From an uncultured Clostridia bacterium (GTDB lineage Bacteria > Bacillota > Clostridia > Christensenellales > UBA3700): a stretch of 64,000 bases of DNA. The stretch is taken from assembly GCA_947175555.1 (NCBI GenBank), contig CAMWNK010000002.1:19186-83185 (forward strand), in the 5' to 3' direction. The translations under genes and the position numbers were made by a program. Under the pieces are notes generated by a model. The model searched no databases and was not told the DNA's origin. It worked only from the letters and a program-made list of their open reading frames with translations. Below are positions 1 through 64,000 of the stretch, one piece after another; positions within the stretch are counted from its first letter, which is position 1; each line of letters starts with the position of its first letter.

Positions 1-817
1 CGCTGATTGCCGTAATAAATACCAAGAACAGATTGGATACACTAAAAGCAAACGATACCTTGCCGAATACAAGCTCGTCCCAACGCCACTGAATTATCAT
101 CTTGGCGCCGCCCACGATTAACAATGCAGACCAGTTGGCAAGCATGAGCAGTATTCCCGAGGAGATATTATCCTTCATCTCCTTAAAAGCGTCTTTTATC
201 TTGAGCGACTTGCCGAAATAAAGCCCTCTGTTGAATATAAAGCCGATTACTATACCGATCGCGTCGCCTATCAAGTCGGCTATGCAGTACCAGTAGAAAT
301 TATTGACCTTGCACACCAGCAATATCACGACGGTAAGTCCGTACGTAAGACGCTGCGCAATAGTCAAAATTGCGTACTTGCTTATCCTATTGGTTATCTG
401 GAACATATAAGAGCTGTACGTTACCATATTTTTGGTAATTACGGCAGCCGCTACGAGTATTAGAATATATTTATATTCCCCGCCTACGGCAAAGGCGGAT
501 ACCGTAGCCATTATCAGCGTAACCGCAGAGGTAAAAAACAGCAGTATCTTGAATTGCGAGCGCAGTCTTGCCCGCTCCAGCTCCTCGTAATCGTACTTAG
601 AATATCTCAGCACCAGTCCGTCCAGCAATCCGAAATGCAGTATCCCCACGTATCCGGCATAGAGGACGTATACCTGCCAGTACGCATACTGATACTCGTC
701 GATTATCTTGGGGACGACGAGATTGAGTATTACGCTCACTGCAAGCGATATGATCTGCGCCGTTATCGAAACGATAACGTTGGTCGCAAATTTTTTTGTA
801 GTTATTCTTTGTGCCAC
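1..817 (-). CDS. Polysaccharide flippase (Wzx / MOP-family), N-terminal part; gene continues past the window start
   Basis: My translation of the minus strand from GTG at 817 is open to position 1. It reads VAQRITTKKFATNVIVSITAQIISLAVSVILNLVVPKII..YWQVYVLYAGYVGILHFGLLDGLVLRY and is multi-TM, as expected for an oligosaccharide flippase N-terminus. The start lies 4 nt after the stop of the upstream gene. It is missing from the ORF track because no stop falls inside the window. Confidence 0.7.
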   Translation of the reverse strand, partial: MAQRITTKKFATNVIVSITAQIISLAVSVILNLVVPKIIDEYQYAYWQVYVLYAGYVGILHFGLLDGLVLRYSKYDYEELERARLRSQFKILLFFTSAVTLIMATVSAFAVGGEYKYILILVAAAVITKNMVTYSSYMFQITNRISKYAILTIAQRLTYGLTVVILLVCKVNNFYWYCIADLIGDAIGIVIGFIFNRGLYFGKSLKIKDAFKEMKDNISSGILLMLANWSALLIVGGAKMIIQWRWDELVFGKVSFAFSVSNLFLVFITAIS

Positions 818-820
818 GGT

Positions 821-1816
821 TTAATTAGCTACCTGTTTTCTCATATCTTCTATCGTCTCGGCAAACATCTCTTTGAGCCCCTTCCTTGCCTTCCAGCCCA
901 AAGCCGCAAGTTTAGCCGACGATAAATCCATCTTTAGCGTAGGCGCATACCCAAACAGCGATATATCCTGCTCCTCGATACGCACGCTGACTTTTCCTGT
1001 GCCGAAGTTGTCCGCAACAAGGCGCGCCATATCGTAAATCGAGCAATACGTGTCTTCGTTGGCGGCATTATACGCTTCGCCCGCCTTGCCGTCGAGCAAT
1101 ACGGTGAGTATCGCGTCGGTAGCGTCATCCGTAGATAGATAGTTGCGCATTGTCTCGCCCTTGGTCTTAAGCACTATGTCCCTGCCCTCGATAACGCATC
1201 TTGCAAACTCTGCAAATACGCGCTTATCATTGTAAGATACGCCCCTGCCGAACGTCTGGGTGAGCCTTACGACCTTAGCATTTACGCCGTACTGCGACGC
1301 ATACGCGGCGCACAGGCATTCACACGCCCGCTTAGCCTCGGGATAGGAAGAGCGCGCCTGCATGACGTCAAGATAAGACGCGGACGTCTCATATACCTTG
1401 TGCTCAATCGTCGGCGAGCCGTAAACTTCCATAGTGGACAGATATACCAAGCCGCGCGCATTGTTGACTTTCGCAAACTTCAATATATTCTCAGCCCCTG
1501 CAAAGATATCCGTAATGACATCGACGGGGCTGTCTATAAAATCCTTGCTTGCAGTATGCGACGCACAATGTATAATGTAATCAACGCCCATATCTTCAAT
1601 TTTCAGATTGCACACGTCGCATACGATGTAGCGCAGATTATCTTTATGTAGTCCCTCGAAAGCCTTGCGCGCTTTAAGCTCATTGCGGACTAAGGCATAT
1701 ACCGTAATAGGCTGCTCTAAGTCATAAGAAAGCAGGCGAGCTACTATATCCCTGCCTATCAATCCGCTTGCGCCGGTAACAAGGACCGACTTGCCCTTAA
1801 GACGAGATATGTCCAT
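821..1816 (-). CDS. NAD-dependent epimerase/dehydratase family (extended SDR) protein
   Basis: 331 aa. N-terminal Rossmann motif VLVTGASGLIGRDIV. GGAGG sits 9 nt upstream of the ATG. Tightly packed with the cytidylyltransferase gene. Confidence 0.8.
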   Translation of the reverse strand: MDISRLKGKSVLVTGASGLIGRDIVARLLSYDLEQPITVYALVRNELKARKAFEGLHKDNLRYIVCDVCNLKIEDMGVDYIIHCASHTASKDFIDSPVDVITDIFAGAENILKFAKVNNARGLVYLSTMEVYGSPTIEHKVYETSASYLDVMQARSSYPEAKRACECLCAAYASQYGVNAKVVRLTQTFGRGVSYNDKRVFAEFARCVIEGRDIVLKTKGETMRNYLSTDDATDAILTVLLDGKAGEAYNAANEDTYCSIYDMARLVADNFGTGKVSVRIEEQDISLFGYAPTLKMDLSSAKLAALGWKARKGLKEMFAETIEDMRKQVAN

Positions 1817-1821
1817 TACTC

Positions 1822-2550
1822 TTATTCCTCCGCGCCGTATATCTGCGCATTTTCCTTAGCTTCCAATATAGCTCTCATCGCATAATAATCGTCGGGCGTA
1901 GTAATCTTGATATTGTCGTACGGACCGTCTACCATATACAGCTTGTACCCGTATCGATTCATAAGAGTGCATGAGTCGACGGTGTCGTACACGTTGTCGC
2001 TCATCGCTTTTTCATGAGCGGTCAAGATGTCGTCAAGATAAAAGCTCTGCGGAGCCTTTGCTACACGCGAGTTATCTCTTAGAGGGACTTGCTCTACGCA
2101 ACCGTCCTTATCGGTAACAACTATCGTCTCCTTGACAATGCCCGCGGTAATAGCACTGCCGTGCGCTTTGACGCAGGCAATATTTTCGGAGAGCAACTTG
2201 CTGTTAATGAGCGGACGCACGCCGTCATGGATAAGCACGATTGCCTTCTCGCTGCCCGCAACGTCTCTTGCCGCGCACAGACCGTTATATATGGATAATT
2301 GCCCCGAGCTGCCGCCTGCGACAATCTTTCTAACCTTGGTAATCCCAAATTTATCTATCTGAGAGCGCAGATAATCTATCCACTCCTCTACGCAAGAGAT
2401 AACGACTGCGTCTATGTCCGCATTGTTCTCAAAATGTTCCAGCGTATGAATAATAATAGGCTTGCCGAAAATCTCAAGAAACTGCTTGGGCTTGTCCTTA
2501 CTGCGCATTCTACTGCCTACTCCGCCCGCAAAAATCACACCGATATTCAT
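1822..2550 (-). CDS. IspD/TarI-family nucleotidyltransferase (possible ribitol-5-phosphate or similar alditol-phosphate cytidylyltransferase)
   Basis: 242 aa. N-terminus MNIGVIFAGGVGSRM..KPKQFL is the IspD/TarI signature. ATGA overlap with the upstream gene. Confidence 0.75.
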   Translation of the reverse strand: MNIGVIFAGGVGSRMRSKDKPKQFLEIFGKPIIIHTLEHFENNADIDAVVISCVEEWIDYLRSQIDKFGITKVRKIVAGGSSGQLSIYNGLCAARDVAGSEKAIVLIHDGVRPLINSKLLSENIACVKAHGSAITAGIVKETIVVTDKDGCVEQVPLRDNSRVAKAPQSFYLDDILTAHEKAMSDNVYDTVDSCTLMNRYGYKLYMVDGPYDNIKITTPDDYYAMRAILEAKENAQIYGAEE

Positions 2551-3884
2551 TTTATTTTCCCCCGTTTAGCTCTTTTACGCCTTATGCCCGTTCCGTCGCC
2601 GCCGTATACCGCAAGATATACTGCAGTGAGCCAGAATATCTCATAAAAAAGTCCGAGATGGAACCTTCTAAACAGCTGCTCTGCTATAGGATAAAAAATT
2701 ATGGGATAAATAAGCGCGCAATACATTAGCCATGAATAGCTATATTTATTTTTCTTGGTTTTGAGATACAGCCACTCATAAAACATACCGGTAATAAAAG
2801 GAAAAATCACCATGCCGAAGCATCCGAAATCTTCTACATACGGCTTAAACGCAGAATAAATATTTGAGCTATATGTAAACCCGCTTGAAGTTGTATACTC
2901 TATGAAAGGATCAAACCTGTTGTTTTGCACAAGATCGCCGAAGTTGATCCCAATAGGCTCAAGTATGCTCTGCAATGAACCCAACAAAGTTTGAAGAGTG
3001 GACACGCCGTATTGAGGAGCGTCGTTATATGTCCCGAGCCACATGTTGAAATTGTATAATCCCGAACCGCCGTAAATGCTGAGCGAATGGAATATATCCG
3101 ATTTATATTCCTTCATCTTGCCCATGATAAAGAACACTACAACCATTAGTAAAAGCAATACCAAAACACACTGAACTATGCGCATATTTACATTGTTTTT
3201 CTTACTGTTTTCTCTTAAGAATAAAACAAAAAGACAGATAAAATAAATTGCGTATCTAAGGAAAATATTCCTATCTGTTGATACTAATACGAGCACGCCG
3301 AATGCCGCAATAGGTATAAGCAACTTGATTATACTTACTCCGTCTTTGCCTGAAAACAGTCGTTGAAACAATCTAAAAGTATTAATGTACGCGATAGCGA
3401 CAACGATTTCTCTCATCTGCACAAATATTGTACCGGGGCTGTAACCGCCAACCGTATTGTCATATATTTGTCTAAGTTTCCCTGTAATTGAAGGCACATC
3501 GGAAACAGATATAAAAAGCTTAAGAACATAGCCAAGCATGCAGATAATAGAAACTATTATAAATAGTTCTGCAGGATATCTTCTCTTAATATTAGTCTGT
3601 TTAACGGGAAGGCGCGCGTTGAGTATTGCACATGCATCTTGCTGAGGAGACAATCGTCTCACGACAGCCGCGCCCACGCCCCAAGCAAGCAATGCGCAAA
3701 GTATGAATACAATAAATGTGCCGCTGATCTTAACTTCCCACTTAGAATAATTAAGAACGACAATAAAGAAAGATGCCGTTATGGCAAGGCAAAACAAAAA
3801 CCAAGGCGAAAGTAAGTCTCTCTTGCTTATCAGATAAGCAAAAGCAACAACGATTGCAAATAGAGCCAATGCCAAAAACGCCAT
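2547..3884 (-). CDS. Polytopic membrane protein, Wzy-like O-antigen/EPS polymerase
   Basis: Many hydrophobic segments and a position inside the glycan locus. I prefer ATG at 3884 (1 nt after the GT2 stop) to the TTG at 3905 used by the ORF track. Confidence 0.5.
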   Translation of the reverse strand: MAFLALALFAIVVAFAYLISKRDLLSPWFLFCLAITASFFIVVLNYSKWEVKISGTFIVFILCALLAWGVGAAVVRRLSPQQDACAILNARLPVKQTNIKRRYPAELFIIVSIICMLGYVLKLFISVSDVPSITGKLRQIYDNTVGGYSPGTIFVQMREIVVAIAYINTFRLFQRLFSGKDGVSIIKLLIPIAAFGVLVLVSTDRNIFLRYAIYFICLFVLFLRENSKKNNVNMRIVQCVLVLLLLMVVVFFIMGKMKEYKSDIFHSLSIYGGSGLYNFNMWLGTYNDAPQYGVSTLQTLLGSLQSILEPIGINFGDLVQNNRFDPFIEYTTSSGFTYSSNIYSAFKPYVEDFGCFGMVIFPFITGMFYEWLYLKTKKNKYSYSWLMYCALIYPIIFYPIAEQLFRRFHLGLFYEIFWLTAVYLAVYGGDGTGIRRKRAKRGKIK

Positions 3885-3885
3885 A

Positions 3886-4791
3886 TCAGAACAACCCCAA
3901 CACAACTTTCATAAAAAAGCCTAAGCGACTCTCGCCCGTATAGGAGCGCAGTACCTTTCGATTTCTCAAGACAGCGAGTTTACCGCTTGCACATGCCTTG
4001 ACAAGAGGACAGTCGGAGGTGAACTCGGGAAACTTGATAAGAAGCTCTTTAGCAAGCATGCTCCTCCCGTTACGGTACTCTTTATGAAAAGCCTTCTTCA
4101 TCCTTTCTTTACATTTTTTCTTCAATCCGCCGTCATACGCGCCGACGACGTTATTGCCATGCTGACGATACTTGATAAAAGAGCGGTTATCGTAAGCAAT
4201 TCCGCCGCACAACGAGCCTACTGCTGCCACCCAGACGTCATGAATCCTATTCCTAAGCAAAGTCTTGGACGGACGGCGGCTATCATCAACCATCAACTCT
4301 CGCAATGCAGAAGTCAATACCATCGTACACCCTGCAATCATATTCTTAGACAGTATCTGTGCAGGCTCGAGATAAATATACTTCTCCTCTGCATATCTAA
4401 GCCCCATAGAGTTACCGTCTATATCAACGCACTCTTGATTGGAGCCGTAAAGCGCCTTGCCCGACTCTTGCAACAATTTAACCGCCTCTATAAGTTTATC
4501 TTCTTCCCATATATCATCTTGATCGGCAAAGGCATAATAATCATATCCCGAAGGCGCAGTATACATTAGCTCCATAAAGCTATTGCCTACGCCCACATTG
4601 TCGCAATAATAAACAGTAATTCCTCTTTCTTTAACGTAAGTATCTAATATATCTTTAGTGCTATCCGAAGAGCCGTCGTCTCTTATATACAGCGATACTT
4701 CCACGTCTTTTTGCGCAAGAATACTGTCTATCTGCTCACAGATAAACTTTTCTCCGTTATATGCGCTCATAAGTACCGCTACGCTGCTCAT
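3886..4791 (-). CDS. Glycosyltransferase family 2
   Basis: 301 aa. VAVLMSAYNGEKFICEQIDSILAQ ... RDDGSSD is the GT-A/GT2 N-terminal pattern. TAATG overlap with LicD. Confidence 0.8.
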   Translation of the reverse strand: MSSVAVLMSAYNGEKFICEQIDSILAQKDVEVSLYIRDDGSSDSTKDILDTYVKERGITVYYCDNVGVGNSFMELMYTAPSGYDYYAFADQDDIWEEDKLIEAVKLLQESGKALYGSNQECVDIDGNSMGLRYAEEKYIYLEPAQILSKNMIAGCTMVLTSALRELMVDDSRRPSKTLLRNRIHDVWVAAVGSLCGGIAYDNRSFIKYRQHGNNVVGAYDGGLKKKCKERMKKAFHKEYRNGRSMLAKELLIKFPEFTSDCPLVKACASGKLAVLRNRKVLRSYTGESRLGFFMKVVLGLF

Positions 4792-5639
4792 TACTCGTTG
4801 CTCTCCTTGTAATATGCCGTAAAAGTATGGTGCGATACGCGCTTGTCCTCAGGCGGCAACTTCATATAATCACCGTATATACTGCCTAAATACTTATCGT
4901 AAGCGGCGATTGCATTAAACTCATAATCTTCAAATGGAAGTTTGACGTAATTTGTAAAAACTTCCTGCGGCAATATTTCCTTCTCACGATATGAACCTCC
5001 CACCGCCGCGGCAAATTTAACGTTGTCGAAATCAATAGCCGAATATCTTTTAACAATAGACTCATATAGCTTGCGCTTGTTGGCAAATCTGCTCAATATA
5101 AACATGCCGAATCTGAACGGCTCGAGATACCACCCGTGTGTCTTCGAGCGGAAAAATCTCTTCCAATTAGCGGCTACTAATAGAGCCCGCTTAAACGATG
5201 TCGCTCTAAAAGTCTTAACTGCCTTATTGTACGTATTAGCTAAGCCGTCTATAACAAATACGTCAATAGATACGCCTTCCTCCTGCTCGCCTTTGCAGAT
5301 ATTATCGTCTTTAAGTACGGTATCGGGGTTATAAACCTTTGCAGACATGTCGAGATAAGACTTGTCCGTCTCGTAACTTCTCACCTTAAATGGCAAATCT
5401 TCATGCTCTATCGCATACTTGATAAAAGCATCATAATCGGGACGGGGCATCATAATATCTATATCGTCATCCCAAGGTATATAGCCTTTATGCCGAATCG
5501 CGCCGAGAAGCGTACCTCCGCCCATCGAGTATCTAAAGCCCTCTCTCTCACAGATCTCGTGTACGGAAGCAAGCAAGCGAATCTGTATACGCTTCAACTC
5601 CTCTAATCCTATCTCATTACCCGACATAATAGTTTCCAC
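4791..5639 (-). CDS. LicD-family phosphotransferase (phosphocholine or polyol-phosphate transferase family)
   Basis: 282 aa. GGTLLGAIRHKGYIPWDDDIDIMMPRPDY matches the LicD core. Start uncertain (GTG 5639 or ATG 5627). Confidence 0.8.
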   Translation of the reverse strand: METIMSGNEIGLEELKRIQIRLLASVHEICEREGFRYSMGGGTLLGAIRHKGYIPWDDDIDIMMPRPDYDAFIKYAIEHEDLPFKVRSYETDKSYLDMSAKVYNPDTVLKDDNICKGEQEEGVSIDVFVIDGLANTYNKAVKTFRATSFKRALLVAANWKRFFRSKTHGWYLEPFRFGMFILSRFANKRKLYESIVKRYSAIDFDNVKFAAAVGGSYREKEILPQEVFTNYVKLPFEDYEFNAIAAYDKYLGSIYGDYMKLPPEDKRVSHHTFTAYYKESNE

Positions 5640-5701
5640 TTTCTCCTTGTGCTACGCGGATATAATCCGCGCCCCGCTCTTCAGTTTACAAGACACCCAT
5701 G

Positions 5702-6562
5702 CTAATCAATTGCCTCTGTAAGCACCGGCGGTCTCTTGTGAATCAACTTGAAAAATACGAACTTGCGCAACCAGCTCGGCATAATACATACGATGAATTG
5801 AATAAAATTCGTTTTACTGTATTGAGCATGCGAAATAAAGCCAGTCTTGTATATCATCTTACGCGTACGCTTATATTTTTTGTAATAGCTAAGCCCTCCG
5901 CGCCGAGCTATCATGTCCCTATTAGTGCGTACTTTGCACAAATAACTGTCAATATTCATACATATTGCTCCGTGTTGCAGCATGTCCACCCACAGCATAT
6001 CGTCTTCCATAAGCGGAGCATCCTTATAGTTGCCAGACTCGAGCACCTTGCTCTTACGGAACATAACAGTAACATGATTGAACGCGCTGCGACTCTTTTG
6101 ATACTGCGCTATCTCCTCTTGAATAAGAGGCACTCTGCGCTCGGCGACAAACTCGTTCTCGTCCTCTTCAAACTCTATTATATGACCGCCGCATATATCA
6201 AGCTCGGGATTTTGCTCGAATTCTTTAAGTTGTAACTCAAATCGATTACGCACAGCGATATCGTCTGTATCCATTCGCGCGATAAGCTCGCATGAGCACT
6301 CGGGCACGCCGTGAGCGAGTGCCAATCCCAACCCCATATTAGTATTAAGCTGTATCTCTTTTATCGTGATGTCGTCGTAAGCAGAATACTTGCGAATCAC
6401 CTCTTCAAGCTCAGACGTAATTGGACCGTCCTTGACTATCACCCACTCATCTGCCTTGACTGTCTGATCGTAAATGCTTGCTAAAGCTCTGTCTAAAAAT
6501 TCAGGTCGCTCCTTGCAATACACCGACATCAATACGGAAAATTTTATCTTGTTATCGCTCAT
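5702..6562 (-). CDS. Glycosyltransferase family 2
   Basis: 286 aa. FSVLMSVYCKERPEFLDRALASIYDQT ... VKDGP ... ARMDTDD are GT2 motifs. Confidence 0.8.
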   Translation of the reverse strand: MSDNKIKFSVLMSVYCKERPEFLDRALASIYDQTVKADEWVIVKDGPITSELEEVIRKYSAYDDITIKEIQLNTNMGLGLALAHGVPECSCELIARMDTDDIAVRNRFELQLKEFEQNPELDICGGHIIEFEEDENEFVAERRVPLIQEEIAQYQKSRSAFNHVTVMFRKSKVLESGNYKDAPLMEDDMLWVDMLQHGAICMNIDSYLCKVRTNRDMIARRGGLSYYKKYKRTRKMIYKTGFISHAQYSKTNFIQFIVCIMPSWLRKFVFFKLIHKRPPVLTEAID

Positions 6563-6752
6563 TTTCTGCCCTTATACTCAACGCTGCCGCACTAGTCTAT
6601 CTTCTTTATTAGCTTTCGAAGAAAGAATTATATACACGCACGCGCATTTCGTATAATTTTATATATTATATTATCAAGTATATCACAGTAAGGAAGAATA
6701 TTGCAAGGGGCGCATATCGTTTGCCGAAAATTAATATAGCTTGTAAGTAAGA

Positions 6753-6782
6753 ATAAAAAGACGCGCAAAAACCTTGCGCGCC
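6753..6782 (-). terminator. Rho-independent terminator after the DegT and sugar-transferase unit
   Basis: Minus strand reads GGCGCGCAAGGTTTTTGCGCGTCTTTTTATTC: an 8-bp GC-rich stem followed by a T-rich tail. Confidence 0.6.
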
Positions 6783-6853
6783 TAAAGGACATATTATCAG
6801 CAATTCAATAATTAATAGCTACAACTCTATCCGTCTGCAATTTGCTTAGTTAA

Positions 6854-7456
6854 TTACTCGCAAATTACCTTACCGATAGTTTTGAAAATCAATCCTATGT
6901 CGTAGAAAAAGCCTGCTTTTTCGATATATTTCAGATTAAGCTCGAGCTTAGCGGGCATGATTTCTTGTATATATTTACTTTCCGGATCCTCGTTGCCGTC
7001 GAGCAGATCGTTCTCGTTGCGGAATTCAATAGAAGCCAAATCGGTAATACCGGGCTTGACGCTTAAAACGCGCCTCTGCTCGTCATTGTACATCGCCACA
7101 TATTTAGGCACCTCGGGACGAGGTCCTACAAAGCTCATCTGACCGATAAAGACGTTGAATAGTTGCGGAAGCTCGTCTATCTTGGTCTTGCGAATGAATT
7201 TGCCTACTTTCGTAATGCGGTTATCGCCGTCGGTAGTTATCTGCATACCCTTTGCTTCGGCATCGACTACCATAGAGCGGAACTTCATAATCTTAAAGTG
7301 CTTACCGCCTTTACCTACGCGCTCCTGCTTGAAAAGTACGGGGCCCTTTGACGAGCACTTGATAGCAATAGCCACTATTATGAATATCGGCGATAATAGC
7401 AATATGCCGAAAAACGAGCTGAACAGGTCAAAACAACGCTTGAAAAATCTATACAC
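6854..7456 (-). CDS. Small phosphoglycosyl transferase (bacterial sugar transferase, PglC/WbaP C-terminal type); initiating enzyme
   Basis: FKRCFDLFSSFFGILLLSPIFIIVAIAIK..GPVLFKQERVGKGGKHFKIMKFRSM ... DELPQLFNV ... SFVGPRP. AAGGAG sits 7 nt upstream of GTG 7456, which I prefer to TTG 7462. Confidence 0.85.
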   Translation of the reverse strand: MYRFFKRCFDLFSSFFGILLLSPIFIIVAIAIKCSSKGPVLFKQERVGKGGKHFKIMKFRSMVVDAEAKGMQITTDGDNRITKVGKFIRKTKIDELPQLFNVFIGQMSFVGPRPEVPKYVAMYNDEQRRVLSVKPGITDLASIEFRNENDLLDGNEDPESKYIQEIMPAKLELNLKYIEKAGFFYDIGLIFKTIGKVICE

Positions 7457-8645
7457 CGACAATCTCCTTGAGTTTAGCAGCTACGTACGCGACTTCCTCA
7501 TCTGTAAGCAAAGTATGCAGAGGAAGCGTTATTTCGTTACGGTATAAGTCGTAGGCATTGGGATAATCGCTTATATTAAAGCCCAACGCCTTATATCCCT
7601 CAAACATCGCAAGCGGCTTGTAATGCACGTTGGTAGCGATACCCGCCTGAGCCATTTTTGTAATTATTTCGTTGCGACGAGCCTCGTCAATGCCGAGTAT
7701 ACGCGTGATATATAGATGTCCGCTGCCGATACTATCTCTCGTATCGTGCGCTATCGGACGGATAGACGTGCCCGCAAATGCTGCGTTATACGTGGCAATA
7801 ATCTCTTTCCGTCTTGCGAGCATTCCCTCATAGCGGTTGAATTGCGCCAATCCGAGCGCGGCAGAGATATCGGTCATATTACACTTATAGCCCAGCAGCT
7901 TAATGTCGTATTCCCACGCGCCTGCCTTCATCTTGGACAAAGCGTCCTTGGATTGACCATGCAGACTGTCCAGCTTGATTTGCGAATAGATATACTCGTT
8001 GTCTATACCTGCAATATCTCTCCACGTAACGGCTCCGCCTTCCGCAGTAGTTAAATTCTTGACCGCATGGAAAGAAAACGACGTGAAGTCTGCGATTTCA
8101 CCCGAGCGTTTACCGCACCTTGTTGCGCCAAACGAATGAGCGGCATCGGCAATAATTGCCACTCTTCCAAGCGCCTTCTGCACATCGCTTGAGGGCGTAA
8201 ATAACGCTTTTTTCTCCTTAGCAATTTCGTACAGCTTATCGTAATCTGCCACCACGCCTGCAAAGTCAACGCCTATTATAGCCTTTGTCTTATCCGTAAT
8301 TGCTTTGCGGACATTATCTGCAGATATATAAAAATCATCCTTATCGGTATCTACCAATACGATTTTTGCTCCGACATGATTGATAACGCTTGCTGACGCG
8401 GTGTACGTATAAGCACTGGTGATGACCTCATCACCGGCTCCAACGCCTAAAAATCTCAAAATCAATTCCAATCCCGCGGTAGCGGAATTTAAGCATACGG
8501 CTGCGGCGGTATTGCAATACCGAGCTATTTCCCTCTCGAATTTCCCCGTCTTGGGACCTGTAGTAATCCAGCCCGATTTCAAAGTATCGACAACTTCGTC
8601 GATTTCTGCCTGCGTAATATCGGGCGGAGAGAACTTAATGTTCAT
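7449..8645 (-). CDS. DegT/DnrJ/EryC1/StrS-family sugar aminotransferase
   Basis: IKFSPPDITQAEIDEVVDTLKSGWITTGPKTGKFE ... SFHAVKNLTTAEGG (PLP lysine context). AAGGAG sits 6 nt before ATG 8645, so the ORF-track start at 8663 is probably too long. Confidence 0.85.
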   Translation of the reverse strand: MNIKFSPPDITQAEIDEVVDTLKSGWITTGPKTGKFEREIARYCNTAAAVCLNSATAGLELILRFLGVGAGDEVITSAYTYTASASVINHVGAKIVLVDTDKDDFYISADNVRKAITDKTKAIIGVDFAGVVADYDKLYEIAKEKKALFTPSSDVQKALGRVAIIADAAHSFGATRCGKRSGEIADFTSFSFHAVKNLTTAEGGAVTWRDIAGIDNEYIYSQIKLDSLHGQSKDALSKMKAGAWEYDIKLLGYKCNMTDISAALGLAQFNRYEGMLARRKEIIATYNAAFAGTSIRPIAHDTRDSIGSGHLYITRILGIDEARRNEIITKMAQAGIATNVHYKPLAMFEGYKALGFNISDYPNAYDLYRNEITLPLHTLLTDEEVAYVAAKLKEIVGV

Positions 8646-8791
8646 CGCTTGCTCCTTAATCAATTACTAATAAAGATTATATCTCATGCACGCATAAAAG
8701 ACAAGGCAAATCAATGCCGATATGTCCTGCAAAAATATTTGCGGGACTTACGCAGATATTTTTATCGACCGCTGCGAGCGGCTAACTCTGC

Positions 8792-9379
8792 TCAATACAA
8801 ATCGGCAAGTATCTCCACGCACTTATCTATACCCAGCTTGCCGCTGTCGAGGGAGATATCGTAATTTTTTGCAACTCCCCACTCCAATTCCGTATAATAG
8901 CGATAATATGCCGCGCGGCGCTTATCCTTGTCCTTAAGACGCTTAAGCGGCGCGACGTCGCTCTCTCCGTATAGCTTGACAATGCGCTCGGCTCTCGAGT
9001 TCATGTCCGCATGGATAAAGACTTTAAGAATATTGGGATTATCTTTAAGAATATAGTCGGCGCATCTGCCTATTATCACGCAAGGACCTTGCTCGGCGAG
9101 GTCGGTTATCACCTTGCGCTGCGCAATCCACAGATAATCTTGATTGGCGACTCCGTTGACAAAGTGTCCCGACAACAGAGCGTTGCCTATCCAACTGCCG
9201 TACGCCGCGTACTCGCCGTGCTCTGCGATATAGCTGTGTGCAAAACCGCTCTCCTCCGCCACCTTATCTATAAGCTCATAATCGTAACAGGGGATATTTA
9301 GTTTAGCTGCAAGCTGCCTGCCTATAGTACGTCCGCCGCTGCCGAACTCCCTGCTGACTGTAATAACTCTGTTATCCAT
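8792..9379 (-). CDS. Cytidylate kinase-like family protein (AAA/NMP-kinase fold)
   Basis: MDNRVITVSREFGSGGRTIGRQLAAKLNIPCYDYELI. AGGAGG lies upstream of ATG 9379. The extra 37 aa in the ORF track are unlikely to be translated. Confidence 0.65.
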   Translation of the reverse strand: MDNRVITVSREFGSGGRTIGRQLAAKLNIPCYDYELIDKVAEESGFAHSYIAEHGEYAAYGSWIGNALLSGHFVNGVANQDYLWIAQRKVITDLAEQGPCVIIGRCADYILKDNPNILKVFIHADMNSRAERIVKLYGESDVAPLKRLKDKDKRRAAYYRYYTELEWGVAKNYDISLDSGKLGIDKCVEILADLY

Positions 9380-9606
9380 AATCGCCCTCCTTGCGCTTAT
9401 TAATTCTTCCTTTTCATAATTATAGCGCAAATTAAGGCTTTTGTGTACATCGACCTTAAAAATCAGCTTGGGAAATAAAATGCGCATCAAATCGATGTAT
9501 ATTTATTATCCGCAATATCACGCCCTCGCTTTTGCTCTCCATACGTTGATTTACGGCTGCTACAAGGTGTATAATCTATATCAAAGAAGATAAGGAGAGA
9601 CATGAG

Positions 9607-10110
9607 ATGAAAGTCGTAAGAAAGCAAAATAACAGCAAGATGTGTATCATATGCGGCATGGAAAACGAATTGGGCGTAAAAGCTCCCTTCTACGAAATGG
9701 AAGACGGCAGCGTGCGCACGGTATTTCAATACCGCCCCGAACATCAGAGCTATCCCGAGAGAGTACACGGCGGCATGATAACGTGCATGTTGGATGAGCT
9801 GGCGGGACGCGCGATATGGACAGTAGAGCCCGACATGCTGGCAGTTACCACCAAGATAGAGGTGCGCTTCAGAAAGCCCGTACCCTATAACGAGCAACTC
9901 ATTGGCACGGCAAAACTTGTCGCCAACAGCAGACGCGGATTCTCGGCTGTTGCAAAGATAACCGACGCCGCAGGCAAATTGCTTGCCGATGCAGACGTAA
10001 CGTATCTGAAAATGCCTGCCAAACTCATATGCAACGCCGACATGGAGGAAGAGCTTGACTATCATATCGACGACGGCGTGAAAGACATCGAGCTGCCGCC
10101 CGAGGAGTGA
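9607..10110 (+). CDS. PaaI-family (hotdog fold) thioesterase
   Basis: 167 aa. CIICGMENELG ... HGGMITCMLDELAGRA. AAGGAG sits 9 nt upstream. Confidence 0.7.
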   Translation: MKVVRKQNNSKMCIICGMENELGVKAPFYEMEDGSVRTVFQYRPEHQSYPERVHGGMITCMLDELAGRAIWTVEPDMLAVTTKIEVRFRKPVPYNEQLIGTAKLVANSRRGFSAVAKITDAAGKLLADADVTYLKMPAKLICNADMEEELDYHIDDGVKDIELPPEE

Positions 10111-10150
10111 TATAAAAAGATTTACAAACATTATATATTAGATAAAAAAT

Positions 10151-10171
10151 ACCGCCGATAAGGCGGTTTTT
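10151..10171 (+). terminator. Rho-independent terminator
   Basis: ACCGCC-GATA-AGGCGGT followed by TTTTT. Confidence 0.6.
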
Positions 10172-10283
10172 CATTGACTTGGCGACATTTTCATCCATCG
10201 TACGCCCCTTTCCCAAAAAGGGCCGCCTTGACAAAAATACGGCTTATAAGTTAAAATAGACAGGTAAATTGTAAGAGGTAAAG

Positions 10284-11666
10284 ATGGATTACAAAGAGTA
10301 TCAGGAAAATTTAGAAAAAAAGCACCACGCAGAGATATCGAGACTTGCCAAGCTCAACGGCAAAGGCATAGCAATCAATCCTAAGCTGTATCAGAAGTAC
10401 GACGTAAAAAGAGGACTTAGGGATATCAACGGCAACGGCGTAGTATGCGGTCTGACGGAGATATCGGAAATCATCTCGTTCAAGAAAAACGAAAGCGGAG
10501 AAAAAGTCCCCTGCCACGGCGAGTTGTATTACCGCGGATATAACGTGCGCGACCTTGTAGACGGATTTATAAAGAGGAAGAGATACGGCTTTGAAGAGTC
10601 GGCATATCTGTTGCTCTTCGGAAAACTGCCTACGGCGGAAGAGCTGACGCACTTTTCGGACATGCTGTGCGACTACAGACTGCTGCCTACCAATTTCGTG
10701 CGCGACATCATCATGAAATCCCCTTCCCGCGATATGATGAACATGCTGGCAAGGTGCGTGCTCAACCTCTACTCTTACGATAGACACGCCGATAAGATAT
10801 CGGTATCCAACGTATTGAGGCAAAGCCTGCAACTTATCGCGCGATTCCCGCTACTGACCGTATACAGCAACAACGCCTATAAGTATTACAATACCGAGTG
10901 CTCGCTGTATATTCACAAACCCGACCGCACGCTATCTACCGCAGAAAATCTGCTGTACATATTGCGCGACGACAATAAGTTTACCGAGCTTGAGGCCTTG
11001 GTGCTGGATATATGTCTTATCCTGCACGCAGAGCACGGCGGCGGCAATAACTCCACGTTTACCACACACGTAGTATCTTCTTCCGGCACGGATACCTACT
11101 CGTCCGTAGCGGCATCGCTCGGCTCGCTTAAGGGCCCCAAGCACGGCGGCGCAAACGTGAAAGTTGTGCAGATGTTCGATAATATCAAAGAAAACGTACA
11201 CGGATTCACCGACGGCAACATCCGCGATTATCTTATAAAAATCCTTGATAAAGAGGCATTCGACAAGTCGGGATTGATATACGGAATGGGACATGCCGTA
11301 TACTCGCTGTCCGATCCCAGATGCGACATATTAAAGGACTGCGCGGAGAAACTCGCCGCAGAAAAGAACATGAGCGAAGAGTTTTACCTGCACAGCCGCG
11401 TAGCGCACATAGCGGGCGAATTGATTGCCGAAAGACGCAAAATCTATAAGGGCGTAAGCCCCAACGTGGACTTCTATTCGGGACTTATATACGACATGCT
11501 CAAGCTGGACAGAGAGCTGTATACACCTTTATTTGCGGTGTCGCGCATAGCGGGATGGTCGGCTCACAGACTGGAAGAAATTGCCAGCGGCGGCAAGATA
11601 ATCCGCCCCTCTTACATTGCAATAACGGGGCGCAGAGATTACGCGCCGATAGACGAAAGGCAGTAA
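10284..11666 (+). CDS. Citrate synthase family protein (citrate/2-methylcitrate synthase)
   Basis: 460 aa. LILHAEHGGGNNSTF ... GPKHGGAN ... GMGHAVYSLSDPR ... NVDFYSG are citrate synthase signatures. A candidate TTGACA-18-TAAAAT promoter lies at 10228-10257. Confidence 0.85.
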   Translation: MDYKEYQENLEKKHHAEISRLAKLNGKGIAINPKLYQKYDVKRGLRDINGNGVVCGLTEISEIISFKKNESGEKVPCHGELYYRGYNVRDLVDGFIKRKRYGFEESAYLLLFGKLPTAEELTHFSDMLCDYRLLPTNFVRDIIMKSPSRDMMNMLARCVLNLYSYDRHADKISVSNVLRQSLQLIARFPLLTVYSNNAYKYYNTECSLYIHKPDRTLSTAENLLYILRDDNKFTELEALVLDICLILHAEHGGGNNSTFTTHVVSSSGTDTYSSVAASLGSLKGPKHGGANVKVVQMFDNIKENVHGFTDGNIRDYLIKILDKEAFDKSGLIYGMGHAVYSLSDPRCDILKDCAEKLAAEKNMSEEFYLHSRVAHIAGELIAERRKIYKGVSPNVDFYSGLIYDMLKLDRELYTPLFAVSRIAGWSAHRLEEIASGGKIIRPSYIAITGRRDYAPIDERQ

Positions 11667-11690
11667 TCGTAATAATTATCTATATATCGC

Positions 11691-11719
11691 AATCCCGCGC
11701 CGTATATAGACGCGGGATT
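11691..11719. terminator. Hairpin between convergent genes (bidirectional terminator)
   Basis: AATCCCGCG ... CGCGGGATT, a 9-bp perfect stem between citrate synthase (+) and the CDF transporter (-). Confidence 0.55.
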
Positions 11720-11763
11720 AATTATTTATAGAACAAAAACGGATAGAAATAAGCGGCGAAATT

Positions 11764-12933
11764 TTATTCCGACAGCTGCCTCTCAACCGTAGCAATTACC
11801 GATACCGAGCTATCTTCTTGCGCCACCTTATCGGCGATAGTCGCCGCAATCTGCTTTTCGGAAAGCGCGCCGCCGAACGGTATGCCTACGTCGAATATGA
11901 GCTTAGTCCCTTGAGCGGATTTGACCGTCCTGAAGTCGTGTATATCATACTCGGCATCTATCTCTTTAACTATACGGCACACCATCTCGTGATAGCGATT
12001 GTTTTCGGGATCGTCGAGCACTACGGGGTCTATGTGCACCACAAGCACTATATTTGTATTGGTGATAAAGTCGTGCTCGATATTATCTGCGAGCGTGTGC
12101 GCTTCCATTACCGACATACCCGCATCGCACTCCACATGCGCCGTTGCATAAAACTTGCTCTGCCCATAGCTGTGCACGTTGAGGTCGTGTATGCCCATTA
12201 CTCCCTCGAATGAAGTTATGCGCGCTTTAATATCTTTGACCATGCTGCTATCGGGCGCCTGCCCTACCAGCCTGCTCATAGTCTTTCTGACCAGTCCTAT
12301 ACCCGCCGCCGCCACAATCAGCGCGACAACGCAGCCCATGTATCCGTCGAGATTGACGCCCGTATAGTAGGAAATCACGAAAGCAACTATTACTGCCGTA
12401 GTTGCGATGACGTCTGTTATACTGTCTATAGAAGCCGCCTTAAGCACGTCGGACGATATCGCCCTTCCCAGCCGTCTGTTAAAGAAGAACATCCATATCT
12501 TAGCCGCAACCGATACGCACAGTATGACGAGAGTAAATACGGTAAACTCAAATGGCTCGGGCGATATAATCTTTTTTACCGACTCTACCGCAAGCTCGAA
12601 TGCTACTACCAAAATGATGAGCGATACTATCATCGACGCGACGTATTCCATGCGCTGATGTCCGTAGGGATGCTCCTTGTCCGCGGGCTTGCCCGCCATC
12701 TTAAAGCCTATCACAGACACAGCGTTGCTGCCGCAATCGGATAAGTTGTTAAGACCGTCTGCAAGCACGGAAATGACGCCCGTAATCGCGCCTGCCGTAA
12801 TTTTTGCAGCGGACAGCGCGCAATTAATGAGCAAGCCGACTATGCCTGACAGCTTCCCGTATCGCTCTCTTACGACAGGATTGTCGGTATCCTTATAATC
12901 TTTTACAAACAGTTTTAGCAGCAATTTTCCCAT
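11764..12933 (-). CDS. Cation diffusion facilitator (CDF) family metal efflux transporter
   Basis: 389 aa. Six hydrophobic segments plus a C-terminal cytoplasmic domain. LADGLNNLSDCGS ... HPYGHQRMEY is the typical CDF pattern. Confidence 0.8.
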   Translation of the reverse strand: MGKLLLKLFVKDYKDTDNPVVRERYGKLSGIVGLLINCALSAAKITAGAITGVISVLADGLNNLSDCGSNAVSVIGFKMAGKPADKEHPYGHQRMEYVASMIVSLIILVVAFELAVESVKKIISPEPFEFTVFTLVILCVSVAAKIWMFFFNRRLGRAISSDVLKAASIDSITDVIATTAVIVAFVISYYTGVNLDGYMGCVVALIVAAAGIGLVRKTMSRLVGQAPDSSMVKDIKARITSFEGVMGIHDLNVHSYGQSKFYATAHVECDAGMSVMEAHTLADNIEHDFITNTNIVLVVHIDPVVLDDPENNRYHEMVCRIVKEIDAEYDIHDFRTVKSAQGTKLIFDVGIPFGGALSEKQIAATIADKVAQEDSSVSVIATVERQLSE

Positions 12934-13210
12934 ACTATCTCTTATCGCTTTGGATTATAGAGCTATATTATAGCATACGCGCCTTTAATTGACAAGCCGC
13001 GCCGCCTTAAGCCATTAATAAAAAGGAGACCGCCATGCAGTCCCTTATAAACGCACTTTTCGTATAGAGCCTATACCGCATATTATGACTTAATCGTAAA
13101 TTGCGTTACGCGGCAACTATACTACTATAGAGCAATGTTATCGTCCTATTTTAAGCCTGATGAAAGCTATGTAAGCGCGCTCTAAAATACCGAATAAGGC
13201 ATAAATATAA

Positions 13211-13390
13211 TTATGATTTTTTAGTTAATCCGCTTTTCTTATCAAGGATACTAATTGCTTCGTCAGCCGTTATTTCACCCATAGCTACTTTAATCCCAAT
13301 ATCTTCTACTTCGCTGGAAATAGACAATCCTTCAACAGCTAAAGAAACTTTGTATCCTTCTGCTACTTTCTTAGCCTCTTCGTAATTCAT
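13211..13390 (-). CDS. VbhA-like small protein (Fic-toxin antitoxin family)
   Basis: 59 aa: MNYEEAKKVAEGYKVSLAVEGLSISSEVEDIGIKVAMGEITADEAISIL. SLAVEG fits the Fic-inhibitory motif [S/T]xxxE[G/N]. GGAG lies upstream of ATG 13390. Confidence 0.6.
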   Translation of the reverse strand: MNYEEAKKVAEGYKVSLAVEGLSISSEVEDIGIKVAMGEITADEAISILDKKSGLTKKS

Positions 13391-13444
13391 AATCCTAACT
13401 CCTAAATGCCAATATGAAAATAATAGCAATTATTATATGACAGC

Positions 13445-14128
13445 TTATTGGCATATAATTGCGGATATTATCTCTTCCGCCATTACGCAAGCCGCTGCCG
13501 CAGGCACATAAGATATGCTCCCGGGGATATGCCTGCCGCCCTCGTCTACCGTAGAGCCGAGCGGTTGCTCTTGCGAATATACTACTCTCAGCGAGTTAAC
13601 TCCCGCTCGCTTAAGCTCTCTGCGCATTACGCGCGCAAGAGGGCACACGGACGTATCGTAAATATCTGCCGCCTTAAAATTTGCGTGCAGCTTATTGCCT
13701 GTACCCATACAGCTTACGAGTTTAACCTTGCCGTCGCAGCGCTTTGCAAGCTCTATCTTAGAAGAGACGGTATCTATGCAATCGGCGCAGCAGTCGTACT
13801 CCGTCAAGTCAATCTCGCAATCCTCGGCAAAAAAGATATCGTATATTTTTACGACGGCGTCGGGATTAATCGACGCTATCCTATCCGCGGCGGCGCGCGT
13901 CTTGCTCACGCCGACATTGCTCCCCACGGCAAGGACTTGCCTATTGAAATTGGATAGGGATATGATATCGCAATCCACTATACCGATATAGCCTACGCCC
14001 GCTCTTGCCAAAAATTCCGCAACATAGCCGCCTACGCCGCCCAGTCCGAAGACAATCACCTTAGCAGACTTGAGCGCGTCCGCGCCGCCGCCGATAAGCA
14101 TACGCGTACGGCTGTCGTCCATACTCAT
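13445..14128 (-). CDS. tcdA: tRNA threonylcarbamoyladenosine dehydratase (ThiF/MoeB-family E1-like)
   Basis: 227 aa. VIVFGLGGVGGYVAEFLARAGVGYIGIVDCDIISLSNFNRQ. 4-nt overlap with cysK. Confidence 0.75.
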   Translation of the reverse strand: MSMDDSRTRMLIGGGADALKSAKVIVFGLGGVGGYVAEFLARAGVGYIGIVDCDIISLSNFNRQVLAVGSNVGVSKTRAAADRIASINPDAVVKIYDIFFAEDCEIDLTEYDCCADCIDTVSSKIELAKRCDGKVKLVSCMGTGNKLHANFKAADIYDTSVCPLARVMRRELKRAGVNSLRVVYSQEQPLGSTVDEGGRHIPGSISYVPAAAACVMAEEIISAIICQ

Positions 14129-15048
14129 CCGAATACTCCCGTAGATAGATACCTATTGCCGCAATCGGGCAATATCGCCACAGTCAGCTTGCCCTTATTC
14201 TCCGCTCTGCCAAGATACTGCTTAGCCGCCCATATAACCGCGCCCGAGGATATACCTGCAAGCAGTCCCTCGCTTTTTGCAAGCATTGCCGTGCATGCGT
14301 AAGCGTCCTCGTCCTTGACGGCGATTATGCTGTCGTATGCCTTGCAATCGAGCACTTCGGGGACAAATCCCGCGCCTATACCCTGCAACTTATGCTTGCC
14401 CGCGCAGCCGCCTGATAGCACGTTGGACGAATGCGGCTCTACCGCGATAACTTCTACTCCGCGCTTATACTCGCGCAGATATCTGCTCAATCCCGTTACG
14501 GTGCCGCCCGTACCTACGCCTACTACCACGGCGTCTATCTTGCCGTCGGTATCTTGCCATATCTCATCTGCGGTAGCCTTATGCGCCGCAGGATTAGCGG
14601 GATTGACAAACTGCCCCGCTATGATACTCCCGTCGGTTATAGCGTGCAACTTTTGTGCCTCTTCGACTGCGCCTGCCATACCCTTGCTGCCGTCGGTAAG
14701 CACCAACTTTGCTCCGTAGGCGGCAAGCAACTGCCTGCGCTCCAAGCTCATGGTATCGGGCATAGTAAGTATGAGATTATATCCTCTTACAGCGCATATT
14801 GCGGCAAGACCTATGCCCGTATTGCCGCTGGTAGGCTCGATGACGGTGCCGCCCGCTTTGAGCGTGCCGTTCGCCTCTGCTGCATTTATCATGCTCAAAG
14901 CCGCTCTATCCTTAACGCTGCCCGAAGGGTTCATGCCCTCTACCTTAGCGATTATGGGCGTATCCAATCCCATAAGTCTACTAAGGCGCGACAGTTTAAT
15001 CAAAGGCGTACCGCCGACAAGCTGTGAGTAATCGCAGGCTATATTCAT
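14125..15048 (-). CDS. cysK: Cysteine synthase A (O-acetylserine sulfhydrylase)
   Basis: 307 aa. GGTPLIKLSRL ... NPSGSVKDRAALSMI ... TSGNTGIGLA. Confidence 0.9.
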   Translation of the reverse strand: MNIACDYSQLVGGTPLIKLSRLSRLMGLDTPIIAKVEGMNPSGSVKDRAALSMINAAEANGTLKAGGTVIEPTSGNTGIGLAAICAVRGYNLILTMPDTMSLERRQLLAAYGAKLVLTDGSKGMAGAVEEAQKLHAITDGSIIAGQFVNPANPAAHKATADEIWQDTDGKIDAVVVGVGTGGTVTGLSRYLREYKRGVEVIAVEPHSSNVLSGGCAGKHKLQGIGAGFVPEVLDCKAYDSIIAVKDEDAYACTAMLAKSEGLLAGISSGAVIWAAKQYLGRAENKGKLTVAILPDCGNRYLSTGVFG

Positions 15049-15659
15049 ACCTCTCGCTCCTTATCGGGCGCGCTGATGCTATCTGCGTCTGCGTCGCCTG
15101 TTTGCTCGGGCTGATTTTCACTTATCTCACTATCTTGCGCCATATCGCCTACGGGCTGCTCGCACGGGCGGCAGATAACTTCGCTATCGGGCTTTGACTC
15201 CGCGCCCTTATAAAAAGACTTAAACAGACAGCAAGCCGTCGCGCCAAAGCACAGCCAGCCCGCGATAATAGCGGCGTCGGCAAGTCCTTCTCCCGTCTCC
15301 ACATGCAACTGCCTTATCTCTGCAGAAAAAGGCAACTGATATATCTGGAACATAAATTCTATCATTATGCCTGCCGCGGCAAACAATATCGCAGGCAGTA
15401 GATTCCACTTGTTTTCGGGATAGGGGATTAAGGATAACACCCCTGCTATAAGGGGCAGCAGATAGGCTATAAACGCCGCCGCATTAAAGCTCATCTTGCC
15501 CATGCTCACGCGGAAAGCTATCTTATGCGCCTGTAGACCGTCGCCGCCGGGATCGGTAATCGCGTCGGCAAAAAACAGTCCGAAAGCTATAACCGCGCAC
15601 ACGGCTATCACTGCGGTGAGGATAAGCTGCCTTTTAGGTTGCTTGAATAGTTTAATCAT
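15045..15659 (-). CDS. Hypothetical membrane protein with acidic C-terminal tail
   Basis: 204 aa, about 4 hydrophobic segments, 4-nt overlap with cysK. No recognisable family. Confidence 0.5.
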   Translation of the reverse strand: MIKLFKQPKRQLILTAVIAVCAVIAFGLFFADAITDPGGDGLQAHKIAFRVSMGKMSFNAAAFIAYLLPLIAGVLSLIPYPENKWNLLPAILFAAAGIMIEFMFQIYQLPFSAEIRQLHVETGEGLADAAIIAGWLCFGATACCLFKSFYKGAESKPDSEVICRPCEQPVGDMAQDSEISENQPEQTGDADADSISAPDKEREV

Positions 15660-15699
15660 AATATCACCTTATTTATGCTTTTGATATACTTATAGCGTA

Positions 15700-16659
15700 T
15701 TACTCTGCCGATTTCCCCGTAACGACATTGATAGGCTGTCCGCCCTCAAACGCGCGCAGATTCTCCGCCACCATACCGATAAGCCTGCGCCTCGTCTCGG
15801 TGGGCGCCCAAGCTATGTGCGGCGTAATCAAGCAGTTACGCGCCTTTAGCAGAGGGTTGTCCGCCTTAGGCGGTTCGCAAGAAAGAGTATCAAGGGCTGC
15901 TCCCGCTATCGTGCCCGAGTTAAGCGCGTCGGCAAGCGCCTGCTCGTCCACAAGCAAGCCGCGCGCCGTATTGATAAGCACGGCAGACTTCTTCATAGCA
16001 GACAGCCGCTTTTTATTAATCAACTTCTCCGTCTTAGGGGTAAGCGGACAGTGTAGCGTGAGGTAATCGGACATTGCGAATATGTCGTCTCCCACATAGG
16101 GGTAGGGGCAATCCACGTGCATAGTCCTGCTCGCTACCACAACCCTCATGCCGAAAGCGTTGCCTATATCCGCCACCTTTCTGCCGATATTGCCGTAGCC
16201 GTATATGCCGAGCGTCTTGCCCTGCAACTCGTCGGTAGGATAGGGGAAATAGCTGAAAGTATTGCTCTTGCTCCACTCCCCGCGCTTTACGCAGCAATCG
16301 TATTCGTCCACGCGGCAAGCAAAGTGCATTATCATCGCAAAGGTATGTTGCGCCACCGCATGAGTGGAATAATCGGGCACGTTGGTTACCGTAATGCCTG
16401 CGGCGTAAGCCGCCTCGATATCCACGTTGTTATATCCCGTTGCAAATAGCCCCACGTATTTCAAGTTAGGCAGAGCGGACATTACCGATGCGGAGATAAC
16501 TATCTTATTACACAGTATCGCATCGCAATCTGCGCAGGAGGATATGATATCCTCCTCGCTCTTAATGTCGCAATAGATGACTTCGCCTATAGCTTCTATC
16601 TCGCCGAAGTCGAGATCGCCGCGCGTAAGCGTATTCTTATCCAGTACTGCAATTTTCAT
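15700..16659 (-). CDS. D-isomer-specific 2-hydroxyacid dehydrogenase (glycerate dehydrogenase-like)
   Basis: 319 aa. GIYGYGNIGRKVA (NAD-binding) ... LINTARG ... ITPHIAW. Confidence 0.85.
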   Translation of the reverse strand: MKIAVLDKNTLTRGDLDFGEIEAIGEVIYCDIKSEEDIISSCADCDAILCNKIVISASVMSALPNLKYVGLFATGYNNVDIEAAYAAGITVTNVPDYSTHAVAQHTFAMIMHFACRVDEYDCCVKRGEWSKSNTFSYFPYPTDELQGKTLGIYGYGNIGRKVADIGNAFGMRVVVASRTMHVDCPYPYVGDDIFAMSDYLTLHCPLTPKTEKLINKKRLSAMKKSAVLINTARGLLVDEQALADALNSGTIAGAALDTLSCEPPKADNPLLKARNCLITPHIAWAPTETRRRLIGMVAENLRAFEGGQPINVVTGKSAE

Positions 16660-16662
16660 AAA

Positions 16663-17694
16663 TTATAAAGTTACCGTTACTTTATTTAAGTTGCGGGGAG
16701 TATCTACGCTCAGTCCCTTGGCAAGTCCCACGTTGAGAGCAAGCAAAGATACCGCAACGCCGTAAGTTACGGGCGCGATGATATCGTCGTCTTTAGGCAT
16801 GGATATCTTATTGTGCGCTGTCTCCAACACCTCAGGGATATCGCTGAACGCAGTGAGCTTGCCGCCCAAAGATACAATACGCCTTGCCAAATCTATATAC
16901 TCGCGGGTGAATACGCCCGAGGGTGCCAGCATTATTACGTGCGCGTCCTCGTCAATGAGCGAGAAAGGTCCGTGCATGAAGTTGGCTGTAGAGAAAGAGC
17001 GGTTGAACATATAGCAGCACTCCGTGAGCTTAAGCGCGCACTCGTCGCCCGTGCCCAGCATTGTGCCGCGGGAGAGGATAATATTGGTCTTTCTGTCCTT
17101 GATAGCCTTGGCAACTGTTGCAATCTCATCGTTTTTGTCAAGAATATCGGCAATTTTTGCGCATACGCTGTCAATACCGTCGGTTATATTCGCCCCAAAT
17201 GCCTCTGCTAAAGTGAGCAATGCTACCAATTCTCCGATATAAGTCTTGGTTGCCGCGACGCTCTTTTCTTCCTCCACGTCTATGAACAGATGATAATCGC
17301 TGCCCTTTGCAACGGGAGAGTCTGCGTTATCCGTTACCGCAACTACCATTGCACCCGCCGCCTTAGCCTTATTGAATACGTCCACGGTGTCCTTAGACAT
17401 ACCGCTTTGCGACACGATTATCATACACGTATCGCTCATATCCACCTTTTTATCGTACACGGTATATACAGAGGGATGAAAGCGTCCTACGTTGATTCCC
17501 GCAGTAACGGGGAATACAAAAGAAAATACCGTAGCCGCATTGTCGGACGTGCCTCTTGCCATGGTGATAACCTTGTTTATACCCTTGGACTTAAAGGCCT
17601 TGGCTATCTCCGCCGCCACGGGACGGCAAGACGCTATCGTACGCTTAATCATTTCGGGCTCGGAAAATATCTCCTGTTGCATTAAAGTTGTCAT
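16663..17694 (-). CDS. SIS-domain sugar-phosphate isomerase/deglycase (GlmS isomerase-domain-like, AgaS/FrlB type)
   Basis: 343 aa. Two SIS repeats: ARGTSDNAA ... VSQSGMSKDT ... VTDNADSP. Confidence 0.75.
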   Translation of the reverse strand: MTTLMQQEIFSEPEMIKRTIASCRPVAAEIAKAFKSKGINKVITMARGTSDNAATVFSFVFPVTAGINVGRFHPSVYTVYDKKVDMSDTCMIIVSQSGMSKDTVDVFNKAKAAGAMVVAVTDNADSPVAKGSDYHLFIDVEEEKSVAATKTYIGELVALLTLAEAFGANITDGIDSVCAKIADILDKNDEIATVAKAIKDRKTNIILSRGTMLGTGDECALKLTECCYMFNRSFSTANFMHGPFSLIDEDAHVIMLAPSGVFTREYIDLARRIVSLGGKLTAFSDIPEVLETAHNKISMPKDDDIIAPVTYGVAVSLLALNVGLAKGLSVDTPRNLNKVTVTL

Positions 17695-18206
17695 TACATT
17701 ATCTCCTTATTTCTTACCTTCGGCGCTGCGCCGATACAGTATTATTTTAACATATCGGATATTACATATCAATAAATATTTTTACGCGTTATTATTAAAA
17801 TATGTTCGTGTTAACGGCTTCGATTGATGTCATAATCTAATACTTTTTTGCAAATGCGCGCGCAATGGATAATAATCAGCCATTTTATACTGAGCGCTTT
17901 CATCTGCGCAGCCGCTTTACGTAGCTTAATTACTCGCCAACTTATCGCCTTATCCATTGTGCAAACTAAGGTCTATCCCTTTGTGGTGCAAAAATATCGC
18001 ATAATAATTGATAATATCTCGATTTCGCATTATCTACTTATTGCTATACCTATAGAAGCCTTCAAGATATGATTGACCTGCGCATTATTTAACATAATCA
18101 ATACCGCGCCCACTTACATTTAGCCGTGTCAGAGGTTGAAAATAAAGCGGTTTTCTGCTATAGTTATAACAAGTTCGAAGTATTTAGGACTTATTCGGAG
18201 GAAATT

Positions 18207-18569
18207 ATGGCAAATATCAACGCGTCGTCCGAGAACTATCTCGAGACAATATTGATGCTCAAGAGCACTAAAGGCAGCGTACGCGCTATCGAAATTGCGC
18301 AAGAGCTCGGATTTTCCAAGCCCAGCGTAAGCATAGCCCTTAAGCATTTACGAGAGAGCGGACACGTTACGGTTGACAACGACGGAAGCATATCGCTGAC
18401 CGACTCGGGAAAGGAAATAGCCGCTAAAATATATGAAAGACACATCGTTTTGACGCGTTTTCTTACATCGCTGGGCGTTAGCGCGAACACAGCGGAAGAC
18501 GATGCCTGCAAAATAGAGCATATTATCAGCGCAGAAACCTTCGATTGTATAAAAAAGCAATCAACTTAA
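18207..18569 (+). CDS. DtxR/MntR-family metal-dependent transcriptional regulator
   Basis: MANINASSENYLETILMLKSTKGSVRAIEIAQELGFSKPSVSIALKHLRESGHV. GGAGG lies 6 nt upstream of ATG 18207. The ORF-track start at 18126 is probably too long. Confidence 0.8.
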   Translation: MANINASSENYLETILMLKSTKGSVRAIEIAQELGFSKPSVSIALKHLRESGHVTVDNDGSISLTDSGKEIAAKIYERHIVLTRFLTSLGVSANTAEDDACKIEHIISAETFDCIKKQST

Positions 18570-18805
18570 GGCGCAATAACCGTCTTTAAGTTGAAAATCG
18601 CAAGAATAGACACGATAGAAACGCCGCATCGGCGCATACTCGCAAGAAAAAATGCCATTAGATACGGCAAGATAGATATTTTACCTCTAAATAAGGTATC
18701 TAAACGCAGTGATAACCGCTAAAAAGCTGATTTAGATTGCATTTTACGGCTTGATTTTCCGTATAATTTTCGCATAATAACCGATATAGAAAAATGCCTT
18801 GATTT

Positions 18806-18828
18806 TGTTTCACAAACCGCGTGAAACA
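18806..18828. repeat. Inverted repeat made of the two consensus parS half-sites separated by 7 nt
   Basis: TGTTTCAC-aaaccgc-GTGAAACA. The arms are exact reverse complements and match the halves of TGTTNCACGTGAAACA. Confidence 0.5.
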
Positions 18829-19473
18829 TTGGCTGAAAAATTGCTGTTTGAGACCGTTTTTATAGCTCGAAAATATAAAAATTTCACGCCCGCACACCTA
18901 ATCATTAGTTATATAATAGAAACATTTATTCTGCTTAGGGCATATTTTAGCCTGTTTATTTCTATTTGTGGGATAATTTTGTTACACGAGGAACATTATT
19001 AATTCCGCACTACCGAGTGCACCGACAGAGACCTGCTTTCCACGACAATATGGATTGATATGAGAGGAAATCCCACATATATCGAGTGCAAAATATTAAA
19101 CTAACTAAACGGCAATTTTAATTCCGTCGCAATTTGCACTAAATCTCAAGCATTATATGCTTTAGCTAATTTGCAACTATCATACTTGATATTGCAACAC
19201 AAATCACGTCAACTCATTTAGCAATGCGTGAATAATATTATGACGCACTGCTTAACCAATGTCAATTATAATTGTTGCAATGCAATATTTTATTATCGAG
19301 TAGCACAGTGAGAATACCAACGCAGCTATACTATAGCCGCATATTACTCAACGCAACTTAAATGATTATTATCATATAACCAATGGGAATATGGCAGTAT
19401 TTAATCTGATTTCTTCTCCACAAACAGAACTATTTTATTGAGCTGTCGGATTTTTACAACCGTATAACTTACA

Positions 19474-19494
19474 GCAATGTTTCACGTAAAACAT
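19474..19494. repeat. parS-like site, copy 1 of an exact 21-nt repeat
   Basis: GCAATGTTTCACGTAAAACAT. The core at 19478-19493, TGTTTCACGTAAAACA, matches 15 of 16 positions of the Bacillota parS consensus TGTTNCACGTGAAACA. Confidence 0.6.
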
Positions 19495-20619
19495 ATTGTT
19501 ACAAGCCTATTTACAGCTCAGCTTTGGGCACTATTTCAAACTTATGCGCTTTGTATTAAATTGCCGACTACAGGTATTAGTTAGTCTTGCAAGCAAGCGA
19601 TAAGAGCGTATTTATATATTATTGCCCATATCTTAAGATGTATAACCGTGCTTTTATCCGATAGAGTTTGATTGCCGCTGCATACTGCGCCCGAAGCAAT
19701 ATAGACTTCCAACTCTTACTCTATACAATGGGAATAGTCTGTCGATTATCAACTAAAGATTGGCTACTTCGATATACTAATCGAAAAGGCTGTTTTATAT
19801 ATAACATTAATTAAATACCGCCGAAAACCTATCATATAGCTATATAAGTGCATTTTTTTATGCTTATATCTGTCGCACGCCTTATACGCCGCACGCCAAT
19901 CGCAGCACGTTTACCGATAACTTATTTGTTCCATTCTTAGGCAATATCGATACAGCGCGCCATTTATATAGACATAAGCAGGGCAATATATTATCATCTT
20001 TTAGACAAACACCCTTGTCTTAATTTAGATAGAGTATTTATTATGGATATATGATAAGTTTAGAAGCGCGCAATGGTAGCACGTTAATTTGGTATGCTGC
20101 CACATTGATTTGTTATTAATAATAGTTTTAAGTAGATAAATCGATAATTTATATGGCTTTTCTCAACTTGTGTACCAATATCAGATACAAAAGCGCAACA
20201 TATTCTTGATTATAGACAATCACACGTTTTCACAATGGAGATTTATTTTTATGACTATATTTCTATTAAGTTTATCGACGCGCTTTACTGTCAATCAATG
20301 GCATTAGAGATATTTATCAAGAAAATCATTGCCGCCCGCAAATTTGAAGGCTTTAACGCAATAGATATGCTTAAGTATAGTTGTTTCGTTCGATTTATAT
20401 CATTTATTAGCATAATGCGCATTGATTTTTCAAGCGATCATCTTACATCATGATATAAAGCGCATCTGCAGATCGAATATGTGCGTAATATCATTAAGCG
20501 ATAACTATGCAATTCATATTAATTTATTAATTATCTATACAAATTACCCCGTATTGCCACCGTAATAAGTTTTACTTGGTGTAATTTGATACTTGAATAA
20601 TAAATATCTTTCTTTTTTG

Positions 20620-20640
20620 GCAATGTTTCACGTAAAACAT
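20620..20640. repeat. parS-like site, copy 2 of the exact 21-nt repeat
   Basis: Identical 21-mer GCAATGTTTCACGTAAAACAT in the same orientation, 1146 bp from copy 1. The core lies at 20624-20639. Confidence 0.6.
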
Positions 20641-20894
20641 TCTCGGCGGTTATAGAGCGTAGATATTTTTCTTTTTACACGCTTGCATGACAACCTCCGT
20701 TGTCTTATATGCTCTTTTACTAATCTACAAGGCTTTTTATTATAAATCGGATATAATCGCGACGTCGCCAAGCGTCAAACACTTTCTTGACTATTGTTTT
20801 ATTATACTTTAATTACTTATACATCTTAAGCACAGTTTATTACTATAGTCGGCAGCGACTGAGAACAGTAATTAATAAGGTTGCTTTTTAAGAT

Positions 20895-20923
20895 TTTAAT
20901 AATTATCAAAGATAATTATTAAA
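20895..20923. repeat. 29-bp perfect AT-only palindrome inside an A+T-rich tract (roughly 90% A+T)
   Basis: TTTAATAATTATC-aaa-GATAATTATTAAA: 13-bp arms with a 3-nt spacer. The surrounding 20886-20960 has about 8 G/C in about 75 nt by my count. Confidence 0.6.
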
Positions 20924-21169
20924 TTTTATTTTTTATGTTGATATCTATCGATTTTATTTATCGCTGTTTACGCATATTTTAGTCTTATTTGCCTTGCAAC
21001 TAATTTGTTATATTTCAGTCTCGATTGCGACCGATTGTCGATATGATTATTTTTATCCTTTAAGTGCGCATAGAAAGTTTATTATGTGCTCATCGCGTCA
21101 ACAATGTAATCGCCGCGCCCTGCGCAGTCTGAAGTCTTTTATATATAATATTATTAAAAGATTATTTAC

Positions 21170-21199
21170 TTGACAGCAAGGCGAGCCTTATATTATACT
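21170..21199 (+). promoter_or_regulatory. Sigma-A-type promoter for rpmH-rnpA
   Basis: TTGACA (21170-21175), 18-nt spacer, TATACT (21194-21199), 35 nt upstream of the rpmH ATG. Confidence 0.6.
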
Positions 21200-21234
21200 G
21201 TTTTAGCTATTATTAAAAGAGAGGGCTAAAGGAT

Positions 21235-21369
21235 ATGAAGAGAACTTATCAACCCAAAAAGAGACAGCGCAGCAAGGTGCACGGTTTCCGCAAGAGAATG
21301 TCCACCAAGGGTGGCAGGAACGTAATCGCACGCCGCCGCAACAAGGGCAGAAAGCAGCTGAGCGCGTAA
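21235..21369 (+). CDS. rpmH: 50S ribosomal protein L34
   Basis: My translation: [44 protein letters not shown] (44 aa). GAGGG RBS upstream. Below the ORF-track size cutoff. Confidence 0.95.
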
Positions 21370-21382
21370 TTATTGCTAAGAT

Positions 21383-21805
21383 ATGCAGAAGAAGTATCGT
21401 CTGGGAGGCAGACGCACTTTTTCATACATCTACCGTAAGGGCAGCAGGTGCGGCGGCAAATATGTATCCGTTACCTATTGCCCCACTAAATACGGCTTAC
21501 GCGTAGGCGTTGTTTCCGGTAAGCGCGTGGGCAAGAGCGTAGTTCGCAACAAGGTAAAGCGTCGCCTTAAGGATATTGCAATGCGTATCATAGGATATCT
21601 TCAAGGCGGATACAACTACGTAATAGTCGCAAAGTCGGGCACAGCAGACGTGCCTTATATGCAGCTGGCTCAAGACCTTATTATCTGTCTTGATAAAGTC
21701 GGCTTGATTAAGGACAAGGCGGGCGCGCTCAGCCAATTTGCCGCTTTAGGCAAGGCAAAGGATAGCGCAGACGCTCTATCCGCAAATAAGGCTGACTTAT
21801 GCTGA
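21383..21805 (+). CDS. rnpA: Ribonuclease P protein component
   Basis: 140 aa. GKRVGKSVVRNKVKRRLKD is the RnpA RNR motif region. Lies directly after rpmH. Its C-terminus is about 20 aa longer than typical and overlaps yidD. Confidence 0.85.
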   Translation: MQKKYRLGGRRTFSYIYRKGSRCGGKYVSVTYCPTKYGLRVGVVSGKRVGKSVVRNKVKRRLKDIAMRIIGYLQGGYNYVIVAKSGTADVPYMQLAQDLIICLDKVGLIKDKAGALSQFAALGKAKDSADALSANKADLC

Positions 21806-22020
21806 TACGCATCTATAAGAGGTATTACAATCCCTTAATGAAAGATCGGTGCATATACACGCCGTCATGCTCGGCGTATATGGGACAAGCCGTACGTAAA
21901 TGGGGACCTTTAGGGATAATTATGGGCATAATGCGATTGCTCAGATGCGTTCCGTGGAAAGAGGGCGGATTCGATCCCGTTAAGGATAATTACCGAGGAG
22001 TTGCTAAATGGATATTTTAA
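21799..22020 (+). CDS. yidD: Membrane protein insertion efficiency factor YidD
   Basis: 73 aa. CIYTPSCSAYMGQAVRKWGPLGIIMGIMRLLRCVPW..GGFDPV. Confidence 0.9.
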   Translation: MLIRIYKRYYNPLMKDRCIYTPSCSAYMGQAVRKWGPLGIIMGIMRLLRCVPWKEGGFDPVKDNYRGVAKWIF

Positions 22021-23267
22021 CTACGTTGGCGGTAGCTCTGCCGAGCAACCTGATTGGCAAATGGCTTGTTCAGTTGTCCCAGCTTTTGCCGTCGTTCGGT
22101 GTTACTGTCATCGTATTCACCATTATACTCAAGCTCATCACATCCCCGCTCGATATCTGGCAGAAGATATCTCAGCGCAAGCAATCCAAGGCGATGGCGC
22201 GCCTACAGCCTAAACTTGCTAAACTTCAGAAGCAATACGCCAATCAACCCCAACTTCTCAGGCAGAAACAAGCCGAATTACAGAAAGAAGAGAAGTTACA
22301 CCCCCTCGCTTCCTGCATACCGCTTATAGTTACCATGGTAATATTCTTCGTAGTCTTTGCGGGCTTCAGACAGCTTGTTGCCTATCAGAACGAAGTTATT
22401 ATGGAAAACGTATATAACGCATACGTAGAATTTAACGAAAATGCCGACAACGTCGACTCGGCAGTCAAGGATTACGTAATCTCGGCAGAGAGAAAGTCTA
22501 TTCTCGACAGCGACGCCGACATAAGCGAGGACTCGCTCAACAGCAGTCTTAACCAATTTGCATCTCAGATAGACGCTCAATCGGGCGCAGGCTGGGACAA
22601 GTATTCGTCCGCGCGTACGCTTTACGGCGACTATATGGACAGCTCGGAAAAAAACGGCTTTATGAACAATCTGCCTATAGAGCAAAAGGGCGTCATCCGC
22701 GGCGTGGCAAGCGCATATCAGACTGCTCTTAACGCGCGCCTTGCCGATGCTTACGAAGAGCATATGGAGAGCTTCCTTTGGATTAAGAACGTATTTATGT
22801 CGGATACCGGCACTAATGTAGTTCCTACGGCGCAGCAGTTCGTCGGCGGCAAGATACAGGCGCACTGGGACGTATCAGGAGTATCGTACGATACGCTTGC
22901 AGGTCCCGCGCAAGAGCGACTTAATAAGAAGTCTTTCTGGGACGTCAAGAATTGGAACGGATATTTTGTACTGCCAATCATATCGGTGGTGCTTTCCGTA
23001 CTGACCACGTGGTTTACGCAGAAGATGTCCCCTCAAAACATGATGGGCAGCGCCGATCAACAGAAATCTCAGCAAAAGACCATGAAAATGGTAACGTATA
23101 TGATGCCGCTTATAATGGGCATATTCGCGATTGTATACAGCGCGGCATTTGCACTTTATTACTTTATGAGTAACGCGGTTAGCACGCTGTTTAATATCGC
23201 TTATATTATTATCACTAAGCAACTGGATAAACGGGAGGCAGCCAAGAGCCTCATATCCGTTAAGTGA
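22008..23267 (+). CDS. yidC: YidC/Oxa1-family membrane protein insertase with an unusually long hydrophilic insertion
   Basis: 419 aa. ILKLITSPLDIWQ ... LQPKLAKLQKQY ... FLWIKNVFMSD ... MPLIMGIF. Conserved position after rnpA-yidD. Confidence 0.85.
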   Translation: MDILTTLAVALPSNLIGKWLVQLSQLLPSFGVTVIVFTIILKLITSPLDIWQKISQRKQSKAMARLQPKLAKLQKQYANQPQLLRQKQAELQKEEKLHPLASCIPLIVTMVIFFVVFAGFRQLVAYQNEVIMENVYNAYVEFNENADNVDSAVKDYVISAERKSILDSDADISEDSLNSSLNQFASQIDAQSGAGWDKYSSARTLYGDYMDSSEKNGFMNNLPIEQKGVIRGVASAYQTALNARLADAYEEHMESFLWIKNVFMSDTGTNVVPTAQQFVGGKIQAHWDVSGVSYDTLAGPAQERLNKKSFWDVKNWNGYFVLPIISVVLSVLTTWFTQKMSPQNMMGSADQQKSQQKTMKMVTYMMPLIMGIFAIVYSAAFALYYFMSNAVSTLFNIAYIIITKQLDKREAAKSLISVK

Positions 23268-23281
23268 ATGGGAGAAAGATT

Positions 23282-24103
23282 ATGAAGAGTATAGAAGTTA
23301 CCGCATCCTCTTACGACGAAGCGTTAAGAAGCGCGCTCGAGCAGTTGGGACTTGAGGAAAACGAAGTCGACACCGCCATCGTCAAGGAAAGCGGACTTAT
23401 TAAGAAGAAGGTTACCGTCAAGGTTACGCAGAAGCTGACAGGTCAGCTCGCCGCGCTCGAATTCATCGAGGGCGCAATAGAGCGCATGGGCTTTAACTGC
23501 GAGGTGGAGATGAGCAAGAGCGAGGAGGGATACCTTTACAACATCAGCGGTCCCGACGTAGCGCACATCATAGGCTACCGCGGAGACGTGCTCGACAGCT
23601 TGCAATATTTGGCGCTGCTCATAGCCAACTCTACGGGCGGCTTTGACGGCAGGATTATAGTAGACGGAGAGAATTACCGCGAAAAGCGCGTCCAGGTACT
23701 TACCAAGCTCGCTCGCAGATTAGCCTTTAAGGCGGCTAAGTCGGGCGAGGCTATTTCCTTAGAGCCCATGAATCCCTTTGAGCGCAGAGTAATACATTCC
23801 GCTCTTGCAGGCGATAATTACGTTACTACCCACAGCGAGGGAGACGAGCCTTCCCGTTATGTGGTAATCGCGCCCAATAAGAAGAGGGGCGAGGGCAGAC
23901 AGGGCGGCAGAAGAGACGGCGACAGACGCCGCTCGGACAGAAACAGGGGCGAGAGGACGACGTCCGCTGCTCCTACCGTGTCAAAGAGCAATATAGAGTA
24001 CCACACCGATATCGATATGTACGATGCTTCCAGCAGCGTCAACTTTAAGAAAAAGGGCTTTGGCAAGACCAAGTCGTACGGCAACAATAAGAGATTTTTC
24101 TGA
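23282..24103 (+). CDS. jag: RNA-binding protein Jag/KhpB (Jag_N, KH, R3H) with an Arg/Gly-rich C-terminal tail
   Basis: MKSIEVTASSYDEALRSALEQLG ... PMNPFERRVIHSAL (R3H). Follows yidC. ATG 23282 has a GGGAGAAAG RBS. Confidence 0.85.
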   Translation: MKSIEVTASSYDEALRSALEQLGLEENEVDTAIVKESGLIKKKVTVKVTQKLTGQLAALEFIEGAIERMGFNCEVEMSKSEEGYLYNISGPDVAHIIGYRGDVLDSLQYLALLIANSTGGFDGRIIVDGENYREKRVQVLTKLARRLAFKAAKSGEAISLEPMNPFERRVIHSALAGDNYVTTHSEGDEPSRYVVIAPNKKRGEGRQGGRRDGDRRRSDRNRGERTTSAAPTVSKSNIEYHTDIDMYDASSSVNFKKKGFGKTKSYGNNKRFF

Positions 24104-24151
24104 TATCGCGGGCGGCAGTACATGCCGCCTTAACAATACGTAAGTCGGGAC

Positions 24152-24865
24152 ATGGCAGATAGTAAGAGCAAGAAGGTCAACGTTCATAAAGGGCACAGAC
24201 AGCGCGTCAAACAAAAAATTGCCGAGCACGGCATAGACGTATTGCACGATCACGAGATACTCGAGTATCTGCTCTATCCGTTTATCCCTCTTAAAGATAC
24301 CAATCCCATAGCTCACAGCCTGCTCAATACTTTCGGCAACTTATATACGCTAATTAACACCGATGCGGAAGCAATATTTAGCGTTCCTCACGTTACTAAG
24401 GACGCCGCGCTGTTCTTAAGCTCGCTCTCGGGCGTATTCAAGCGTTGTTCTCGGATAAACGCAGGCAATAAAAAGGTATTTATCCGCAACGTCAGCGATG
24501 CCGCATCTTATTTGCATTCCGTTACAAGAGGACTTGACGTAGAGGTGATTTACATGCTCTGCGTAGACGACGCCTGTCTCATGCGCGCAGGTTATCTCAT
24601 GAACAGCGGCGATGCCACAGGTTGCAAGACGGAGATACGCAGCTATTTGCGCAAGCTCGACACCGTCAATGCTTCGCACGTATATGTCGGACACAACCAC
24701 ACCGTGGGGACTCCCATGCCGTCCGAAGAGGACAACATCTTTACGCGCAAGCTCAATACCGCGCTCGATTCTATCGGCGTAACGCTTGCCGATCACCTCG
24801 TCCTCACCGACGACGGCAGATATTTCAGCTACAGGCTCAACGGCTTATTGGAGGATACGCTATGA
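24152..24865 (+). CDS. radC: RadC-family JAB/MPN domain protein
   Basis: 237 aa. N-terminal HRQRVKQK..G...L.DHEILEYLL and a C-terminal JAMM-like GHNHTVGTPMPSEEDNIFT. Confidence 0.75.
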   Translation: MADSKSKKVNVHKGHRQRVKQKIAEHGIDVLHDHEILEYLLYPFIPLKDTNPIAHSLLNTFGNLYTLINTDAEAIFSVPHVTKDAALFLSSLSGVFKRCSRINAGNKKVFIRNVSDAASYLHSVTRGLDVEVIYMLCVDDACLMRAGYLMNSGDATGCKTEIRSYLRKLDTVNASHVYVGHNHTVGTPMPSEEDNIFTRKLNTALDSIGVTLADHLVLTDDGRYFSYRLNGLLEDTL

Positions 24866-25824
24866 AGACTAAGGACGCCGTATTAAAGCTGCTTAAGGAC
24901 CGCGCAGGCGACAGCGTATCGGGGCAGGAAATTGCTTCTATTCTCGGAATATCGCGCAATGCGGTATGGAAGGCTGTCAATTCGCTAAGACTGTCGGGTT
25001 GCAATATCGACGGCGGTACCAATCGCGGATACGCTTTGATTTCCATAGGCGGCAAGCCTAAACTCAAAAATATTCGTAAAGGCATGCACGGCGAAGACGC
25101 GGATATATTTATTTTCGACTCCGTTACCTCTACCAACGATATCGCGCTCGATATGCTTAGAGACGGCGCGCGGCACGGCACGTCGATTGTAGCTCACAGC
25201 CAGACGCGCGGCAGGGGCAGGACGGGCAGATCTTTCTTCTCTCCCGCAGGCAGCGGAATATATCTCAGCATAATCATCAGACGCAATATCGAGGTGGATA
25301 ATCTCCTCGCCGTTACTCCCGCAGCCGCCGTAGCAACAAGGCGCGCTATAGCCGACGTATGCGGCAAGCAGTGCCTTATCAAGTGGGTGAACGACCTCTA
25401 TTTCAACGACAGAAAGGTATGCGGCATTCTCACGCAGAGCCTCACCGACCTTGACGGGAAGATAAGCGGAATAGTCGTGGGCATAGGCGTCAACTTCGTT
25501 GCCGTGCCGCTCCCCGAGGACATTAAAAATAAGGCGGGCGCGCTCTTCGACCTGCCGCCCGATATAGATAGGGACGGCCTTATCGGCGCAATTATTTCTC
25601 GATTTCTAAGTATTACCGACAGCCTCGGAGACAGGACTTTTATGGACGAATACCGCGCGCACTCCATGATACTGGGAGAGAGGATTACGTACGAAAGGGG
25701 CGGTATAGAATACTTTGGCATAGCAACCGATATCGACAACGACGGCGCGCTTTACGTCAAGTCGGACAGCGGACAGGTTACTAAAATCAACAGCGGAGAA
25801 GTTAGCATACGCAGACTATATTAA
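24862..25824 (+). CDS. birA: Bifunctional biotin-[acetyl-CoA-carboxylase] ligase / transcriptional repressor
   Basis: MKTKDAVLKLLKDRAGDSVSGQEIASILGISRNAVWKAVNSLR (HTH) ... QTRGRGRTGRSFFSP ... KWVNDLY. ATGA overlap with radC. The ORF-track start at 24622 is too long. Confidence 0.9.
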   Translation: MKTKDAVLKLLKDRAGDSVSGQEIASILGISRNAVWKAVNSLRLSGCNIDGGTNRGYALISIGGKPKLKNIRKGMHGEDADIFIFDSVTSTNDIALDMLRDGARHGTSIVAHSQTRGRGRTGRSFFSPAGSGIYLSIIIRRNIEVDNLLAVTPAAAVATRRAIADVCGKQCLIKWVNDLYFNDRKVCGILTQSLTDLDGKISGIVVGIGVNFVAVPLPEDIKNKAGALFDLPPDIDRDGLIGAIISRFLSITDSLGDRTFMDEYRAHSMILGERITYERGGIEYFGIATDIDNDGALYVKSDSGQVTKINSGEVSIRRLY

Positions 25825-25854
25825 TTATGGATTATATTTTTATTATATAAATGC

Positions 25855-25885
25855 AATAGCGGGCGGATATTATCCGCCCGCTATT
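25855..25885. terminator. Perfect 15-bp hairpin between convergent genes
   Basis: AATAGCGGGCGGATA-t-TATCCGCCCGCTATT. Confidence 0.7.
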
Positions 25886-25899
25886 GATATCTACCTATA

Positions 25900-26400
25900 T
25901 TATTCTTGCTCTTGAGAATCTTTTATCTCTTGGTCTTGCTCGATTGCAGGCTCGCCGTCTTCAGCGTCCACACTCTCCGCCATAGTTTCTTCACAGACAG
26001 TTTCGAGCGCCTCGCTATTTGCGCTATCATCTACTACAAGCTCGCCGTCCTCACTCAGCGTATACCCGTCGAGCAATCCTTCTTCGATACACTGCTTGAC
26101 AACTTTTTCCGTATTACGCTTCGCAGCTTCCGTCTTTGCCATGCTCAGCTCGTCAATATTGCTTTTGCCGTCCTGCACGCCTTTAAGAATATTGACGCAT
26201 GCCGCAATGTTCTTTAGCATATACGCCGCATACGCTATCCCAAACAGTCCTATCGGTATCAACGCAATGACTGCATATCCAGATGCGTTCTGCCCGTAAT
26301 ATACCGCCAGCGAAGAGCCCAGTATTCCCACTACCAACATAAATGCGCTTATGCCCAGTACGGTAAGCGCAGCTTTTTTTGCCTTTATCAGCTTGTCCAT
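25900..26400 (-). CDS. Hypothetical membrane protein (2 TM) with acidic C-terminus
   Basis: 166 aa. Two hydrophobic segments followed by a D/E-rich tail. No family recognised. Confidence 0.5.
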   Translation of the reverse strand: MDKLIKAKKAALTVLGISAFMLVVGILGSSLAVYYGQNASGYAVIALIPIGLFGIAYAAYMLKNIAACVNILKGVQDGKSNIDELSMAKTEAAKRNTEKVVKQCIEEGLLDGYTLSEDGELVVDDSANSEALETVCEETMAESVDAEDGEPAIEQDQEIKDSQEQE

Positions 26401-26691
26401 ATCTATATTGTACTACTTGCGCGCCGATTTTTCAAGTGGCAATTTTATGCCATTTTTATATAAAATTCGATTTGCCTATCAATCTATACTTTTAATCTTG
26501 ACAATCGATACTATATGCTCCATTCTTTTTTTACTCGGCATGTCGCATGTTCACGATATTCAGCTGATTATATTCGCCTACGTCTATATCGTTATCGCTT
26601 TGCGCCTTGTATCGGCTTCTTCCTGTTATCAATTCGCAATTTTTCGGATATAATTTATCATATTGCGCGACTATTGCCATATCTTTCCGAC

Positions 26692-26720
26692 TTGACACAT
26701 CATTATAAAGAATATATAAT
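26692..26720 (+). promoter_or_regulatory. Sigma-A-type promoter for ssrA
   Basis: TTGACA (26692-26697), 17-nt spacer, TATAAT (26715-26720), 10 nt before the mature tmRNA 5' end. Confidence 0.7.
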
Positions 26721-26730
26721 ACATACGCAT

Positions 26731-27092
26731 GGGCCTGTCTCGGCTTCGACGGGGAAGGGAGGGCAGTGTAAGCATACCGGAGGCTCGTCTCCGCAAATAC
26801 GGAAATTAAAATTAAACGCAGAAAATAAAACCGAGAGCTACAACGGCTCTCTTGCCTTCGCAGCTTAATTTAGCAAGGCTGTCGGCTGAAGTTTCCACGG
26901 CTTCATTACCGGCATCGGACTAGTGGAACAGGGCGCGTCGCTATGCCCAAGGCAACGCGCAAGACTTTTGGGCTTGCCAAAAGGCGAGTTTGCCGCTTAA
27001 CTCGCCCAAGGGAGATTGATAATCGGCTAAGTATGTAGAAAACGCTGTGCAAAGTTTCTCGGACAGGGGTTCGATTCCCCTCAGGTCCACCA
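26731..27092 (+). ncRNA. ssrA: tmRNA (SsrA), one-piece
   Basis: The 5' GGGCCUG pairs with the 3' CAGGUCC-ACCA, giving an acceptor stem with a G3:U pair. The T-arm is GGGGTTCGATTCCCC. The tag reading frame runs from GCA 26818 to TAA 26866-26868 and encodes AENKTESYNGSLAFAA. Confidence 0.95.
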
Positions 27093-27102
27093 AACGAGGG
27101 GT

Positions 27103-27136
27103 ATACGCACACTATAGCGGTGTGCGTACTTTTTTG
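27103..27136 (+). terminator. Rho-independent terminator after ssrA
   Basis: ACGCACAC ... GTGTGCGT stem followed by TTTTTT. Confidence 0.7.
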
Positions 27137-27331
27137 TTTTTTATAATTTACAGATAAAAATATTGAAAGCCATTGACGTCTGTGCTACATTTAGCAATGA
27201 TGCTATTGTAGCATATACGTTTGCATGCGTACATTGTCATTGCCGCGCTTTTACATTAGTGTATAGTTTGATTTGTCCGCTTGGTTATGGCTGTGATATA
27301 ATTATTGTATAAATTATGAGGAGATGTAATA

Positions 27332-27535
27332 ATGCCTTATATTAAAATCGAAAGCGGAAAATTATCCGACGAGCAAAAGACTTTACTTATTGAGCGCTTA
27401 ACCAAAGTATCATCGCAGATAATGAATATCCCTCAAGAATTTTTCGTAACGACTATTACGGAATTGCCCGATAAAAATTTCGGAATCGGCGGCAAGACGA
27501 TTGATATTATCAAGCGTGAATATAAGAATAAGTAG
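27332..27535 (+). CDS. 4-oxalocrotonate tautomerase family protein
   Basis: 67 aa beginning MPYIKIE (catalytic Pro1 context). Size and pattern fit the tautomerase superfamily. GAGGAG RBS. Confidence 0.6.
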   Translation: MPYIKIESGKLSDEQKTLLIERLTKVSSQIMNIPQEFFVTTITELPDKNFGIGGKTIDIIKREYKNK

Positions 27536-27596
27536 GGCTATCCCTCTTAATAACGCTTTTTTAATCAAAATATTTTTACAGCAATAAGGAGTTAAT

Positions 27597-28187
27597 ATGA
27601 AAAAGATAGTGTACGTAATATTGGAGCAATGGGCGGACTGGGAGCTTGCATATATTTCGTCTGCCGTAAATATGCTCGGTGGCGGAAAGATTGAAAACAA
27701 AATCGCCTCGCTTACAAAAGATGCCGTTACGTCTATCGGAGGCATAAAGTGCTTGCCCGATTACGATTTGCAGTCGACGCCTGCCGATTATGACGCGCTT
27801 ATACTTATCGGCGGCATGTCATGGCGTAGCGATAATGCGCTGCTTGTAAAGCCGCTTATAGAGGGCTGTATAAAAGGCGGAAAAGTATTGGGAGCGATAT
27901 GCGACGCTTGCAGATTTATAGGCTCTTTAGGATTTTTGAACAATGCAAAGCATACAGCCAACGACTTAAACGAGTTGATGCAATATGCCGCATATACAAA
28001 CGCGCAAGGCTTTGTGCCGAGGCAAGCCGTATCGGATAATTACATCGTTACCGCCAACGGCACGGCTGCACTTGAATTTGCTAAGGAGATATTAAAGGCG
28101 CTATTTATTGCAGACGATGAGCAGATAAAAGACTGGTATGACTTTCACAAGCTCGGCTTTTATACTGCAGCAATGCCGAAGATGTAA
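27597..28187 (+). CDS. DJ-1/PfpI-family (class I glutamine amidotransferase-like) protein
   Basis: 196 aa. YDALILIGG ... VLGAICDACRFIG (nucleophile-elbow Cys context). AAGGAG RBS. Confidence 0.65.
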   Translation: MKKIVYVILEQWADWELAYISSAVNMLGGGKIENKIASLTKDAVTSIGGIKCLPDYDLQSTPADYDALILIGGMSWRSDNALLVKPLIEGCIKGGKVLGAICDACRFIGSLGFLNNAKHTANDLNELMQYAAYTNAQGFVPRQAVSDNYIVTANGTAALEFAKEILKALFIADDEQIKDWYDFHKLGFYTAAMPKM

Positions 28188-28242
28188 ATTATCATAATCG
28201 GTTGAACTCATTCCTTTACCCTAAGATAGGAGAGCGTTCTCA

Positions 28243-29328
28243 ATGAAAAAACTGATAGCATATTGCGGACTTGATTGCGAAAAATGCGAAGCGCGGAAAG
28301 CTACGCTTGCAGACGACAACGCTCTGCGCAAGAGGGTGGCAGAGCACTGGTCCAAGCTGAACGGCGTAGATATCACTGCCGATATGATTGATTGCGAGGG
28401 CTGCCGCATAGACGGCAAAAAGACTCCCTTTTGCGACAGCTTATGCCCGATAAGGCAGTGCGCGATGAGCAAAGGCTGCGCGACGTGCGGCGATTGTGCA
28501 GACATGGAAACGTGTAGCACGCTCGCCATGGTAACTGCAAATAATTATGCCGCATTGAGCAATCTTAAAAAGGAATGGTTTACCATTGATAAAATCGATG
28601 ATGCGACCTATATAATAAGCGAATACCGCCACTGGGAAGAAACTCATTGCTATCTTTTAATCGGAAGCGAGCGTTGCCTTTTGATTGACACGGGGCTGGG
28701 AATTTGCAATATTTACGACGAAGTGCGTAAATTGACGGACAAGCCGATTACGGCAGTGGCTACGCATATACATTGGGACCATATCGGAGGGCATAAATAT
28801 TTCCCCGACTTTTACGCCCATCAAGCCGAGCTCGATTGGCTGAGCGGCAAATTCCCACTTTCCATAGAGACCGTCCGCAATATGGTTATCGAGCGTTGCG
28901 ACTTGCCCGAAGGCTTTAACGTCAATGATTACGAAATGTTTCAAGGCGCGCCCACGAAGATATTGCACGGCGGCGAGACAATCGATATAGGGGATAGGAA
29001 AATACAAGTATTACATACATCGGGACATTCCCCCGGGCATCTATGCTTTTGGGAGCAAGCGCGGGGGTACGTATTCACAGGCGATTTAATTTACAAGGAT
29101 ACGCTGTTTGCATATTATCCGTCGACAGATCCCGTTGCCTATCTTAAATCTCTTGAAGTAATTGCCAATCTCCCATCAAAGAGATTATTTCCTGCGCATC
29201 ATTCGCTCGACATACAGCCCGAAATTGCTATAAGAATGCGAGACGCATTCCGTGAGCTGAGGTCGCAAGGTAAGCTGCATCACGGCGCAGGGACGTTTGA
29301 TTACGGCGATTGGGCGGTATGGCTGTAG
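28243..29328 (+). CDS. Fusion protein: Cys-rich DUF3795-like domain plus MBL-fold metallo-hydrolase
   Basis: The N-terminus AYCGLDCEKCEARKA ... CEGCR ... CPIRQC ... CATCGDC is Cys-rich. The C-terminal half has LIDTGLG ... ATHIHWDHIGGH (HxHxDH) ... TSGHSPGH. Confidence 0.7.
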   Translation: MKKLIAYCGLDCEKCEARKATLADDNALRKRVAEHWSKLNGVDITADMIDCEGCRIDGKKTPFCDSLCPIRQCAMSKGCATCGDCADMETCSTLAMVTANNYAALSNLKKEWFTIDKIDDATYIISEYRHWEETHCYLLIGSERCLLIDTGLGICNIYDEVRKLTDKPITAVATHIHWDHIGGHKYFPDFYAHQAELDWLSGKFPLSIETVRNMVIERCDLPEGFNVNDYEMFQGAPTKILHGGETIDIGDRKIQVLHTSGHSPGHLCFWEQARGYVFTGDLIYKDTLFAYYPSTDPVAYLKSLEVIANLPSKRLFPAHHSLDIQPEIAIRMRDAFRELRSQGKLHHGAGTFDYGDWAVWL

Positions 29329-29425
29329 CCGAGCGGTAAACTTAAGAACGCGAAAATTGCCCCCATGCGCACTATGTTTTAGTCCGATTACTGCCGCATG
29401 AGAATAAAAAGCATATAGATATTAT

Positions 29426-29821
29426 CTATTTCACCTTAGGCACGCCGCCGACATATTCCCACTCGCCCGCATAATGAACTGCCGCATTGCAACCGTAATC
29501 CCAATCATACCCAAACAAAAATCCTCTTTGCGCTTCGACGTAAATATCCGTCAGATTGGCGCAATCTTCAAAGACCGCATATTCCATTGCCGTAACGCTA
29601 TTGGGAATAACGATATATCTTAAGTTATTGCAGCACAGAAATGCCTGTACGTCTATGAGCCATACGCTCTTAGGTATCTCCACGCTGCGAATATCGCTGC
29701 GATAAAATGTACGGAAAGAGATTTCCTTTACTCCCTCAGGAATACGCACGTCATTACTTTTTCCCGTATATTCTATCAGCCAACCGTCATTATTAATCAC
29801 AAAGTCATTGTCATCTTGCAT
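29426..29821 (-). CDS. BspA-type leucine-rich repeat domain protein (short, no signal peptide)
   Basis: 131 aa. Repeats IPEGVKEISFRTF.., IPKSVWLIDVQAF.., IPNSVTAMEYAVFEDCANL. Confidence 0.6.
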   Translation of the reverse strand: MQDDNDFVINNDGWLIEYTGKSNDVRIPEGVKEISFRTFYRSDIRSVEIPKSVWLIDVQAFLCCNNLRYIVIPNSVTAMEYAVFEDCANLTDIYVEAQRGFLFGYDWDYGCNAAVHYAGEWEYVGGVPKVK

Positions 29822-30065
29822 GATTCGCCTCTAAAGTTTTAATATGACATTATATCACAAAATAAAATTCAGTCAAGCGGCATTATTCATTTATATGACT
29901 ATTTTATTTACGATATATACTCAAACAATATGCAACTAATCTTATTTATCGATAACAGTCGATACATAGCTCTTATTCAAATGCGTAGCTAAAATAGGAT
30001 ATATGTCGTCATGCGCCATATTTTACATGCTACTATCCTATTAGAAAATATTGCGAGGTCCTAAC

Positions 30066-30530
30066 ATGATAGACGATGACGACAACTACTATGACGCAAC
30101 AGACATCTTGCCGCCGAAAAACAGAGACGGCAAGGACTACTTCACGCGCGCGCCGCTATATATGCAAAAGGTATCTATGCCTGCCACCAATCCCAATTTT
30201 ATTCAGGTAGGTATGATAGGCTATAGGGACAGCGGAGAAACAAAAGCGATATTTATGCGCCGCACAAAGGAGCTTGAAGAAGGGGAGAAGAAGATGTTCA
30301 ACAACCTTGCTAAAGCAATCGCTCCCGATGTACTGCGCATGGCGGCAGTCTCTGCTGCGCCGCGCGAGCAGTTAGAGGAGTACATTGCAGCTCAAAAAGC
30401 CTCAAGAGATAAAAAAGCGGCGCAAGCAAAGCGCAAATATGAAAAAGAGCTACACCGAATAGATAGCGAGTACACCCAGTCAGTAAAATATGCCGAGCGC
30501 CGACTTAGTCAAATCAGCGACATCGAATAA
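30066..30530 (+). CDS. Hypothetical protein (charged, helical C-terminal half)
   Basis: 154 aa from ATG 30066 (GAGG lies 7 nt upstream). No family recognised. Confidence 0.4.
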   Translation: MIDDDDNYYDATDILPPKNRDGKDYFTRAPLYMQKVSMPATNPNFIQVGMIGYRDSGETKAIFMRRTKELEEGEKKMFNNLAKAIAPDVLRMAAVSAAPREQLEEYIAAQKASRDKKAAQAKRKYEKELHRIDSEYTQSVKYAERRLSQISDIE

Positions 30531-30618
30531 TCGGGCAGGCATGTAGCTTATGCCGCTTGTAAATCTTTTACATATTAAAATCTTTCCGCTGCCGATAGAG
30601 CGATTTTAATTGTATGGC

Positions 30619-32097
30619 TTACATATCTATGATTCTTGTCGCTATCGACTGTCTAAATGCCTTATCGTGCTCAACGAATATCAAAGTGATATCCGCCTCT
30701 TTCAGCATGTCCTCAATCTGCATACGAGTAAATACGTCGATATAATTCAGCGGTTCGTCCCACACGTATAGGTGCGCCCGCTCGCACAGACTCCTTGCAA
30801 CCAACAGCTTTTTCTTCTGTCCTTCGGATAGCTGCTCGGCGTTGCTGTCAAAGTCTGCTTTATTGAAGTTCATCTTGCTCAGCATCGCCTTAAATAAACT
30901 TTCGTCTACGCCGTATGACAGCGCAATCTCAGACAGACTGCCGCTCAGTCCCTTAGTCGTCTGCGGCACATAGGACACCTTAAGATTGGGCATACCTCTT
31001 ATCAATCCCGTATGCTCGATATCTTCGCCCGCAATCAACTTTAGCACGCTGCTTTTTCCGCATCCGTTTCGCCCGCTGATTGCTATGCGTTCGCCCCTAC
31101 TTATCTCGAGATTAAAGTGCGAGCACACCGTCTTATCACCGTATCTGACGCCTAAATCCGTAATTGTCAAAAGTCTTTCACAGCCGCTACCTGCCGAGTA
31201 TATGGCAAGAGTAGGATTATCTTCTACGTTATGCATAAGCTCGGACTTCTCCTCGATAGCGCGCTGCTTTCTGCTCAGCGCCGCCTTAGACCTTTGCATC
31301 ATTTTAGCGGCCTTGTGTCCCACGTATCCCTTATCCTGTCTCAGTCCCGAGCTTGCCTTGCCATACTTGGACGCCTCTGTCTTATCTGCCCAATCGGCAG
31401 TGCGCCGCGCCGCTTCGCTCAGGCGCGCAATATCTTTTTTCAGCTTTTCATCCCGCGCGATTTCAAAGCTCTGTCTTAGATTGAAGTTGTCCAGATATAC
31501 GGAAAAGTTGCCGCTCCTCACCTCGATATCACTCTTATTGATAGATATGATATGGTCGACGCATGCGTCGAGGAAAGCTCTGTCGTGCGATACGATTATA
31601 TAGCCTTTTTTGCTGCGCAGATACTTTGCAACCGCATCTCTTGCCTCGGCGTCCAGATGATTGGTCGGCTCGTCTATCAGCAAATAGTCGCCCTCGTTTA
31701 AGAACAGTCCTGCTATAGCAGCCTTAATCTGTTCGCCGCTTGAAAGAGTGTCGTAAGGTCTATATAGCGCATCGATATCCAGCTTAAGCAATCTTAGCTC
31801 TCTCGCTATCTTCCACTCCTCGGCGCACGGACATATCTCACTAAGCACCTCGCACGTGAGCCTGCTCTTATCTTTAATCTCATACGGGAAGTATGTGAAC
31901 TTGACATTAGTAGATATCCTGCCGCGATATTCGTATTCGCCCATTAGTAGCTTCAGCAGAGTAGTCTTGCCTCTGCCGTTTCTTCCCACCAATCCCAGCC
32001 TCCAATCCGTATCCAACTTAAAGCTGACGTTGCTGAATATATCTTTATAACCTCCGTCATATGAGAAGGTCAAATTGCTTACATCTATTAACGACAT
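30619..32097 (-). CDS. ABC-F ATPase, Lsa/Vga-like antibiotic-resistance (ribosomal protection) type
   Basis: MSLIDVSNLTFSYDGGYKDIFSNVSFKLDTDWRLGLVGRNGRGKTTLLKLL. Two Walker A motifs (GRNGRGKT, GRNGCGKS) and two signature motifs (LSSGEQ, LSEGQKKK) flank a basic linker, and there is no TM domain. GGAGG RBS before ATG 32097. Confidence 0.8.
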   Translation of the reverse strand: MSLIDVSNLTFSYDGGYKDIFSNVSFKLDTDWRLGLVGRNGRGKTTLLKLLMGEYEYRGRISTNVKFTYFPYEIKDKSRLTCEVLSEICPCAEEWKIARELRLLKLDIDALYRPYDTLSSGEQIKAAIAGLFLNEGDYLLIDEPTNHLDAEARDAVAKYLRSKKGYIIVSHDRAFLDACVDHIISINKSDIEVRSGNFSVYLDNFNLRQSFEIARDEKLKKDIARLSEAARRTADWADKTEASKYGKASSGLRQDKGYVGHKAAKMMQRSKAALSRKQRAIEEKSELMHNVEDNPTLAIYSAGSGCERLLTITDLGVRYGDKTVCSHFNLEISRGERIAISGRNGCGKSSVLKLIAGEDIEHTGLIRGMPNLKVSYVPQTTKGLSGSLSEIALSYGVDESLFKAMLSKMNFNKADFDSNAEQLSEGQKKKLLVARSLCERAHLYVWDEPLNYIDVFTRMQIEDMLKEADITLIFVEHDKAFRQSIATRIIDM

Positions 32098-32111
32098 ATA
32101 ATTTCCTCCAT

Positions 32112-32142
32112 AAAAAAAACTGCGAGAAAGCAAATCTCACAG
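32112..32142 (-). terminator. Attenuator terminator in the ABC-F leader, immediately upstream of the RBS
   Basis: Minus strand reads CTGTGAG-atttgcttt-CTCGCAG followed by TTTTTTTT, ending 5 nt before the GGAGG of the ABC-F gene. Confidence 0.65.
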
Positions 32143-32266
32143 CTTTGATACAGGCAATCAATCCCAACGATGATTATCGACGGACGCGCCTTGCGATAGT
32201 AACTTTCTTCGTCGACTTAAAGCCGAAGGCACGTAGACCGATACGACTTTAAGGAAATATTCAATT

Positions 32267-32287
32267 CTATCTTATAATCTTCATCAT
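32267..32287 (-). promoter_or_regulatory. Leader peptide mini-ORF (MMKIIR) of the ABC-F attenuator
   Basis: Minus strand reads AGGAAGG-tgc-ATGATGAAGATTATAAGATAG, located between the promoter and the terminator hairpin. Confidence 0.5.
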
Positions 32288-32310
32288 GCACCTTCCTAAG
32301 AGATATTATC

Positions 32311-32339
32311 ATTATAACACGCAGCCTTGCCTTGCGCAA
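32311..32339 (-). promoter_or_regulatory. Sigma-A-type promoter of the ABC-F leader
   Basis: Minus strand reads TTGCGC, 17-nt spacer, TATAAT. The spacer ends in TGT, giving an extended -10 TGnTATAAT. Confidence 0.55.
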
Positions 32340-32638
32340 GATACTTTTTCACGATTTAAGCTATTGCTTGCAACGCGTTACTGCACAAATTGTTTACTTA
32401 TATCAAGAAGACAACCGCTTTAGGCGCAAATATATATTGTAGAGATAGTCTGCGATTAGCCGTCAACAGGTATTACGGCTATAGATACATTATATGCAGC
32501 AATTACACAATAATTAATGCGTATTTTTTAAGACTTACCGCCCATAAGATTATAGCGCAACTTGAATAAATATGCTAAACTGTATATGAATCAGGCAATG
32601 CTCGTTGCATATAAATAGAGGATAAGGAGTTTCTATCA

Positions 32639-33115
32639 ATGGCATCTCGCAGAAAAGGCAGATCGGCATTTCCGCTTATAGTATTGCTACTGTTGACAAT
32701 AGGACTATTGTGCGGAGCAGGCTACATGTCGTATAAATTCGTTAAGGCGGACAGTTATGTCAAGATAAACGCAGTAGTTGTGGACCACGACCGCAGTAAT
32801 TTCCGATACGAGGACGGCGCCCGCCGCTATGACTACAAAGACATCATAGAGTACACTGTGGACGGCACTACGTACCGCATAGTCAGCGATTTCACCACCG
32901 TAGCGGAGTACCCGCCAAAAAATATCGGCGCAACGCGCACCGTATACTACAATCCCGACAATCCCAAAGAATACCTGCTGAAGAATTCAAGCACGCTAAT
33001 CATGGTGATTCTTTATATTACTTCCGCCGCCTGCATTTTAGCAATGGCGTACGAGCTGAGTAGGATACTGAAGTGCCGCAGACTTATCAAAGAAAGTCAA
33101 AGCGAGCAAGAGTAG
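32639..33115 (+). CDS. DUF3592-like membrane protein
   Basis: 158 aa. N-terminal TM, central beta-rich region, C-terminal TM. AAGGAG RBS. The family call is from memory of this architecture only. Confidence 0.45.
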   Translation: MASRRKGRSAFPLIVLLLLTIGLLCGAGYMSYKFVKADSYVKINAVVVDHDRSNFRYEDGARRYDYKDIIEYTVDGTTYRIVSDFTTVAEYPPKNIGATRTVYYNPDNPKEYLLKNSSTLIMVILYITSAACILAMAYELSRILKCRRLIKESQSEQE

Positions 33116-33159
33116 CCTTGCCGACCAAGCGCCGCACAATAACCGAGGGGAATACCGCA

Positions 33160-33705
33160 GTGAGTAAACCGTTGTCCGAGATGACGCTTGCCGAGCTTTG
33201 GGAGTTATTTCCGATAATTCTCGCCGAGCACAATCCGCATTGGCGCGAGCAATACGCCTTAGAAGCGGCATTGCTGAGCAAGGCTATGCGCGGCGTAGAA
33301 TTTCATCACATCGGCAGCACCGCGATAGACGGCATAATGGCTAAGCCCATCGTGGATATACTGGCAATCGCCCCGTTAGATACCGATTTGCACGCTTTAG
33401 CGCGCGAGGCGACGGCGATGGGTTATATAGTCATGAGCTCGAGCGATAGGCGCATATCGCTCAATAAGGGATACACCGAGCGCGGCTTTGCAGACGAAGT
33501 ATTTCATCTGCATTTGAGATATTCGGGCGACGATGACGAGATATACTTTTGCGCCTATCTCAACGCCCATGCGGACGTTGCGGCAAGCTACGAGGCGCTC
33601 AAGCTGTCCTTATGCGAGAAGTACAAGCATGACCGCGACGGCTACACGCAGGCTAAGAGCGATTTCGTACGCAAATATACCGCTATCGCAAGAGGCGAAA
33701 GATAA
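33160..33705 (+). CDS. GrpB-family protein (nucleotidyltransferase-fold, UPF0157)
   Basis: EHNPHWREQYALEAALL ... FHHIGSTAIDGIMAKPIVDILA ... HLHLR. Start uncertain: GTG 33160 has GAGGGG 9 nt upstream, and ATG 33181 is the alternative. Confidence 0.7.
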   Translation: MSKPLSEMTLAELWELFPIILAEHNPHWREQYALEAALLSKAMRGVEFHHIGSTAIDGIMAKPIVDILAIAPLDTDLHALAREATAMGYIVMSSSDRRISLNKGYTERGFADEVFHLHLRYSGDDDEIYFCAYLNAHADVAASYEALKLSLCEKYKHDRDGYTQAKSDFVRKYTAIARGER

Positions 33706-33845
33706 TCCGTATTTCCTATCAAACCCAATCATTGTTACAAGATTACCGCCTGCTCGGCTCAACTTGCATAAATATATAGATAGCCAATCGCATTGCAATA
33801 TGATATAATTTTAATTGCGTAATCCAATAGACGACAGGTAAGACT

Positions 33846-36014
33846 ATGGCTAAGAAATTTTCGTCCTCGGACGCCAAAAAACTTATTACGCGCAGCGCGC
33901 GCATTACGCGCTCCTTGTCTCAAGCAGGCAGATTGACTGCTATACTTAAGAGCAGGATACGTCATGCCGCGGATTTATTCCTCGATTGCGAGGTATACAA
34001 GGTACTTCAATCCGTACCCGTCGATGAAATCAGCCGTACAAAAAAGATGATACGTATCAAGACGCTTATCGACAGCGGCTATGCTACTATGTCCGACGTT
34101 GCGCGCGCAAGTCTTGACGAGCTCATCGATATACAGGGCATCAGTTCGGAAGGCGCGCAGTCTATCAAGGAAGTCGTGCGCGACTTTTCCGACAAGATAC
34201 GCAGCGAGACCAAGCTGCGCCTCAGCTACGACAAGCGCACTCTCGAGACTACGCGCATAGTGCAGAGCGTGTATATATACAGCCACAGCCTTACTTACAT
34301 CAAGCTATGCCGCTCGCTTGCTCGGCGCTCGGGAGAAGTCGAGCTGCTCATAGATAAACTACAGCCGTCTGCGGGAATATTCAAGTGGATGTTTGCTTCA
34401 AGGCAAGTCAAGGACGAGGCGAGTCAGGCATACGAGCAACTGCTTGCCCTCATGGAGAGCGAGGCATACGGCAAGATAGCCGACAGCGCGCTTACTGCGC
34501 TTGACGAGATAGAGCGCATCAGCGCAGACGCCGCGTGGAAAGACTTCTTAAATAACAGCATCTCATACTTCACCGTACTGGAAGAGACCGTCCCCGGGCT
34601 GCTCGGCTCGGACAGAGCGGTAGGCGGTCTGCCGCTCGAGCTTGCAAACGATATCAAAGACCACCCCATTATTAAAGACGGACTTAAGTGCACGCTGCGC
34701 CGCTATCAAGAGTGGGGCGTAAAGTACATTTTACATCAAAAGCGCGTGCTACTCGGCGACGAAATGGGACTGGGCAAGACGGTGCAGGCGATTGCGTCTA
34801 TGGTATCTCTGCGCGGCAGCGGCTCCACACACTTTGCGGTAATATGCCCCGCAAGCGTACTCACCAACTGGTGCAGGGAGATTGTCAGGCACAGCAGTCT
34901 ATCGGTTATCAAAGTGCACGGCGACTCTAAGGCGTCCGCGCTCAAGACGTGGATTAAGGAAGGCGGCGTTGCGGTAACTACATACGAAACAGCCACGCAT
35001 TTCAAGCTGCCCAAGTCGTTTAAGTTCGGTATGCTTATCGTCGACGAAGCGCACTATATCAAAAATCCCGAAGCCAAGCGCACTATGGAGACCGTGGAGC
35101 TTTGCTCGCACGCAGATAACGTACTGTTTATGACAGGCACGGCTCTTGAAAACAACGTGTACGAGATGATATGGCTGATGCAGATACTTCAGCCCGAAAT
35201 AGCGCGTCAAGTAAAGGGCATGGCTTTTATGGCGTCGGCAGAGCAGTTCAGGGACAAGATTGCGCCCGTCTATTACCGCAGGAAGAGGGACGACGTGCTT
35301 ACAGAGCTGCCCGAACTTACAGAAAAAGTAGAGTGGTGCGACTTACTGCCGGAAGAGGAGGAGATATACGAGCAGGCGATACTCAATAGACAGTACGCCT
35401 TAGCCCGCCGCGTATCGTGGCATATAGACGATATCTCCCGCTCATCCAAAGCTATACGTCTTAAAGAGCTTGTAAAAAAGGCGGAAGATGACGGCAGGAA
35501 GATAATAGTATTTTCTTTCTTCTTAGACACTCTCGACAAGGTAGTATCATGTCTTGGGGATAGGTGCATGCCGATAATCAACGGCTCGGTTACGCCCCAG
35601 CGTCGTCAGGAGATTATCGATAAGTTCGACAGCGCAGAGGCGGGCAGCGTGCTCGTGGCGCAGATACAGGCGGGCGGCACGGGACTCAATATACAGTCCG
35701 CGAGCGTCGTCGTGATATGCGAGCCGCAGTTTAAGCCGTCTACGGAGAATCAAGCGATATCCCGCGCCTATCGCATGGGACAGGCGCGCAACGTGCTCGT
35801 ATACCGTCTGCTGTGCGACGACACCATTGACGAAAAGATAACGCAGCTGCTCGCCGACAAGCAGAACATATTCGACGCCTTTGCCGACAAGTCATCGCTT
35901 GCCCAGCAAAGTCTCGAGCTCGACGCCACGAGCGTCAACGCCTTATTCAAAGAAGAAGAGGATAGGATTAAGCTCAAGCGCGGCATTACGGATGACATTG
36001 AGGATAATATTTAA
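33846..36014 (+). CDS. SNF2-family helicase/translocase with a roughly 280-aa N-terminal extension
   Basis: 722 aa. LRRYQEWGVKYILHQKRVLLGDEMGLGKTVQAIA (motifs I/Ia), LIVDEAHYIKN (DEAH), QAGGTGLNIQSASVVVICEPQFKPSTENQAISRAYRMGQ (motifs V/VI). The N-terminus contains an HhH-like segment, LDELIDIQGISSEGAQSI. Confidence 0.85.
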   Translation: MAKKFSSSDAKKLITRSARITRSLSQAGRLTAILKSRIRHAADLFLDCEVYKVLQSVPVDEISRTKKMIRIKTLIDSGYATMSDVARASLDELIDIQGISSEGAQSIKEVVRDFSDKIRSETKLRLSYDKRTLETTRIVQSVYIYSHSLTYIKLCRSLARRSGEVELLIDKLQPSAGIFKWMFASRQVKDEASQAYEQLLALMESEAYGKIADSALTALDEIERISADAAWKDFLNNSISYFTVLEETVPGLLGSDRAVGGLPLELANDIKDHPIIKDGLKCTLRRYQEWGVKYILHQKRVLLGDEMGLGKTVQAIASMVSLRGSGSTHFAVICPASVLTNWCREIVRHSSLSVIKVHGDSKASALKTWIKEGGVAVTTYETATHFKLPKSFKFGMLIVDEAHYIKNPEAKRTMETVELCSHADNVLFMTGTALENNVYEMIWLMQILQPEIARQVKGMAFMASAEQFRDKIAPVYYRRKRDDVLTELPELTEKVEWCDLLPEEEEIYEQAILNRQYALARRVSWHIDDISRSSKAIRLKELVKKAEDDGRKIIVFSFFLDTLDKVVSCLGDRCMPIINGSVTPQRRQEIIDKFDSAEAGSVLVAQIQAGGTGLNIQSASVVVICEPQFKPSTENQAISRAYRMGQARNVLVYRLLCDDTIDEKITQLLADKQNIFDAFADKSSLAQQSLELDATSVNALFKEEEDRIKLKRGITDDIEDNI

Positions 36015-36128
36015 TATTTTTTATAAGATTGCAACATTATATCAATGACTTAGCTCAACAGTTAGCGCGCGCCGTGTCGTGCCCGTTATCGTCTATCGAT
36101 TGCGGCATGTCGATGCGCCGCTGTAATA

Positions 36129-36157
36129 GATAAGGAAGGCAATTTGCCTTCCTTATC
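36129..36157. terminator. Perfect hairpin between convergent genes
   Basis: GATAAGGAAGGCAA-tt-TGCCTTCCTTATC. Confidence 0.65.
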
Positions 36158-36191
36158 GCTATACAATCGTATAATCTTATTTATTCAATCA

Positions 36192-37415
36192 TTAGCCTTC
36201 CATGAGTTTAATGCCTTCGTATATCACGGGCTTTACGTCAAAGTCATTACCTTTCGAGCCCGACCTCAACGTAATCAACTGTCCGCCGCGCTGCCACGAC
36301 TGATTCTTGATACCGGCATAAGCAAGATAGTCTATCGAGAATCCGTATGTAAGACGTATGCCCTTGTAGGTGATAGAGAAGTTGTTATAGTGGTCGTGTC
36401 CGCAGAATACGCCTACGCAGTCCGCTTCATTATCATTATTATTAAACTCCGTCATTACGTCGAAGAGGTGGCTGTCCTCGACTCCCGGATAGCTCTTGCC
36501 GCCTGTCTCGCCCGCCCAGCCGAAGTGCAGCTGAGCATCGCTATCGCCGTTCATAGCGGCAGCCCATGCGTCGCCGTACTCCCACAGCGGAATATGGAAG
36601 AAGGTAAGCACTCTTGCATCGGGAGCATTTAGCTCGTCTACCTTTTGCTTGAACCACTCTATCTGATCGTCGTGTATTCTGTCATAGCTCCAGTCAAGTC
36701 CGCCCGCCCCGGGGATATAGTCGTTGGAGTCAATAAAGACGAGCGCGGTATTGAGCGTGCCGTCCTCTTCGTTGACTTTAATAACGTAATTGCCCACGCC
36801 GTAAGGCTTTACCTCATTGCCGTCTGCGTCTGTATAGGTGCTGTCAAGCTGCATCAGGCAATACTCTTTGCTCGCAAAGAAACGTCCCAATTCCTCTCTT
36901 GTGAGAGTGGTGTTATTGCCCTCTGTCTCATGATTGCCGAATACCACCGCATACGGAACCTCCATGCTGTCGAGCAAGGTCGTGAGCAAGTTGGCAGCCT
37001 TGCGATTGTTGAGCGTGCCTGCCGACCACACTATGGGGAATATGGTGTCGCCCGTTATCGTGATTAGGTCGGGACGGGAGTATCTGATTAGCGTCTCTAC
37101 CGCCTTAAGCGCTTTCCTGTCCGTCTGTAGCGAGCCCCAGCCTCCGCCTATATGTATATCGGTGAGGTTGAGAATATTCAGCTCTTGCCCTTCGGGTACG
37201 GTGAATGTATAGTCGCCGTCCTCATTGAGCTTGCACGTCTTGGATATCTCCGTCGCGCACGACGGCGCGCTGCGCGCATAGTTGAGATTGACGGCGTAGC
37301 CTATCGCTCCGCTTATGGCAACCAATACGGTGAAGAGTATCGCTATCGACAGCGACACTATAAGAAATACTGCGACAATGTTCTTCGCTTGCGGCTTAAA
37401 TATTAATTTTTTCAT
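36192..37415 (-). CDS. Membrane-anchored calcineurin-like metallophosphoesterase
   Basis: 407 aa. N-terminal TM, then LTDIHIG ... TGDTIF ... VFGNHE ... FFHIPL ... CGHDHYNN. Confidence 0.8.
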   Translation of the reverse strand: MKKLIFKPQAKNIVAVFLIVSLSIAILFTVLVAISGAIGYAVNLNYARSAPSCATEISKTCKLNEDGDYTFTVPEGQELNILNLTDIHIGGGWGSLQTDRKALKAVETLIRYSRPDLITITGDTIFPIVWSAGTLNNRKAANLLTTLLDSMEVPYAVVFGNHETEGNNTTLTREELGRFFASKEYCLMQLDSTYTDADGNEVKPYGVGNYVIKVNEEDGTLNTALVFIDSNDYIPGAGGLDWSYDRIHDDQIEWFKQKVDELNAPDARVLTFFHIPLWEYGDAWAAAMNGDSDAQLHFGWAGETGGKSYPGVEDSHLFDVMTEFNNNDNEADCVGVFCGHDHYNNFSITYKGIRLTYGFSIDYLAYAGIKNQSWQRGGQLITLRSGSKGNDFDVKPVIYEGIKLMEG

Positions 37416-37822
37416 AGCAATTTTCCCTATATTATTTTAGCACTCTTTTTTATTTTAGTCAATATACGCCGCGGCGCAATGCGCTATGATATTTACGCTT
37501 ACTTGCGGCTTTATTGCTATATAGCTACGGTGATAGCAGCTACTTTTTAGGCATTATATTTTGACCTTATTACTTGCTCGCATATGAGGCATTGCGCGGC
37601 TTTTTCCTTTTTCGGAAAATGAATTATATGCCGTAAGAATAAGGACTCAATCGATTTTAGTATGAAAAATCGCAAATATGGACCTCTTTATAACTACTCT
37701 TGGGCGCGCTTAGTTGCATATAGGGCGGCGGATTGAGCGTAAAGGCGGAAATTTTACTCCTAAACGCCTATCTATTAAGAGGTAAGAGGAGTAAGGTATG
37801 CTATAATGATATCGGAGGAGAT

Positions 37823-39247
37823 ATGAAGGACGTTATCATTATCGGCGCAGGCGTATGCGGTTGCGCTATAGCCGACGCTTTGGGAGAATACGGCTGCAAC
37901 GTAGCGGTAGTCGAGCGCGCAAGCGACGTCGCGTGCGGCGCCACCAAGGCTAATTCAGGCATAGTTCACGGCGGTTTCGACGCTACCGCAGGCACGCTCA
38001 AGGCTAAGTTCAACGCGCTGGGCAACCCCATGTTCGATGAGCTGTCTAAGCAGCTCGATTTCCCTTTCCGCCGCAACGGCGCATACGTGCTTGCCTTTGA
38101 TAGAGCAGGCATTGACGGGCTCGAAGCTCTGCTCGAGCGCGGCAGAGCCAACGGCATTAAAGACCTTGAGAGAGTAGACGGCGATACGGTGCGCTTGCGC
38201 AATCCGCATGTGTCCAAGTCCGTAACCGCCGCGCTGTATTGTCCTTCTTCTGGCATAGTCTCTCCCTACGAGATGACGATAGCTCTTGCCGAGCGCGCCA
38301 ACATGCGCGGAGCGGAGTTTATATTCAATACGGGCGTTACTGCTATAAGCAGACGCGGCAGCGTCATGACTGTGGATTGCACGGGCGGCAAGTCATATGC
38401 GGCGCGCATGGTAATCAACTGCGCGGGCGTCCATGCAGACGAAGTTGCCGCGGCAGCGGGAGTGCACGACTTTACGATAAGAGGACGCAGAGGGGAGTAT
38501 TACTTGCTCGACAAGACGCAATCATATCTTACCGACGCCACGCTCTTTCAGCTCCCTACGTCGCTTGGCAAGGGAGTGCTCGTCGCGCCCACAGTACACG
38601 GCAACGTACTTGTCGGGCCCACCGCGCTCGACACCGACGATAAGGACGGCGTCGCCACCACGGCGGCGGGGCTTGAGGAAGCTATGTCAAAAGGCAGGCT
38701 GAGCGTCCCGTCGATATCCGCAAGGAGCGCAATCACCCAGTTTGTAGGCGTGAGGGCGCACTGCGATAAGGACGACTTCATCATAGGCATGTCGTCATTG
38801 CAAGGCTTTTACAACGTGGCGGGTATCGAGTCCCCCGGGCTTACGTCCGCGCCTGCCATTGCAAGATACGTCGCGGCGGAAGTTGCGGCATACTTGTCCC
38901 TTAAGCGCAAGACGGACTTTATCACCGTGCGCAAGGGTATACCGTGCTTTGCAGCAATGTCGGATGAAGAGCGTGCCGAGCTCATCGCTTCCGACAGCCG
39001 CTACGGCAAGATAGTGTGCCGTTGCGAGTGCGTTACCGAGGGTGAGATAATAGACAGCATTATGCGTCCCCTCGGCGCGCGCGACATCGACGGCGTCAAG
39101 CGTCGCACCCGTGCGGGCATGGGCAGATGTCAATCGGGATTTTGCTCGCCTACGGTAATACAGCTCATCGCCGATACGTTGGGCGTGCCCGTGCAGTCGG
39201 TTACCAAGTGCGGCGCAGGCTCTTACGCGGTTACGGGGAGGATATGA
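37823..39247 (+). CDS. FAD-dependent glycerol-3-phosphate dehydrogenase/oxidase-like protein with a C-terminal BFD-like [2Fe-2S] domain
   Basis: MKDVIIIGAGVCGCAIA ... CRCECVTEGEIIDSI ... RAGMGRCQSGFC. GGAGGAG RBS before ATG 37823. The ORF-track start at 37733 is too long. Confidence 0.8.
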   Translation: MKDVIIIGAGVCGCAIADALGEYGCNVAVVERASDVACGATKANSGIVHGGFDATAGTLKAKFNALGNPMFDELSKQLDFPFRRNGAYVLAFDRAGIDGLEALLERGRANGIKDLERVDGDTVRLRNPHVSKSVTAALYCPSSGIVSPYEMTIALAERANMRGAEFIFNTGVTAISRRGSVMTVDCTGGKSYAARMVINCAGVHADEVAAAAGVHDFTIRGRRGEYYLLDKTQSYLTDATLFQLPTSLGKGVLVAPTVHGNVLVGPTALDTDDKDGVATTAAGLEEAMSKGRLSVPSISARSAITQFVGVRAHCDKDDFIIGMSSLQGFYNVAGIESPGLTSAPAIARYVAAEVAAYLSLKRKTDFITVRKGIPCFAAMSDEERAELIASDSRYGKIVCRCECVTEGEIIDSIMRPLGARDIDGVKRRTRAGMGRCQSGFCSPTVIQLIADTLGVPVQSVTKCGAGSYAVTGRI

Positions 39248-40512
39248 TGATTAATTGCGAAAGCCGCAGCGTGGTAGTAATAGGCGGAGGCCCTGCGGGA
39301 CTGTCCGCAGCCATTGCCGCATTTGACGCGGGAGCAAAGGACGTACTCGTCTTAGAGCGCGACACGCGTCTCGGCGGTATACTCAATCAATGTATTCACA
39401 ACGGCTTTGGGCTCACCTTATTCAAAAGCGAGCTTACAGGTCCCGAATATGCCGCGCGCCTTATCGACATGGCAAGCGAGCGGGGTATAGAGTGCCGCCT
39501 CAATACTACGGTAGTGTCGGTTGCACCCGATAAGACGATAACTTGCGTCTCAGAAGAAGGCGTCTTTAGCATTACGGCCGACGCAATAGTGCTCACCTGC
39601 GGATGCAGGGAGAGACCTCGCGGAGCTATAGGCATAGCGGGCGCGCGTTGCGCAGGCGTATATACGGCGGGCACGGCGCAGAAGCTCGTCAATATCATGG
39701 GCTATATGGCAGGCAGAGAGTGCGTCATACTCGGCTCGGGCGACATAGGTCTTATCATGGCTCGCCGCATGACGTTGCAGGGAGCCAAAGTGCGGGCGGT
39801 GCTCGAGATAATGCCGCGCGCATCGGGACTGATGCGCAACGTAGTGCAATGTCTCAACGATTACGATATTCCGCTCATGACATCCCACACCGTAGTAGAC
39901 GTGCTGTCGCAAGGCGGCAGAGTAAGCGGAGTAGTCGCCGCAAAAGTGGATAACGATATGCGTCCGATTGCAGGCAGTGAATTTCTCTTACCCTGCGATA
40001 CGCTGCTGCTCAGCGTGGGACTTATACCCGAGACGGAGCTTGCGCGCGAGGCGGGGATAGGTCTGCACCGCGTTACAGGCGGCGCAGAAGTGGACGATAC
40101 GCTCATGAGCAATATTGACGGCATCTTCTGCGCGGGCAATATGCTGCACGTACACGACCTTGCCGACTACGCCTGTTTAGAGAGCGAAGTTGCGGGAAAG
40201 AGGGCTGCCGAGTACGCAATTAACGGTGGCGTTACTCGCGGCGCATTCACCTCCGTCGAGTGCGGCGACGGTATCCGCTACGCCGTGCCGATGAAGATAT
40301 TATCCTCAGGCAGCGGCTCGATAACCTTTACCGCGCGTCCGAGCGCGGAATACGCCTTGGGGCGGATATGTATAGAGGCAGACGGAGAGGAGATATACTC
40401 CAAGCGCGAGGCGGGCATACGTCCTGCTACCATGCTCAGATACGTCCTCAATAGCGCTCAATCGGATAAATTACGCTCCGCAAGTCGTATATGTATCAAA
40501 GTGAGGGAATAA
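39244..40512 (+). CDS. NAD(P)/FAD-dependent oxidoreductase (second subunit of the glycerol-3-P dehydrogenase-like module)
   Basis: MMINCESRSVVVIGGGPAGLSAA ... ILGSGDIGLIMA. ATGA overlap with the upstream gene. Confidence 0.75.
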   Translation: MMINCESRSVVVIGGGPAGLSAAIAAFDAGAKDVLVLERDTRLGGILNQCIHNGFGLTLFKSELTGPEYAARLIDMASERGIECRLNTTVVSVAPDKTITCVSEEGVFSITADAIVLTCGCRERPRGAIGIAGARCAGVYTAGTAQKLVNIMGYMAGRECVILGSGDIGLIMARRMTLQGAKVRAVLEIMPRASGLMRNVVQCLNDYDIPLMTSHTVVDVLSQGGRVSGVVAAKVDNDMRPIAGSEFLLPCDTLLLSVGLIPETELAREAGIGLHRVTGGAEVDDTLMSNIDGIFCAGNMLHVHDLADYACLESEVAGKRAAEYAINGGVTRGAFTSVECGDGIRYAVPMKILSSGSGSITFTARPSAEYALGRICIEADGEEIYSKREAGIRPATMLRYVLNSAQSDKLRSASRICIKVRE

Positions 40513-40513
40513 T

Positions 40514-40873
40514 ATGGAAGTAGTCTGCACAGTTTGTCCCAGAGGATGCAATATCAGCGTTATAAGCGAGGGCGAGGGCTACGCCGTCCAAGGCAACGGC
40601 TGTATGCGCGGCAAGGATTATGCGCTGCGCGAGTTGACTATGCCCATGCGCAACTTTTCGCTTGCGCTGTCCGTAGCGGGCGGCGATACGGACGTAGTTG
40701 CGGTAAGGACGTCCGCGCCTGTAAGGCGAGAGTGCATCGCGGAGATTGCGCTTGCAGCGCGCGCTCTTACGCTCTCGGCGCCAATAAAAGCGGGAGACGT
40801 AATAATATCTAAAGTGGACGGAGACAGCGACCTCATAGCCGCAAGCACCGTCAACTTAAAGGAGGGTACATGA
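40514..40873 (+). CDS. DUF1667-domain protein (third component of the same module)
   Basis: 119 aa. VCTVCPRGCNISV..GNGCMRGKDYALRE. Usual position after the two flavoproteins. Confidence 0.7.
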   Translation: MEVVCTVCPRGCNISVISEGEGYAVQGNGCMRGKDYALRELTMPMRNFSLALSVAGGDTDVVAVRTSAPVRRECIAEIALAARALTLSAPIKAGDVIISKVDGDSDLIAASTVNLKEGT

Positions 40874-42348
40874 AGTATATTCTTTCGCTTGATCAAGGCA
40901 CCACGGGCAGCCGCGCCGTACTGTACGGAGAGGACGGCAAGCCTATTGCCATAGCGCGGCGCGAGGTTAATCAGATTTACCCTCGGCGCGGATGGGTAGA
41001 GCACGATGCTGCCGAGATATGGAATAATCAGCTCGACGCGGCGCGCGCCGTCATACGCGAGAGCGGAATATCGGCGGACGATATCCTTGCTATCGGCATA
41101 GCCAATCAGCGCGAAACCGCTGTGATATGGGATAAGGGCGGTCAGCCCTACGCCAATGCGATAGTGTGGCAATGCCGCCGCACTTCGGATATGTGCGAGC
41201 AACTCAAGGAAGAAGGTCTTGAGGATTATATATACGACAGGACGGGACTTAAGGTAGATCCCTACTTCTCCGCGACTAAATTCAAGTGGCTTATCAACAA
41301 TGTCCCCGCAATACGCTCCAACATCACCGGCGGCAACGTATTTGCAGGCACTATGGACAGCTACCTGCTGTACAGGCTTACGGGGTGCAGAGTGCACGCC
41401 ACAGATTATACCAACGCTTCGCGCACCATGCTGTTTAATATACACAAGCTGGACTGGGATTGCTCACTGATGGCAATGTTCGGTATCCCCAAGTCCATTC
41501 TGCCTAAGGTCTATCCATCGGGACACCTATACGGATATACGTCGCCCGAGCTGTTCGGCAGACGCATTCCCATATGCGGCATGGCAGGCGACCAGCAGGC
41601 TGCGCTGTTCGGTATGCTTTGCACGCGCGCAGGCGATATCAAGAGCACTTACGGCACAGGCTGCTTCACGCTCATGAACACGGGAGAGCGCAACATAATA
41701 TCGGGGCGCGGACTCATTACCACGCTTTCCGCTTGCGTAGACAGCCGTCCCGACTACGTGCTCGAAGGCTCGGTATTTTCCAGCGGAGCCGTCATCACGT
41801 GGCTCAAGCAGGGACTTCGCGCGGTAGACGACGAAGAGGAATGCGTAGCTATCGCTCAATCTCTATCCGACAGCGGCGGAGTATACTTAGTGCCCGCTTT
41901 CGTAGGACTTGGCGCGCCGCATTGGGACAGCGAGGCAAGAGGTACAATAGTGGGCATTACGCGCGGCACTACGCGCGAGCATATCGTAAGAGCTGCGCAG
42001 GAGAGCGCGGCGTATCAAGTCATGGACGTTCTGCGCGCCGTTCAAGCCGATACTGGCATCAAGATAGACTCGCTCAACGTGGACGGCGGACTGAGCAACA
42101 ATGACTTTGTAATGCAATTTCAGGCAGATATCTCGGGTATAAGCGTAGTGCGTCCCGTCATCAAGGAGAGCACCTCGCTGGGCGCGGCGTATCTTGCAGG
42201 ACTTACTATAGGCATGTGGAACGATATAGAGCAACTACGCGTCAATAAACAGGCAGAAAAGGTATTCACCCCCGATATGGATAAGAGCGAGCGCAGCAGA
42301 TTCATTTTAGGGTGGGAGAAGGCCGTAAGACAGACCGTAGCCAAGTAA
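40870..42348 (+). CDS. glpK: Glycerol kinase
   Basis: 492 aa. YILSLDQGTTGSRAVLY ... GWVEHDAAEIW ... GIANQRETAVIWDK ... GDQQAALFG. Confidence 0.95.
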   Translation: MKYILSLDQGTTGSRAVLYGEDGKPIAIARREVNQIYPRRGWVEHDAAEIWNNQLDAARAVIRESGISADDILAIGIANQRETAVIWDKGGQPYANAIVWQCRRTSDMCEQLKEEGLEDYIYDRTGLKVDPYFSATKFKWLINNVPAIRSNITGGNVFAGTMDSYLLYRLTGCRVHATDYTNASRTMLFNIHKLDWDCSLMAMFGIPKSILPKVYPSGHLYGYTSPELFGRRIPICGMAGDQQAALFGMLCTRAGDIKSTYGTGCFTLMNTGERNIISGRGLITTLSACVDSRPDYVLEGSVFSSGAVITWLKQGLRAVDDEEECVAIAQSLSDSGGVYLVPAFVGLGAPHWDSEARGTIVGITRGTTREHIVRAAQESAAYQVMDVLRAVQADTGIKIDSLNVDGGLSNNDFVMQFQADISGISVVRPVIKESTSLGAAYLAGLTIGMWNDIEQLRVNKQAEKVFTPDMDKSERSRFILGWEKAVRQTVAK

Positions 42349-42602
42349 TAAAAATGCGCCATTAAGCGCATGTGTCCTATTTATCGGGTTTTTACCATTG
42401 TATGGGGCAAGAGTACATGATTGTGTATAGCTTGCCTCATATATTTTATCTTAGCATATATCCATGCCTTTTTATTTCTCGATTGAGATAAGCAATAGTC
42501 GTATACGGCACGTTATCTCGCCCGTCAATATTTAGCTACATTATCGATAGGATTTGCAGGCATATTTCACATAGGATAGGAAAGTAACGGTTATGCCCTC
42601 AT

Positions 42603-43682
42603 TTAGTTTTCCGCTTTTGCCGTGGATATAACGTTGGCGGCGGGGCTTTCTTCATACTCCGTACACGTGATTATAGTCTGTAGCTTAGACGTCTCGGTCA
42701 GCAACATATTGCGCCTGTCCTTATCCAGCTCGGACAGGACGTCGTCGAGCAGCAGTATGGGAGTCTCGCCCGTCTCGTGGGTGAAGAGGGATATTTCCGA
42801 CAGCTTGAGCGAGAGCGCCGCCGTGCGTTGCTGTCCTTGCGAGCCGTACTTGCGCACGTCTATACCGTCTACGCTTATCTTGATATCGTCTCTGTGCGGT
42901 CCTATCGTGGTATATTGCAGATAGGCGTCCTTTTCGTATGACTTTGCCAGCTTAGATATAAGCTCCGTCTCGATATCTTTAATATCGCCCCTCTCGATAC
43001 CGCTCTCATAGCTCAGCTCCAGCTTTTCCGCGCCCGCGGTCAACTTAAGGTGCCGCTCGAGGGCAAATGTCTTGAGCTTGTCCACAAAGTCGTATCTCGC
43101 CGCTATCAGCTTGGCGCCTTCCGCCGCCATTTGCGTATCCCATACCTGCAACGACTGTTGCAGCTTCTCGCCCGCAGGCAGGGACTTGAGCAGCTTATTG
43201 CGTCTTAGCAATACGGCGTTATACCGCGAGAGCGCGTATAGATAATTGGCAGACTGCTGCGACAGCGAAATATCCGCAAATCTTCTGCGCTCTTGCGGGG
43301 CGTCCTTGACAAGTTTCATCTCGTCGGGAGAAAAGAATACGACGTTCATCACTCCGATAAGCTGAGATATCCTGCTTATCGGTATGCCGTCTATCGCAAT
43401 CCTCTTTTTCTCCCTCGCGTCGATGTATATATCTATAGTGTGGCTGCGGTACTTTTTGACGAGCTTAAGTCCTATGTACGCTCCGTCGCAGCCCCAACGT
43501 ATGCAGTCCTTATCCCTGCTCACGCGCGCAGAGTTACCCAGACCGCATATATACACGCTTTCAAGCAGATTGGTCTTGCCGGTAGCGTTTTTACCCACTA
43601 TCGCGTTAAGTCCGTCTGTGAAAGACACCTTTTTATCCGCATAGTTGCGGAAGTTGTTCAGCTTTACGCTATCTACGTACAT
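42603..43682 (-). CDS. recF: DNA replication/repair protein RecF
   Basis: 359 aa. MYVDSVKLNNFRNY ... IVGKNATGKTNLLES ... GPHRDD ... GSQGQQRTAALSLKL ... LLLDDVLSELD. The start lies 4 nt after the rsmG stop. Confidence 0.9.
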   Translation of the reverse strand: MYVDSVKLNNFRNYADKKVSFTDGLNAIVGKNATGKTNLLESVYICGLGNSARVSRDKDCIRWGCDGAYIGLKLVKKYRSHTIDIYIDAREKKRIAIDGIPISRISQLIGVMNVVFFSPDEMKLVKDAPQERRRFADISLSQQSANYLYALSRYNAVLLRRNKLLKSLPAGEKLQQSLQVWDTQMAAEGAKLIAARYDFVDKLKTFALERHLKLTAGAEKLELSYESGIERGDIKDIETELISKLAKSYEKDAYLQYTTIGPHRDDIKISVDGIDVRKYGSQGQQRTAALSLKLSEISLFTHETGETPILLLDDVLSELDKDRRNMLLTETSKLQTIITCTEYEESPAANVISTAKAEN

Positions 43683-43686
43683 TCAG

Positions 43687-44373
43687 CTATGCAAGGGGAG
43701 ACAGCCTCGGCTTATTGCCTCCTCTGGGGTATGCAGCCGGAGTGGGCTTTATCTTATGCACAGCTATCAGCATCCTGCGGTCTCCGCAAGGCAGAGTAGT
43801 GCTCAAAGTGTTTACGTTGCCTGCGCCGAGCAGCTTAAGAGCTTTAGCCGCCGCCTTCAACTCTTTCTCGCCGTCCGCGCCCTTATATGCAAGCATTATT
43901 CCGCCCTTCTTTACAAGCGGCATGCAATACTCCGACAGTACGTTCATGGGTGCGACAGCGCGCGCCGTGCATACGTCGTATTCCTCTCTGTGCTCTTGCG
44001 CCCAGTCCTCCGCCCTTACGTGATAAGCGGTGCAGTTGTCAATCTCCAGCTCGTCTATGATGTGGTCGATAAAGCCGACGCGCTTGTTAAGACTGTCTAC
44101 AGACGTAAAGGTGCAGTCGGGGCGAGCTAACGCAAGCGGAATTACGGGCAATCCCGCTCCGCTGCCTATATCGCACACTTTTGCTCCGCGCGGCAGTTGC
44201 GTTACAGCCATCAGGCTGTCGATAAAGTGCTTTTCGTACACTTCTTCCTTCTCGGTAATCGCCGTAAGGTTAAACTTTTCGTTCCACTCGATCAGTTCTT
44301 CATAAAAGAAGTCGAGCTTGCCTCTTATATCTCTTACGCCATAGCGCTCGAGATAGCCGTCCAATATATCCAT
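43687..44373 (-). CDS. rsmG: 16S rRNA (guanine527-N7)-methyltransferase
   Basis: 228 aa. EWNEKFNLTAI ... VCDIGSGAGLPVIPLA. 1-nt overlap with mnmG. Confidence 0.9.
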   Translation of the reverse strand: MDILDGYLERYGVRDIRGKLDFFYEELIEWNEKFNLTAITEKEEVYEKHFIDSLMAVTQLPRGAKVCDIGSGAGLPVIPLALARPDCTFTSVDSLNKRVGFIDHIIDELEIDNCTAYHVRAEDWAQEHREEYDVCTARAVAPMNVLSEYCMPLVKKGGIMLAYKGADGEKELKAAAKALKLLGAGNVNTLSTTLPCGDRRMLIAVHKIKPTPAAYPRGGNKPRLSPLA

Positions 44374-46265
44374 TATTTACTCCTTACGGACAGATACGCC
44401 ATGAGTACCGTAATATCGGCGGGCGATACTCCCGATATCCTTGACGCCTGTCCTAAATTAATAGGCTTGATTTTGTCCAGCTTTTGTCTTGCTTCCAACC
44501 TTAATCCGTGCATATTGATATAGTCGATATCATCGGGGAGCGCCCTATGTTCGAGTTTTTTCTCTTGCTCGATAGCCGCCTGCTGCTTTTTGAGATATCC
44601 CTCATATCTGCATTCGGTAGCAAGCTCCGCCATAGCGCGCGCGCTGCAACCGTTAAGAGATGCGACGTGTTGCCTCACCACTTGCGCGGGCAAGCCCCTC
44701 TTTATCAATATTTCGGCAGTAGCCGCGCCATCCGTTGCGGGAATACCCGCGGCGGCGTAGCACGCCCTTATCTCGCCGATAGATAGGTTGTCTTTCAGCT
44801 TTTCGCGATAAGTATCCAGCTCGCTCTTGCGCTTAAGGTACCTATCGTAACGCTTATCGTCCACAAGTCCTACGTCGCGCCCCTTTTGCGTAAGACGCAT
44901 GTCCGCATTGTCCTGTCTTAGGTGCAGGCGGTGCTCCGCTCTTGCAGTCATCATGCGGTAGGGCTCGTTGGTCCCCTTGGTTACAAGGTCGTCAATCAGC
45001 ACACCCGCGTACGCTTCGTCTCTGCCCAGTACGAGCGGGGACGTACCTGCAAGATAGTTTGCGGCGTTGATGCCTGCCATCAGCCCTTGCGCCGCAGCCT
45101 CTTCGTAGCCGCTCGAGCCGTTAATCTGTCCGCAGGCGTACAGCCCTTTTACCCCCTTTACCGACAAATCTGCCGATAGGGCGGTAGAATCTATGCAATC
45201 GTACTCTATGGCATAGGCGTATCGCACTATGCGCACCCTTTCCATTCCTTCTACGCTGCGATACATCTGCTCTTGCACGTCGAAGGGTAGCGACGACGAC
45301 ATGCCCTGTACGTACATCTCGTCCGTATACGCGCTCTCCGGCTCTATAAATATCTGATGCCTTTCCTTATCGGCAAAGCGCATTATCTTGTCCTCGATAG
45401 AGGGGCAGTATCTCGGTCCCGTGCTCTTGATAGAGCCGTTATACAGCGGCGAGCGGTGGATATTATCTGTTATGATTTTCTTAGTATCGGCGGTAGTATA
45501 GGTCAGATAACAGGGCATTACGTTCTTGATATAACCGTCTGTCATAAAGGAGAAGGGATATATTTCCTCTTGTCCTTCCTGCACGCTCATCTTGGAATAA
45601 TCCAAGGTTTTACCGTCCACTCTTGCGGGCGTACCGGTCTTGAACCTTCTTACGCTCAGCCCCAAGTCAATAAGACTTTGCGTGAGCTCTGTCGCGGCGG
45701 CAAAGCCCGACGGCCCCGTCTTCTGCACCCAGTCTCCGATTACTATATTGGCGTTGAGATACACTCCCGTAGCCACCACCGCCACAGGCGAAAAGTACGT
45801 ATCGCCCAGGACGGTCTTGACGCCGCATACGCTGCCGCCCGACGTCAATATCTCGGACGCTTCGCTCTGCAAGATATCAAGATTGTCCTGCGTCTCGAGC
45901 GTCCTTTTCATGTTCATATGATAGGCTATCTTGTCCGCTTGCGCGCGCAGCGACTGCACAGCCTCGCCCTTGCCCGTGTTGAGCATACGTATTTGCAGAG
46001 CAGTGGCGTCCGCATTTATGCCTATCTGTCCGCCCAATGCGTCCACCTCGCGCACGAGATGTCCCTTAGCCGTGCCGCCTATAGCGGGATTGCACGCCAT
46101 ATAAGCAATAGCGTCGGGCGTGAGCGTCATCATCAGCGTTCTGTGCCCCGTGCGAGCAAGCGCGAGGGCAGCCTCCACTCCCGCGTGTCCTCCGCCTATT
46201 ACTATTGCATCGTAGCTCTTATTCTTCACGGTAATAATTTTATCACAATTAATCCCAATGGGCAA
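44373..46265 (-). CDS. mnmG: tRNA uridine-5-carboxymethylaminomethyl modification enzyme MnmG (GidA)
   Basis: 630 aa. YDAIVIGGGHAGVEAALA ... GPRYCPSIEDK ... QINGSSGYEEAAAQG. Start codon uncertain (TTG 46265 or GTG 46229; no clear SD for either). Confidence 0.9.
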   Translation of the reverse strand: MPIGINCDKIITVKNKSYDAIVIGGGHAGVEAALALARTGHRTLMMTLTPDAIAYMACNPAIGGTAKGHLVREVDALGGQIGINADATALQIRMLNTGKGEAVQSLRAQADKIAYHMNMKRTLETQDNLDILQSEASEILTSGGSVCGVKTVLGDTYFSPVAVVATGVYLNANIVIGDWVQKTGPSGFAAATELTQSLIDLGLSVRRFKTGTPARVDGKTLDYSKMSVQEGQEEIYPFSFMTDGYIKNVMPCYLTYTTADTKKIITDNIHRSPLYNGSIKSTGPRYCPSIEDKIMRFADKERHQIFIEPESAYTDEMYVQGMSSSLPFDVQEQMYRSVEGMERVRIVRYAYAIEYDCIDSTALSADLSVKGVKGLYACGQINGSSGYEEAAAQGLMAGINAANYLAGTSPLVLGRDEAYAGVLIDDLVTKGTNEPYRMMTARAEHRLHLRQDNADMRLTQKGRDVGLVDDKRYDRYLKRKSELDTYREKLKDNLSIGEIRACYAAAGIPATDGAATAEILIKRGLPAQVVRQHVASLNGCSARAMAELATECRYEGYLKKQQAAIEQEKKLEHRALPDDIDYINMHGLRLEARQKLDKIKPINLGQASRISGVSPADITVLMAYLSVRSK

Positions 46266-46330
46266 CTATATGCGTGTGCGCACGCGCACGTAGCTTATTA
46301 CTATTCTATATCCTAAGATATCCGCCTTAT

Positions 46331-47665
46331 CTATTTTCCGAGGCAAAACTTTTGGAAAATATTGTCTATTATTTTCTCATCTGCCGTATCGCCCGTTATC
46401 TCGCCGAGTGCACGGTACGCCGCGCGCATGTCCAAAAGGGTGCATTCCGACGGCGCGCAATTAAGATTATCGATTGCGCTTGCTATACTGCCCGCCGCAC
46501 GCTCGAGAGCGTCTTTATGCCTTTGCGACGTTATCACTTCCGCGCCCGCGTCGATATTGCTATCCAAGACGGCGTCTACGGCGGCTTTTTTTACGCTGTC
46601 TATACCTTGCAGCGTCTTTGCGCTTATCTCTATGCCTTTAAGGGCGTTTTTACGCGGCAAATCGCACTTATTGACGACTGTTATTATGCGCTTTTTGCCG
46701 TCGTTGAGCTGCCTTAGCAATTCCTCTTCCTCTATCGTAATCTCTCTTGAAGCGTCGGTTACGAATAGCACAAGGTCGCTGCCGGATGCGAGCCTCCTGC
46801 TCCTTTCGATGCCTGCGCTCTCCACCTTGTCGTCGCTATCGCGAATACCTGCGGTATCTATCAGTCTCAGAGCTATGCCTTCCGCCTCTATCACCTCGTC
46901 GATACTGTCGCGCGTGGTGCCTGCGATGTCGGTAACTATCGCTCTGTCCGATTGCGTAAGCGCATTGAACAGCGACGACTTGCCCACATTGGTCGAGCCG
47001 ATGATTGCAACCTTAATGCCGTCTTTGACATATCTGCCCGTATTGCAGGTGGCGAGCAGTGCAGTCAGTTTATCGGCACACGCCCTAAGAGTATGTATTG
47101 CGTCCTGCTTGCTCTCGTCTTCCATCTCTTCGGGATAGTCGAGACTTGCCTCCATGTACGATATACTGTCAAGCAGCTTTGCCTGCATTTCCTTTACGAC
47201 AGTCGAGGTCCTGCCCGTAGCCAGTCTGTAGCCTGCATTGATAGCCGCCGCGCTATCTGCGTTAATCATATCGGCTACGCCTTCGGCATCGCTGAGCGCA
47301 AGTTTACCGTTTAAGAAGGCTCGCTTTGTAAATTCGCCTCGCTCCGCCGCCCGCGCGCCCGCACGCACGCAGCCGTCTAAAACTCTCTTTACAAGGCTTA
47401 CGCCGCCGTGGCAGTGCAGCTCCGCCACATTCTCGCCCGTATACGAGTTGGGCGCGGCAAAATATACGGCAAGACATCTGTCCGAAATCCCCGAGCAGGA
47501 GAGCTCTCCCAGACACATCGTATTGGACGCCGCGTCGGTCAATTTCGACGCCTTGTACGGCCTGAAGAGCATATCTACAATCTCAAGGGCTTTATCGCCG
47601 CTAAGCCTAACTATTCCTACAGCTCCGCTGCCCAGCGGAGTGGATATTGCAGCTATTGTATCCAT
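46331..47665 (-). CDS. mnmE: tRNA modification GTPase MnmE (TrmE)
   Basis: 444 aa. DTIAAISTPLGSGAVGIVRLSG ... GSTNVGKSSLFNAL ... DTAGIR ... C-terminal FCLGK. Confidence 0.9.
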   Translation of the reverse strand: MDTIAAISTPLGSGAVGIVRLSGDKALEIVDMLFRPYKASKLTDAASNTMCLGELSCSGISDRCLAVYFAAPNSYTGENVAELHCHGGVSLVKRVLDGCVRAGARAAERGEFTKRAFLNGKLALSDAEGVADMINADSAAAINAGYRLATGRTSTVVKEMQAKLLDSISYMEASLDYPEEMEDESKQDAIHTLRACADKLTALLATCNTGRYVKDGIKVAIIGSTNVGKSSLFNALTQSDRAIVTDIAGTTRDSIDEVIEAEGIALRLIDTAGIRDSDDKVESAGIERSRRLASGSDLVLFVTDASREITIEEEELLRQLNDGKKRIITVVNKCDLPRKNALKGIEISAKTLQGIDSVKKAAVDAVLDSNIDAGAEVITSQRHKDALERAAGSIASAIDNLNCAPSECTLLDMRAAYRALGEITGDTADEKIIDNIFQKFCLGK

Positions 47666-47701
47666 AATTCTATTCTATCACCTAACTTTGCTATCCGCAA
47701 C

Positions 47702-48589
47702 TTAGACTGCCAACTTTTTTATCAGCCAGTCCGTGCTCTTGTCCCCGTCGCGGTTATATCTCCTGATATAAAACGCGCTGTCTATATCGCCTTTCCTCAC
47801 TTGCGTCTTGCCCTCGTTGCACGTTAAGGTGATTGCGTAGCCCATCTCTTTGAGTATTTCTTCCGACTGCGGCGTATATCTTCCAAACGGATATGCAAAG
47901 GTCGCGGCTATCACCCCGCTCTTATCCTTGAGCGTCTCGTGCATCCTGACAATGTCCGCCCTAAGCGCCTGTCTATATTCTTCTTCGCTCTCTTCCGACA
48001 TTTGCGTTATCCCAAAGCGCGGCTTATAGGAGTGCATATTATAGGTATGGCTGCCCACCTCCCATACGCCGCTGCCTGCCATCTGTCCGATTTGTTCCCA
48101 AGTAAGATGAGAGTAGTTGGGATTGCTGTCGTCTCCCGATACGCTCGAGTGCTCGCTGAACGCGCCTATAGGGGATATCAAGGCGCGCATGCCGTATTTT
48201 GCAAGTATATCGTGCGCGTAATACAGATTGTTGTAGTGCCCGTCGTCGAAAGTAATCAGCAGAGGCTTAGCGGGAAGATTGCCCTCGCCCCTTGCGTAGG
48301 CGGCTATTTCCGCAGGCAGTACGGATACGTAACCCATATCTCTGAATGCAATCAAATCGCTCTCAAACGCGGACGGCGATACCGTATACTTACCCACCTT
48401 ACTCTTGAGCACGCTGTGATACATCACCGCGGTTATCTTTACGCTGTCCCCCGCGAGCTCGCCCTCGTATGTTGTTGCTTCGCTATCGGCCGCCCGCGTA
48501 TGAGCAGGACACAGCCAAGGCAGAGCAGCTAAAGCTATCAGCGCGCAAATTGCCGTAACGATAATTAAGCGTCTTACAGATAATACCAT
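47702..48589 (-). CDS. Secreted polysaccharide deacetylase (NodB homology domain)
   Basis: 295 aa. Signal-like N-terminus, then LLITFDDGHYNN ... GSHTYNMH. Confidence 0.8.
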   Translation of the reverse strand: MVLSVRRLIIVTAICALIALAALPWLCPAHTRAADSEATTYEGELAGDSVKITAVMYHSVLKSKVGKYTVSPSAFESDLIAFRDMGYVSVLPAEIAAYARGEGNLPAKPLLITFDDGHYNNLYYAHDILAKYGMRALISPIGAFSEHSSVSGDDSNPNYSHLTWEQIGQMAGSGVWEVGSHTYNMHSYKPRFGITQMSEESEEEYRQALRADIVRMHETLKDKSGVIAATFAYPFGRYTPQSEEILKEMGYAITLTCNEGKTQVRKGDIDSAFYIRRYNRDGDKSTDWLIKKLAV

Positions 48590-48902
48590 ACCGCTATTAT
48601 GTGCGCTACTGCATTAATATTTCCACTCGGCGACGTATCAGCTATCTTTTGGGCGGTCGCGGCTATCGCCTATCCTTGGAATTACTGTCCTAACACGCGG
48701 CAACAATTATATCGATTGCTTACTAATATCGACGAAAAGGAGCGAGCCGCACTGCATCCCACCTCGGGCAAGCTTGACAAAAATAAGTGGCAGCCTATGA
48801 AATGTATCCATAAAATGTGATTGCGCATATGATAGGGGAGCGCTTTGCAGAGTATATCGCGTCCTATATAACTATATATACGCTTAGTATATCAGCCTGC
48901 AA

Positions 48903-48930
48903 GAAAAAGCCCGACCTGCATAGGTCGGGC
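48903..48930 (-). terminator. Rho-independent terminator
   Basis: Minus strand reads GCCCGACC-tatgca-GGTCGGGC followed by TTTTTC. Confidence 0.7.
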
Positions 48931-48981
48931 GCAAGTTACTTATGTCTATAATACGTCTATAGCAAGACGTAGTTGTGCTGA

Positions 48982-49791
48982 TTAGTTGCTCCTTTTGCTC
49001 ACAGCTATCTGCAACGCAATCTTAAGTATGAGCTGTATCAGCTTGAGCAAGTTGATTATAAAGTCTATGACGTAAGCGATGAGGTAACCTCTAAGCACCT
49101 TAGCCACTTCGTACTGCTCGTCTTCGTTGAGCATGTCGCTGCCCTGTAAGAACTCGAGCGCTTCCTTATTGGCTTTCTTCTCGACGGGTATGTTGAGCAG
49201 AGTGAACACGAACGAGCAGATGTAAAACACTATCGCCAAGCCCAACACCGCAAGGGTAGGAATCTTAGAAAAACCTGTTGCGAAGTCTATTATAAATCCC
49301 ACGATTACAAGCGGAATAAAGACTATAGGTCCGAATACGCCTATCATCTGCAATATGCTGCGCGTGCGGAAAGTCTTTTCCTCGCGCTTATCCTGCATGA
49401 CAAGTCCCACCTTCTGGATAGCAAGTCCTACAGACGTGAGGTTGTCGCCGTACATGGTAGAGCGGCGCAGCCATATAGTCTTGCTGAATCTGTTGTAATA
49501 ATTGCCGAATACCATTGTCCTTAAGATACCTGCCTTGCGCACTTGCACGTCGGTGAATCCAAGTTTATCAAGCGCAGCCCTTGCCGCGCTCTCGCCGGTA
49601 TATCCGCCCGACGACTTGTGCCTGTTGGCAAACCAGTACAGGTATAACACTCTAAGACGCGCTATAAGCGCAGCCACGGTCATAACTGCTATAAGGATAG
49701 TTACGACAATAAGCGCCATTACGAGTACGACTACGTCCTCGCCGAATTCAGCGGCGAGATCGGCATAAATACCCGAACATAAAAATCCCAT
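48982..49791 (-). CDS. YugP-like (Zn_peptidase_2 family) membrane protein lacking the HExxH motif
   Basis: 269 aa. The layout resembles the B. subtilis YugP type: SSGGYTGESAARAALDKLGF.DVQV..., then TM segments, then NIPVEKKANKEA. At the position where I recall AAHEAGHAIQ, this protein has GLAIQKVGLVMQ. The family call is from memory, not from a search. Confidence 0.45.
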   Translation of the reverse strand: MGFLCSGIYADLAAEFGEDVVVLVMALIVVTILIAVMTVAALIARLRVLYLYWFANRHKSSGGYTGESAARAALDKLGFTDVQVRKAGILRTMVFGNYYNRFSKTIWLRRSTMYGDNLTSVGLAIQKVGLVMQDKREEKTFRTRSILQMIGVFGPIVFIPLVIVGFIIDFATGFSKIPTLAVLGLAIVFYICSFVFTLLNIPVEKKANKEALEFLQGSDMLNEDEQYEVAKVLRGYLIAYVIDFIINLLKLIQLILKIALQIAVSKRSN

Positions 49792-50213
49792 ATCTAACTC
49801 CTTTTTAAGCCCTAAGGCTAAATTACGGATATATTATACAATCGAAATTATCATATGTCAACAATAGGTAAAATTTACCTGCCGATTGACGATAATCGTC
49901 ATTTCAATGTAAAAGGTTGATAATTAATATGTAAAATGTGATTTTAAGCCGTGCAAACCGCTTTAATCCGTGTTATGATTGAGACGCAAAGGGCTTACAG
50001 GCAGATAGAGCATTGTTATGCCTGCATGTGCGTATCGTATCGGGATTGATTGCCCGAGCATACGCATCTTGGTATCGGCGGCAAGCGGACAAGCTACCGC
50101 GCACTAATTCATCAGACGATATGACGGACGGATTTATTTCATTTTGCCGTCCGAGCAATCATATCTATCCCTCCTCACCCGACGGTCGCGCTATTTGCGG
50201 CCGTCATTTTATA

Positions 50214-50243
50214 TTGACACCGACTGCCGCACTACCTTATAAT
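50214..50243 (+). promoter_or_regulatory. Sigma-A-type promoter for the GPH transporter gene
   Basis: TTGACA (50214-50219), 18-nt spacer, TATAAT (50238-50243), about 90 nt before ATG 50332. Confidence 0.55.
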
Positions 50244-50331
50244 TATTATATATCGGTATATTATTTATATATATTGCCGCTCAATAATACTGCCGCGTCA
50301 ATTCACGCTGTCGGCAATACGAGGTGAATCA

Positions 50332-51891
50332 ATGAAAAAATCGCTTAAGCCCCTGCCTTGCGCAGCCGAGGACTACATCCCCTTACGAGAAAAGATAACT
50401 TACGGCATAGGCGACTTCTTCGGCGGCGGACAGGCGACAATGATTTCGCTTATCCTGCTCGTGTTCATGACCGACGGACTGGGCATAGGCGCGGGTATAG
50501 CGGGCACGATAATCACGCTCGCTAAGTTCTGGGACGCGGTATCCGATCCTTTCATGGGCAATCTTTCAGACAACTTCCGCAGTCGGTTGGGCAGACGCAA
50601 GCCATTTATCTTTTTAGGCGGTCTGCTTATTATCCCTGCGATGCTTTTCCTTTTTGCTCCTTGGACGTGGGGCGCTACAGAGGGCAGCGGAGAGTATTAC
50701 GGCAAAGTAGTCGTAGTGGCTATAGCATACCTCGTGTACTGTACGGTATCCACCGTGTCGCAGGTCCCTTATTGCTCGCTCTCATCCGACATATCTTCCG
50801 ATTACAAGCAGCGCAACGCCGCCAATACTTTTAAGCTGGTTACCGACATGGCGGCTGCGGGACTGTGCTATCTCATACCCTCGCTGATATGGCAGGCATT
50901 TAAGAAGAGCAATATCACGCTCACTCACTTTTGGCTGATAATATCGCTCGGCTTCGGCTCGGTATTTGCAATCACGCTGATACTTTGCGCCCTCACCGTC
51001 AAGGAGCGTACGCCGCTGCCAGAGACCAAACAGAAGTTTTCTTTCAAGTCTTACAGCGAGCCGCTCAAGATAAAGTCTTTCCGCCTGCATTTGGGCATGT
51101 ATATCACGTCGTTTCTGACCATGGACCTCATCTCCGCGCTGGCAATCTATTATTGCGACAATATTCTGCGCGGGCTTAAACTGTTCGGCATGGACATGAG
51201 TTCGCTGTTCGTAATAGGTCCTATGATGGTGCTTGCGGCATGCGTAGTGCCGCTGTGCTATTATTTCATGAAACTCAAGAGCAAGCAGTTCGCTTTCCGC
51301 GTGGGCATGCCCCTATACATAGCGGGCGCGATATTGCTTGCGGTGTATCAGAGAGACTGGCCTACGTGGCTCGTGCCTTTATTCGCGGTGATACTCGGAC
51401 TGGGCTTCGGCGGCACGCAGATGATGCCTTGGCTGATATTCCCCGATACAGTGGACGTGGCGGAGCTGAGACTGGGCAAGCGCGATACGGGCTCGTTCTC
51501 GGGACTTATGACCTTCAGCCGCAAGATATGCACCGCGCTCGCCATACTGATAGTGGGCTGGGTGCTGTCGGGCGCGCATTACATAAGCGGCGTCAATCAA
51601 GTGCAACCCGACTCCGCGCTTATTGCAATAAGAGTTTTGCTGGGAGCGTCCGTTACCGTGCTGATAGCTCTGGGCTTTACGTTTTCAATGATGTACAAGA
51701 TTACGGATAAGAAACTTGCCCGCGTGAGATATTATCTTGATATTCAGCGCGCAGGCAACAACGACTCCCTCACCGACGAGGAGCAGGCAGAGCGCGCCGC
51801 GCTTATCAAGGAACTTGCCGGAGAAGAGCGAGCGCCGAGAGCGCGCAAGGCTAAGCCTATAAGCACCGACAACGGCAAAGAGGATAAGTAA
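50332..51891 (+). CDS. Glycoside-pentoside-hexuronide (GPH):cation symporter family MFS transporter
   Basis: 519 aa. YGIGDFFGGG...LVFMTDGLGI ... DAVSDPFMGNLSDN..SRLGRRKPF is the MelB/GPH signature. About 12 TM segments. Confidence 0.85.
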   Translation: MKKSLKPLPCAAEDYIPLREKITYGIGDFFGGGQATMISLILLVFMTDGLGIGAGIAGTIITLAKFWDAVSDPFMGNLSDNFRSRLGRRKPFIFLGGLLIIPAMLFLFAPWTWGATEGSGEYYGKVVVVAIAYLVYCTVSTVSQVPYCSLSSDISSDYKQRNAANTFKLVTDMAAAGLCYLIPSLIWQAFKKSNITLTHFWLIISLGFGSVFAITLILCALTVKERTPLPETKQKFSFKSYSEPLKIKSFRLHLGMYITSFLTMDLISALAIYYCDNILRGLKLFGMDMSSLFVIGPMMVLAACVVPLCYYFMKLKSKQFAFRVGMPLYIAGAILLAVYQRDWPTWLVPLFAVILGLGFGGTQMMPWLIFPDTVDVAELRLGKRDTGSFSGLMTFSRKICTALAILIVGWVLSGAHYISGVNQVQPDSALIAIRVLLGASVTVLIALGFTFSMMYKITDKKLARVRYYLDIQRAGNNDSLTDEEQAERAALIKELAGEERAPRARKAKPISTDNGKEDK

Positions 51892-52003
51892 TCTTTACGG
51901 CGATTTTTATCCTATAAGCGCGTTATTACAATAATTTTATGTTATTTATGACTATTGTTTGTTATAATAATAATATAGTTTTTACTTTACGGAGGTTAGC
52001 AAT

Positions 52004-52861
52004 ATGCTCGTTAAAGAGATAGATACCGCCCTTTACGGCAGATGTATGTCGCTTAGCGCAGGCAAGGCAGAGCTGCTTGTAACTTTGGATTACGGTCCGC
52101 GCATAGCATCCCTTACTTACGACTCCTCTCCCAACATGTTCTTTAAGGACACGGGGGACGAAGTCAATAAGAGCAACTCTCTTATGGACAAATCGCTCGA
52201 AGGCATGGGGGATTGGCACATCTACGGCGGACACAGACTGTGGAAGTCGCCCGAGGATATTGCGTCATACTTCCCCGACAATGCGCCCGTCAAGGTGGAG
52301 AAGGAGGGGGACGGCGTACGCTTTTCCTCGGCATTCGAGCCTTCTACGGGACTTATCAAGAGCATGTATATTACCGCTTCGGACGAGGGCGCGTTCAATA
52401 TCGAGCACCGCTTTATCAACGGTACCGACTCGCCGCTGCCCCCTACAAGCCTTTGGGCTCTTACCGTGCTTGCAGGCGGAGCCGTAGTCAAGGCGCCTTT
52501 GGACACGTCGGACACGGGACTTCTCCCCAACCGCAACTTAGTGCTGTGGAGCTATAACAGCATCAAAGACCCCCGTCTTACCGTAGATGACGATTGCATA
52601 ACCGTAAGATACGACAGCAGCGCAAAGCCCATGAAGATAGGGCTTATGAATACTCTCGGAGTAGTGCGCGCGTACAATCACGGACTTGTATTCACCAAGA
52701 GCTGGCAGGTGGAGCAGGGCGACTATCCCGACTTTTCTTGCAACACGGAGATATACTCGTCTCATCTGTTTACCGAGATGGAGACGCTCTCTCCTCTCAA
52801 GGCGTTGGACGCGGGAGAGTGCGCCATACATACGGAAGTGTGGACAATAAGTAAAGAGTAA
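52004..52861 (+). CDS. Hypothetical beta-rich protein, possibly DUF4380 / mutarotase-like
   Basis: 285 aa. GGHRLWKSPE motif. Adjacent to the sugar transporter. Family assignment is from memory only. Confidence 0.35.
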   Translation: MLVKEIDTALYGRCMSLSAGKAELLVTLDYGPRIASLTYDSSPNMFFKDTGDEVNKSNSLMDKSLEGMGDWHIYGGHRLWKSPEDIASYFPDNAPVKVEKEGDGVRFSSAFEPSTGLIKSMYITASDEGAFNIEHRFINGTDSPLPPTSLWALTVLAGGAVVKAPLDTSDTGLLPNRNLVLWSYNSIKDPRLTVDDDCITVRYDSSAKPMKIGLMNTLGVVRAYNHGLVFTKSWQVEQGDYPDFSCNTEIYSSHLFTEMETLSPLKALDAGECAIHTEVWTISKE

Positions 52862-52883
52862 TTCGGTTCTCAAGGAGTAGTAT

Positions 52884-53768
52884 ATGCGGCAAAGCCGTCG
52901 GCGCATTTTTCTTATAACCATAATAGTTGCGGTAATTACAGTTGCCGCCGTATGCCTATGCGCTTGTAAGAAAACAACTGTCATAGATAAATACTACTAT
53001 CTCTACGATTACGACCTTGCGTCGGATACGGGCAGAGGCATCGCCGAGCAATATCAAGGCGTAGCCGTTACTATTAAGACCAACTGTAAGTACTCCGTCT
53101 ACGGCGGCGCGCTCGGTTCGGGGAGGTCGAGGAATTACGATCCCGTCAGCGGCGCAATAATATCGTCCGACGGATACGTCATCACCACCTATCACGGAGT
53201 GCGCGGCGGCAACGATAACAGTATCCCCTCAAGCGAGGAGTACACGTACAAGGTATATATCTCGCGTACGGATTTATATGACTCCACCGCCGTGGAAGAA
53301 TACGACGCCGACTTTATCGAAGGGTGGCTGGGCAGCGACGTTGCGTTGCTTAAGTTGCGCGGCGCATCCAACCTCAATTATGCCAACCTCAAAGATTTTT
53401 CCGACTCCAAGGTAGGCGACAACGCGTATATGCTGTATTGCTACGACAACCGCGGCTCTATTAAAGCATGTCCGATAATGGCAAGCGCCGCTATAGGCGC
53501 GTCGAGCGTGGAGAGCACCAAGTATCTTTCCGCAATGCCTTCGGAGTACGTTACGCGCAAATTCAAGATAGACGTTATCACAGGCGAGTATCCCGCATGC
53601 TGCGCCGGAGGAATTATAATAGGCTCGGACGGCAAGGTTACGGGCATGGCATTTACAAGGCTTCTTTCTCAAGAAGCTCACGAGTCGCAAGAGCAGGACA
53701 TATACGGACTTGCCGCCGCGATTCCTGCGCGAACGCTGTACAATCTGTGCGCGTCTTATATTAACTGA
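52884..53768 (+). CDS. Lipoprotein, trypsin-like (S1C/HtrA-like, no PDZ) serine protease, divergent
   Basis: 294 aa. Lipobox CLCAC. SGAIISSDGYVITTYHGV (His), DVALLKL (Asp). The Ser-motif region is divergent (CCAGGIIIGSDGKVTG). Confidence 0.55.
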   Translation: MRQSRRRIFLITIIVAVITVAAVCLCACKKTTVIDKYYYLYDYDLASDTGRGIAEQYQGVAVTIKTNCKYSVYGGALGSGRSRNYDPVSGAIISSDGYVITTYHGVRGGNDNSIPSSEEYTYKVYISRTDLYDSTAVEEYDADFIEGWLGSDVALLKLRGASNLNYANLKDFSDSKVGDNAYMLYCYDNRGSIKACPIMASAAIGASSVESTKYLSAMPSEYVTRKFKIDVITGEYPACCAGGIIIGSDGKVTGMAFTRLLSQEAHESQEQDIYGLAAAIPARTLYNLCASYIN

Positions 53769-53782
53769 AAGGAGTATCGGAA

Positions 53783-54589
53783 TTGATAAAGGGTAGATTC
53801 AGACGACTTTTTCTCCCCATAGCGGTAATGTGCGTATGTATCGCTATCGCGCTGTGCGGCTGCTCGCTGTTGGATTCTCTTGTAGGCAGCGACAGCGAAA
53901 TCAATAATAAAGTGCAGTACCTCGACAGCGTGAATAACGCCACTGTGGGCAATATCGTAGCCAATAACTGCCTCGGCGCCGCAGTTCAGGTATATGCAGG
54001 CAACTCCGCAGGCAGCGGCTTTTTCGTAACGGCAGACGGCTATATCGTAACCAATCATCACGTCGTATCGGGTAAGACGGAATGCACTATACGCGATGCC
54101 AACGGTCAGACCGTCAAGGCTTCGCTCGTAGCTTCCGACGCTAAGCGCGACGTCGCGTTGCTCAAGGCGGATACCGAGGGCAGAGATTATCTCTACTTTG
54201 CCAGCAGCGGCAGCAAGGAAAACATATACGTGGGCGACACCGTATATATCATAGGCAATCCCGCCGACCTCGGCATTATCGTAGGCACGGGCATAGTGTC
54301 CAATCTGTCGGTATACTCGGGCTCTGACGACCGCAACTATTCTTTCAACTCCATTATCGTCAACGCGTCCATCAACCACGGCAACAGCGGCGGTCCCATG
54401 ATCAACGCTAAGGGCGCGGTAGTGGGATTGATATACGCCCGCTTTGAGAGCTCTTCCGCCAACGGAGCGCAGAATAACGACATCTACGGCTTAGCATGCG
54501 CGGTGCCTTCTACCGCGGTAATGGCATTCTTGGGCGAGCAAGGCGTTTCGTACGCTACCGCACCGCCTTATCAAGCGCCTACGGAATAA
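53783..54589 (+). CDS. Lipoprotein, trypsin-like (S1C) serine protease without PDZ domain
   Basis: 268 aa. Lipobox ALCGC. GSGFFVTADGYIVTNHHVV, DVALLKAD, NHGNSGGPMINAKGAVVG form the full His/Asp/Ser triad context. TTG start with an AAAGGAG RBS. Confidence 0.8.
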   Translation: MIKGRFRRLFLPIAVMCVCIAIALCGCSLLDSLVGSDSEINNKVQYLDSVNNATVGNIVANNCLGAAVQVYAGNSAGSGFFVTADGYIVTNHHVVSGKTECTIRDANGQTVKASLVASDAKRDVALLKADTEGRDYLYFASSGSKENIYVGDTVYIIGNPADLGIIVGTGIVSNLSVYSGSDDRNYSFNSIIVNASINHGNSGGPMINAKGAVVGLIYARFESSSANGAQNNDIYGLACAVPSTAVMAFLGEQGVSYATAPPYQAPTE

Positions 54590-54605
54590 TAACTTAAAAG
54601 ATATA

Positions 54606-54628
54606 GGAGCCGAGCGGCTCCTTTTTTC
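54606..54628 (+). terminator. Rho-independent terminator
   Basis: GGAGCC-gagc-GGCTCC followed by TTTTTT. Confidence 0.7.
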
Positions 54629-55128
54629 TTTCAAAGCGTTGCACTTGCTTTGACAATTCATCTTACCTATATATTAATATCTCATTATATATGCGTAGGC
54701 TTAGCTTAGTCCGCTCGCTATAATTTGCAGTCGACAACTGCGTATACCTTATATTATCTTGCAAGCGTTGTCGGGCTTATATTTACAGATAGACAATTCA
54801 ATAATCGTTTTTATATATTCCGCATTAATAGCGTAAGCCGAAAGTATTGTTTATTTCAATATTTGAGCGTGAAATCCAGTATCCGACGCGGCAAGTTTAA
54901 CGACGATAGAAAAGCAGCGCGCTAAGAACGTCTACGATTGATTACGCGTAGCGCCTTTATGCTACTTCCTGCAACTTTCTATTATATGCGCGGCGACTCA
55001 TTTGCATTTATTAAAATCTCATACACGTATTGGATTACTGGAAATTATTTCATATTGAATATGAGGTTGGACTGCTTTATACTTTCACTTGCAGGGGAGT
55101 TGCGGCTCCCTTGTGAGGAGGAGAGTAT

Positions 55129-55971
55129 ATGAAGATTAAGATAATTATAGCCGCGGCTTTAATCGCGGTACTTATAACGGCGGTAGTAGGTTGCGGACAG
55201 GCTTATCAGCCTTCGGACGGACCCGACATTACTCCTATACCGCCCGTCTCGCCTAACGAGCCTACGGATACAGACGAGCCCGACGTACCCGTTACGGGCA
55301 ATCCCGACGACGTCGACAGACCTGCAATGTCCAATCGCTACGACGTGGTGCTTATATCAACGGTAGACTCGCTCAACGTGCGCAGCGGCAAAGGCTCAAG
55401 CTATTCCAGCTTAGGCACGCTCGATAAGGGGGACGGAATTGCTAAGCTCGGAGAGGCTCAAGACGGTTGGTATCCCACCGTATACAGAGAGCGCACTGCT
55501 TACGTTTCGGCGGCGTACGTACGCGAGCAGCGTTTTGCCATGGGCGACGACAAGACGGAAAAAGTAGTGGAAGAAGGCAAGAAGTTGCTCGGACACCCCT
55601 ACGTGTGGGGCAGCCAGCGCTACCACTGGGGCAACGGCAATCTCAATACAGCTTTTAAGGCAGGCGAGTTTGACTGCTCCGCGCTCATGCAGTACATATT
55701 CTACAAGGGAGCAAGCGTCAATCTCGACCTCAATACCCGTACTCAGGTATTGCAGGGTAAAGAAGTGAGCCGCGCCGACCTTAAGAGAGGGGACTTAATG
55801 TTCTTCACCAACGCGTCCCGCTACAACAAGACGGGCGTGGAGCGCATAGGACACGTAGCCCTGTATCTGGGAGACAACTACATACTGCATACGGCATCCG
55901 ACCATGCGGTAATCGAGCCGATATCTGCTACGCGTTGGGGGTACTACATAGTCTCGCGCGATGTGCTGTGA
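55129..55971 (+). CDS. Lipoprotein with SH3b-like domain and NlpC/P60 (C40) cell-wall peptidase domain
   Basis: 280 aa. Lipobox VVGCG. LNVRSGKGSSYSSLGTLDKGD (SH3b). GHPYVWGSQ...FDCSALMQYIF (catalytic Cys) ... IGHVALYLG (His). Confidence 0.85.
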   Translation: MKIKIIIAAALIAVLITAVVGCGQAYQPSDGPDITPIPPVSPNEPTDTDEPDVPVTGNPDDVDRPAMSNRYDVVLISTVDSLNVRSGKGSSYSSLGTLDKGDGIAKLGEAQDGWYPTVYRERTAYVSAAYVREQRFAMGDDKTEKVVEEGKKLLGHPYVWGSQRYHWGNGNLNTAFKAGEFDCSALMQYIFYKGASVNLDLNTRTQVLQGKEVSRADLKRGDLMFFTNASRYNKTGVERIGHVALYLGDNYILHTASDHAVIEPISATRWGYYIVSRDVL

Positions 55972-56287
55972 TAATCTGAGCTTGTTTGCGACAGTTGTCT
56001 TAATACCTATGCTGGCAGTTGAGAAAGATAAACGCAACACGTGCCGCCCCTGGCGTACTCTTAATAACAGGGCGTATATCACGGCGGCAACAGATATTAA
56101 AGCCTTGAGTAAGCCGCCGATTGTATGTACATGACGGCGCATATAAGCGGCAACAGCCCTCGGCTGTGTCAATGCGAAAAGACAGCAAAGGCGCAAGCAT
56201 ACTGCTTATAAAAGCATATTTTACATAGCAAATACGGCTGTTAAAATATACCGATTGACGCGTATTGATTACACGTAGCGGTTCTTT

Positions 56288-56316
56288 GAGGGAGGGCAAC
56301 CCTCCCGCTTTTTTTA
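56288..56316 (+). terminator. Rho-independent terminator about 320 nt downstream of the NlpC/P60 stop codon
   Basis: GAGGGAGGG-caa-CCCTCCC-gc followed by TTTTTTT. Confidence 0.7.
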
Positions 56317-56383
56317 TGCAATCTTTCTTTATCGCTATTTACAGCCGCGGGATGCGGTGTTATACTTAAGAAGGAGGAAGATT

Positions 56384-57412
56384 ATGCAACATTTATTATC
56401 CGCGGGCGATTTGCTCGATAAAGAGGGCAACCTCGCAGAGGCAGGATATGCCTATTCGCTCGTGCGCGTCTACGACCGCTCGGCAATCAAAGCATCCAAG
56501 CTCAGAATCAAAGAGTGGGACTACTATTACGTAACCGACGGCAAGGTATTCTTTTGCGTTACGGTAGCGGATATCGGCTATATTTCAATGGCAAGCGTAT
56601 CGATTGTAGACTGCGAGCGCAGAGTATTCAAGACTGCGTCTGCCATAGGTCTGCTCCCGCTGGGCAAACTCAAACTGCCGTCCACTTACGAGCGCGGCGA
56701 CGCGTCTATCAAGGTAGGTAAGCGCAACATACGTATCGTCAACGACGGAGAAAGCAGACGCATTATATGCGACTATCCCGCTTTCCACGACGGCAAGACG
56801 CTCAAGGCGGACATCACGCTTACCAAGCCGCTGAAAGAAAATATGGTTATTGCCACGCCCTTTGACAAGCGCGGCAGATTTTATTACAACGCCAAGCTAA
56901 ACTGTATGAGCGCGCAAGGCAGCTTCACCTACGGGGATAACACTTACTCCTTTTCTCCGGACACGTCCGTAGCGGGGCTTGACTGGGGACGCGGCGTATG
57001 GACTTACAGCAATACTTGGTACTGGAGCTCTTTAAGTTGCATTATCGACGGCGAACGGGTGGGATTTAATTTGGGCTACGGCTTCGGCAATACTTCCGCC
57101 GCGAGTGAAAACATGCTTTTTGTAGGCGATAAGGCGCACAAGCTGGGCAGAGTGGACTTCGGAATATCGGGCGATGCGGAAGGCAAGCCCGACTTCCTAT
57201 CTCCGTGGCACTTTACCGATGACGAGGGCAGGCTCGACCTTATTTTCAAGCCCGACGTAGACCGACGCGACAGAGTGAGCCTGGGCATTATCACCACCGA
57301 CCAGCATCAGGTATTCGGCAGATTTTACGGCACGGCGGTCTGCGACGACGGCTCGACTATAACTTTCGACGGTCAGCGCGGCTTTGCGGAAAAGGTGTTC
57401 AACGCCTGGTAA
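56384..57412 (+). CDS. DUF2804-family protein
   Basis: 342 aa from ATG 56384 (AAGGAGGAAG RBS). KEWDYYYV motif near the N-terminus. Family assignment is from memory. Confidence 0.5.
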   Translation: MQHLLSAGDLLDKEGNLAEAGYAYSLVRVYDRSAIKASKLRIKEWDYYYVTDGKVFFCVTVADIGYISMASVSIVDCERRVFKTASAIGLLPLGKLKLPSTYERGDASIKVGKRNIRIVNDGESRRIICDYPAFHDGKTLKADITLTKPLKENMVIATPFDKRGRFYYNAKLNCMSAQGSFTYGDNTYSFSPDTSVAGLDWGRGVWTYSNTWYWSSLSCIIDGERVGFNLGYGFGNTSAASENMLFVGDKAHKLGRVDFGISGDAEGKPDFLSPWHFTDDEGRLDLIFKPDVDRRDRVSLGIITTDQHQVFGRFYGTAVCDDGSTITFDGQRGFAEKVFNAW

Positions 57413-57536
57413 CTTGTATGCTCGATAGAGCGTAGGCGCGATAGATTGCGCGGTTGCGCCGCACTTTATATATCAGGCAGTGCGCGCCAACGGTATGCTC
57501 CTGCATGTTTGGCGTTTTATCAGCGCGCGCTATGAC

Positions 57537-57565
57537 TTGACAGTATAGACTTTTCACTATATAAG
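57537..57565 (+). promoter_or_regulatory. Sigma-A-type promoter upstream of ppa
   Basis: TTGACA (57537-57542), 17-nt spacer, TATAAG (57560-57565). Confidence 0.5.
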
Positions 57566-57665
57566 TTAGCGCGGAGTATCAGCTGTGCGCGCACGTTTAG
57601 ACAAGCGCGGCGCTTGCGCCTGCTGCGGCAATAGCATTGATTATCACATTTACGGAGGTAGCATT

Positions 57666-58211
57666 ATGAACGTATGGCACGACATCGCTCCCGAGCGCAT
57701 TACGCCCGAGAGGTTTATCGCATGTATAGAGATACCCAAGGGCTGTAAGAATAAGTACGAAGTAGATAAGGACACAGGCATGCTTATTCTCGACCGCATA
57801 CTGCATACTTCCACGCATTACCCCGCAGACTACGGCTTTATTCCCCGCACATACGCCGACGACGGCGATCCGCTCGACGTACTCGTGCTGTGTAGCGAGC
57901 AGATTGTACCGCTCGCCCTTGTGGAGTGCTGTCCCATTGGGCACATAGCCATGATTGACGAGGGCGCGGAGGACATCAAGGTGCTTGCCGTCCCGCTCAA
58001 AGATCCCAACATGAACTGTTATACCGACGCGTCGCAACTCCCGCCGCATATAGTCAGCGAAATCAAGCATTTCTTCGACGTTTACAAGCAGCTTGAGGGC
58101 AAGACTATGACTGTGCTCGAGCTGTACGGCAGAGCAGATACCTTGGACGTTATCGATAAGGCAATTTCCGCATACGGTAAGCGATTTGGCGGCAAGGCAC
58201 GCTACGTCTGA
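57666..58211 (+). CDS. ppa: Inorganic pyrophosphatase, family I
   Basis: MNVWHDIAPE...FIACIEIPKGCKNKYEVDKDTGMLILDRIL...YPADYGFIPRTYADDGDPLDVLVL. GGAGG RBS before ATG 57666. Confidence 0.9.
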   Translation: MNVWHDIAPERITPERFIACIEIPKGCKNKYEVDKDTGMLILDRILHTSTHYPADYGFIPRTYADDGDPLDVLVLCSEQIVPLALVECCPIGHIAMIDEGAEDIKVLAVPLKDPNMNCYTDASQLPPHIVSEIKHFFDVYKQLEGKTMTVLELYGRADTLDVIDKAISAYGKRFGGKARYV

Positions 58212-60234
58212 GCCCGCCGCCCGAAGAGGCAAAAGGTTCATCAACCTACGTTGTATACCCGTAGCCTTCGCGGGTATGCTTATCTGCATACCGCTGTGCT
58301 ACGCCATTCCTCTATACTGCGTAGCCCTGCTGCTCGGTATATTTTTACTCTCTCTGATTTTTATATGCGTGTTTCTGCGCGGAAAGAAATTCTTTAAGAT
58401 TGCGCTGTGCTTTCTTCTCGGCGCAAGTATCGCTTGCGGCAGCATTGCCGTCAATACTCTTATATCCGGCTCCCGCAATGTGGATATTCAAGACGCTTAT
58501 ATCGAGGGCAGGATAACCGACTCGTCTCTATGCGCGCCCGACGGTTCACTAATATCTTCCGACGCAGCAGCTATCTTGCTTGACAATATCTCGGCGGACG
58601 GAAATCGCGTTGCGGGAAAATGCGAGATTTATCTGCCCGAACGTTTGGTTCAAGGACTTAAAGTCGGCGATAAGATAGCCTTTAGAGGCGGTATACGTTC
58701 TGCCAAGTTTGACTTCTTCGATACATCTTCCGTACGCGCTACGCGCAACCGCATTTATCACCGCGCATACCTTATCGCAGATAACGAGTATCTTGGCATA
58801 CAAGAGACATTCTCGGCGCAAAGTAGCAAGGCTACTATCGCCGAAAAGCTGCGTTTGAGACTGCGCCTTGTGCTCGATAGCAACTGCAAGCAAGATACTG
58901 CCGACGTCCTCTACGCAATGACGTTCGGCGACTCCAAGTATCTCGGCAGCGGAATCAAGGCGAGCTTTCGCCTTACAGGCACCGCGCACCTGCTGGCGGT
59001 ATCGGGGCTACACGTGGGCGTGCTTTCCGCCGCCGTAATATTCCTACTGCGCAAACTTAAACTGCGCAGCCTATCGGTGCTGACAGTCAATACCGTACTG
59101 CTTGTTATCTACTGCTTTCTATGTTCGTTTACGCCGTCTGTAGTGCGAGCTACGATTATGATAACAATCGCGCTTATAGCCGAGGCTCTCGGACTAAGGC
59201 GAGACGCTCTTTCTTCTATCTCCCTTGCAGGAGTAATTTTGCTTGCCGCATGTCCTTTTGCTCTCGGCGAGGTGGGATTCCAGCTGAGCTTTGCCGCAGT
59301 GTACGGCATTATATTGTGCTCGGGCAAGCTAAAAGCCGCCTTTGCCAAGGCATTGCCCAAGTGTGTCGCTTCAACTCTTGCAATCTCCGTATCCGCAAGC
59401 GCGGGCACGCTGCCTTTTATGTTGGCATACTTCGGCTCGCTGTCGCTCTCGTCGCTGCTTGCCAATTTCCTTGTCGTCCCTTTAATTTCGCTTATATATC
59501 CTCTGTACCTTTTATTCGCCGCCGTATGCGTGATAATCCCCGCGGCAGGAATAATACTGCCGTATGTTTGCGTGCCGTTTGACGCGGTTATCTCCGTAAT
59601 ATCGGCTACAGCAAGTCTACCTCTGCTGTCTTTTACGGCGAGTATACCTATCGCTATATGTCCGCTGTATTTTGCAATGTTGCTTACTTTATCTCCATAC
59701 TTTCGCCGCGGATTACTCAAGCGCGCCGCCTGCGGCATGGTCTGCACGATAGCATCTATAGTATTGATTGTCGGATTGATATCATATAGACCGCTGACAA
59801 GCGGCTGCGACTCATGTCAATTAGGCGGGCAAGAATACGCAGTTATATCTTCTTCTCACGGCAATTATCTCATTGCAAGCTCAGGACTTGACGATGCGCA
59901 CATATCCGATTGCAGAGCCTTTCTAAGCAACCGCGGAATATCGCAAATAGACGGGATAATATTGTACGATTTGGTCTCTACGGACGCTTCAACAGTGCAA
60001 AATTATAGTAAAATATTGCACTGTGATAAAATTTACATTGCTAAAGGGTATACTTGCTATGATAATATATTATCAGACGTTATTGTCGGCGACTGCGTTT
60101 ATGAAGGCTTTTCGGTAATTTATCCCGCAGAGGGAGTCATTGCCGTAAGGTCGGGCGATGTAAGCGTCGTCGTTGCGGCTAAGGGCGCAATAATACCCTA
60201 TTGGCTCATCGGCTATGACACAATAACGCAATGA
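58186..60234 (+). CDS. comEC: ComEC/Rec2-family DNA internalisation channel protein with a degenerate C-terminal MBL-like domain
   Basis: 682 aa. Polytopic competence domain (FRLTGTAHLLAVSGLHVGVL ... GFQLSFAAV). Start uncertain: the ORF overlaps the ppa end, and a later ATG is possible. Confidence 0.8.
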   Translation: MAARHATSEPAARRGKRFINLRCIPVAFAGMLICIPLCYAIPLYCVALLLGIFLLSLIFICVFLRGKKFFKIALCFLLGASIACGSIAVNTLISGSRNVDIQDAYIEGRITDSSLCAPDGSLISSDAAAILLDNISADGNRVAGKCEIYLPERLVQGLKVGDKIAFRGGIRSAKFDFFDTSSVRATRNRIYHRAYLIADNEYLGIQETFSAQSSKATIAEKLRLRLRLVLDSNCKQDTADVLYAMTFGDSKYLGSGIKASFRLTGTAHLLAVSGLHVGVLSAAVIFLLRKLKLRSLSVLTVNTVLLVIYCFLCSFTPSVVRATIMITIALIAEALGLRRDALSSISLAGVILLAACPFALGEVGFQLSFAAVYGIILCSGKLKAAFAKALPKCVASTLAISVSASAGTLPFMLAYFGSLSLSSLLANFLVVPLISLIYPLYLLFAAVCVIIPAAGIILPYVCVPFDAVISVISATASLPLLSFTASIPIAICPLYFAMLLTLSPYFRRGLLKRAACGMVCTIASIVLIVGLISYRPLTSGCDSCQLGGQEYAVISSSHGNYLIASSGLDDAHISDCRAFLSNRGISQIDGIILYDLVSTDASTVQNYSKILHCDKIYIAKGYTCYDNILSDVIVGDCVYEGFSVIYPAEGVIAVRSGDVSVVVAAKGAIIPYWLIGYDTITQ

Positions 60235-60285
60235 TTGACACGTCTGTCGATTTTTTGACGACAACATTAAGGGAGGAGAAGTCGG

Positions 60286-61251
60286 TTGATAGAGGCATAT
60301 GAACTCAGCTCTGACAGCGTCGCGGCACCTGTAAGCCTGCTTACGGGCGACGATACGTACTGGATAGAGCACTCGCTCGGCGCGCTCACTTCCGATATAC
60401 CTGTAGCCGAAAGAGAATACCGTATACGCGTATTCGATCCCTGCGATAATATTTCCGAACTTATATCCTATCTCAACTGTTATTCTTTTACAGGCGACGG
60501 CAACGTGGCTATCGTGCGTGGTCGCAAGGCAAAAATCACCGCAGCGGACGCAAAACTGCTCACCTCATATTGCGCCGCCCCCGCAGAAGGCAACCGCCTT
60601 ATCATATGCGATACGGCAGGCGTATTCGGCTGCGTTACAGAGTATGCAGTTACCATATCGTGCGCGGCTGTGTCCGAGGCAAGAGTAATGCAAATTACTA
60701 AGGACGCCTTTAATGCGGCAGGGCTGACCGCGGACAACACGGCGGCAACGTTGCTTGTCAACTATTGCTCGAGCGACCTTGGACGCATATGCCGCGAGAT
60801 AGATAAGCTAAGCGCGTATTCGCCTGAAAATAATATCGTAGACAGCAAATTGATAGCTGCTATGGTCGCTCCCGACGCTCACGCCAAGGCTTATGAGCTC
60901 ACGGACGCGTTGTCATCGGGCAAGAGAGATGCCGCCGCGGATATATTGGCGCAGCTGACTGCGTCGGGCTCTGCGCCTGCATATCTGCTCCGCGTGCTCT
61001 CGGGCGCGTACCGCAATCTTTTGCACGTGCGCATCTCATCCTTGGACGACGCCGCGCTGGCGTCGGCTTTGGGTATAGGAGCGTACGCGGTGCGCAGGCT
61101 CAAGCGCGTCGCCTCGGGATATTCCGCAACGAGGCTCAAGTCCTTATCCGACATGCTCAACGACTTGGAATTTCACTTCAAGAGCGGAAAGCTCAGCGCG
61201 GAAAGCGCGCTCGACTTAGCGATAGGCAGGCTCATGGAGGCCACGGCATAA
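60286..61251 (+). CDS. holA: DNA polymerase III delta subunit
   Basis: 321 aa. TTG start with GGGAGGAG 7 nt upstream. Conserved comEC-holA synteny. The pattern YLLTGDDTYWIE ... LGRICREIDKL fits HolA. Confidence 0.7.
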   Translation: MIEAYELSSDSVAAPVSLLTGDDTYWIEHSLGALTSDIPVAEREYRIRVFDPCDNISELISYLNCYSFTGDGNVAIVRGRKAKITAADAKLLTSYCAAPAEGNRLIICDTAGVFGCVTEYAVTISCAAVSEARVMQITKDAFNAAGLTADNTAATLLVNYCSSDLGRICREIDKLSAYSPENNIVDSKLIAAMVAPDAHAKAYELTDALSSGKRDAAADILAQLTASGSAPAYLLRVLSGAYRNLLHVRISSLDDAALASALGIGAYAVRRLKRVASGYSATRLKSLSDMLNDLEFHFKSGKLSAESALDLAIGRLMEATA

Positions 61252-61254
61252 TAT

Positions 61255-61812
61255 ATGTATAACAATCGATTCATCCCCGTAAGTACCAGACTGAAACCCA
61301 CCGCTTCGCTGTGGGCGGGCAGAGTAATGCTCGTGCTCACTTTTGTATTCGGCAACATGTCGAGATTGCAGCAGACGTACGACTCGTTTTACTTGTCGGC
61401 TTTCGGCGCGCTCGGCTTTTCGGCAAAGGTTGCGCTCGGTTCTGTAATATTTTCGGGCATTGCCATAGGATTGATTATGTACGCGCTGTATTCGGCGGCG
61501 GCGCGATTTGCCTATATCGCCCTTCAGCGCAAACTGGTATTCGTGGGCGAGACGGGCATAGATTACAATACTTTCCGCACCTGCTACGACTGGCCCGTGA
61601 TAGTCGCGGGATTGCTCGGCGGAATATTCGAGTTGCTCAACGTATTTTATCCCGCCGTGCTCGTAGGCTCTTCTTACCTGCTGAGCGTGCTGTTTTCTTT
61701 AGCCGCAATTATGACTTCTCTTGCGCTTTTAGTACGCAAGACGGGCAAGGATAACGTCTGTTTCGTCATTGCCTCCGTTACGTTGCTCAACGTGATATTG
61801 ATGATACTGTGA
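61255..61812 (+). CDS. Hypothetical membrane protein (about 5 TM)
   Basis: 185 aa, hydrophobic, tightly linked to holA and the next gene. Confidence 0.45.
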   Translation: MYNNRFIPVSTRLKPTASLWAGRVMLVLTFVFGNMSRLQQTYDSFYLSAFGALGFSAKVALGSVIFSGIAIGLIMYALYSAAARFAYIALQRKLVFVGETGIDYNTFRTCYDWPVIVAGLLGGIFELLNVFYPAVLVGSSYLLSVLFSLAAIMTSLALLVRKTGKDNVCFVIASVTLLNVILMIL

Positions 61813-61820
61813 GGGGCGAT

Positions 61821-63281
61821 ATGCGTAAGAAGTCTTTGCTTTTACTTTTAGTCGTAGTTACTTCCGTATCCGTACTGGTAGGCGTATCGGCATGCTCCGG
61901 CGCGCGCAAGAATTTCGGAGTCGAAAAGTCCGATTATCCTATATCCGTCGTCTCGGATAATTCTGTATATACGTTGCTTGAAGAGGTCAGCTCGTATACG
62001 GACCGCTATTACGCGTCGGCAGGCTCGTACTCGGCGGCGAATTATCTTTCCGTCAAGCTGCAATCGTACGGGCTTGAGCCGCTCAAGGTCAACGGCTTTG
62101 ACATGAAATACGTCATGGCGCAACCTCTATCCGACGGCACGTCGGAGATTATAGGCGCGGACGCTTTCAAGGCAGATACCGACATCACTTCGCAACGGCA
62201 AAAGAGCGATTCTCTCAATCTCTACTTCCGCCGTCCCGCCGACACGGATAAGCCGCTCGGCACTGTTATCATCAGCGCGCATTACGACAACCTCTTCGGC
62301 TGCGAGATAGGCAGACACACCGTATCCGCCACAGGCGCGTACGACAATGCCGCGGCAGTAGCAGTATTGCTCGACACAGCAAGCAAAATGCGCGGCGCTA
62401 CGTGCGATTACGATATTATCTTCTCCCTTCTTTCGGCATCCACCGTGGTAGAAAACGGCAGCGTATATTACGGCTGGTACGGAGCGAGCAGAATGTATTC
62501 CACGCTCGAGCGTCTCGACATGGCGCAGGATATAAGCCTTGCAATCAACTTGTGGCGTCTCGGCGGAGGAAAAAACAATTATATGTACTCCTACGACAAG
62601 GCCACGTCGTACAACAACTTGTTCTACGAGGTTGCGCACGCCAATTCTCTCGACTTTACGGCAGTGCCCGAATATAAGCGCGCTTTTTCTGCCGACTACG
62701 CAGTTACCGTCAGCGGCAGACTGGGCACGCCTACGGGCTCGTTGCACATAGGCATGCTCAACGACTCGCTTGTGTCCATGAATAAAGGAGTTCCCACGCT
62801 CACTTATCTCTCACTCGACTGGAGCGACGTGAGCAACCCCGGGTATACCGAACACGCGGGCTTTTCCAACTGCGCTCTTACCGACGCGGACACTCTTGAA
62901 AACATGGTCTTGATTTCAGGCGGGGGAGAGATTGGCAAGCAAGCCGTTGCCGACAAGCTCAACGCCGTCTCCGCAAATATAATTTACACGCTTTGCGACA
63001 ATGCCGCATTGTTAAGCGACGCCTTAAATTCGGCTGATAAAGAGCTCGAGTCGCTATCGTCTGTTACGTCCGCGCTCTATTACACGGGGCTTGGAATAAT
63101 GATTGCGGCAATCGTAGGACTTATCGCCGCATACGTTGTCGTCAACCGCAAAAACGCGGCAAGGCTCGCATCGGCAGGGCGCAATACGCCTCCTCCGCCC
63201 AAGAGCGGCAATGTAGCGGGCGGCGGTTCTCCCTTTGAAGAATACGAGGACAACGGCAAAATTTTTGAAGATTTCGACTGA
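61821..63281 (+). CDS. Lipoprotein, M28-family metallopeptidase-like with a C-terminal TM anchor
   Basis: MRKKSLLLLLVVVTSVSVLVGVSAC (lipobox). ISAHYDNLFG ... TGAYDNAAAVAVLLD is an M28-like metal-ligand context. There is a TM segment near the C-terminus. GTG 61809 is an alternative start. Confidence 0.55.
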   Translation: MRKKSLLLLLVVVTSVSVLVGVSACSGARKNFGVEKSDYPISVVSDNSVYTLLEEVSSYTDRYYASAGSYSAANYLSVKLQSYGLEPLKVNGFDMKYVMAQPLSDGTSEIIGADAFKADTDITSQRQKSDSLNLYFRRPADTDKPLGTVIISAHYDNLFGCEIGRHTVSATGAYDNAAAVAVLLDTASKMRGATCDYDIIFSLLSASTVVENGSVYYGWYGASRMYSTLERLDMAQDISLAINLWRLGGGKNNYMYSYDKATSYNNLFYEVAHANSLDFTAVPEYKRAFSADYAVTVSGRLGTPTGSLHIGMLNDSLVSMNKGVPTLTYLSLDWSDVSNPGYTEHAGFSNCALTDADTLENMVLISGGGEIGKQAVADKLNAVSANIIYTLCDNAALLSDALNSADKELESLSSVTSALYYTGLGIMIAAIVGLIAAYVVVNRKNAARLASAGRNTPPPPKSGNVAGGGSPFEEYEDNGKIFEDFD

Positions 63282-63478
63282 CATAAGCGCGTCGGTCGCT
63301 ACCGCTTGCACGCTTATAAGCGCAATTTAAGTATAAAGTCGGCGTTATATGTCGGCTTTATGTAATTTATAGCGTAATTTACTTTATTTTTATTATAGTT
63401 TTAGGCTAAAATATTATATACAGATGTGCTCTAAGACATCTTATTGCATATAATATTTACGTCCGAGGTGAATGAATA

Positions 63479-64000
63479 ATGATTTTAGCGGCAGCCAATT
63501 CGGCGCACGAATATTTGCTCAATCTCAACTGGACCATGGCGATAGACATTCTCGTCTTGCTCGCCGTAGCGGTCTTGGTTTTGATATTTTTCAAGCGTCG
63601 CAACAGCATTAAGCTGGCTCTTATATTTTCGGCGTTCTTGCTGCTGTACTGCGTTGTATGGGTAATCAACGGTCTGTTCGGTTATCTGTACGTTACTAAG
63701 ATAATTTTGTCTGTTATAGGCATGTTCATGATAGGCTCGTTTATAGTGGTGTATCAGACAGACCTCAAGGTCAGCTTCAGCAAACTTGCTCATCTGGGCG
63801 AGCGCGGCGGCAAGAGCAGCGAGGTGGATACCACTTACGAGGAGATGAAGGCAGGCTCGGACGAAATAGTACGCGCGTGTCAGAACATGGCAAAAAATAA
63901 CGTCGGCGCGATAATCATCATCTGCAAGGACTCCGTACCCTCGCACATTCTCGAGACGGGCACCATGCTCAACGCGGGTATATCGTGCGGACTGCTCGAG
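63479..64000 (+). CDS. cdaA: Diadenylate cyclase CdaA (DisA_N), N-terminal part; continues past the window end
   Basis: My translation from ATG 63479 (GAGGTG RBS): MILAAANSAHEYLLNLNWTMAIDILVLLAVAVLVLIFFKRRNSIKLALIF... with 3 TM segments, then EIVRACQNMAKNNVGAIIIICKD. It is open to the window end. Confidence 0.8.
   Translation, partial: MILAAANSAHEYLLNLNWTMAIDILVLLAVAVLVLIFFKRRNSIKLALIFSAFLLLYCVVWVINGLFGYLYVTKIILSVIGMFMIGSFIVVYQTDLKVSFSKLAHLGERGGKSSEVDTTYEEMKAGSDEIVRACQNMAKNNVGAIIIICKDSVPSHILETGTMLNAGISCGLLE

Follow-up and report, generated by a model that had tools for sequence, protein, structure and literature searches.

Is a long, AT-rich and gene-free tract beside rpmH, at which gene orientation diverges, a replication origin, or does it serve the chromosome in another way? 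In Bacillota, oriC lies in the rpmH-dnaA-dnaN region and carries DnaA boxes, DnaA-trios and an AT-rich unwinding element, features that are reportedly established for origins of this type. A sequence-only reading of the window, the whole stretch of 64,000 nucleotides that was analysed, had proposed for the tract an atypical origin separated from dnaA, a large non-coding RNA or a decayed remnant or otherwise unrecognised element. The analysis presented here covers 101.7 kb of the contig, with 82 genes in the skew analysis, and positions are given in window coordinates throughout.

The tract and its borders

The tract (18570..21234, no strand assigned) is a spacer of 2665 nt with a GC content of 0.335, compared with roughly 0.45-0.50 in the flanks, so that the AT-richness first seen by eye is confirmed (0.335 against about 0.48). 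No other intergenic stretch in 101.7 kb of contig is as long, the second longest, of 1.2 kb, being the one that contains the tmRNA gene. The left border is formed by a gene for an MntR/DtxR-family repressor (18207..18569, plus strand; Pfam Fe_dep_repress and Fe_dep_repr_C), which probably starts at 18207, and the right border by rpmH (21235..21369, plus strand), the first gene of the series rpmH-rnpA-yidD-yidC-jag-radC-birA. Directly upstream of rpmH, a promoter and leader (21142..21234, plus strand) were recognised, in which the promoter scan found TTGACA-18-TATACT at 21170-21199, followed by a Shine-Dalgarno sequence, and which is 91% identical to its counterpart in the sister species. Orientation does diverge at the tract, as had been claimed. 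The MntR-like gene is on the plus strand, and among the genes farther left, described as nearly all minus, the citrate synthase gene (10284-11666) is also a plus-strand gene. Searches of plasmid and phage collections with the tract (blastn) gave no match.

The earlier statement that no credible gene lies in 18570-21234 stands. The three ORFs of at least 60 amino acids (18700-18897, minus; 18799-19002, plus; 20235-20453, plus) were found again, all of low complexity, and the six-frame translation of the tract gave 0 Pfam matches at E<=1. A protein gene or pseudogene concealed by frameshifts or by an alternative code could draw on the 67-aa ORF at 18799-19002, which matches the sister species in tblastn (E = 2e-10), but this match reflects a conserved DNA module, described below, and neither the sister species nor other genera keep the frame intact. 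Small conserved ORFs were rejected as candidates on the same observations, as only the module matches and the frame is broken in relatives. In addition, TAA, TAG and TGA all recur in the tract, as the sequence-only reading had noted, and the flanking genes use the standard code. The protein homology search for frameshifted remnants that it had proposed found none in the tract, either by six-frame Pfam or by tblastn: ORF fragments from the flanks of relatives match the MntR gene only, the DnaA and DnaN proteins of L033 find nothing, and a UvrD-like helicase, which in relatives is present between rpmH and the tract, has left no remnant in it. A hidden gene is therefore hardly credible.

Neutral drift of the spacer

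Six independent assemblies of the sister species have the same gap, 2.93 kb long and with a GC content of 0.34, and it is thus not an assembly artefact. In window coordinates, the contigs of that species all end near -24 kb and +115 kb. Outside the conserved elements, the tract is only about 50% identical between the two species, which matches the difference of 0.44 at four-fold sites and indicates that the background drifts neutrally; within the sister clade, divergence of the gap and of four-fold sites was 0.067 versus 0.084 in one comparison and 0.026 versus 0.022 in another. Overall, some 90% of the tract changes at the neutral rate. The separation of the two species amounts to 0.65 substitutions per four-fold site, and a tract of 2.7-2.9 kb has been retained in both since their split, while among relatives its length ranges from 0.3 to 4.8 kb (also given as 1.3-4.8 kb) and the gene order of the origin region is heavily rearranged in the lineage. 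Judged by sequence comparison, the larger part of the tract is spacer free of constraint, yet it carries conserved DNA elements. The proposed decayed remnant or unrecognised element is in this sense partly borne out, although no gene remnant was recovered. A periodicity of A-tracts (10-11 nt) was also considered and was not significant.

The origin question

An atypical origin, box-poor or independent of DnaA and separated from dnaA, with an AT-only palindrome near rpmH as its unwinding element, would account for several features of the locus. Gene orientation diverges at the tract, rpmH is a classical neighbour of origins, and the tract is AT-rich and includes an 80-nt element with a GC content of 0.10-0.125 that is conserved in position; parS-like sites are present as well. 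Divergent orientation beside rpmH, AT-richness and a long gap are, however, insufficient to call an origin. Neither dnaA nor dnaN is encoded in the 64-kb window, as had been stated and as tblastn agrees, but dnaA was located on the same contig at 72773-74134, 51.5 kb to the right of the tract, and its domain IV, which reads the boxes, is canonical. Despite this canonical reader, the DnaA box TTATNCACA occurs in the tract at chance level, with five matches at no more than one mismatch (4.95 expected, P = 0.57). None of them is perfect, in agreement with the sequence-only reading, which had counted four one-mismatch boxes, without that at 20210, and had put the chance expectation at about two. 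DnaA-trios fare no better, the tract holding just two matches to (YTA)5, each with two mismatches and with no adjoining boxes, and the (YTA)5 count across the window being at chance level.

The strand asymmetry, which bears on the question on the presupposition that it is driven by replication, has the same sign and size on both sides of the tract (r_left = -0.055, r_right = -0.047). Over the 82 genes in 102 kb, a uniform model (r = -0.049, p = 5e-12) leaves a residual sum of squares (RSS) of 0.239, compared with 0.404 for a flip at the tract, so that the skew check recommended earlier, once run on 102 kb of contig, returned an unchanged asymmetry. Among minus-strand genes, the coding-strand GC skew amounts to 0.133 left of the tract and 0.135 right of it, against 0.032 among the plus-strand genes on the right. 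If the tract were an origin, the minus-strand genes on the left and the plus-strand genes on the right would all be leading-strand genes, yet they differ at p = 2e-9. Because a species 0.65 substitutions per four-fold site away has the same arrangement, there should have been time for the skew to adapt. With skew separated from gene orientation, the origin signal vanishes, and dnaA lies 52 kb away.

An origin elsewhere on the contig was sought too. Scanned in 500-nt windows, the 102 kb showed no distinct cluster of TTATCCACA-like DnaA boxes, which speaks for the tract in so far as no competing cluster was found, not even upstream of dnaA. An oriC directly upstream of dnaA was rejected, since neither boxes nor a flip of the skew were seen there in either of two genera; on this contig the skew does not flip at dnaA either. 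The suggestion that a better box cluster might lie beside dnaA and dnaN was accordingly answered in part: dnaA was found and no such cluster accompanies it, and dnaN was not found in 102 kb (tblastn and gene lists). As a positive control, the dnaA-dnaN interval of L033 contains a textbook oriC made up of boxes, a GGGG cluster, (ATT)4 and an A-rich stretch, the trio-type array being TTATCCACATATCCACGGGG(ATT)4, and the conserved module of the tract follows immediately after dnaA-oriC-dnaN. That the module lies beside a true oriC there can be counted in favour of an origin here, and the skew control at this oriC comprises too few genes to inform. The interpretation of the tract as a replication origin is not supported, and even an atypical, dnaA-distant origin is very improbable.

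parS-like sites and a conserved module

The consensus of chromosomal parS sites, bound by ParB (Spo0J), in Bacillota is TGTTNCACGTGAAACA, and such sites have reportedly been described repeatedly in this phylum. At no more than two mismatches, the 64-kb window contains three matches (0.05 expected), all inside the tract. The parS-like content of the tract comprises two one-mismatch sites, one two-mismatch site and one split palindrome, with 0 perfect sites, and in the two strongest sites the mismatch falls in the central CACGTG core. The GTGAAAC half-site occurs four times in 101.7 kb of contig, 4/4 within the tract, and every parS-like site seen in the 102 kb likewise belongs to it; GTGAAACA occurs four times in the tract against 0.04 expected, and the parS half-site alone among k-mers shows enrichment in the gap of each species. 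Avoidance of the half-site outside the tract (0 observed, 2-3 expected under Markov models) was not significant. The parS-like sites had been overlooked in the sequence-only reading.

The leftmost element, at 18806..18828 (no strand assigned), is the split palindrome TGTTTCAC-AAACCGC-GTGAAACA, in which perfect half-sites are separated by a 7-nt spacer; both the half-sites and the spacer are retained in five genera. It is followed at 18980..18995 (no strand assigned) by a degenerate site with two mismatches, TGTTACACGAGGAACA, which in other genera reads TGTTACACGGGAAACA, with one mismatch. The one-mismatch site TGTTTCACGTAAAACA at 19478-19493 (no strand assigned) lies within a 21-nt exact repeat, GCAATGTTTCACGTAAAACAT (19474..19494), and an identical copy of the site is found at the corresponding place in the sister species. 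The second copy of the repeat, at 20620..20640 (no strand assigned), includes the other one-mismatch site (20624-20639), of which the sister-species counterpart is TGTTTCACGTTAAACA. All parS-like sites keep their position in the sister species, and sites are also kept in other genera, whereas the flanking DNA diverges at the rate of four-fold sites, a pattern of purifying selection.

The first two elements belong to a non-coding module of about 230 nt (18770..19002, plus strand) that is shared across genera and contains the split parS, a -10-like element, TTATAWAAWAG (18908-18921), and the degenerate parS. The module was detected as islands of blastn similarity to the sister species and in alignments with L001, L008, L010, L012 and L013, and it is also present in L026, L029, L033 and L039. 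YidC identity among the genera that share the module and sites is only 57-62%, and the surroundings are saturated with change. The module has no conserved open frame in relatives and no consensus RNA structure, its fold (-1 kcal/mol) pairing DNA palindromes only. To our knowledge, a split parS palindrome with a conserved 7-nt insert has not been described, and the conserved module may thus contain a previously undescribed form of parS in this family.

The AT-only palindrome and the transcription question

Within the lowest-GC 80 nt of the tract, the element of conserved position mentioned above, lies a perfect palindrome composed of A and T only, followed by a T-run (20895..20937, plus strand; 13-nt arms at 20895-20907 and 20911-20923); its vicinity lacks boxes and trios. 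In the sister species, a perfect palindrome of 16 nt, different in sequence, is found at the corresponding distance from the last parS (271 versus 274 nt), and a compensatory A/T swap distinguishes L001 and L003. As RNA, the hairpin has a free energy of -10.4 to -12.4 kcal/mol (z -2.4 to -4.2). Situated about 300 nt before rpmH, the palindrome and T-run most likely act as a hairpin, possibly a terminator or insulator by which the rpmH promoter is protected from transcription that runs through the spacer, or else a cruciform. Like Rho-independent terminators and cruciform palindromes, it combines a perfect hairpin, a T-run and compensatory change, and it differs from the former in a stem made solely of A-T pairs, so that a terminator role is putative.

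The locus could also be a transcription unit, with a promoter in the module and a long non-coding transcript or leader that crosses the tract and ends at the AT hairpin, whose function would be transcription itself or a small RNA and not ParB binding. The -10-like element is conserved across genera, the plus-strand hairpin and T-run are conserved in position and show compensatory change, and promoter-like sites number 29 against 17 under shuffling. The module, however, has no clear -35, the body of the supposed transcript is unconstrained and without a consensus structure, and the all-A-T stem is atypical of intrinsic terminators, and the terminator scan did not call this hairpin. Rfam, moreover, gave no match in the tract or the window (gathering and E-value scans), nor in seven related loci (gathering scan). 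A transcription unit is therefore quite unlikely, and the large non-coding RNA proposed at first is unsupported, as the tract lacks Rfam matches, diverges neutrally and has no structure beyond its DNA palindromes.

That the whole tract is a non-functional relic, its parS-like sites being leftovers used by no protein, agrees with the neutral evolution of most of it, with the lack of a perfect parS, with its variable length and with the rearranged gene order of the origin region. The sites, the split palindrome and the module are nevertheless conserved across genera whose surroundings are saturated, and the AT palindrome has kept its symmetry through turnover of its sequence. No gene remnants were found, and both species still have 2.7-2.9 kb of this DNA despite deletion bias. 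The relic is accordingly unlikely, if somewhat less so than the transcription unit.

A probable centromere-like parS cluster

Taken together, the tract is probably a centromere-like cluster of predicted, ParB-binding parS sites in a neutrally drifting spacer, and not an origin. What the analysis shows in its favour are the sites with their enrichment, their conservation amid neutrally evolving DNA, the finding of both parB and dnaA on this contig, and the lack of origin signatures. The parB gene lies directly downstream of dnaA, and its product has the ParB_N and HTH_ParB domains and a GERRYRA motif, with a TIGR00180 score of 192 bits (cut-off 58 bits). On the Noc model it reaches 254 bits, below the cut-off of 315 and above its general ParB score, which makes the DNA specificity of this ParB uncertain. 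No parA was seen in 102 kb.

We infer that the ParB-family protein, encoded 51 kb away and downstream of dnaA, would nucleate on the parS sites, three parS-like and one split within 1.8 kb, and would assemble there the complex that partitions the origin-proximal domain and loads SMC, with the DNA between the sites as filler. The cluster may be called origin-proximal on the grounds of synteny, rather than of a measured distance to oriC: a stretch of 62 kb includes rpmH, dnaA, parB, gyrBA, mnmEG-rsmG and recF. An ancestral origin region is the probable source of the locus, L033 having the same module beside dnaA-oriC-dnaN. In this lineage, the rpmH-oriC-dnaA-dnaN synteny is split into rpmH with the parS tract and dnaA-parB, with dnaN elsewhere.

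The parS reading offers no explanation for the persistence of 2.7-2.9 kb of neutral DNA against deletion bias. Selected spacing on the kilobase scale could possibly serve as a transcription-free platform for the accumulation of ParB clamps and SMC loading. A broader proposal, that this Christensenellales-like family has a gene-free "regional centromere" with selected spacing, together with a dnaA that is paired with parB instead of dnaN and uncoupled from oriC, is speculative and at best a modest prospect. If the parS reading is true, the centromere sites of an uncultured gut lineage are gathered in one unusually long gene-free tract, which would be a natural case for asking whether ParB loading and spreading benefit from transcription-free DNA. 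In addition, the broken rpmH-dnaA synteny bears on the automated prediction of origins and on PTR-type estimates of growth from metagenome-assembled genomes (MAGs).

Comparison with known systems

With the oriC of Bacillota, the tract shares the rpmH neighbour, AT-richness, divergent flanks and a related module beside oriC in L033, but it lacks a box cluster, trios, adjoining dnaA or dnaN and a skew switch. The resemblance to the parS/ParB system of Bacillota lies in a 16-bp palindrome, matched with one or two mismatches, near origin-associated genes and with ParB nearby; none of the sites here is a perfect match, and one is a split palindrome with a 7-nt insert. In Bacillus subtilis, parS sites are scattered over hundreds of kilobases and are mostly intragenic, whereas here four elements occupy 1.8 kb. 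Corynebacterium glutamicum offers a parallel in its intergenic sites, as its 10 mostly intergenic parS sites form a one-sided cluster at a distance of 73 kb from oriC and act as a ParB nucleation and SMC loading zone (PMC7083940). In that species, the ten sites extend over 35 kb, whereas the predicted sites described here are packed into a tract of 2.7 kb.

A gene-free tract marked by parS-like sites

The AT-richness proposed for the gap at 18570–21234 in the sequence-only reading holds (GC 0.335 vs. ~0.45–0.50 in the flanks), and so does its freedom from genes: the only open reading frames of at least 60 aa are the three already listed there, all of low complexity. A hidden coding sequence is extremely improbable, with zero Pfam matches in the six-frame translation of the gap even at E ≤ 1. 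The gap is bordered on the left by an MntR/DtxR-family gene on the plus strand (start probably at 18207) and on the right by rpmH-rnpA-yidD-yidC-jag-radC-birA. The second-largest intergenic gap houses the plus-strand tmRNA gene (26731–27092; Rfam 153 bits; ARAGORN tag peptide AENKTESYNGSLAFAA).

When the whole 64 kb are searched with the Bacillota parS consensus TGTTNCACGTGAAACA, allowing up to two mismatches, three sites are found vs. 0.05 expected, and all three (18980, 19478, and 20624) are inside the gap; the latter two each lie within a copy of an exact 21-nt repeat. A fourth element is a split parS palindrome at 18806–18828, composed of two perfect half-sites 7 nt apart. Over 101.7 kb of the contig, parS-like sites and GTGAAAC 7-mers are confined to these four elements, and no k-mer other than the parS half-site is enriched both in the gap of the window's species and in that of its sister species. 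A perfect parS is absent, one half-site being consistently mutated at the same position.

Conserved islands on a neutral background

The relatives of the window are Christensenellales-like MAGs. Genes of the sister species (loci L001–L007 and L045–L050) are ~82–83% identical to those of the window, with 0.44 of 4-fold sites differing (Jukes-Cantor distance 0.65), and YidC identity falls to 57–62% in farther genera (L008–L013). Independent sister-species assemblies of ~137–140 kb (L007, L046, L048–L050) stop at ~−24 kb and ~+115 kb in window coordinates (checked in detail for L007 and L048), and these shared ends suggest repeats at both places, possibly rRNA operons.

The equivalent gap of the sister species is 2.93 kb long (GC 0.34) and only ~50% identical to that of the window in global alignment, which is the value predicted by the 0.44 difference at neutral sites. 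Within the sister clade, too, divergence in the gap equals that at 4-fold sites, so most of the tract is free of constraint. Conservation is limited to islands at the parS-like sites, the split palindrome, the rpmH promoter, and the beginning of the region upstream of the SIS-domain gene. A pure relic is unlikely, since the sites are conserved against this neutral background.

About 270 nt beyond the last parS-like site, each species has a perfect palindrome made of A and T only and followed by a T-run; this element differs in sequence between them and forms the AT-richest 80 nt of each gap. In two sister-clade strains, a compensatory A/T swap keeps its pairing. Upstream of the minus-strand SIS-domain gene, the first 114 nt (17695–17808) share 88% identity with the sister species, well in excess of the neutral level, and are probably its promoter or leader. 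The whole-window Rfam scan, which included this stretch, assigned it no family at gathering score; the scan at a permissive E-value covered the window from 18000 on.

A module shared across genera

Across genera, ~230 nt of the gap (18770–19002) can be aligned. This module contains the split palindrome, GTTYCAC-AAAYNNC-GTGAAAC, which is followed by a −10-like TTATAWAAWAG and then by TGTTACACG(G/A)G(A/G)AACA. It contains neither a conserved reading frame nor a consensus RNA structure beyond the palindromes, and we consider it quite improbable that the gap is a non-coding transcription unit.

When the split palindrome was used as a probe against metagenome contigs, 5 of 28 matches also had the second site at the correct distance. 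One of these loci, L026, repeats the layout of the window, with the module followed by 3.6 kb of ORF-poor DNA that has three parS-like sites, and then by rpmH. In another, L033, the module is found directly 3′ of dnaA-dnaN (Pfam-confirmed), whose spacer is a textbook Bacillota oriC, ordered TTATCTACA, TTATCCACA, TATCCAC, GGGG, (ATT)4, and an A-rich stretch, and exemplifies how a genuine oriC looks in a relative. Because it stands beside dnaA-oriC-dnaN in L033, the module is probably an origin-region element by ancestry.

In L008–L013, a UvrD-type helicase gene separates rpmH from an ORF-poor tract of 1.3–4.8 kb with parS-like sites, and in L010 mntR is retained at the other end of the tract. 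The relatives' tracts in L008 (~3800–6500), L010 (~620–5415), L012 (~3900–6660), and L026 (~1470–5075) span 2.7–4.8 kb at near-normal GC (0.44–0.51); the gene-free tract is thus family-wide, and AT-richness is a trait of the window's genus only.

The gap as a replication origin

The sequence-only reading had also proposed an atypical origin, which is very unlikely given negative results for boxes, trios, dnaA position, and strand asymmetry. Its four one-mismatch DnaA-box matches are correct, but a fifth was overlooked, and its chance estimate of about two gives way to an expectation of 4.95: boxes are no more frequent than chance predicts, whether in the gap or over the whole 102 kb, and the gap has no DnaA-trio array.

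The absence of dnaA and dnaN from the window itself, as first read, agrees with tblastn. Locating dnaA, a check proposed in that reading, places it on the minus strand of the same contig at 72773–74134, 51.5 kb to the right of the gap. Its upstream region has no box cluster, and no dnaN was found in the 102 kb. Its direct downstream neighbor is parB rather than dnaN (dnaA-parB at ~71817–74134, or 18364–20681 of L051, a further part of this contig), with gyrA and gyrB further on, and a dnaA-parB-(AATase-like)-ROK block recurs in another genus (L052). DnaA passes its equivalog model with a canonical box-reading motif, GGRDHTTIIHARDKI, so a genuine oriC of this genome should have canonical boxes.

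In L052, from the species of L011, the intergenic space before dnaA is just 165 nt, and directly upstream (1–9836) are conjugative/mobile-element-type genes, including a TraG/VirD4-type coupling protein, T5orf172/ResIII, and radical SAM. In the window, mnmE-mnmG-rsmG-recF (42603–47665) are co-linear on the minus strand; recF, an equivalog match, thereby sits with the gid cluster and not in the usual dnaA-dnaN-recF-gyrB order.

Replication-type asymmetry was disentangled from the effects of gene orientation by the reasoning of PMC2099444, with flanks read on contig JAIDXL010000053.1 (MAG GCA_029058825.1) from −9.2 kb to +92.5 kb in window coordinates. Coding-strand GC skew of minus-strand genes is 0.133 left of the gap and 0.135 right of it, and that of right-side plus-strand genes is 0.032; an origin at the gap would make leading-strand genes of both the left-minus and the right-plus set, but their skews differ (p = 2e-9). 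Third-codon and 4-fold sites give the same pattern. The GC-skew check suggested earlier therefore reveals no switch at the gap: for 82 genes over 102 kb, a uniform asymmetry model (r = −0.049, p = 5e-12, RSS 0.239) fits better than sign flips at the gap (RSS 0.404) or upstream of dnaA (0.354), and free estimates per side of the gap are −0.055 and −0.047.

Over all 102 kb (−9.2 to +92.5 kb), the minus strand is rich in G, a polarity that predicted an origin right of the gap before dnaA turned up there. The skew does not flip at dnaA in either the window's genus or that of L011, which, with the missing box cluster, puts the true oriC either farther out than +92.5 kb or on a different contig. By composition, rpmH-rnpA-yidC-jag and tmRNA, among 37 plus-strand genes in total, are lagging-strand-like; read this way, the skew has replication running head-on into the rpmH operon and 36 further plus-strand genes, which is unusual for Bacillota, and just 55% of genes point the same way as the inferred fork. 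The distant genera (L008–L013, L052) show the opposite polarity relative to the rpmH operon, which implies a rearrangement of the region.

A candidate ParB nucleation zone

The best-supported explanation of the gap is a set of ParB-binding sites in a centromere-like nucleation zone. The ParB encoded beside dnaA has ParB_N and HTH_ParB domains and a GERRYRA motif; it (L051 19821–20681) scores 254 bits with the NCBIfam Noc model (cut-off 315), above its general ParB-model score. The module site of relatives (e.g., L008 121–136; TGTTACAC|GGGAAACA) combines a parS-like half with a Noc-box-like half. From sequence we infer ParB binding and a role of the split site: the conserved sites would bind a ParB-family protein, the gap would serve as the nucleation zone of an origin-proximal domain, the spacer between sites would be neutral filler, and the AT hairpin may be a terminator, an insulator, or a cruciform.

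Clusters of parS are well known. What is unusual here is the packing of the sites into one gene-free tract of kilobase scale that is retained from genus to genus, the split parS with a conserved spacer, the lack of a perfect parS with one half-site mutated at a constant position, the palindrome maintained by compensation, and the broken rpmH/dnaA/dnaN synteny with dnaA paired with parB. A close precedent for the proposed zone is the parS cluster of C. glutamicum, whose ten mostly intergenic sites, 73 kb from oriC and on one side only, load ParB and SMC (PMC7083940).

Follow-up and report, generated by a model that had tools for sequence, protein, structure and literature searches.

What are the two copies of an exact 21-nt sequence, GCAATGTTTCACGTAAAACAT, that occur 1146 bp apart on the plus strand of a gene-free region, at 19474-19494 and 20620-20640, and why are they so alike? 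The stretch of DNA analysed here (the window) comprises 64 kb in all, and a sequence-only reading of it had reported the pair, had noted that its 16-nt core falls one position short of the parS consensus of ParB/Spo0J, and had interpreted the copies as parS sites. Based on the comparisons below, the 21-mers are probably chromosomal parS sites, that is, candidate loading sites for the ParB/Spo0J CTP clamp, and form part of a conserved, ordered array.

Four parS-type elements in a gene-free gap

Exact and mismatch searches returned the two copies at the reported positions and spacing, with no further match to GCAATGTTTCACGTAAAACAT at up to three mismatches in the 64-kb window and none in dinucleotide-preserving shuffles (0/100). 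The core TGTTTCACGTAAAACA agrees with the parS consensus TGTTNCACGTGAAACA at 15 of 16 positions in both copies, as had been claimed. The 21-mer has internal dyad symmetry, and a repeat search detected no similarity between the copies past their 21 nt. They are embedded in the following arrangement:

18126-18569, plus strand: DtxR/MntR-family repressor gene on the left of the gap, with minus-strand housekeeping genes further left
18570-21234, no strand: ORF-free, AT-rich gap of 2,665 bp between the DtxR/MntR-like gene and rpmH (33.5% GC; remainder of the window, 49.1%); holds the whole array
18806-18828, no strand: split element, TGTTTCAC-AAACCGC-GTGAAACA, two perfect parS half-sites with a 7-nt spacer, at the far end of the array as seen from rpmH
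18980-18995, no strand: CACGAG variant of parS, TGTTACACGAGGAACA, 174 nt after the split element
19461-19473, plus strand: conserved 5' flank of copy 1, CGTATAAC..., giving TATAAC-N9-parS
19474-19494, plus strand: 21-mer copy 1, core TGTTTCACGTAAAACA at 19478-19493, 15/16
20620-20640, plus strand: 21-mer copy 2, core TGTTTCACGTAAAACA at 20624-20639, 15/16
20641-20668, plus strand: conserved 3' flank of copy 2, TCTCGGCGGTTATAGAGCG..., which reads TATAAC-N9-parS on the minus strand and mirrors copy 1
21170-21199, plus strand: likely rpmH promoter, TTGACA-18-TATACT, conserved with the related locus L001 and outside the array
21235-24103, plus strand: rpmH-rnpA-yidD-yidC-jag operon (Pfam Ribosomal_L34, Ribonuclease_P, YidD, 60KD_IMP, R3H/KH/Jag_N), a marker of the origin region

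The gap thus carries four parS-type elements, namely the split site, TGTTACACGAGGAACA and the two 21-mers. The split site is present just as the sequence-only reading had described it and is conserved more deeply than any other part of the array; TGTTACACGAGGAACA had been overlooked. This last site, at 18980, matches the symmetric consensus TGTTNCACGTGNAACA at 15 of 16 positions, and altogether three sites with at most one mismatch to that consensus (15/16 each) were observed where shuffling predicted 0.00, within the one to two mismatches allowed for a 16-bp parS inverted repeat. The heptamer GTTTCAC occurs four times in the 64 kb, about as often as would be expected anywhere (~4), with all four occurrences (4/4) inside the gap.

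The rpmH operon is a classic neighbour of the origin in Bacillota; here it is followed by radC and birA, which come after jag on the plus strand. Gene orientation turns from minus to plus at the gap, where the GC skew passes from negative to about zero; since the skew tracks gene orientation elsewhere, it does not fix the position of an origin. In agreement with the sequence-only reading, the window encodes neither parA, parB nor noc: tblastn searches of the 64 kb with B. subtilis Spo0J, Soj and DnaA queries gave no match at E<0.01, no Noc gene was seen, and dnaA was not found within -21/+43 kb of the array, the extent of the window.

Several other features of the window were recorded. An exact 13-nt direct repeat, TATTATTAAAAGA, lies on either side of the rpmH promoter (21149-21161 and 21208-21220), and a perfect 13-nt inverted repeat with a 3-nt loop, TTTAATAATTATC/GATAATTATTAAA, is found about 300 nt upstream of that promoter (20895-20907 / 20911-20923). 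A tmRNA gene (26731-27092, plus strand; Rfam 153 bits; tag peptide AENKTESYNGSLAFAA) is located about 5.5 kb downstream of the rpmH operon and has an equivalent in L001. The minus strand of 821-9490 holds polysaccharide/teichoic-acid-type genes of an ordinary kind, unrelated to the array, which encode an epimerase, an IspD-like cytidylyltransferase, LicD, two GT2 glycosyltransferases, a sugar transferase and a DegT aminotransferase.

The array in related genomes

Relatives were assembled as YidC-anchored loci from genome and metagenome contigs, the metagenome giving one usable locus. All are uncultured Christensenellales-like Clostridia, with a YidC identity to the window of 90% in L001/L013 ('uncultured Christensenella sp. 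MGBC120929'), 57-62% in L002-L007, L010 and L014-L017, and 44-51% in the outgroups L020, L021/L024, L022/L023 and L025. The coding DNA of the window and L001 is ~82-83% identical; the gap aligns with L001 only at 18770-19002, 19461-19494 and 20623-20668 and at the rpmH promoter. The first of these islands consists of the split element and the CACGAG site. The second, around copy 1, corresponds to L001 6979-7012, with a 16-mer identical at 16/16 positions, and the third, around copy 2, to L001 8561-8608, with a 16-mer identical at 15/16, its L001 form being TGTTTCACGTTAAACA, with T for A. The same footprint pattern recurs in the independent pairs L004/L006, L024/L020 and L024/L025, so that, together with window/L001, four genome pairs retain identity islands at orthologous positions.

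A scan for parS-like sites with at most two mismatches, which covered 324 kb including the window, plus the outgroup loci, placed all sites of the relatives upstream of rpmH or of pcrA/uvrD, in the same order, and none (0) downstream. This order, which runs from the split element over 140-182 nt to a CACGRG-type variant, then to one to three further sites and finally to rpmH, is common to ~9 lineages of Christensenellales-like bacteria whose YidC identity to the window goes down to 44%. TGTGTCACGTGAAACA (or relatives of it) and TGTTT(T/A)ACGTGAAACA make up the further sites in the window's clade. There, no site combines an intact CACGTG core with two perfect arms, and lineages with 57-62% YidC identity have their mismatches at the same positions. 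In the equivalent gap, the outgroups have sites whose 14-bp core is perfect (L020 8312, L024 8569, L025 6287 and 6650).

These comparisons bear directly on the nature of the pair. The sequence-only reading had regarded the core as a one-off parS variant and had offered duplication as one explanation for its presence in two copies; neither description held. TGTTTCACGTAAAACA or its T-variant TGTTTCACGTTAAACA is the usual form in L001, L002, L004-L007, L010 and L014-L017, and since the clade site TGTTT(T/A)ACGTGAAACA is the reverse-strand reading of the A- and T-variants, the G-to-A change is the normal state of this site in the clade. The copies are alike over 21 nt only and correspond to two separate sites of the conserved ordered array, copy 2 being the positional equivalent of the site beside pcrA in L002-L007; moreover, the second site of L001 is the T-variant with different flanks. 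To judge from these positions, the two copies are equivalents of two distinct old sites rather than the outcome of a fresh duplication. The window copies share the 5' flank GCAA, and the flanks of their L001 equivalents differ (AGCTA vs CCTCA), so that the shared GCAA reflects either gene conversion over a short patch or chance, at odds of ~1 in 100. The latter figure also qualifies the earlier estimate of ~1e-3 for a chance recurrence of the 21-mer: its order of magnitude is right, but the surprise shrinks once the core and the flanking A at -1 and T at +1 are counted as selected, so that coincidence need account for no more than the GCA of the flank (three bases) and the A in position 11 of the core.

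TATAAC is found exactly 9 nt from the parS core at both copies, at 19463-19470 on the plus strand (copy 1) and at 20651-20656 in minus-strand reading (copy 2), and the same TATAAC-N9 arrangement is present in L001 (6981-6988 and 8589-8594). As TATAAC lies on the plus strand at copy 1 and on the minus strand at copy 2, the extended elements face each other. For a promoter reading of these flanks, no conserved -35 element was seen in the window or L001.

The gap itself is a recurrent feature. Upstream of rpmH or pcrA, 2-4 kb are gene-free also in L001, L016, L020, L024 and L025, and where the extent was recorded, the GC content is below that of the rest of the locus:

Window: 18570-21234
L016: 2928-6588
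L020: 7259-9296
L024: 7223-9298
L025: 5193-9279

In L022, at least 1.3 kb are gene-free up to the contig end, with a GC content that is not lower. The gap has been kept across the order even though its sequence, apart from the parS-type islands, has not, which suggests that the gap as such is under selection. Among the genes around the array, one for a UvrD/PcrA-type helicase lies between array and rpmH in L002-L007, L010 and L014-L017 (e.g. L004 5415-7580, minus strand) and is absent from this place in the window and L001/L013; in the relatives at 57-62% identity, the last parS-type site is located 5-600 nt beyond the helicase stop codon. In L002, L005, L007 and L014, the gene for Spo0A is located within the array region or next to it.

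Since the elements are near-palindromes of operator size, with the additional conserved TATAAC-N9 flanks at both 21-mers, and since the gap borders on a DtxR/MntR-like gene in the window and L001/L013, it seemed conceivable that they are operators for this repressor or for another helix-turn-helix regulator and resemble parS by coincidence. The array, however, persists where such a gene is not adjacent, which renders this explanation very unlikely: the sites are kept in L002-L007, L016, L020, L024 and L025, and none of these loci, where genes were called, has a DtxR-like gene beside the array. Operators would also leave the 15/16 match to parS and the perfect-core parS sites at the same place in the outgroups unaccounted for, and the sites are 0.5-2.4 kb away from the nearest promoters. 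Known DtxR/MntR boxes are unrelated in sequence to these sites.

The exact repetition and the internal dyad symmetry of the 21-mer would also suit a generic dispersed repeat, a miniature mobile element, an RNA hairpin, a terminator or a small RNA. We consider this origin extremely improbable, given that there are only two copies in 64 kb, unrelated beyond their 21 nt, and that these occupy orthologous positions in relatives. The gap has no Rfam match at the gathering threshold or at E<=1, and neither copy is followed by a terminator-like call or a T-run. Covariation was likewise not found, as variation at N positions is uncompensated: position 5 in the left arm of the split element varies between T and C with no compensating change in the right arm, which fits the N of a parS half-site and argues against an RNA stem or hairpin.

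ParB, the replication origin and known parS systems

ParB (ParB_N + HTH_ParB) is encoded in L005, L020, L022, L024 and L025. The outgroup genes, with or without parA, are found 8-10 kb downstream of the array beside dnaN/dnaA, which in the relatives lie ~10 kb from the array; in L005, which belongs to the clade with imperfect sites, the gene for a canonical ParB is the immediate neighbour of dnaA. In L005, L022 and L025, parB has no adjacent parA. The dnaA-dnaN genes are on the opposite strand to the rpmH...parB block and converge with it (L020 16437-20846; L022 3975-4835 and 8851-10437; L005 19305-21296; L025 17405-21023); the rpmH/dnaA layout of Bacillus is divergent. L005 ParB has 45% identity to Spo0J, contains the CTP-binding motif GERRLRA and aligns an Arg and, 28 residues on, a Gly with Caulobacter R173 and G201, of which the former is invariable and the latter preferred in parS-specific ParB variants (Jalal et al. 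2020, PMC7383237). With a canonical ParB of this kind in the clade, it is more probable that the imperfect sites are sub-optimal targets of a normal ParB than that they match a shifted specificity. From the relatives, we infer that the window genome has a ParB of its own.

The intact ParB of L005 is also relevant to the question of whether the sites are mere relics of former parS sites, left behind after ParB was lost or the sites decayed, with the identical 21-mers as a neutral by-product of a short duplication or conversion. All sites in the window's clade are imperfect, the window lacks a ParB gene, and the flank GCAA, common to both copies, points to a possible conversion. Yet the neutral DNA of the gap is randomised relative to L001, while the 16-mers are kept at 16/16 and 15/16 positions, and the mismatches have remained at the same positions in lineages with no more than 57-62% YidC identity. 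Together with the canonical ParB that L005 retains in the same clade, these footprints make dead relics a very unlikely explanation.

As a long, AT-rich, non-coding region that adjoins rpmH at a switch in gene orientation, with a GC skew going from negative to about zero, the gap might alternatively be oriC, with the elements related to DnaA or an accessory initiator factor. We regard this as highly improbable. In the 2.66-kb gap there is no cluster of DnaA boxes (TTATNCACA), with one box at one mismatch (~0.5 expected) and 0 perfect, and the half-sites match parS, TGTTTCACA agreeing with the DnaA box TTATCCACA at 6/9 and with TTATNCACA at 7/9 positions. In L020, three perfect DnaA boxes are found in the dnaA-dnaN spacer, ~10 kb away from the array, which locates the oriC of that genome there, outside the array gap. 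The two readings are compatible, in that the gap could act as an origin and the sites within it as parS. As a separate observation, two perfect TTATCCACA boxes lie 135 nt apart on the minus strand of L002 (3139 and 3274), in the gene-poor region that separates Spo0A from the parS-type sites; that genome may have a cluster of DnaA boxes, or part of an origin, here.

The interpretation of the 21-mers as parS sites is therefore well supported by several lines of evidence: the match in sequence, the clustering of the sites next to the rpmH operon, their conservation as islands at the same position across lineages, and the presence of equivalent sites in relatives that encode canonical ParB. In the mechanism that we propose, a ParB dimer would nucleate on each near-palindromic 16-mer, which offers one perfect half-site and one with a single change, would then bind CTP, close to a clamp and slide into the surrounding untranscribed, AT-rich DNA, and the resulting partition complex would mark the origin-proximal region for segregation and SMC loading. 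ParB is known to nucleate on parS as an open clamp, followed by CTP binding, closure and sliding, with RNA polymerase and bound proteins acting as roadblocks (PMC8367383). That ParB binds the variants of this array and that the downstream roles ensue is inferred by extension to the present locus.

How well would such sites work? The array is reminiscent of P. aeruginosa parS1-4, a four-site, origin-proximal cluster with identical pairs, in which sites with one mismatch are functional at a slightly lower affinity and the CACGTG core matters (PMC4368675). Natural parS sites of B. subtilis differ in strength, and both strength and clustering affect Smc loading (bioRxiv 10.1101/2020.12.04.411900). 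In the light of these two systems, the 21-mers can be read as moderately strong putative parS sites in a gene-free platform for the ParB complex, the A-variant probably being somewhat weaker as a putative ParB site. As no site of the clade joins an intact CACGTG core, reported to be important for affinity, to two perfect arms, binding of ParB may even be weak.

The window shares with B. subtilis the 16-bp consensus and the presence of several sites near rpmH/jag, genes that mark the origin region. Unlike in B. subtilis, however, its sites lie together in a single 2.7-kb gene-free, AT-rich gap, its clade has no perfect site, no parB is found close to the sites, and one element of the array is a split pair of half-sites. 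The parS sites of B. subtilis are scattered and mostly located within genes. For B. subtilis Spo0J (ParB), with the consensus TGTTNCACGTGAAACA, 10 sites are described, 8 of them in the ori domain, and the natural sites are imperfect and of unequal strength (PMC7022226; bioRxiv 10.1101/2020.12.04.411900). A small array, in combination with parB lacking an adjacent parA in L005, L022 and L025, is also reminiscent of S. pneumoniae, whose ParB/parS system has 4 origin-proximal sites and no ParA, but whose consensus differs at its ends (AGTTTCACGTGAAACT). Finally, the site TGTTACAC-GGGAAACA of relatives, with the half TGTTTCCC, resembles the Bacillota Noc-binding site (NBS) ATTTCCCGGGAAAT in having the NBS-type C at position 6 (PMC7383237). 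The A at position 1 of the NBS is, in contrast, absent: all window sites have G at this position, and none has a CCCGGG core, the window version being CACGAG.

The split element and the CACGAG variant

The split element, in the form GTTNCAC-N7-GTGNAAC, occurs upstream of rpmH in ~9 lineages, including one genome with 31% GC, and its spacer, approximately A[AT][AT]YNNC, is always 7 nt long. It was located at the following positions in the relatives:

L001: 6365
L004: 2250
L006: 3944
L007: 1679
L016: 3487
L020: 7995
L021: 8234
L024: 8228
L022: 939
L025: 5714

In every lineage in which it was found, the split element is followed after 140-182 nt, or 173-174 nt in the window's clade, by the variant GTTNCAC-(G/A)(A/G)G-NAAC, with CACGAG, CACGGG or, in two lineages, CACAAG at its centre and never CACGTG. 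This combination of split element and CACGRG-type variant is kept in lineages down to 44% YidC identity.

Two other reasons for this conservation pattern were considered and rejected. A small protein gene across the module from split element to CACGAG site was one candidate; here, the tblastx similarity merely mirrors the nucleotide islands, and the spacing of 173 vs 174 nt breaks the reading frame. The other was avoidance of CACGTG due to a restriction system; CACGTG occurs 8 times in the window, and relatives keep it in the TGTGTCACGTGAAACA site.

With 7 extra bp between them, the half-sites face different sides of the helix, so that the spacer is geometrically incompatible with a canonical dimer occupying both halves, and binding of this kind is unlikely. 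ParB of P. aeruginosa also binds lone GTTTCAC/GTTCCAC half-sites (PMC4368675; PMC7022226), and isolated half-parS heptamers are likewise bound by ParB in some other species (PMC7022226). The half-parS sites of P. aeruginosa, however, are hundreds of dispersed single heptamers, whereas the two half-sites of the window form an inverted pair, with a spacer that is invariably 7 nt long and a single, fixed location, and GTTTCAC is absent from its 64 kb outside the gap. Literature searches with the variant sequences of the array as strings matched no paper in the collection searched, and the split element is the only part of the array that may be new.

It is conceivable, if rather doubtful, that the array constitutes a structured centromere in which the non-canonical elements, split and CACGRG, have roles of their own and the 2-4 kb gap is a selected platform. 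One possibility is that ParB, or a ParB-like paralogue, binds to these elements but is not licensed there to close its clamp; the elements so occupied could act as a static anchor, a bridging point or a boundary for the sliding ParB/SMC complex. In that case, the loading rate would be tuned by the other sites through their lasting defect at a single position (position 5, C to T or A), and the untranscribed, AT-rich gap would have been selected as the platform on which the ParB/SMC complex resides.

One-mismatch parS sites in origin regions are already well known. The array described here assigns a putative centromere-like region to the chromosome of a Christensenellales-like gut bacterium whose lineage is uncultured and little studied. 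What the comparison has added is an order-wide, fixed architecture of split pair, CACGRG variant and ordinary parS in a long gene-free gap, and one clade that has no perfect palindromic site although its ParB looks canonical. If the non-canonical elements were indeed functional, this would be a natural system in which ParB nucleation is separated from CTP-dependent clamp loading, and it would also allow one to ask how the strength and spacing of sites shape the loading of SMC.
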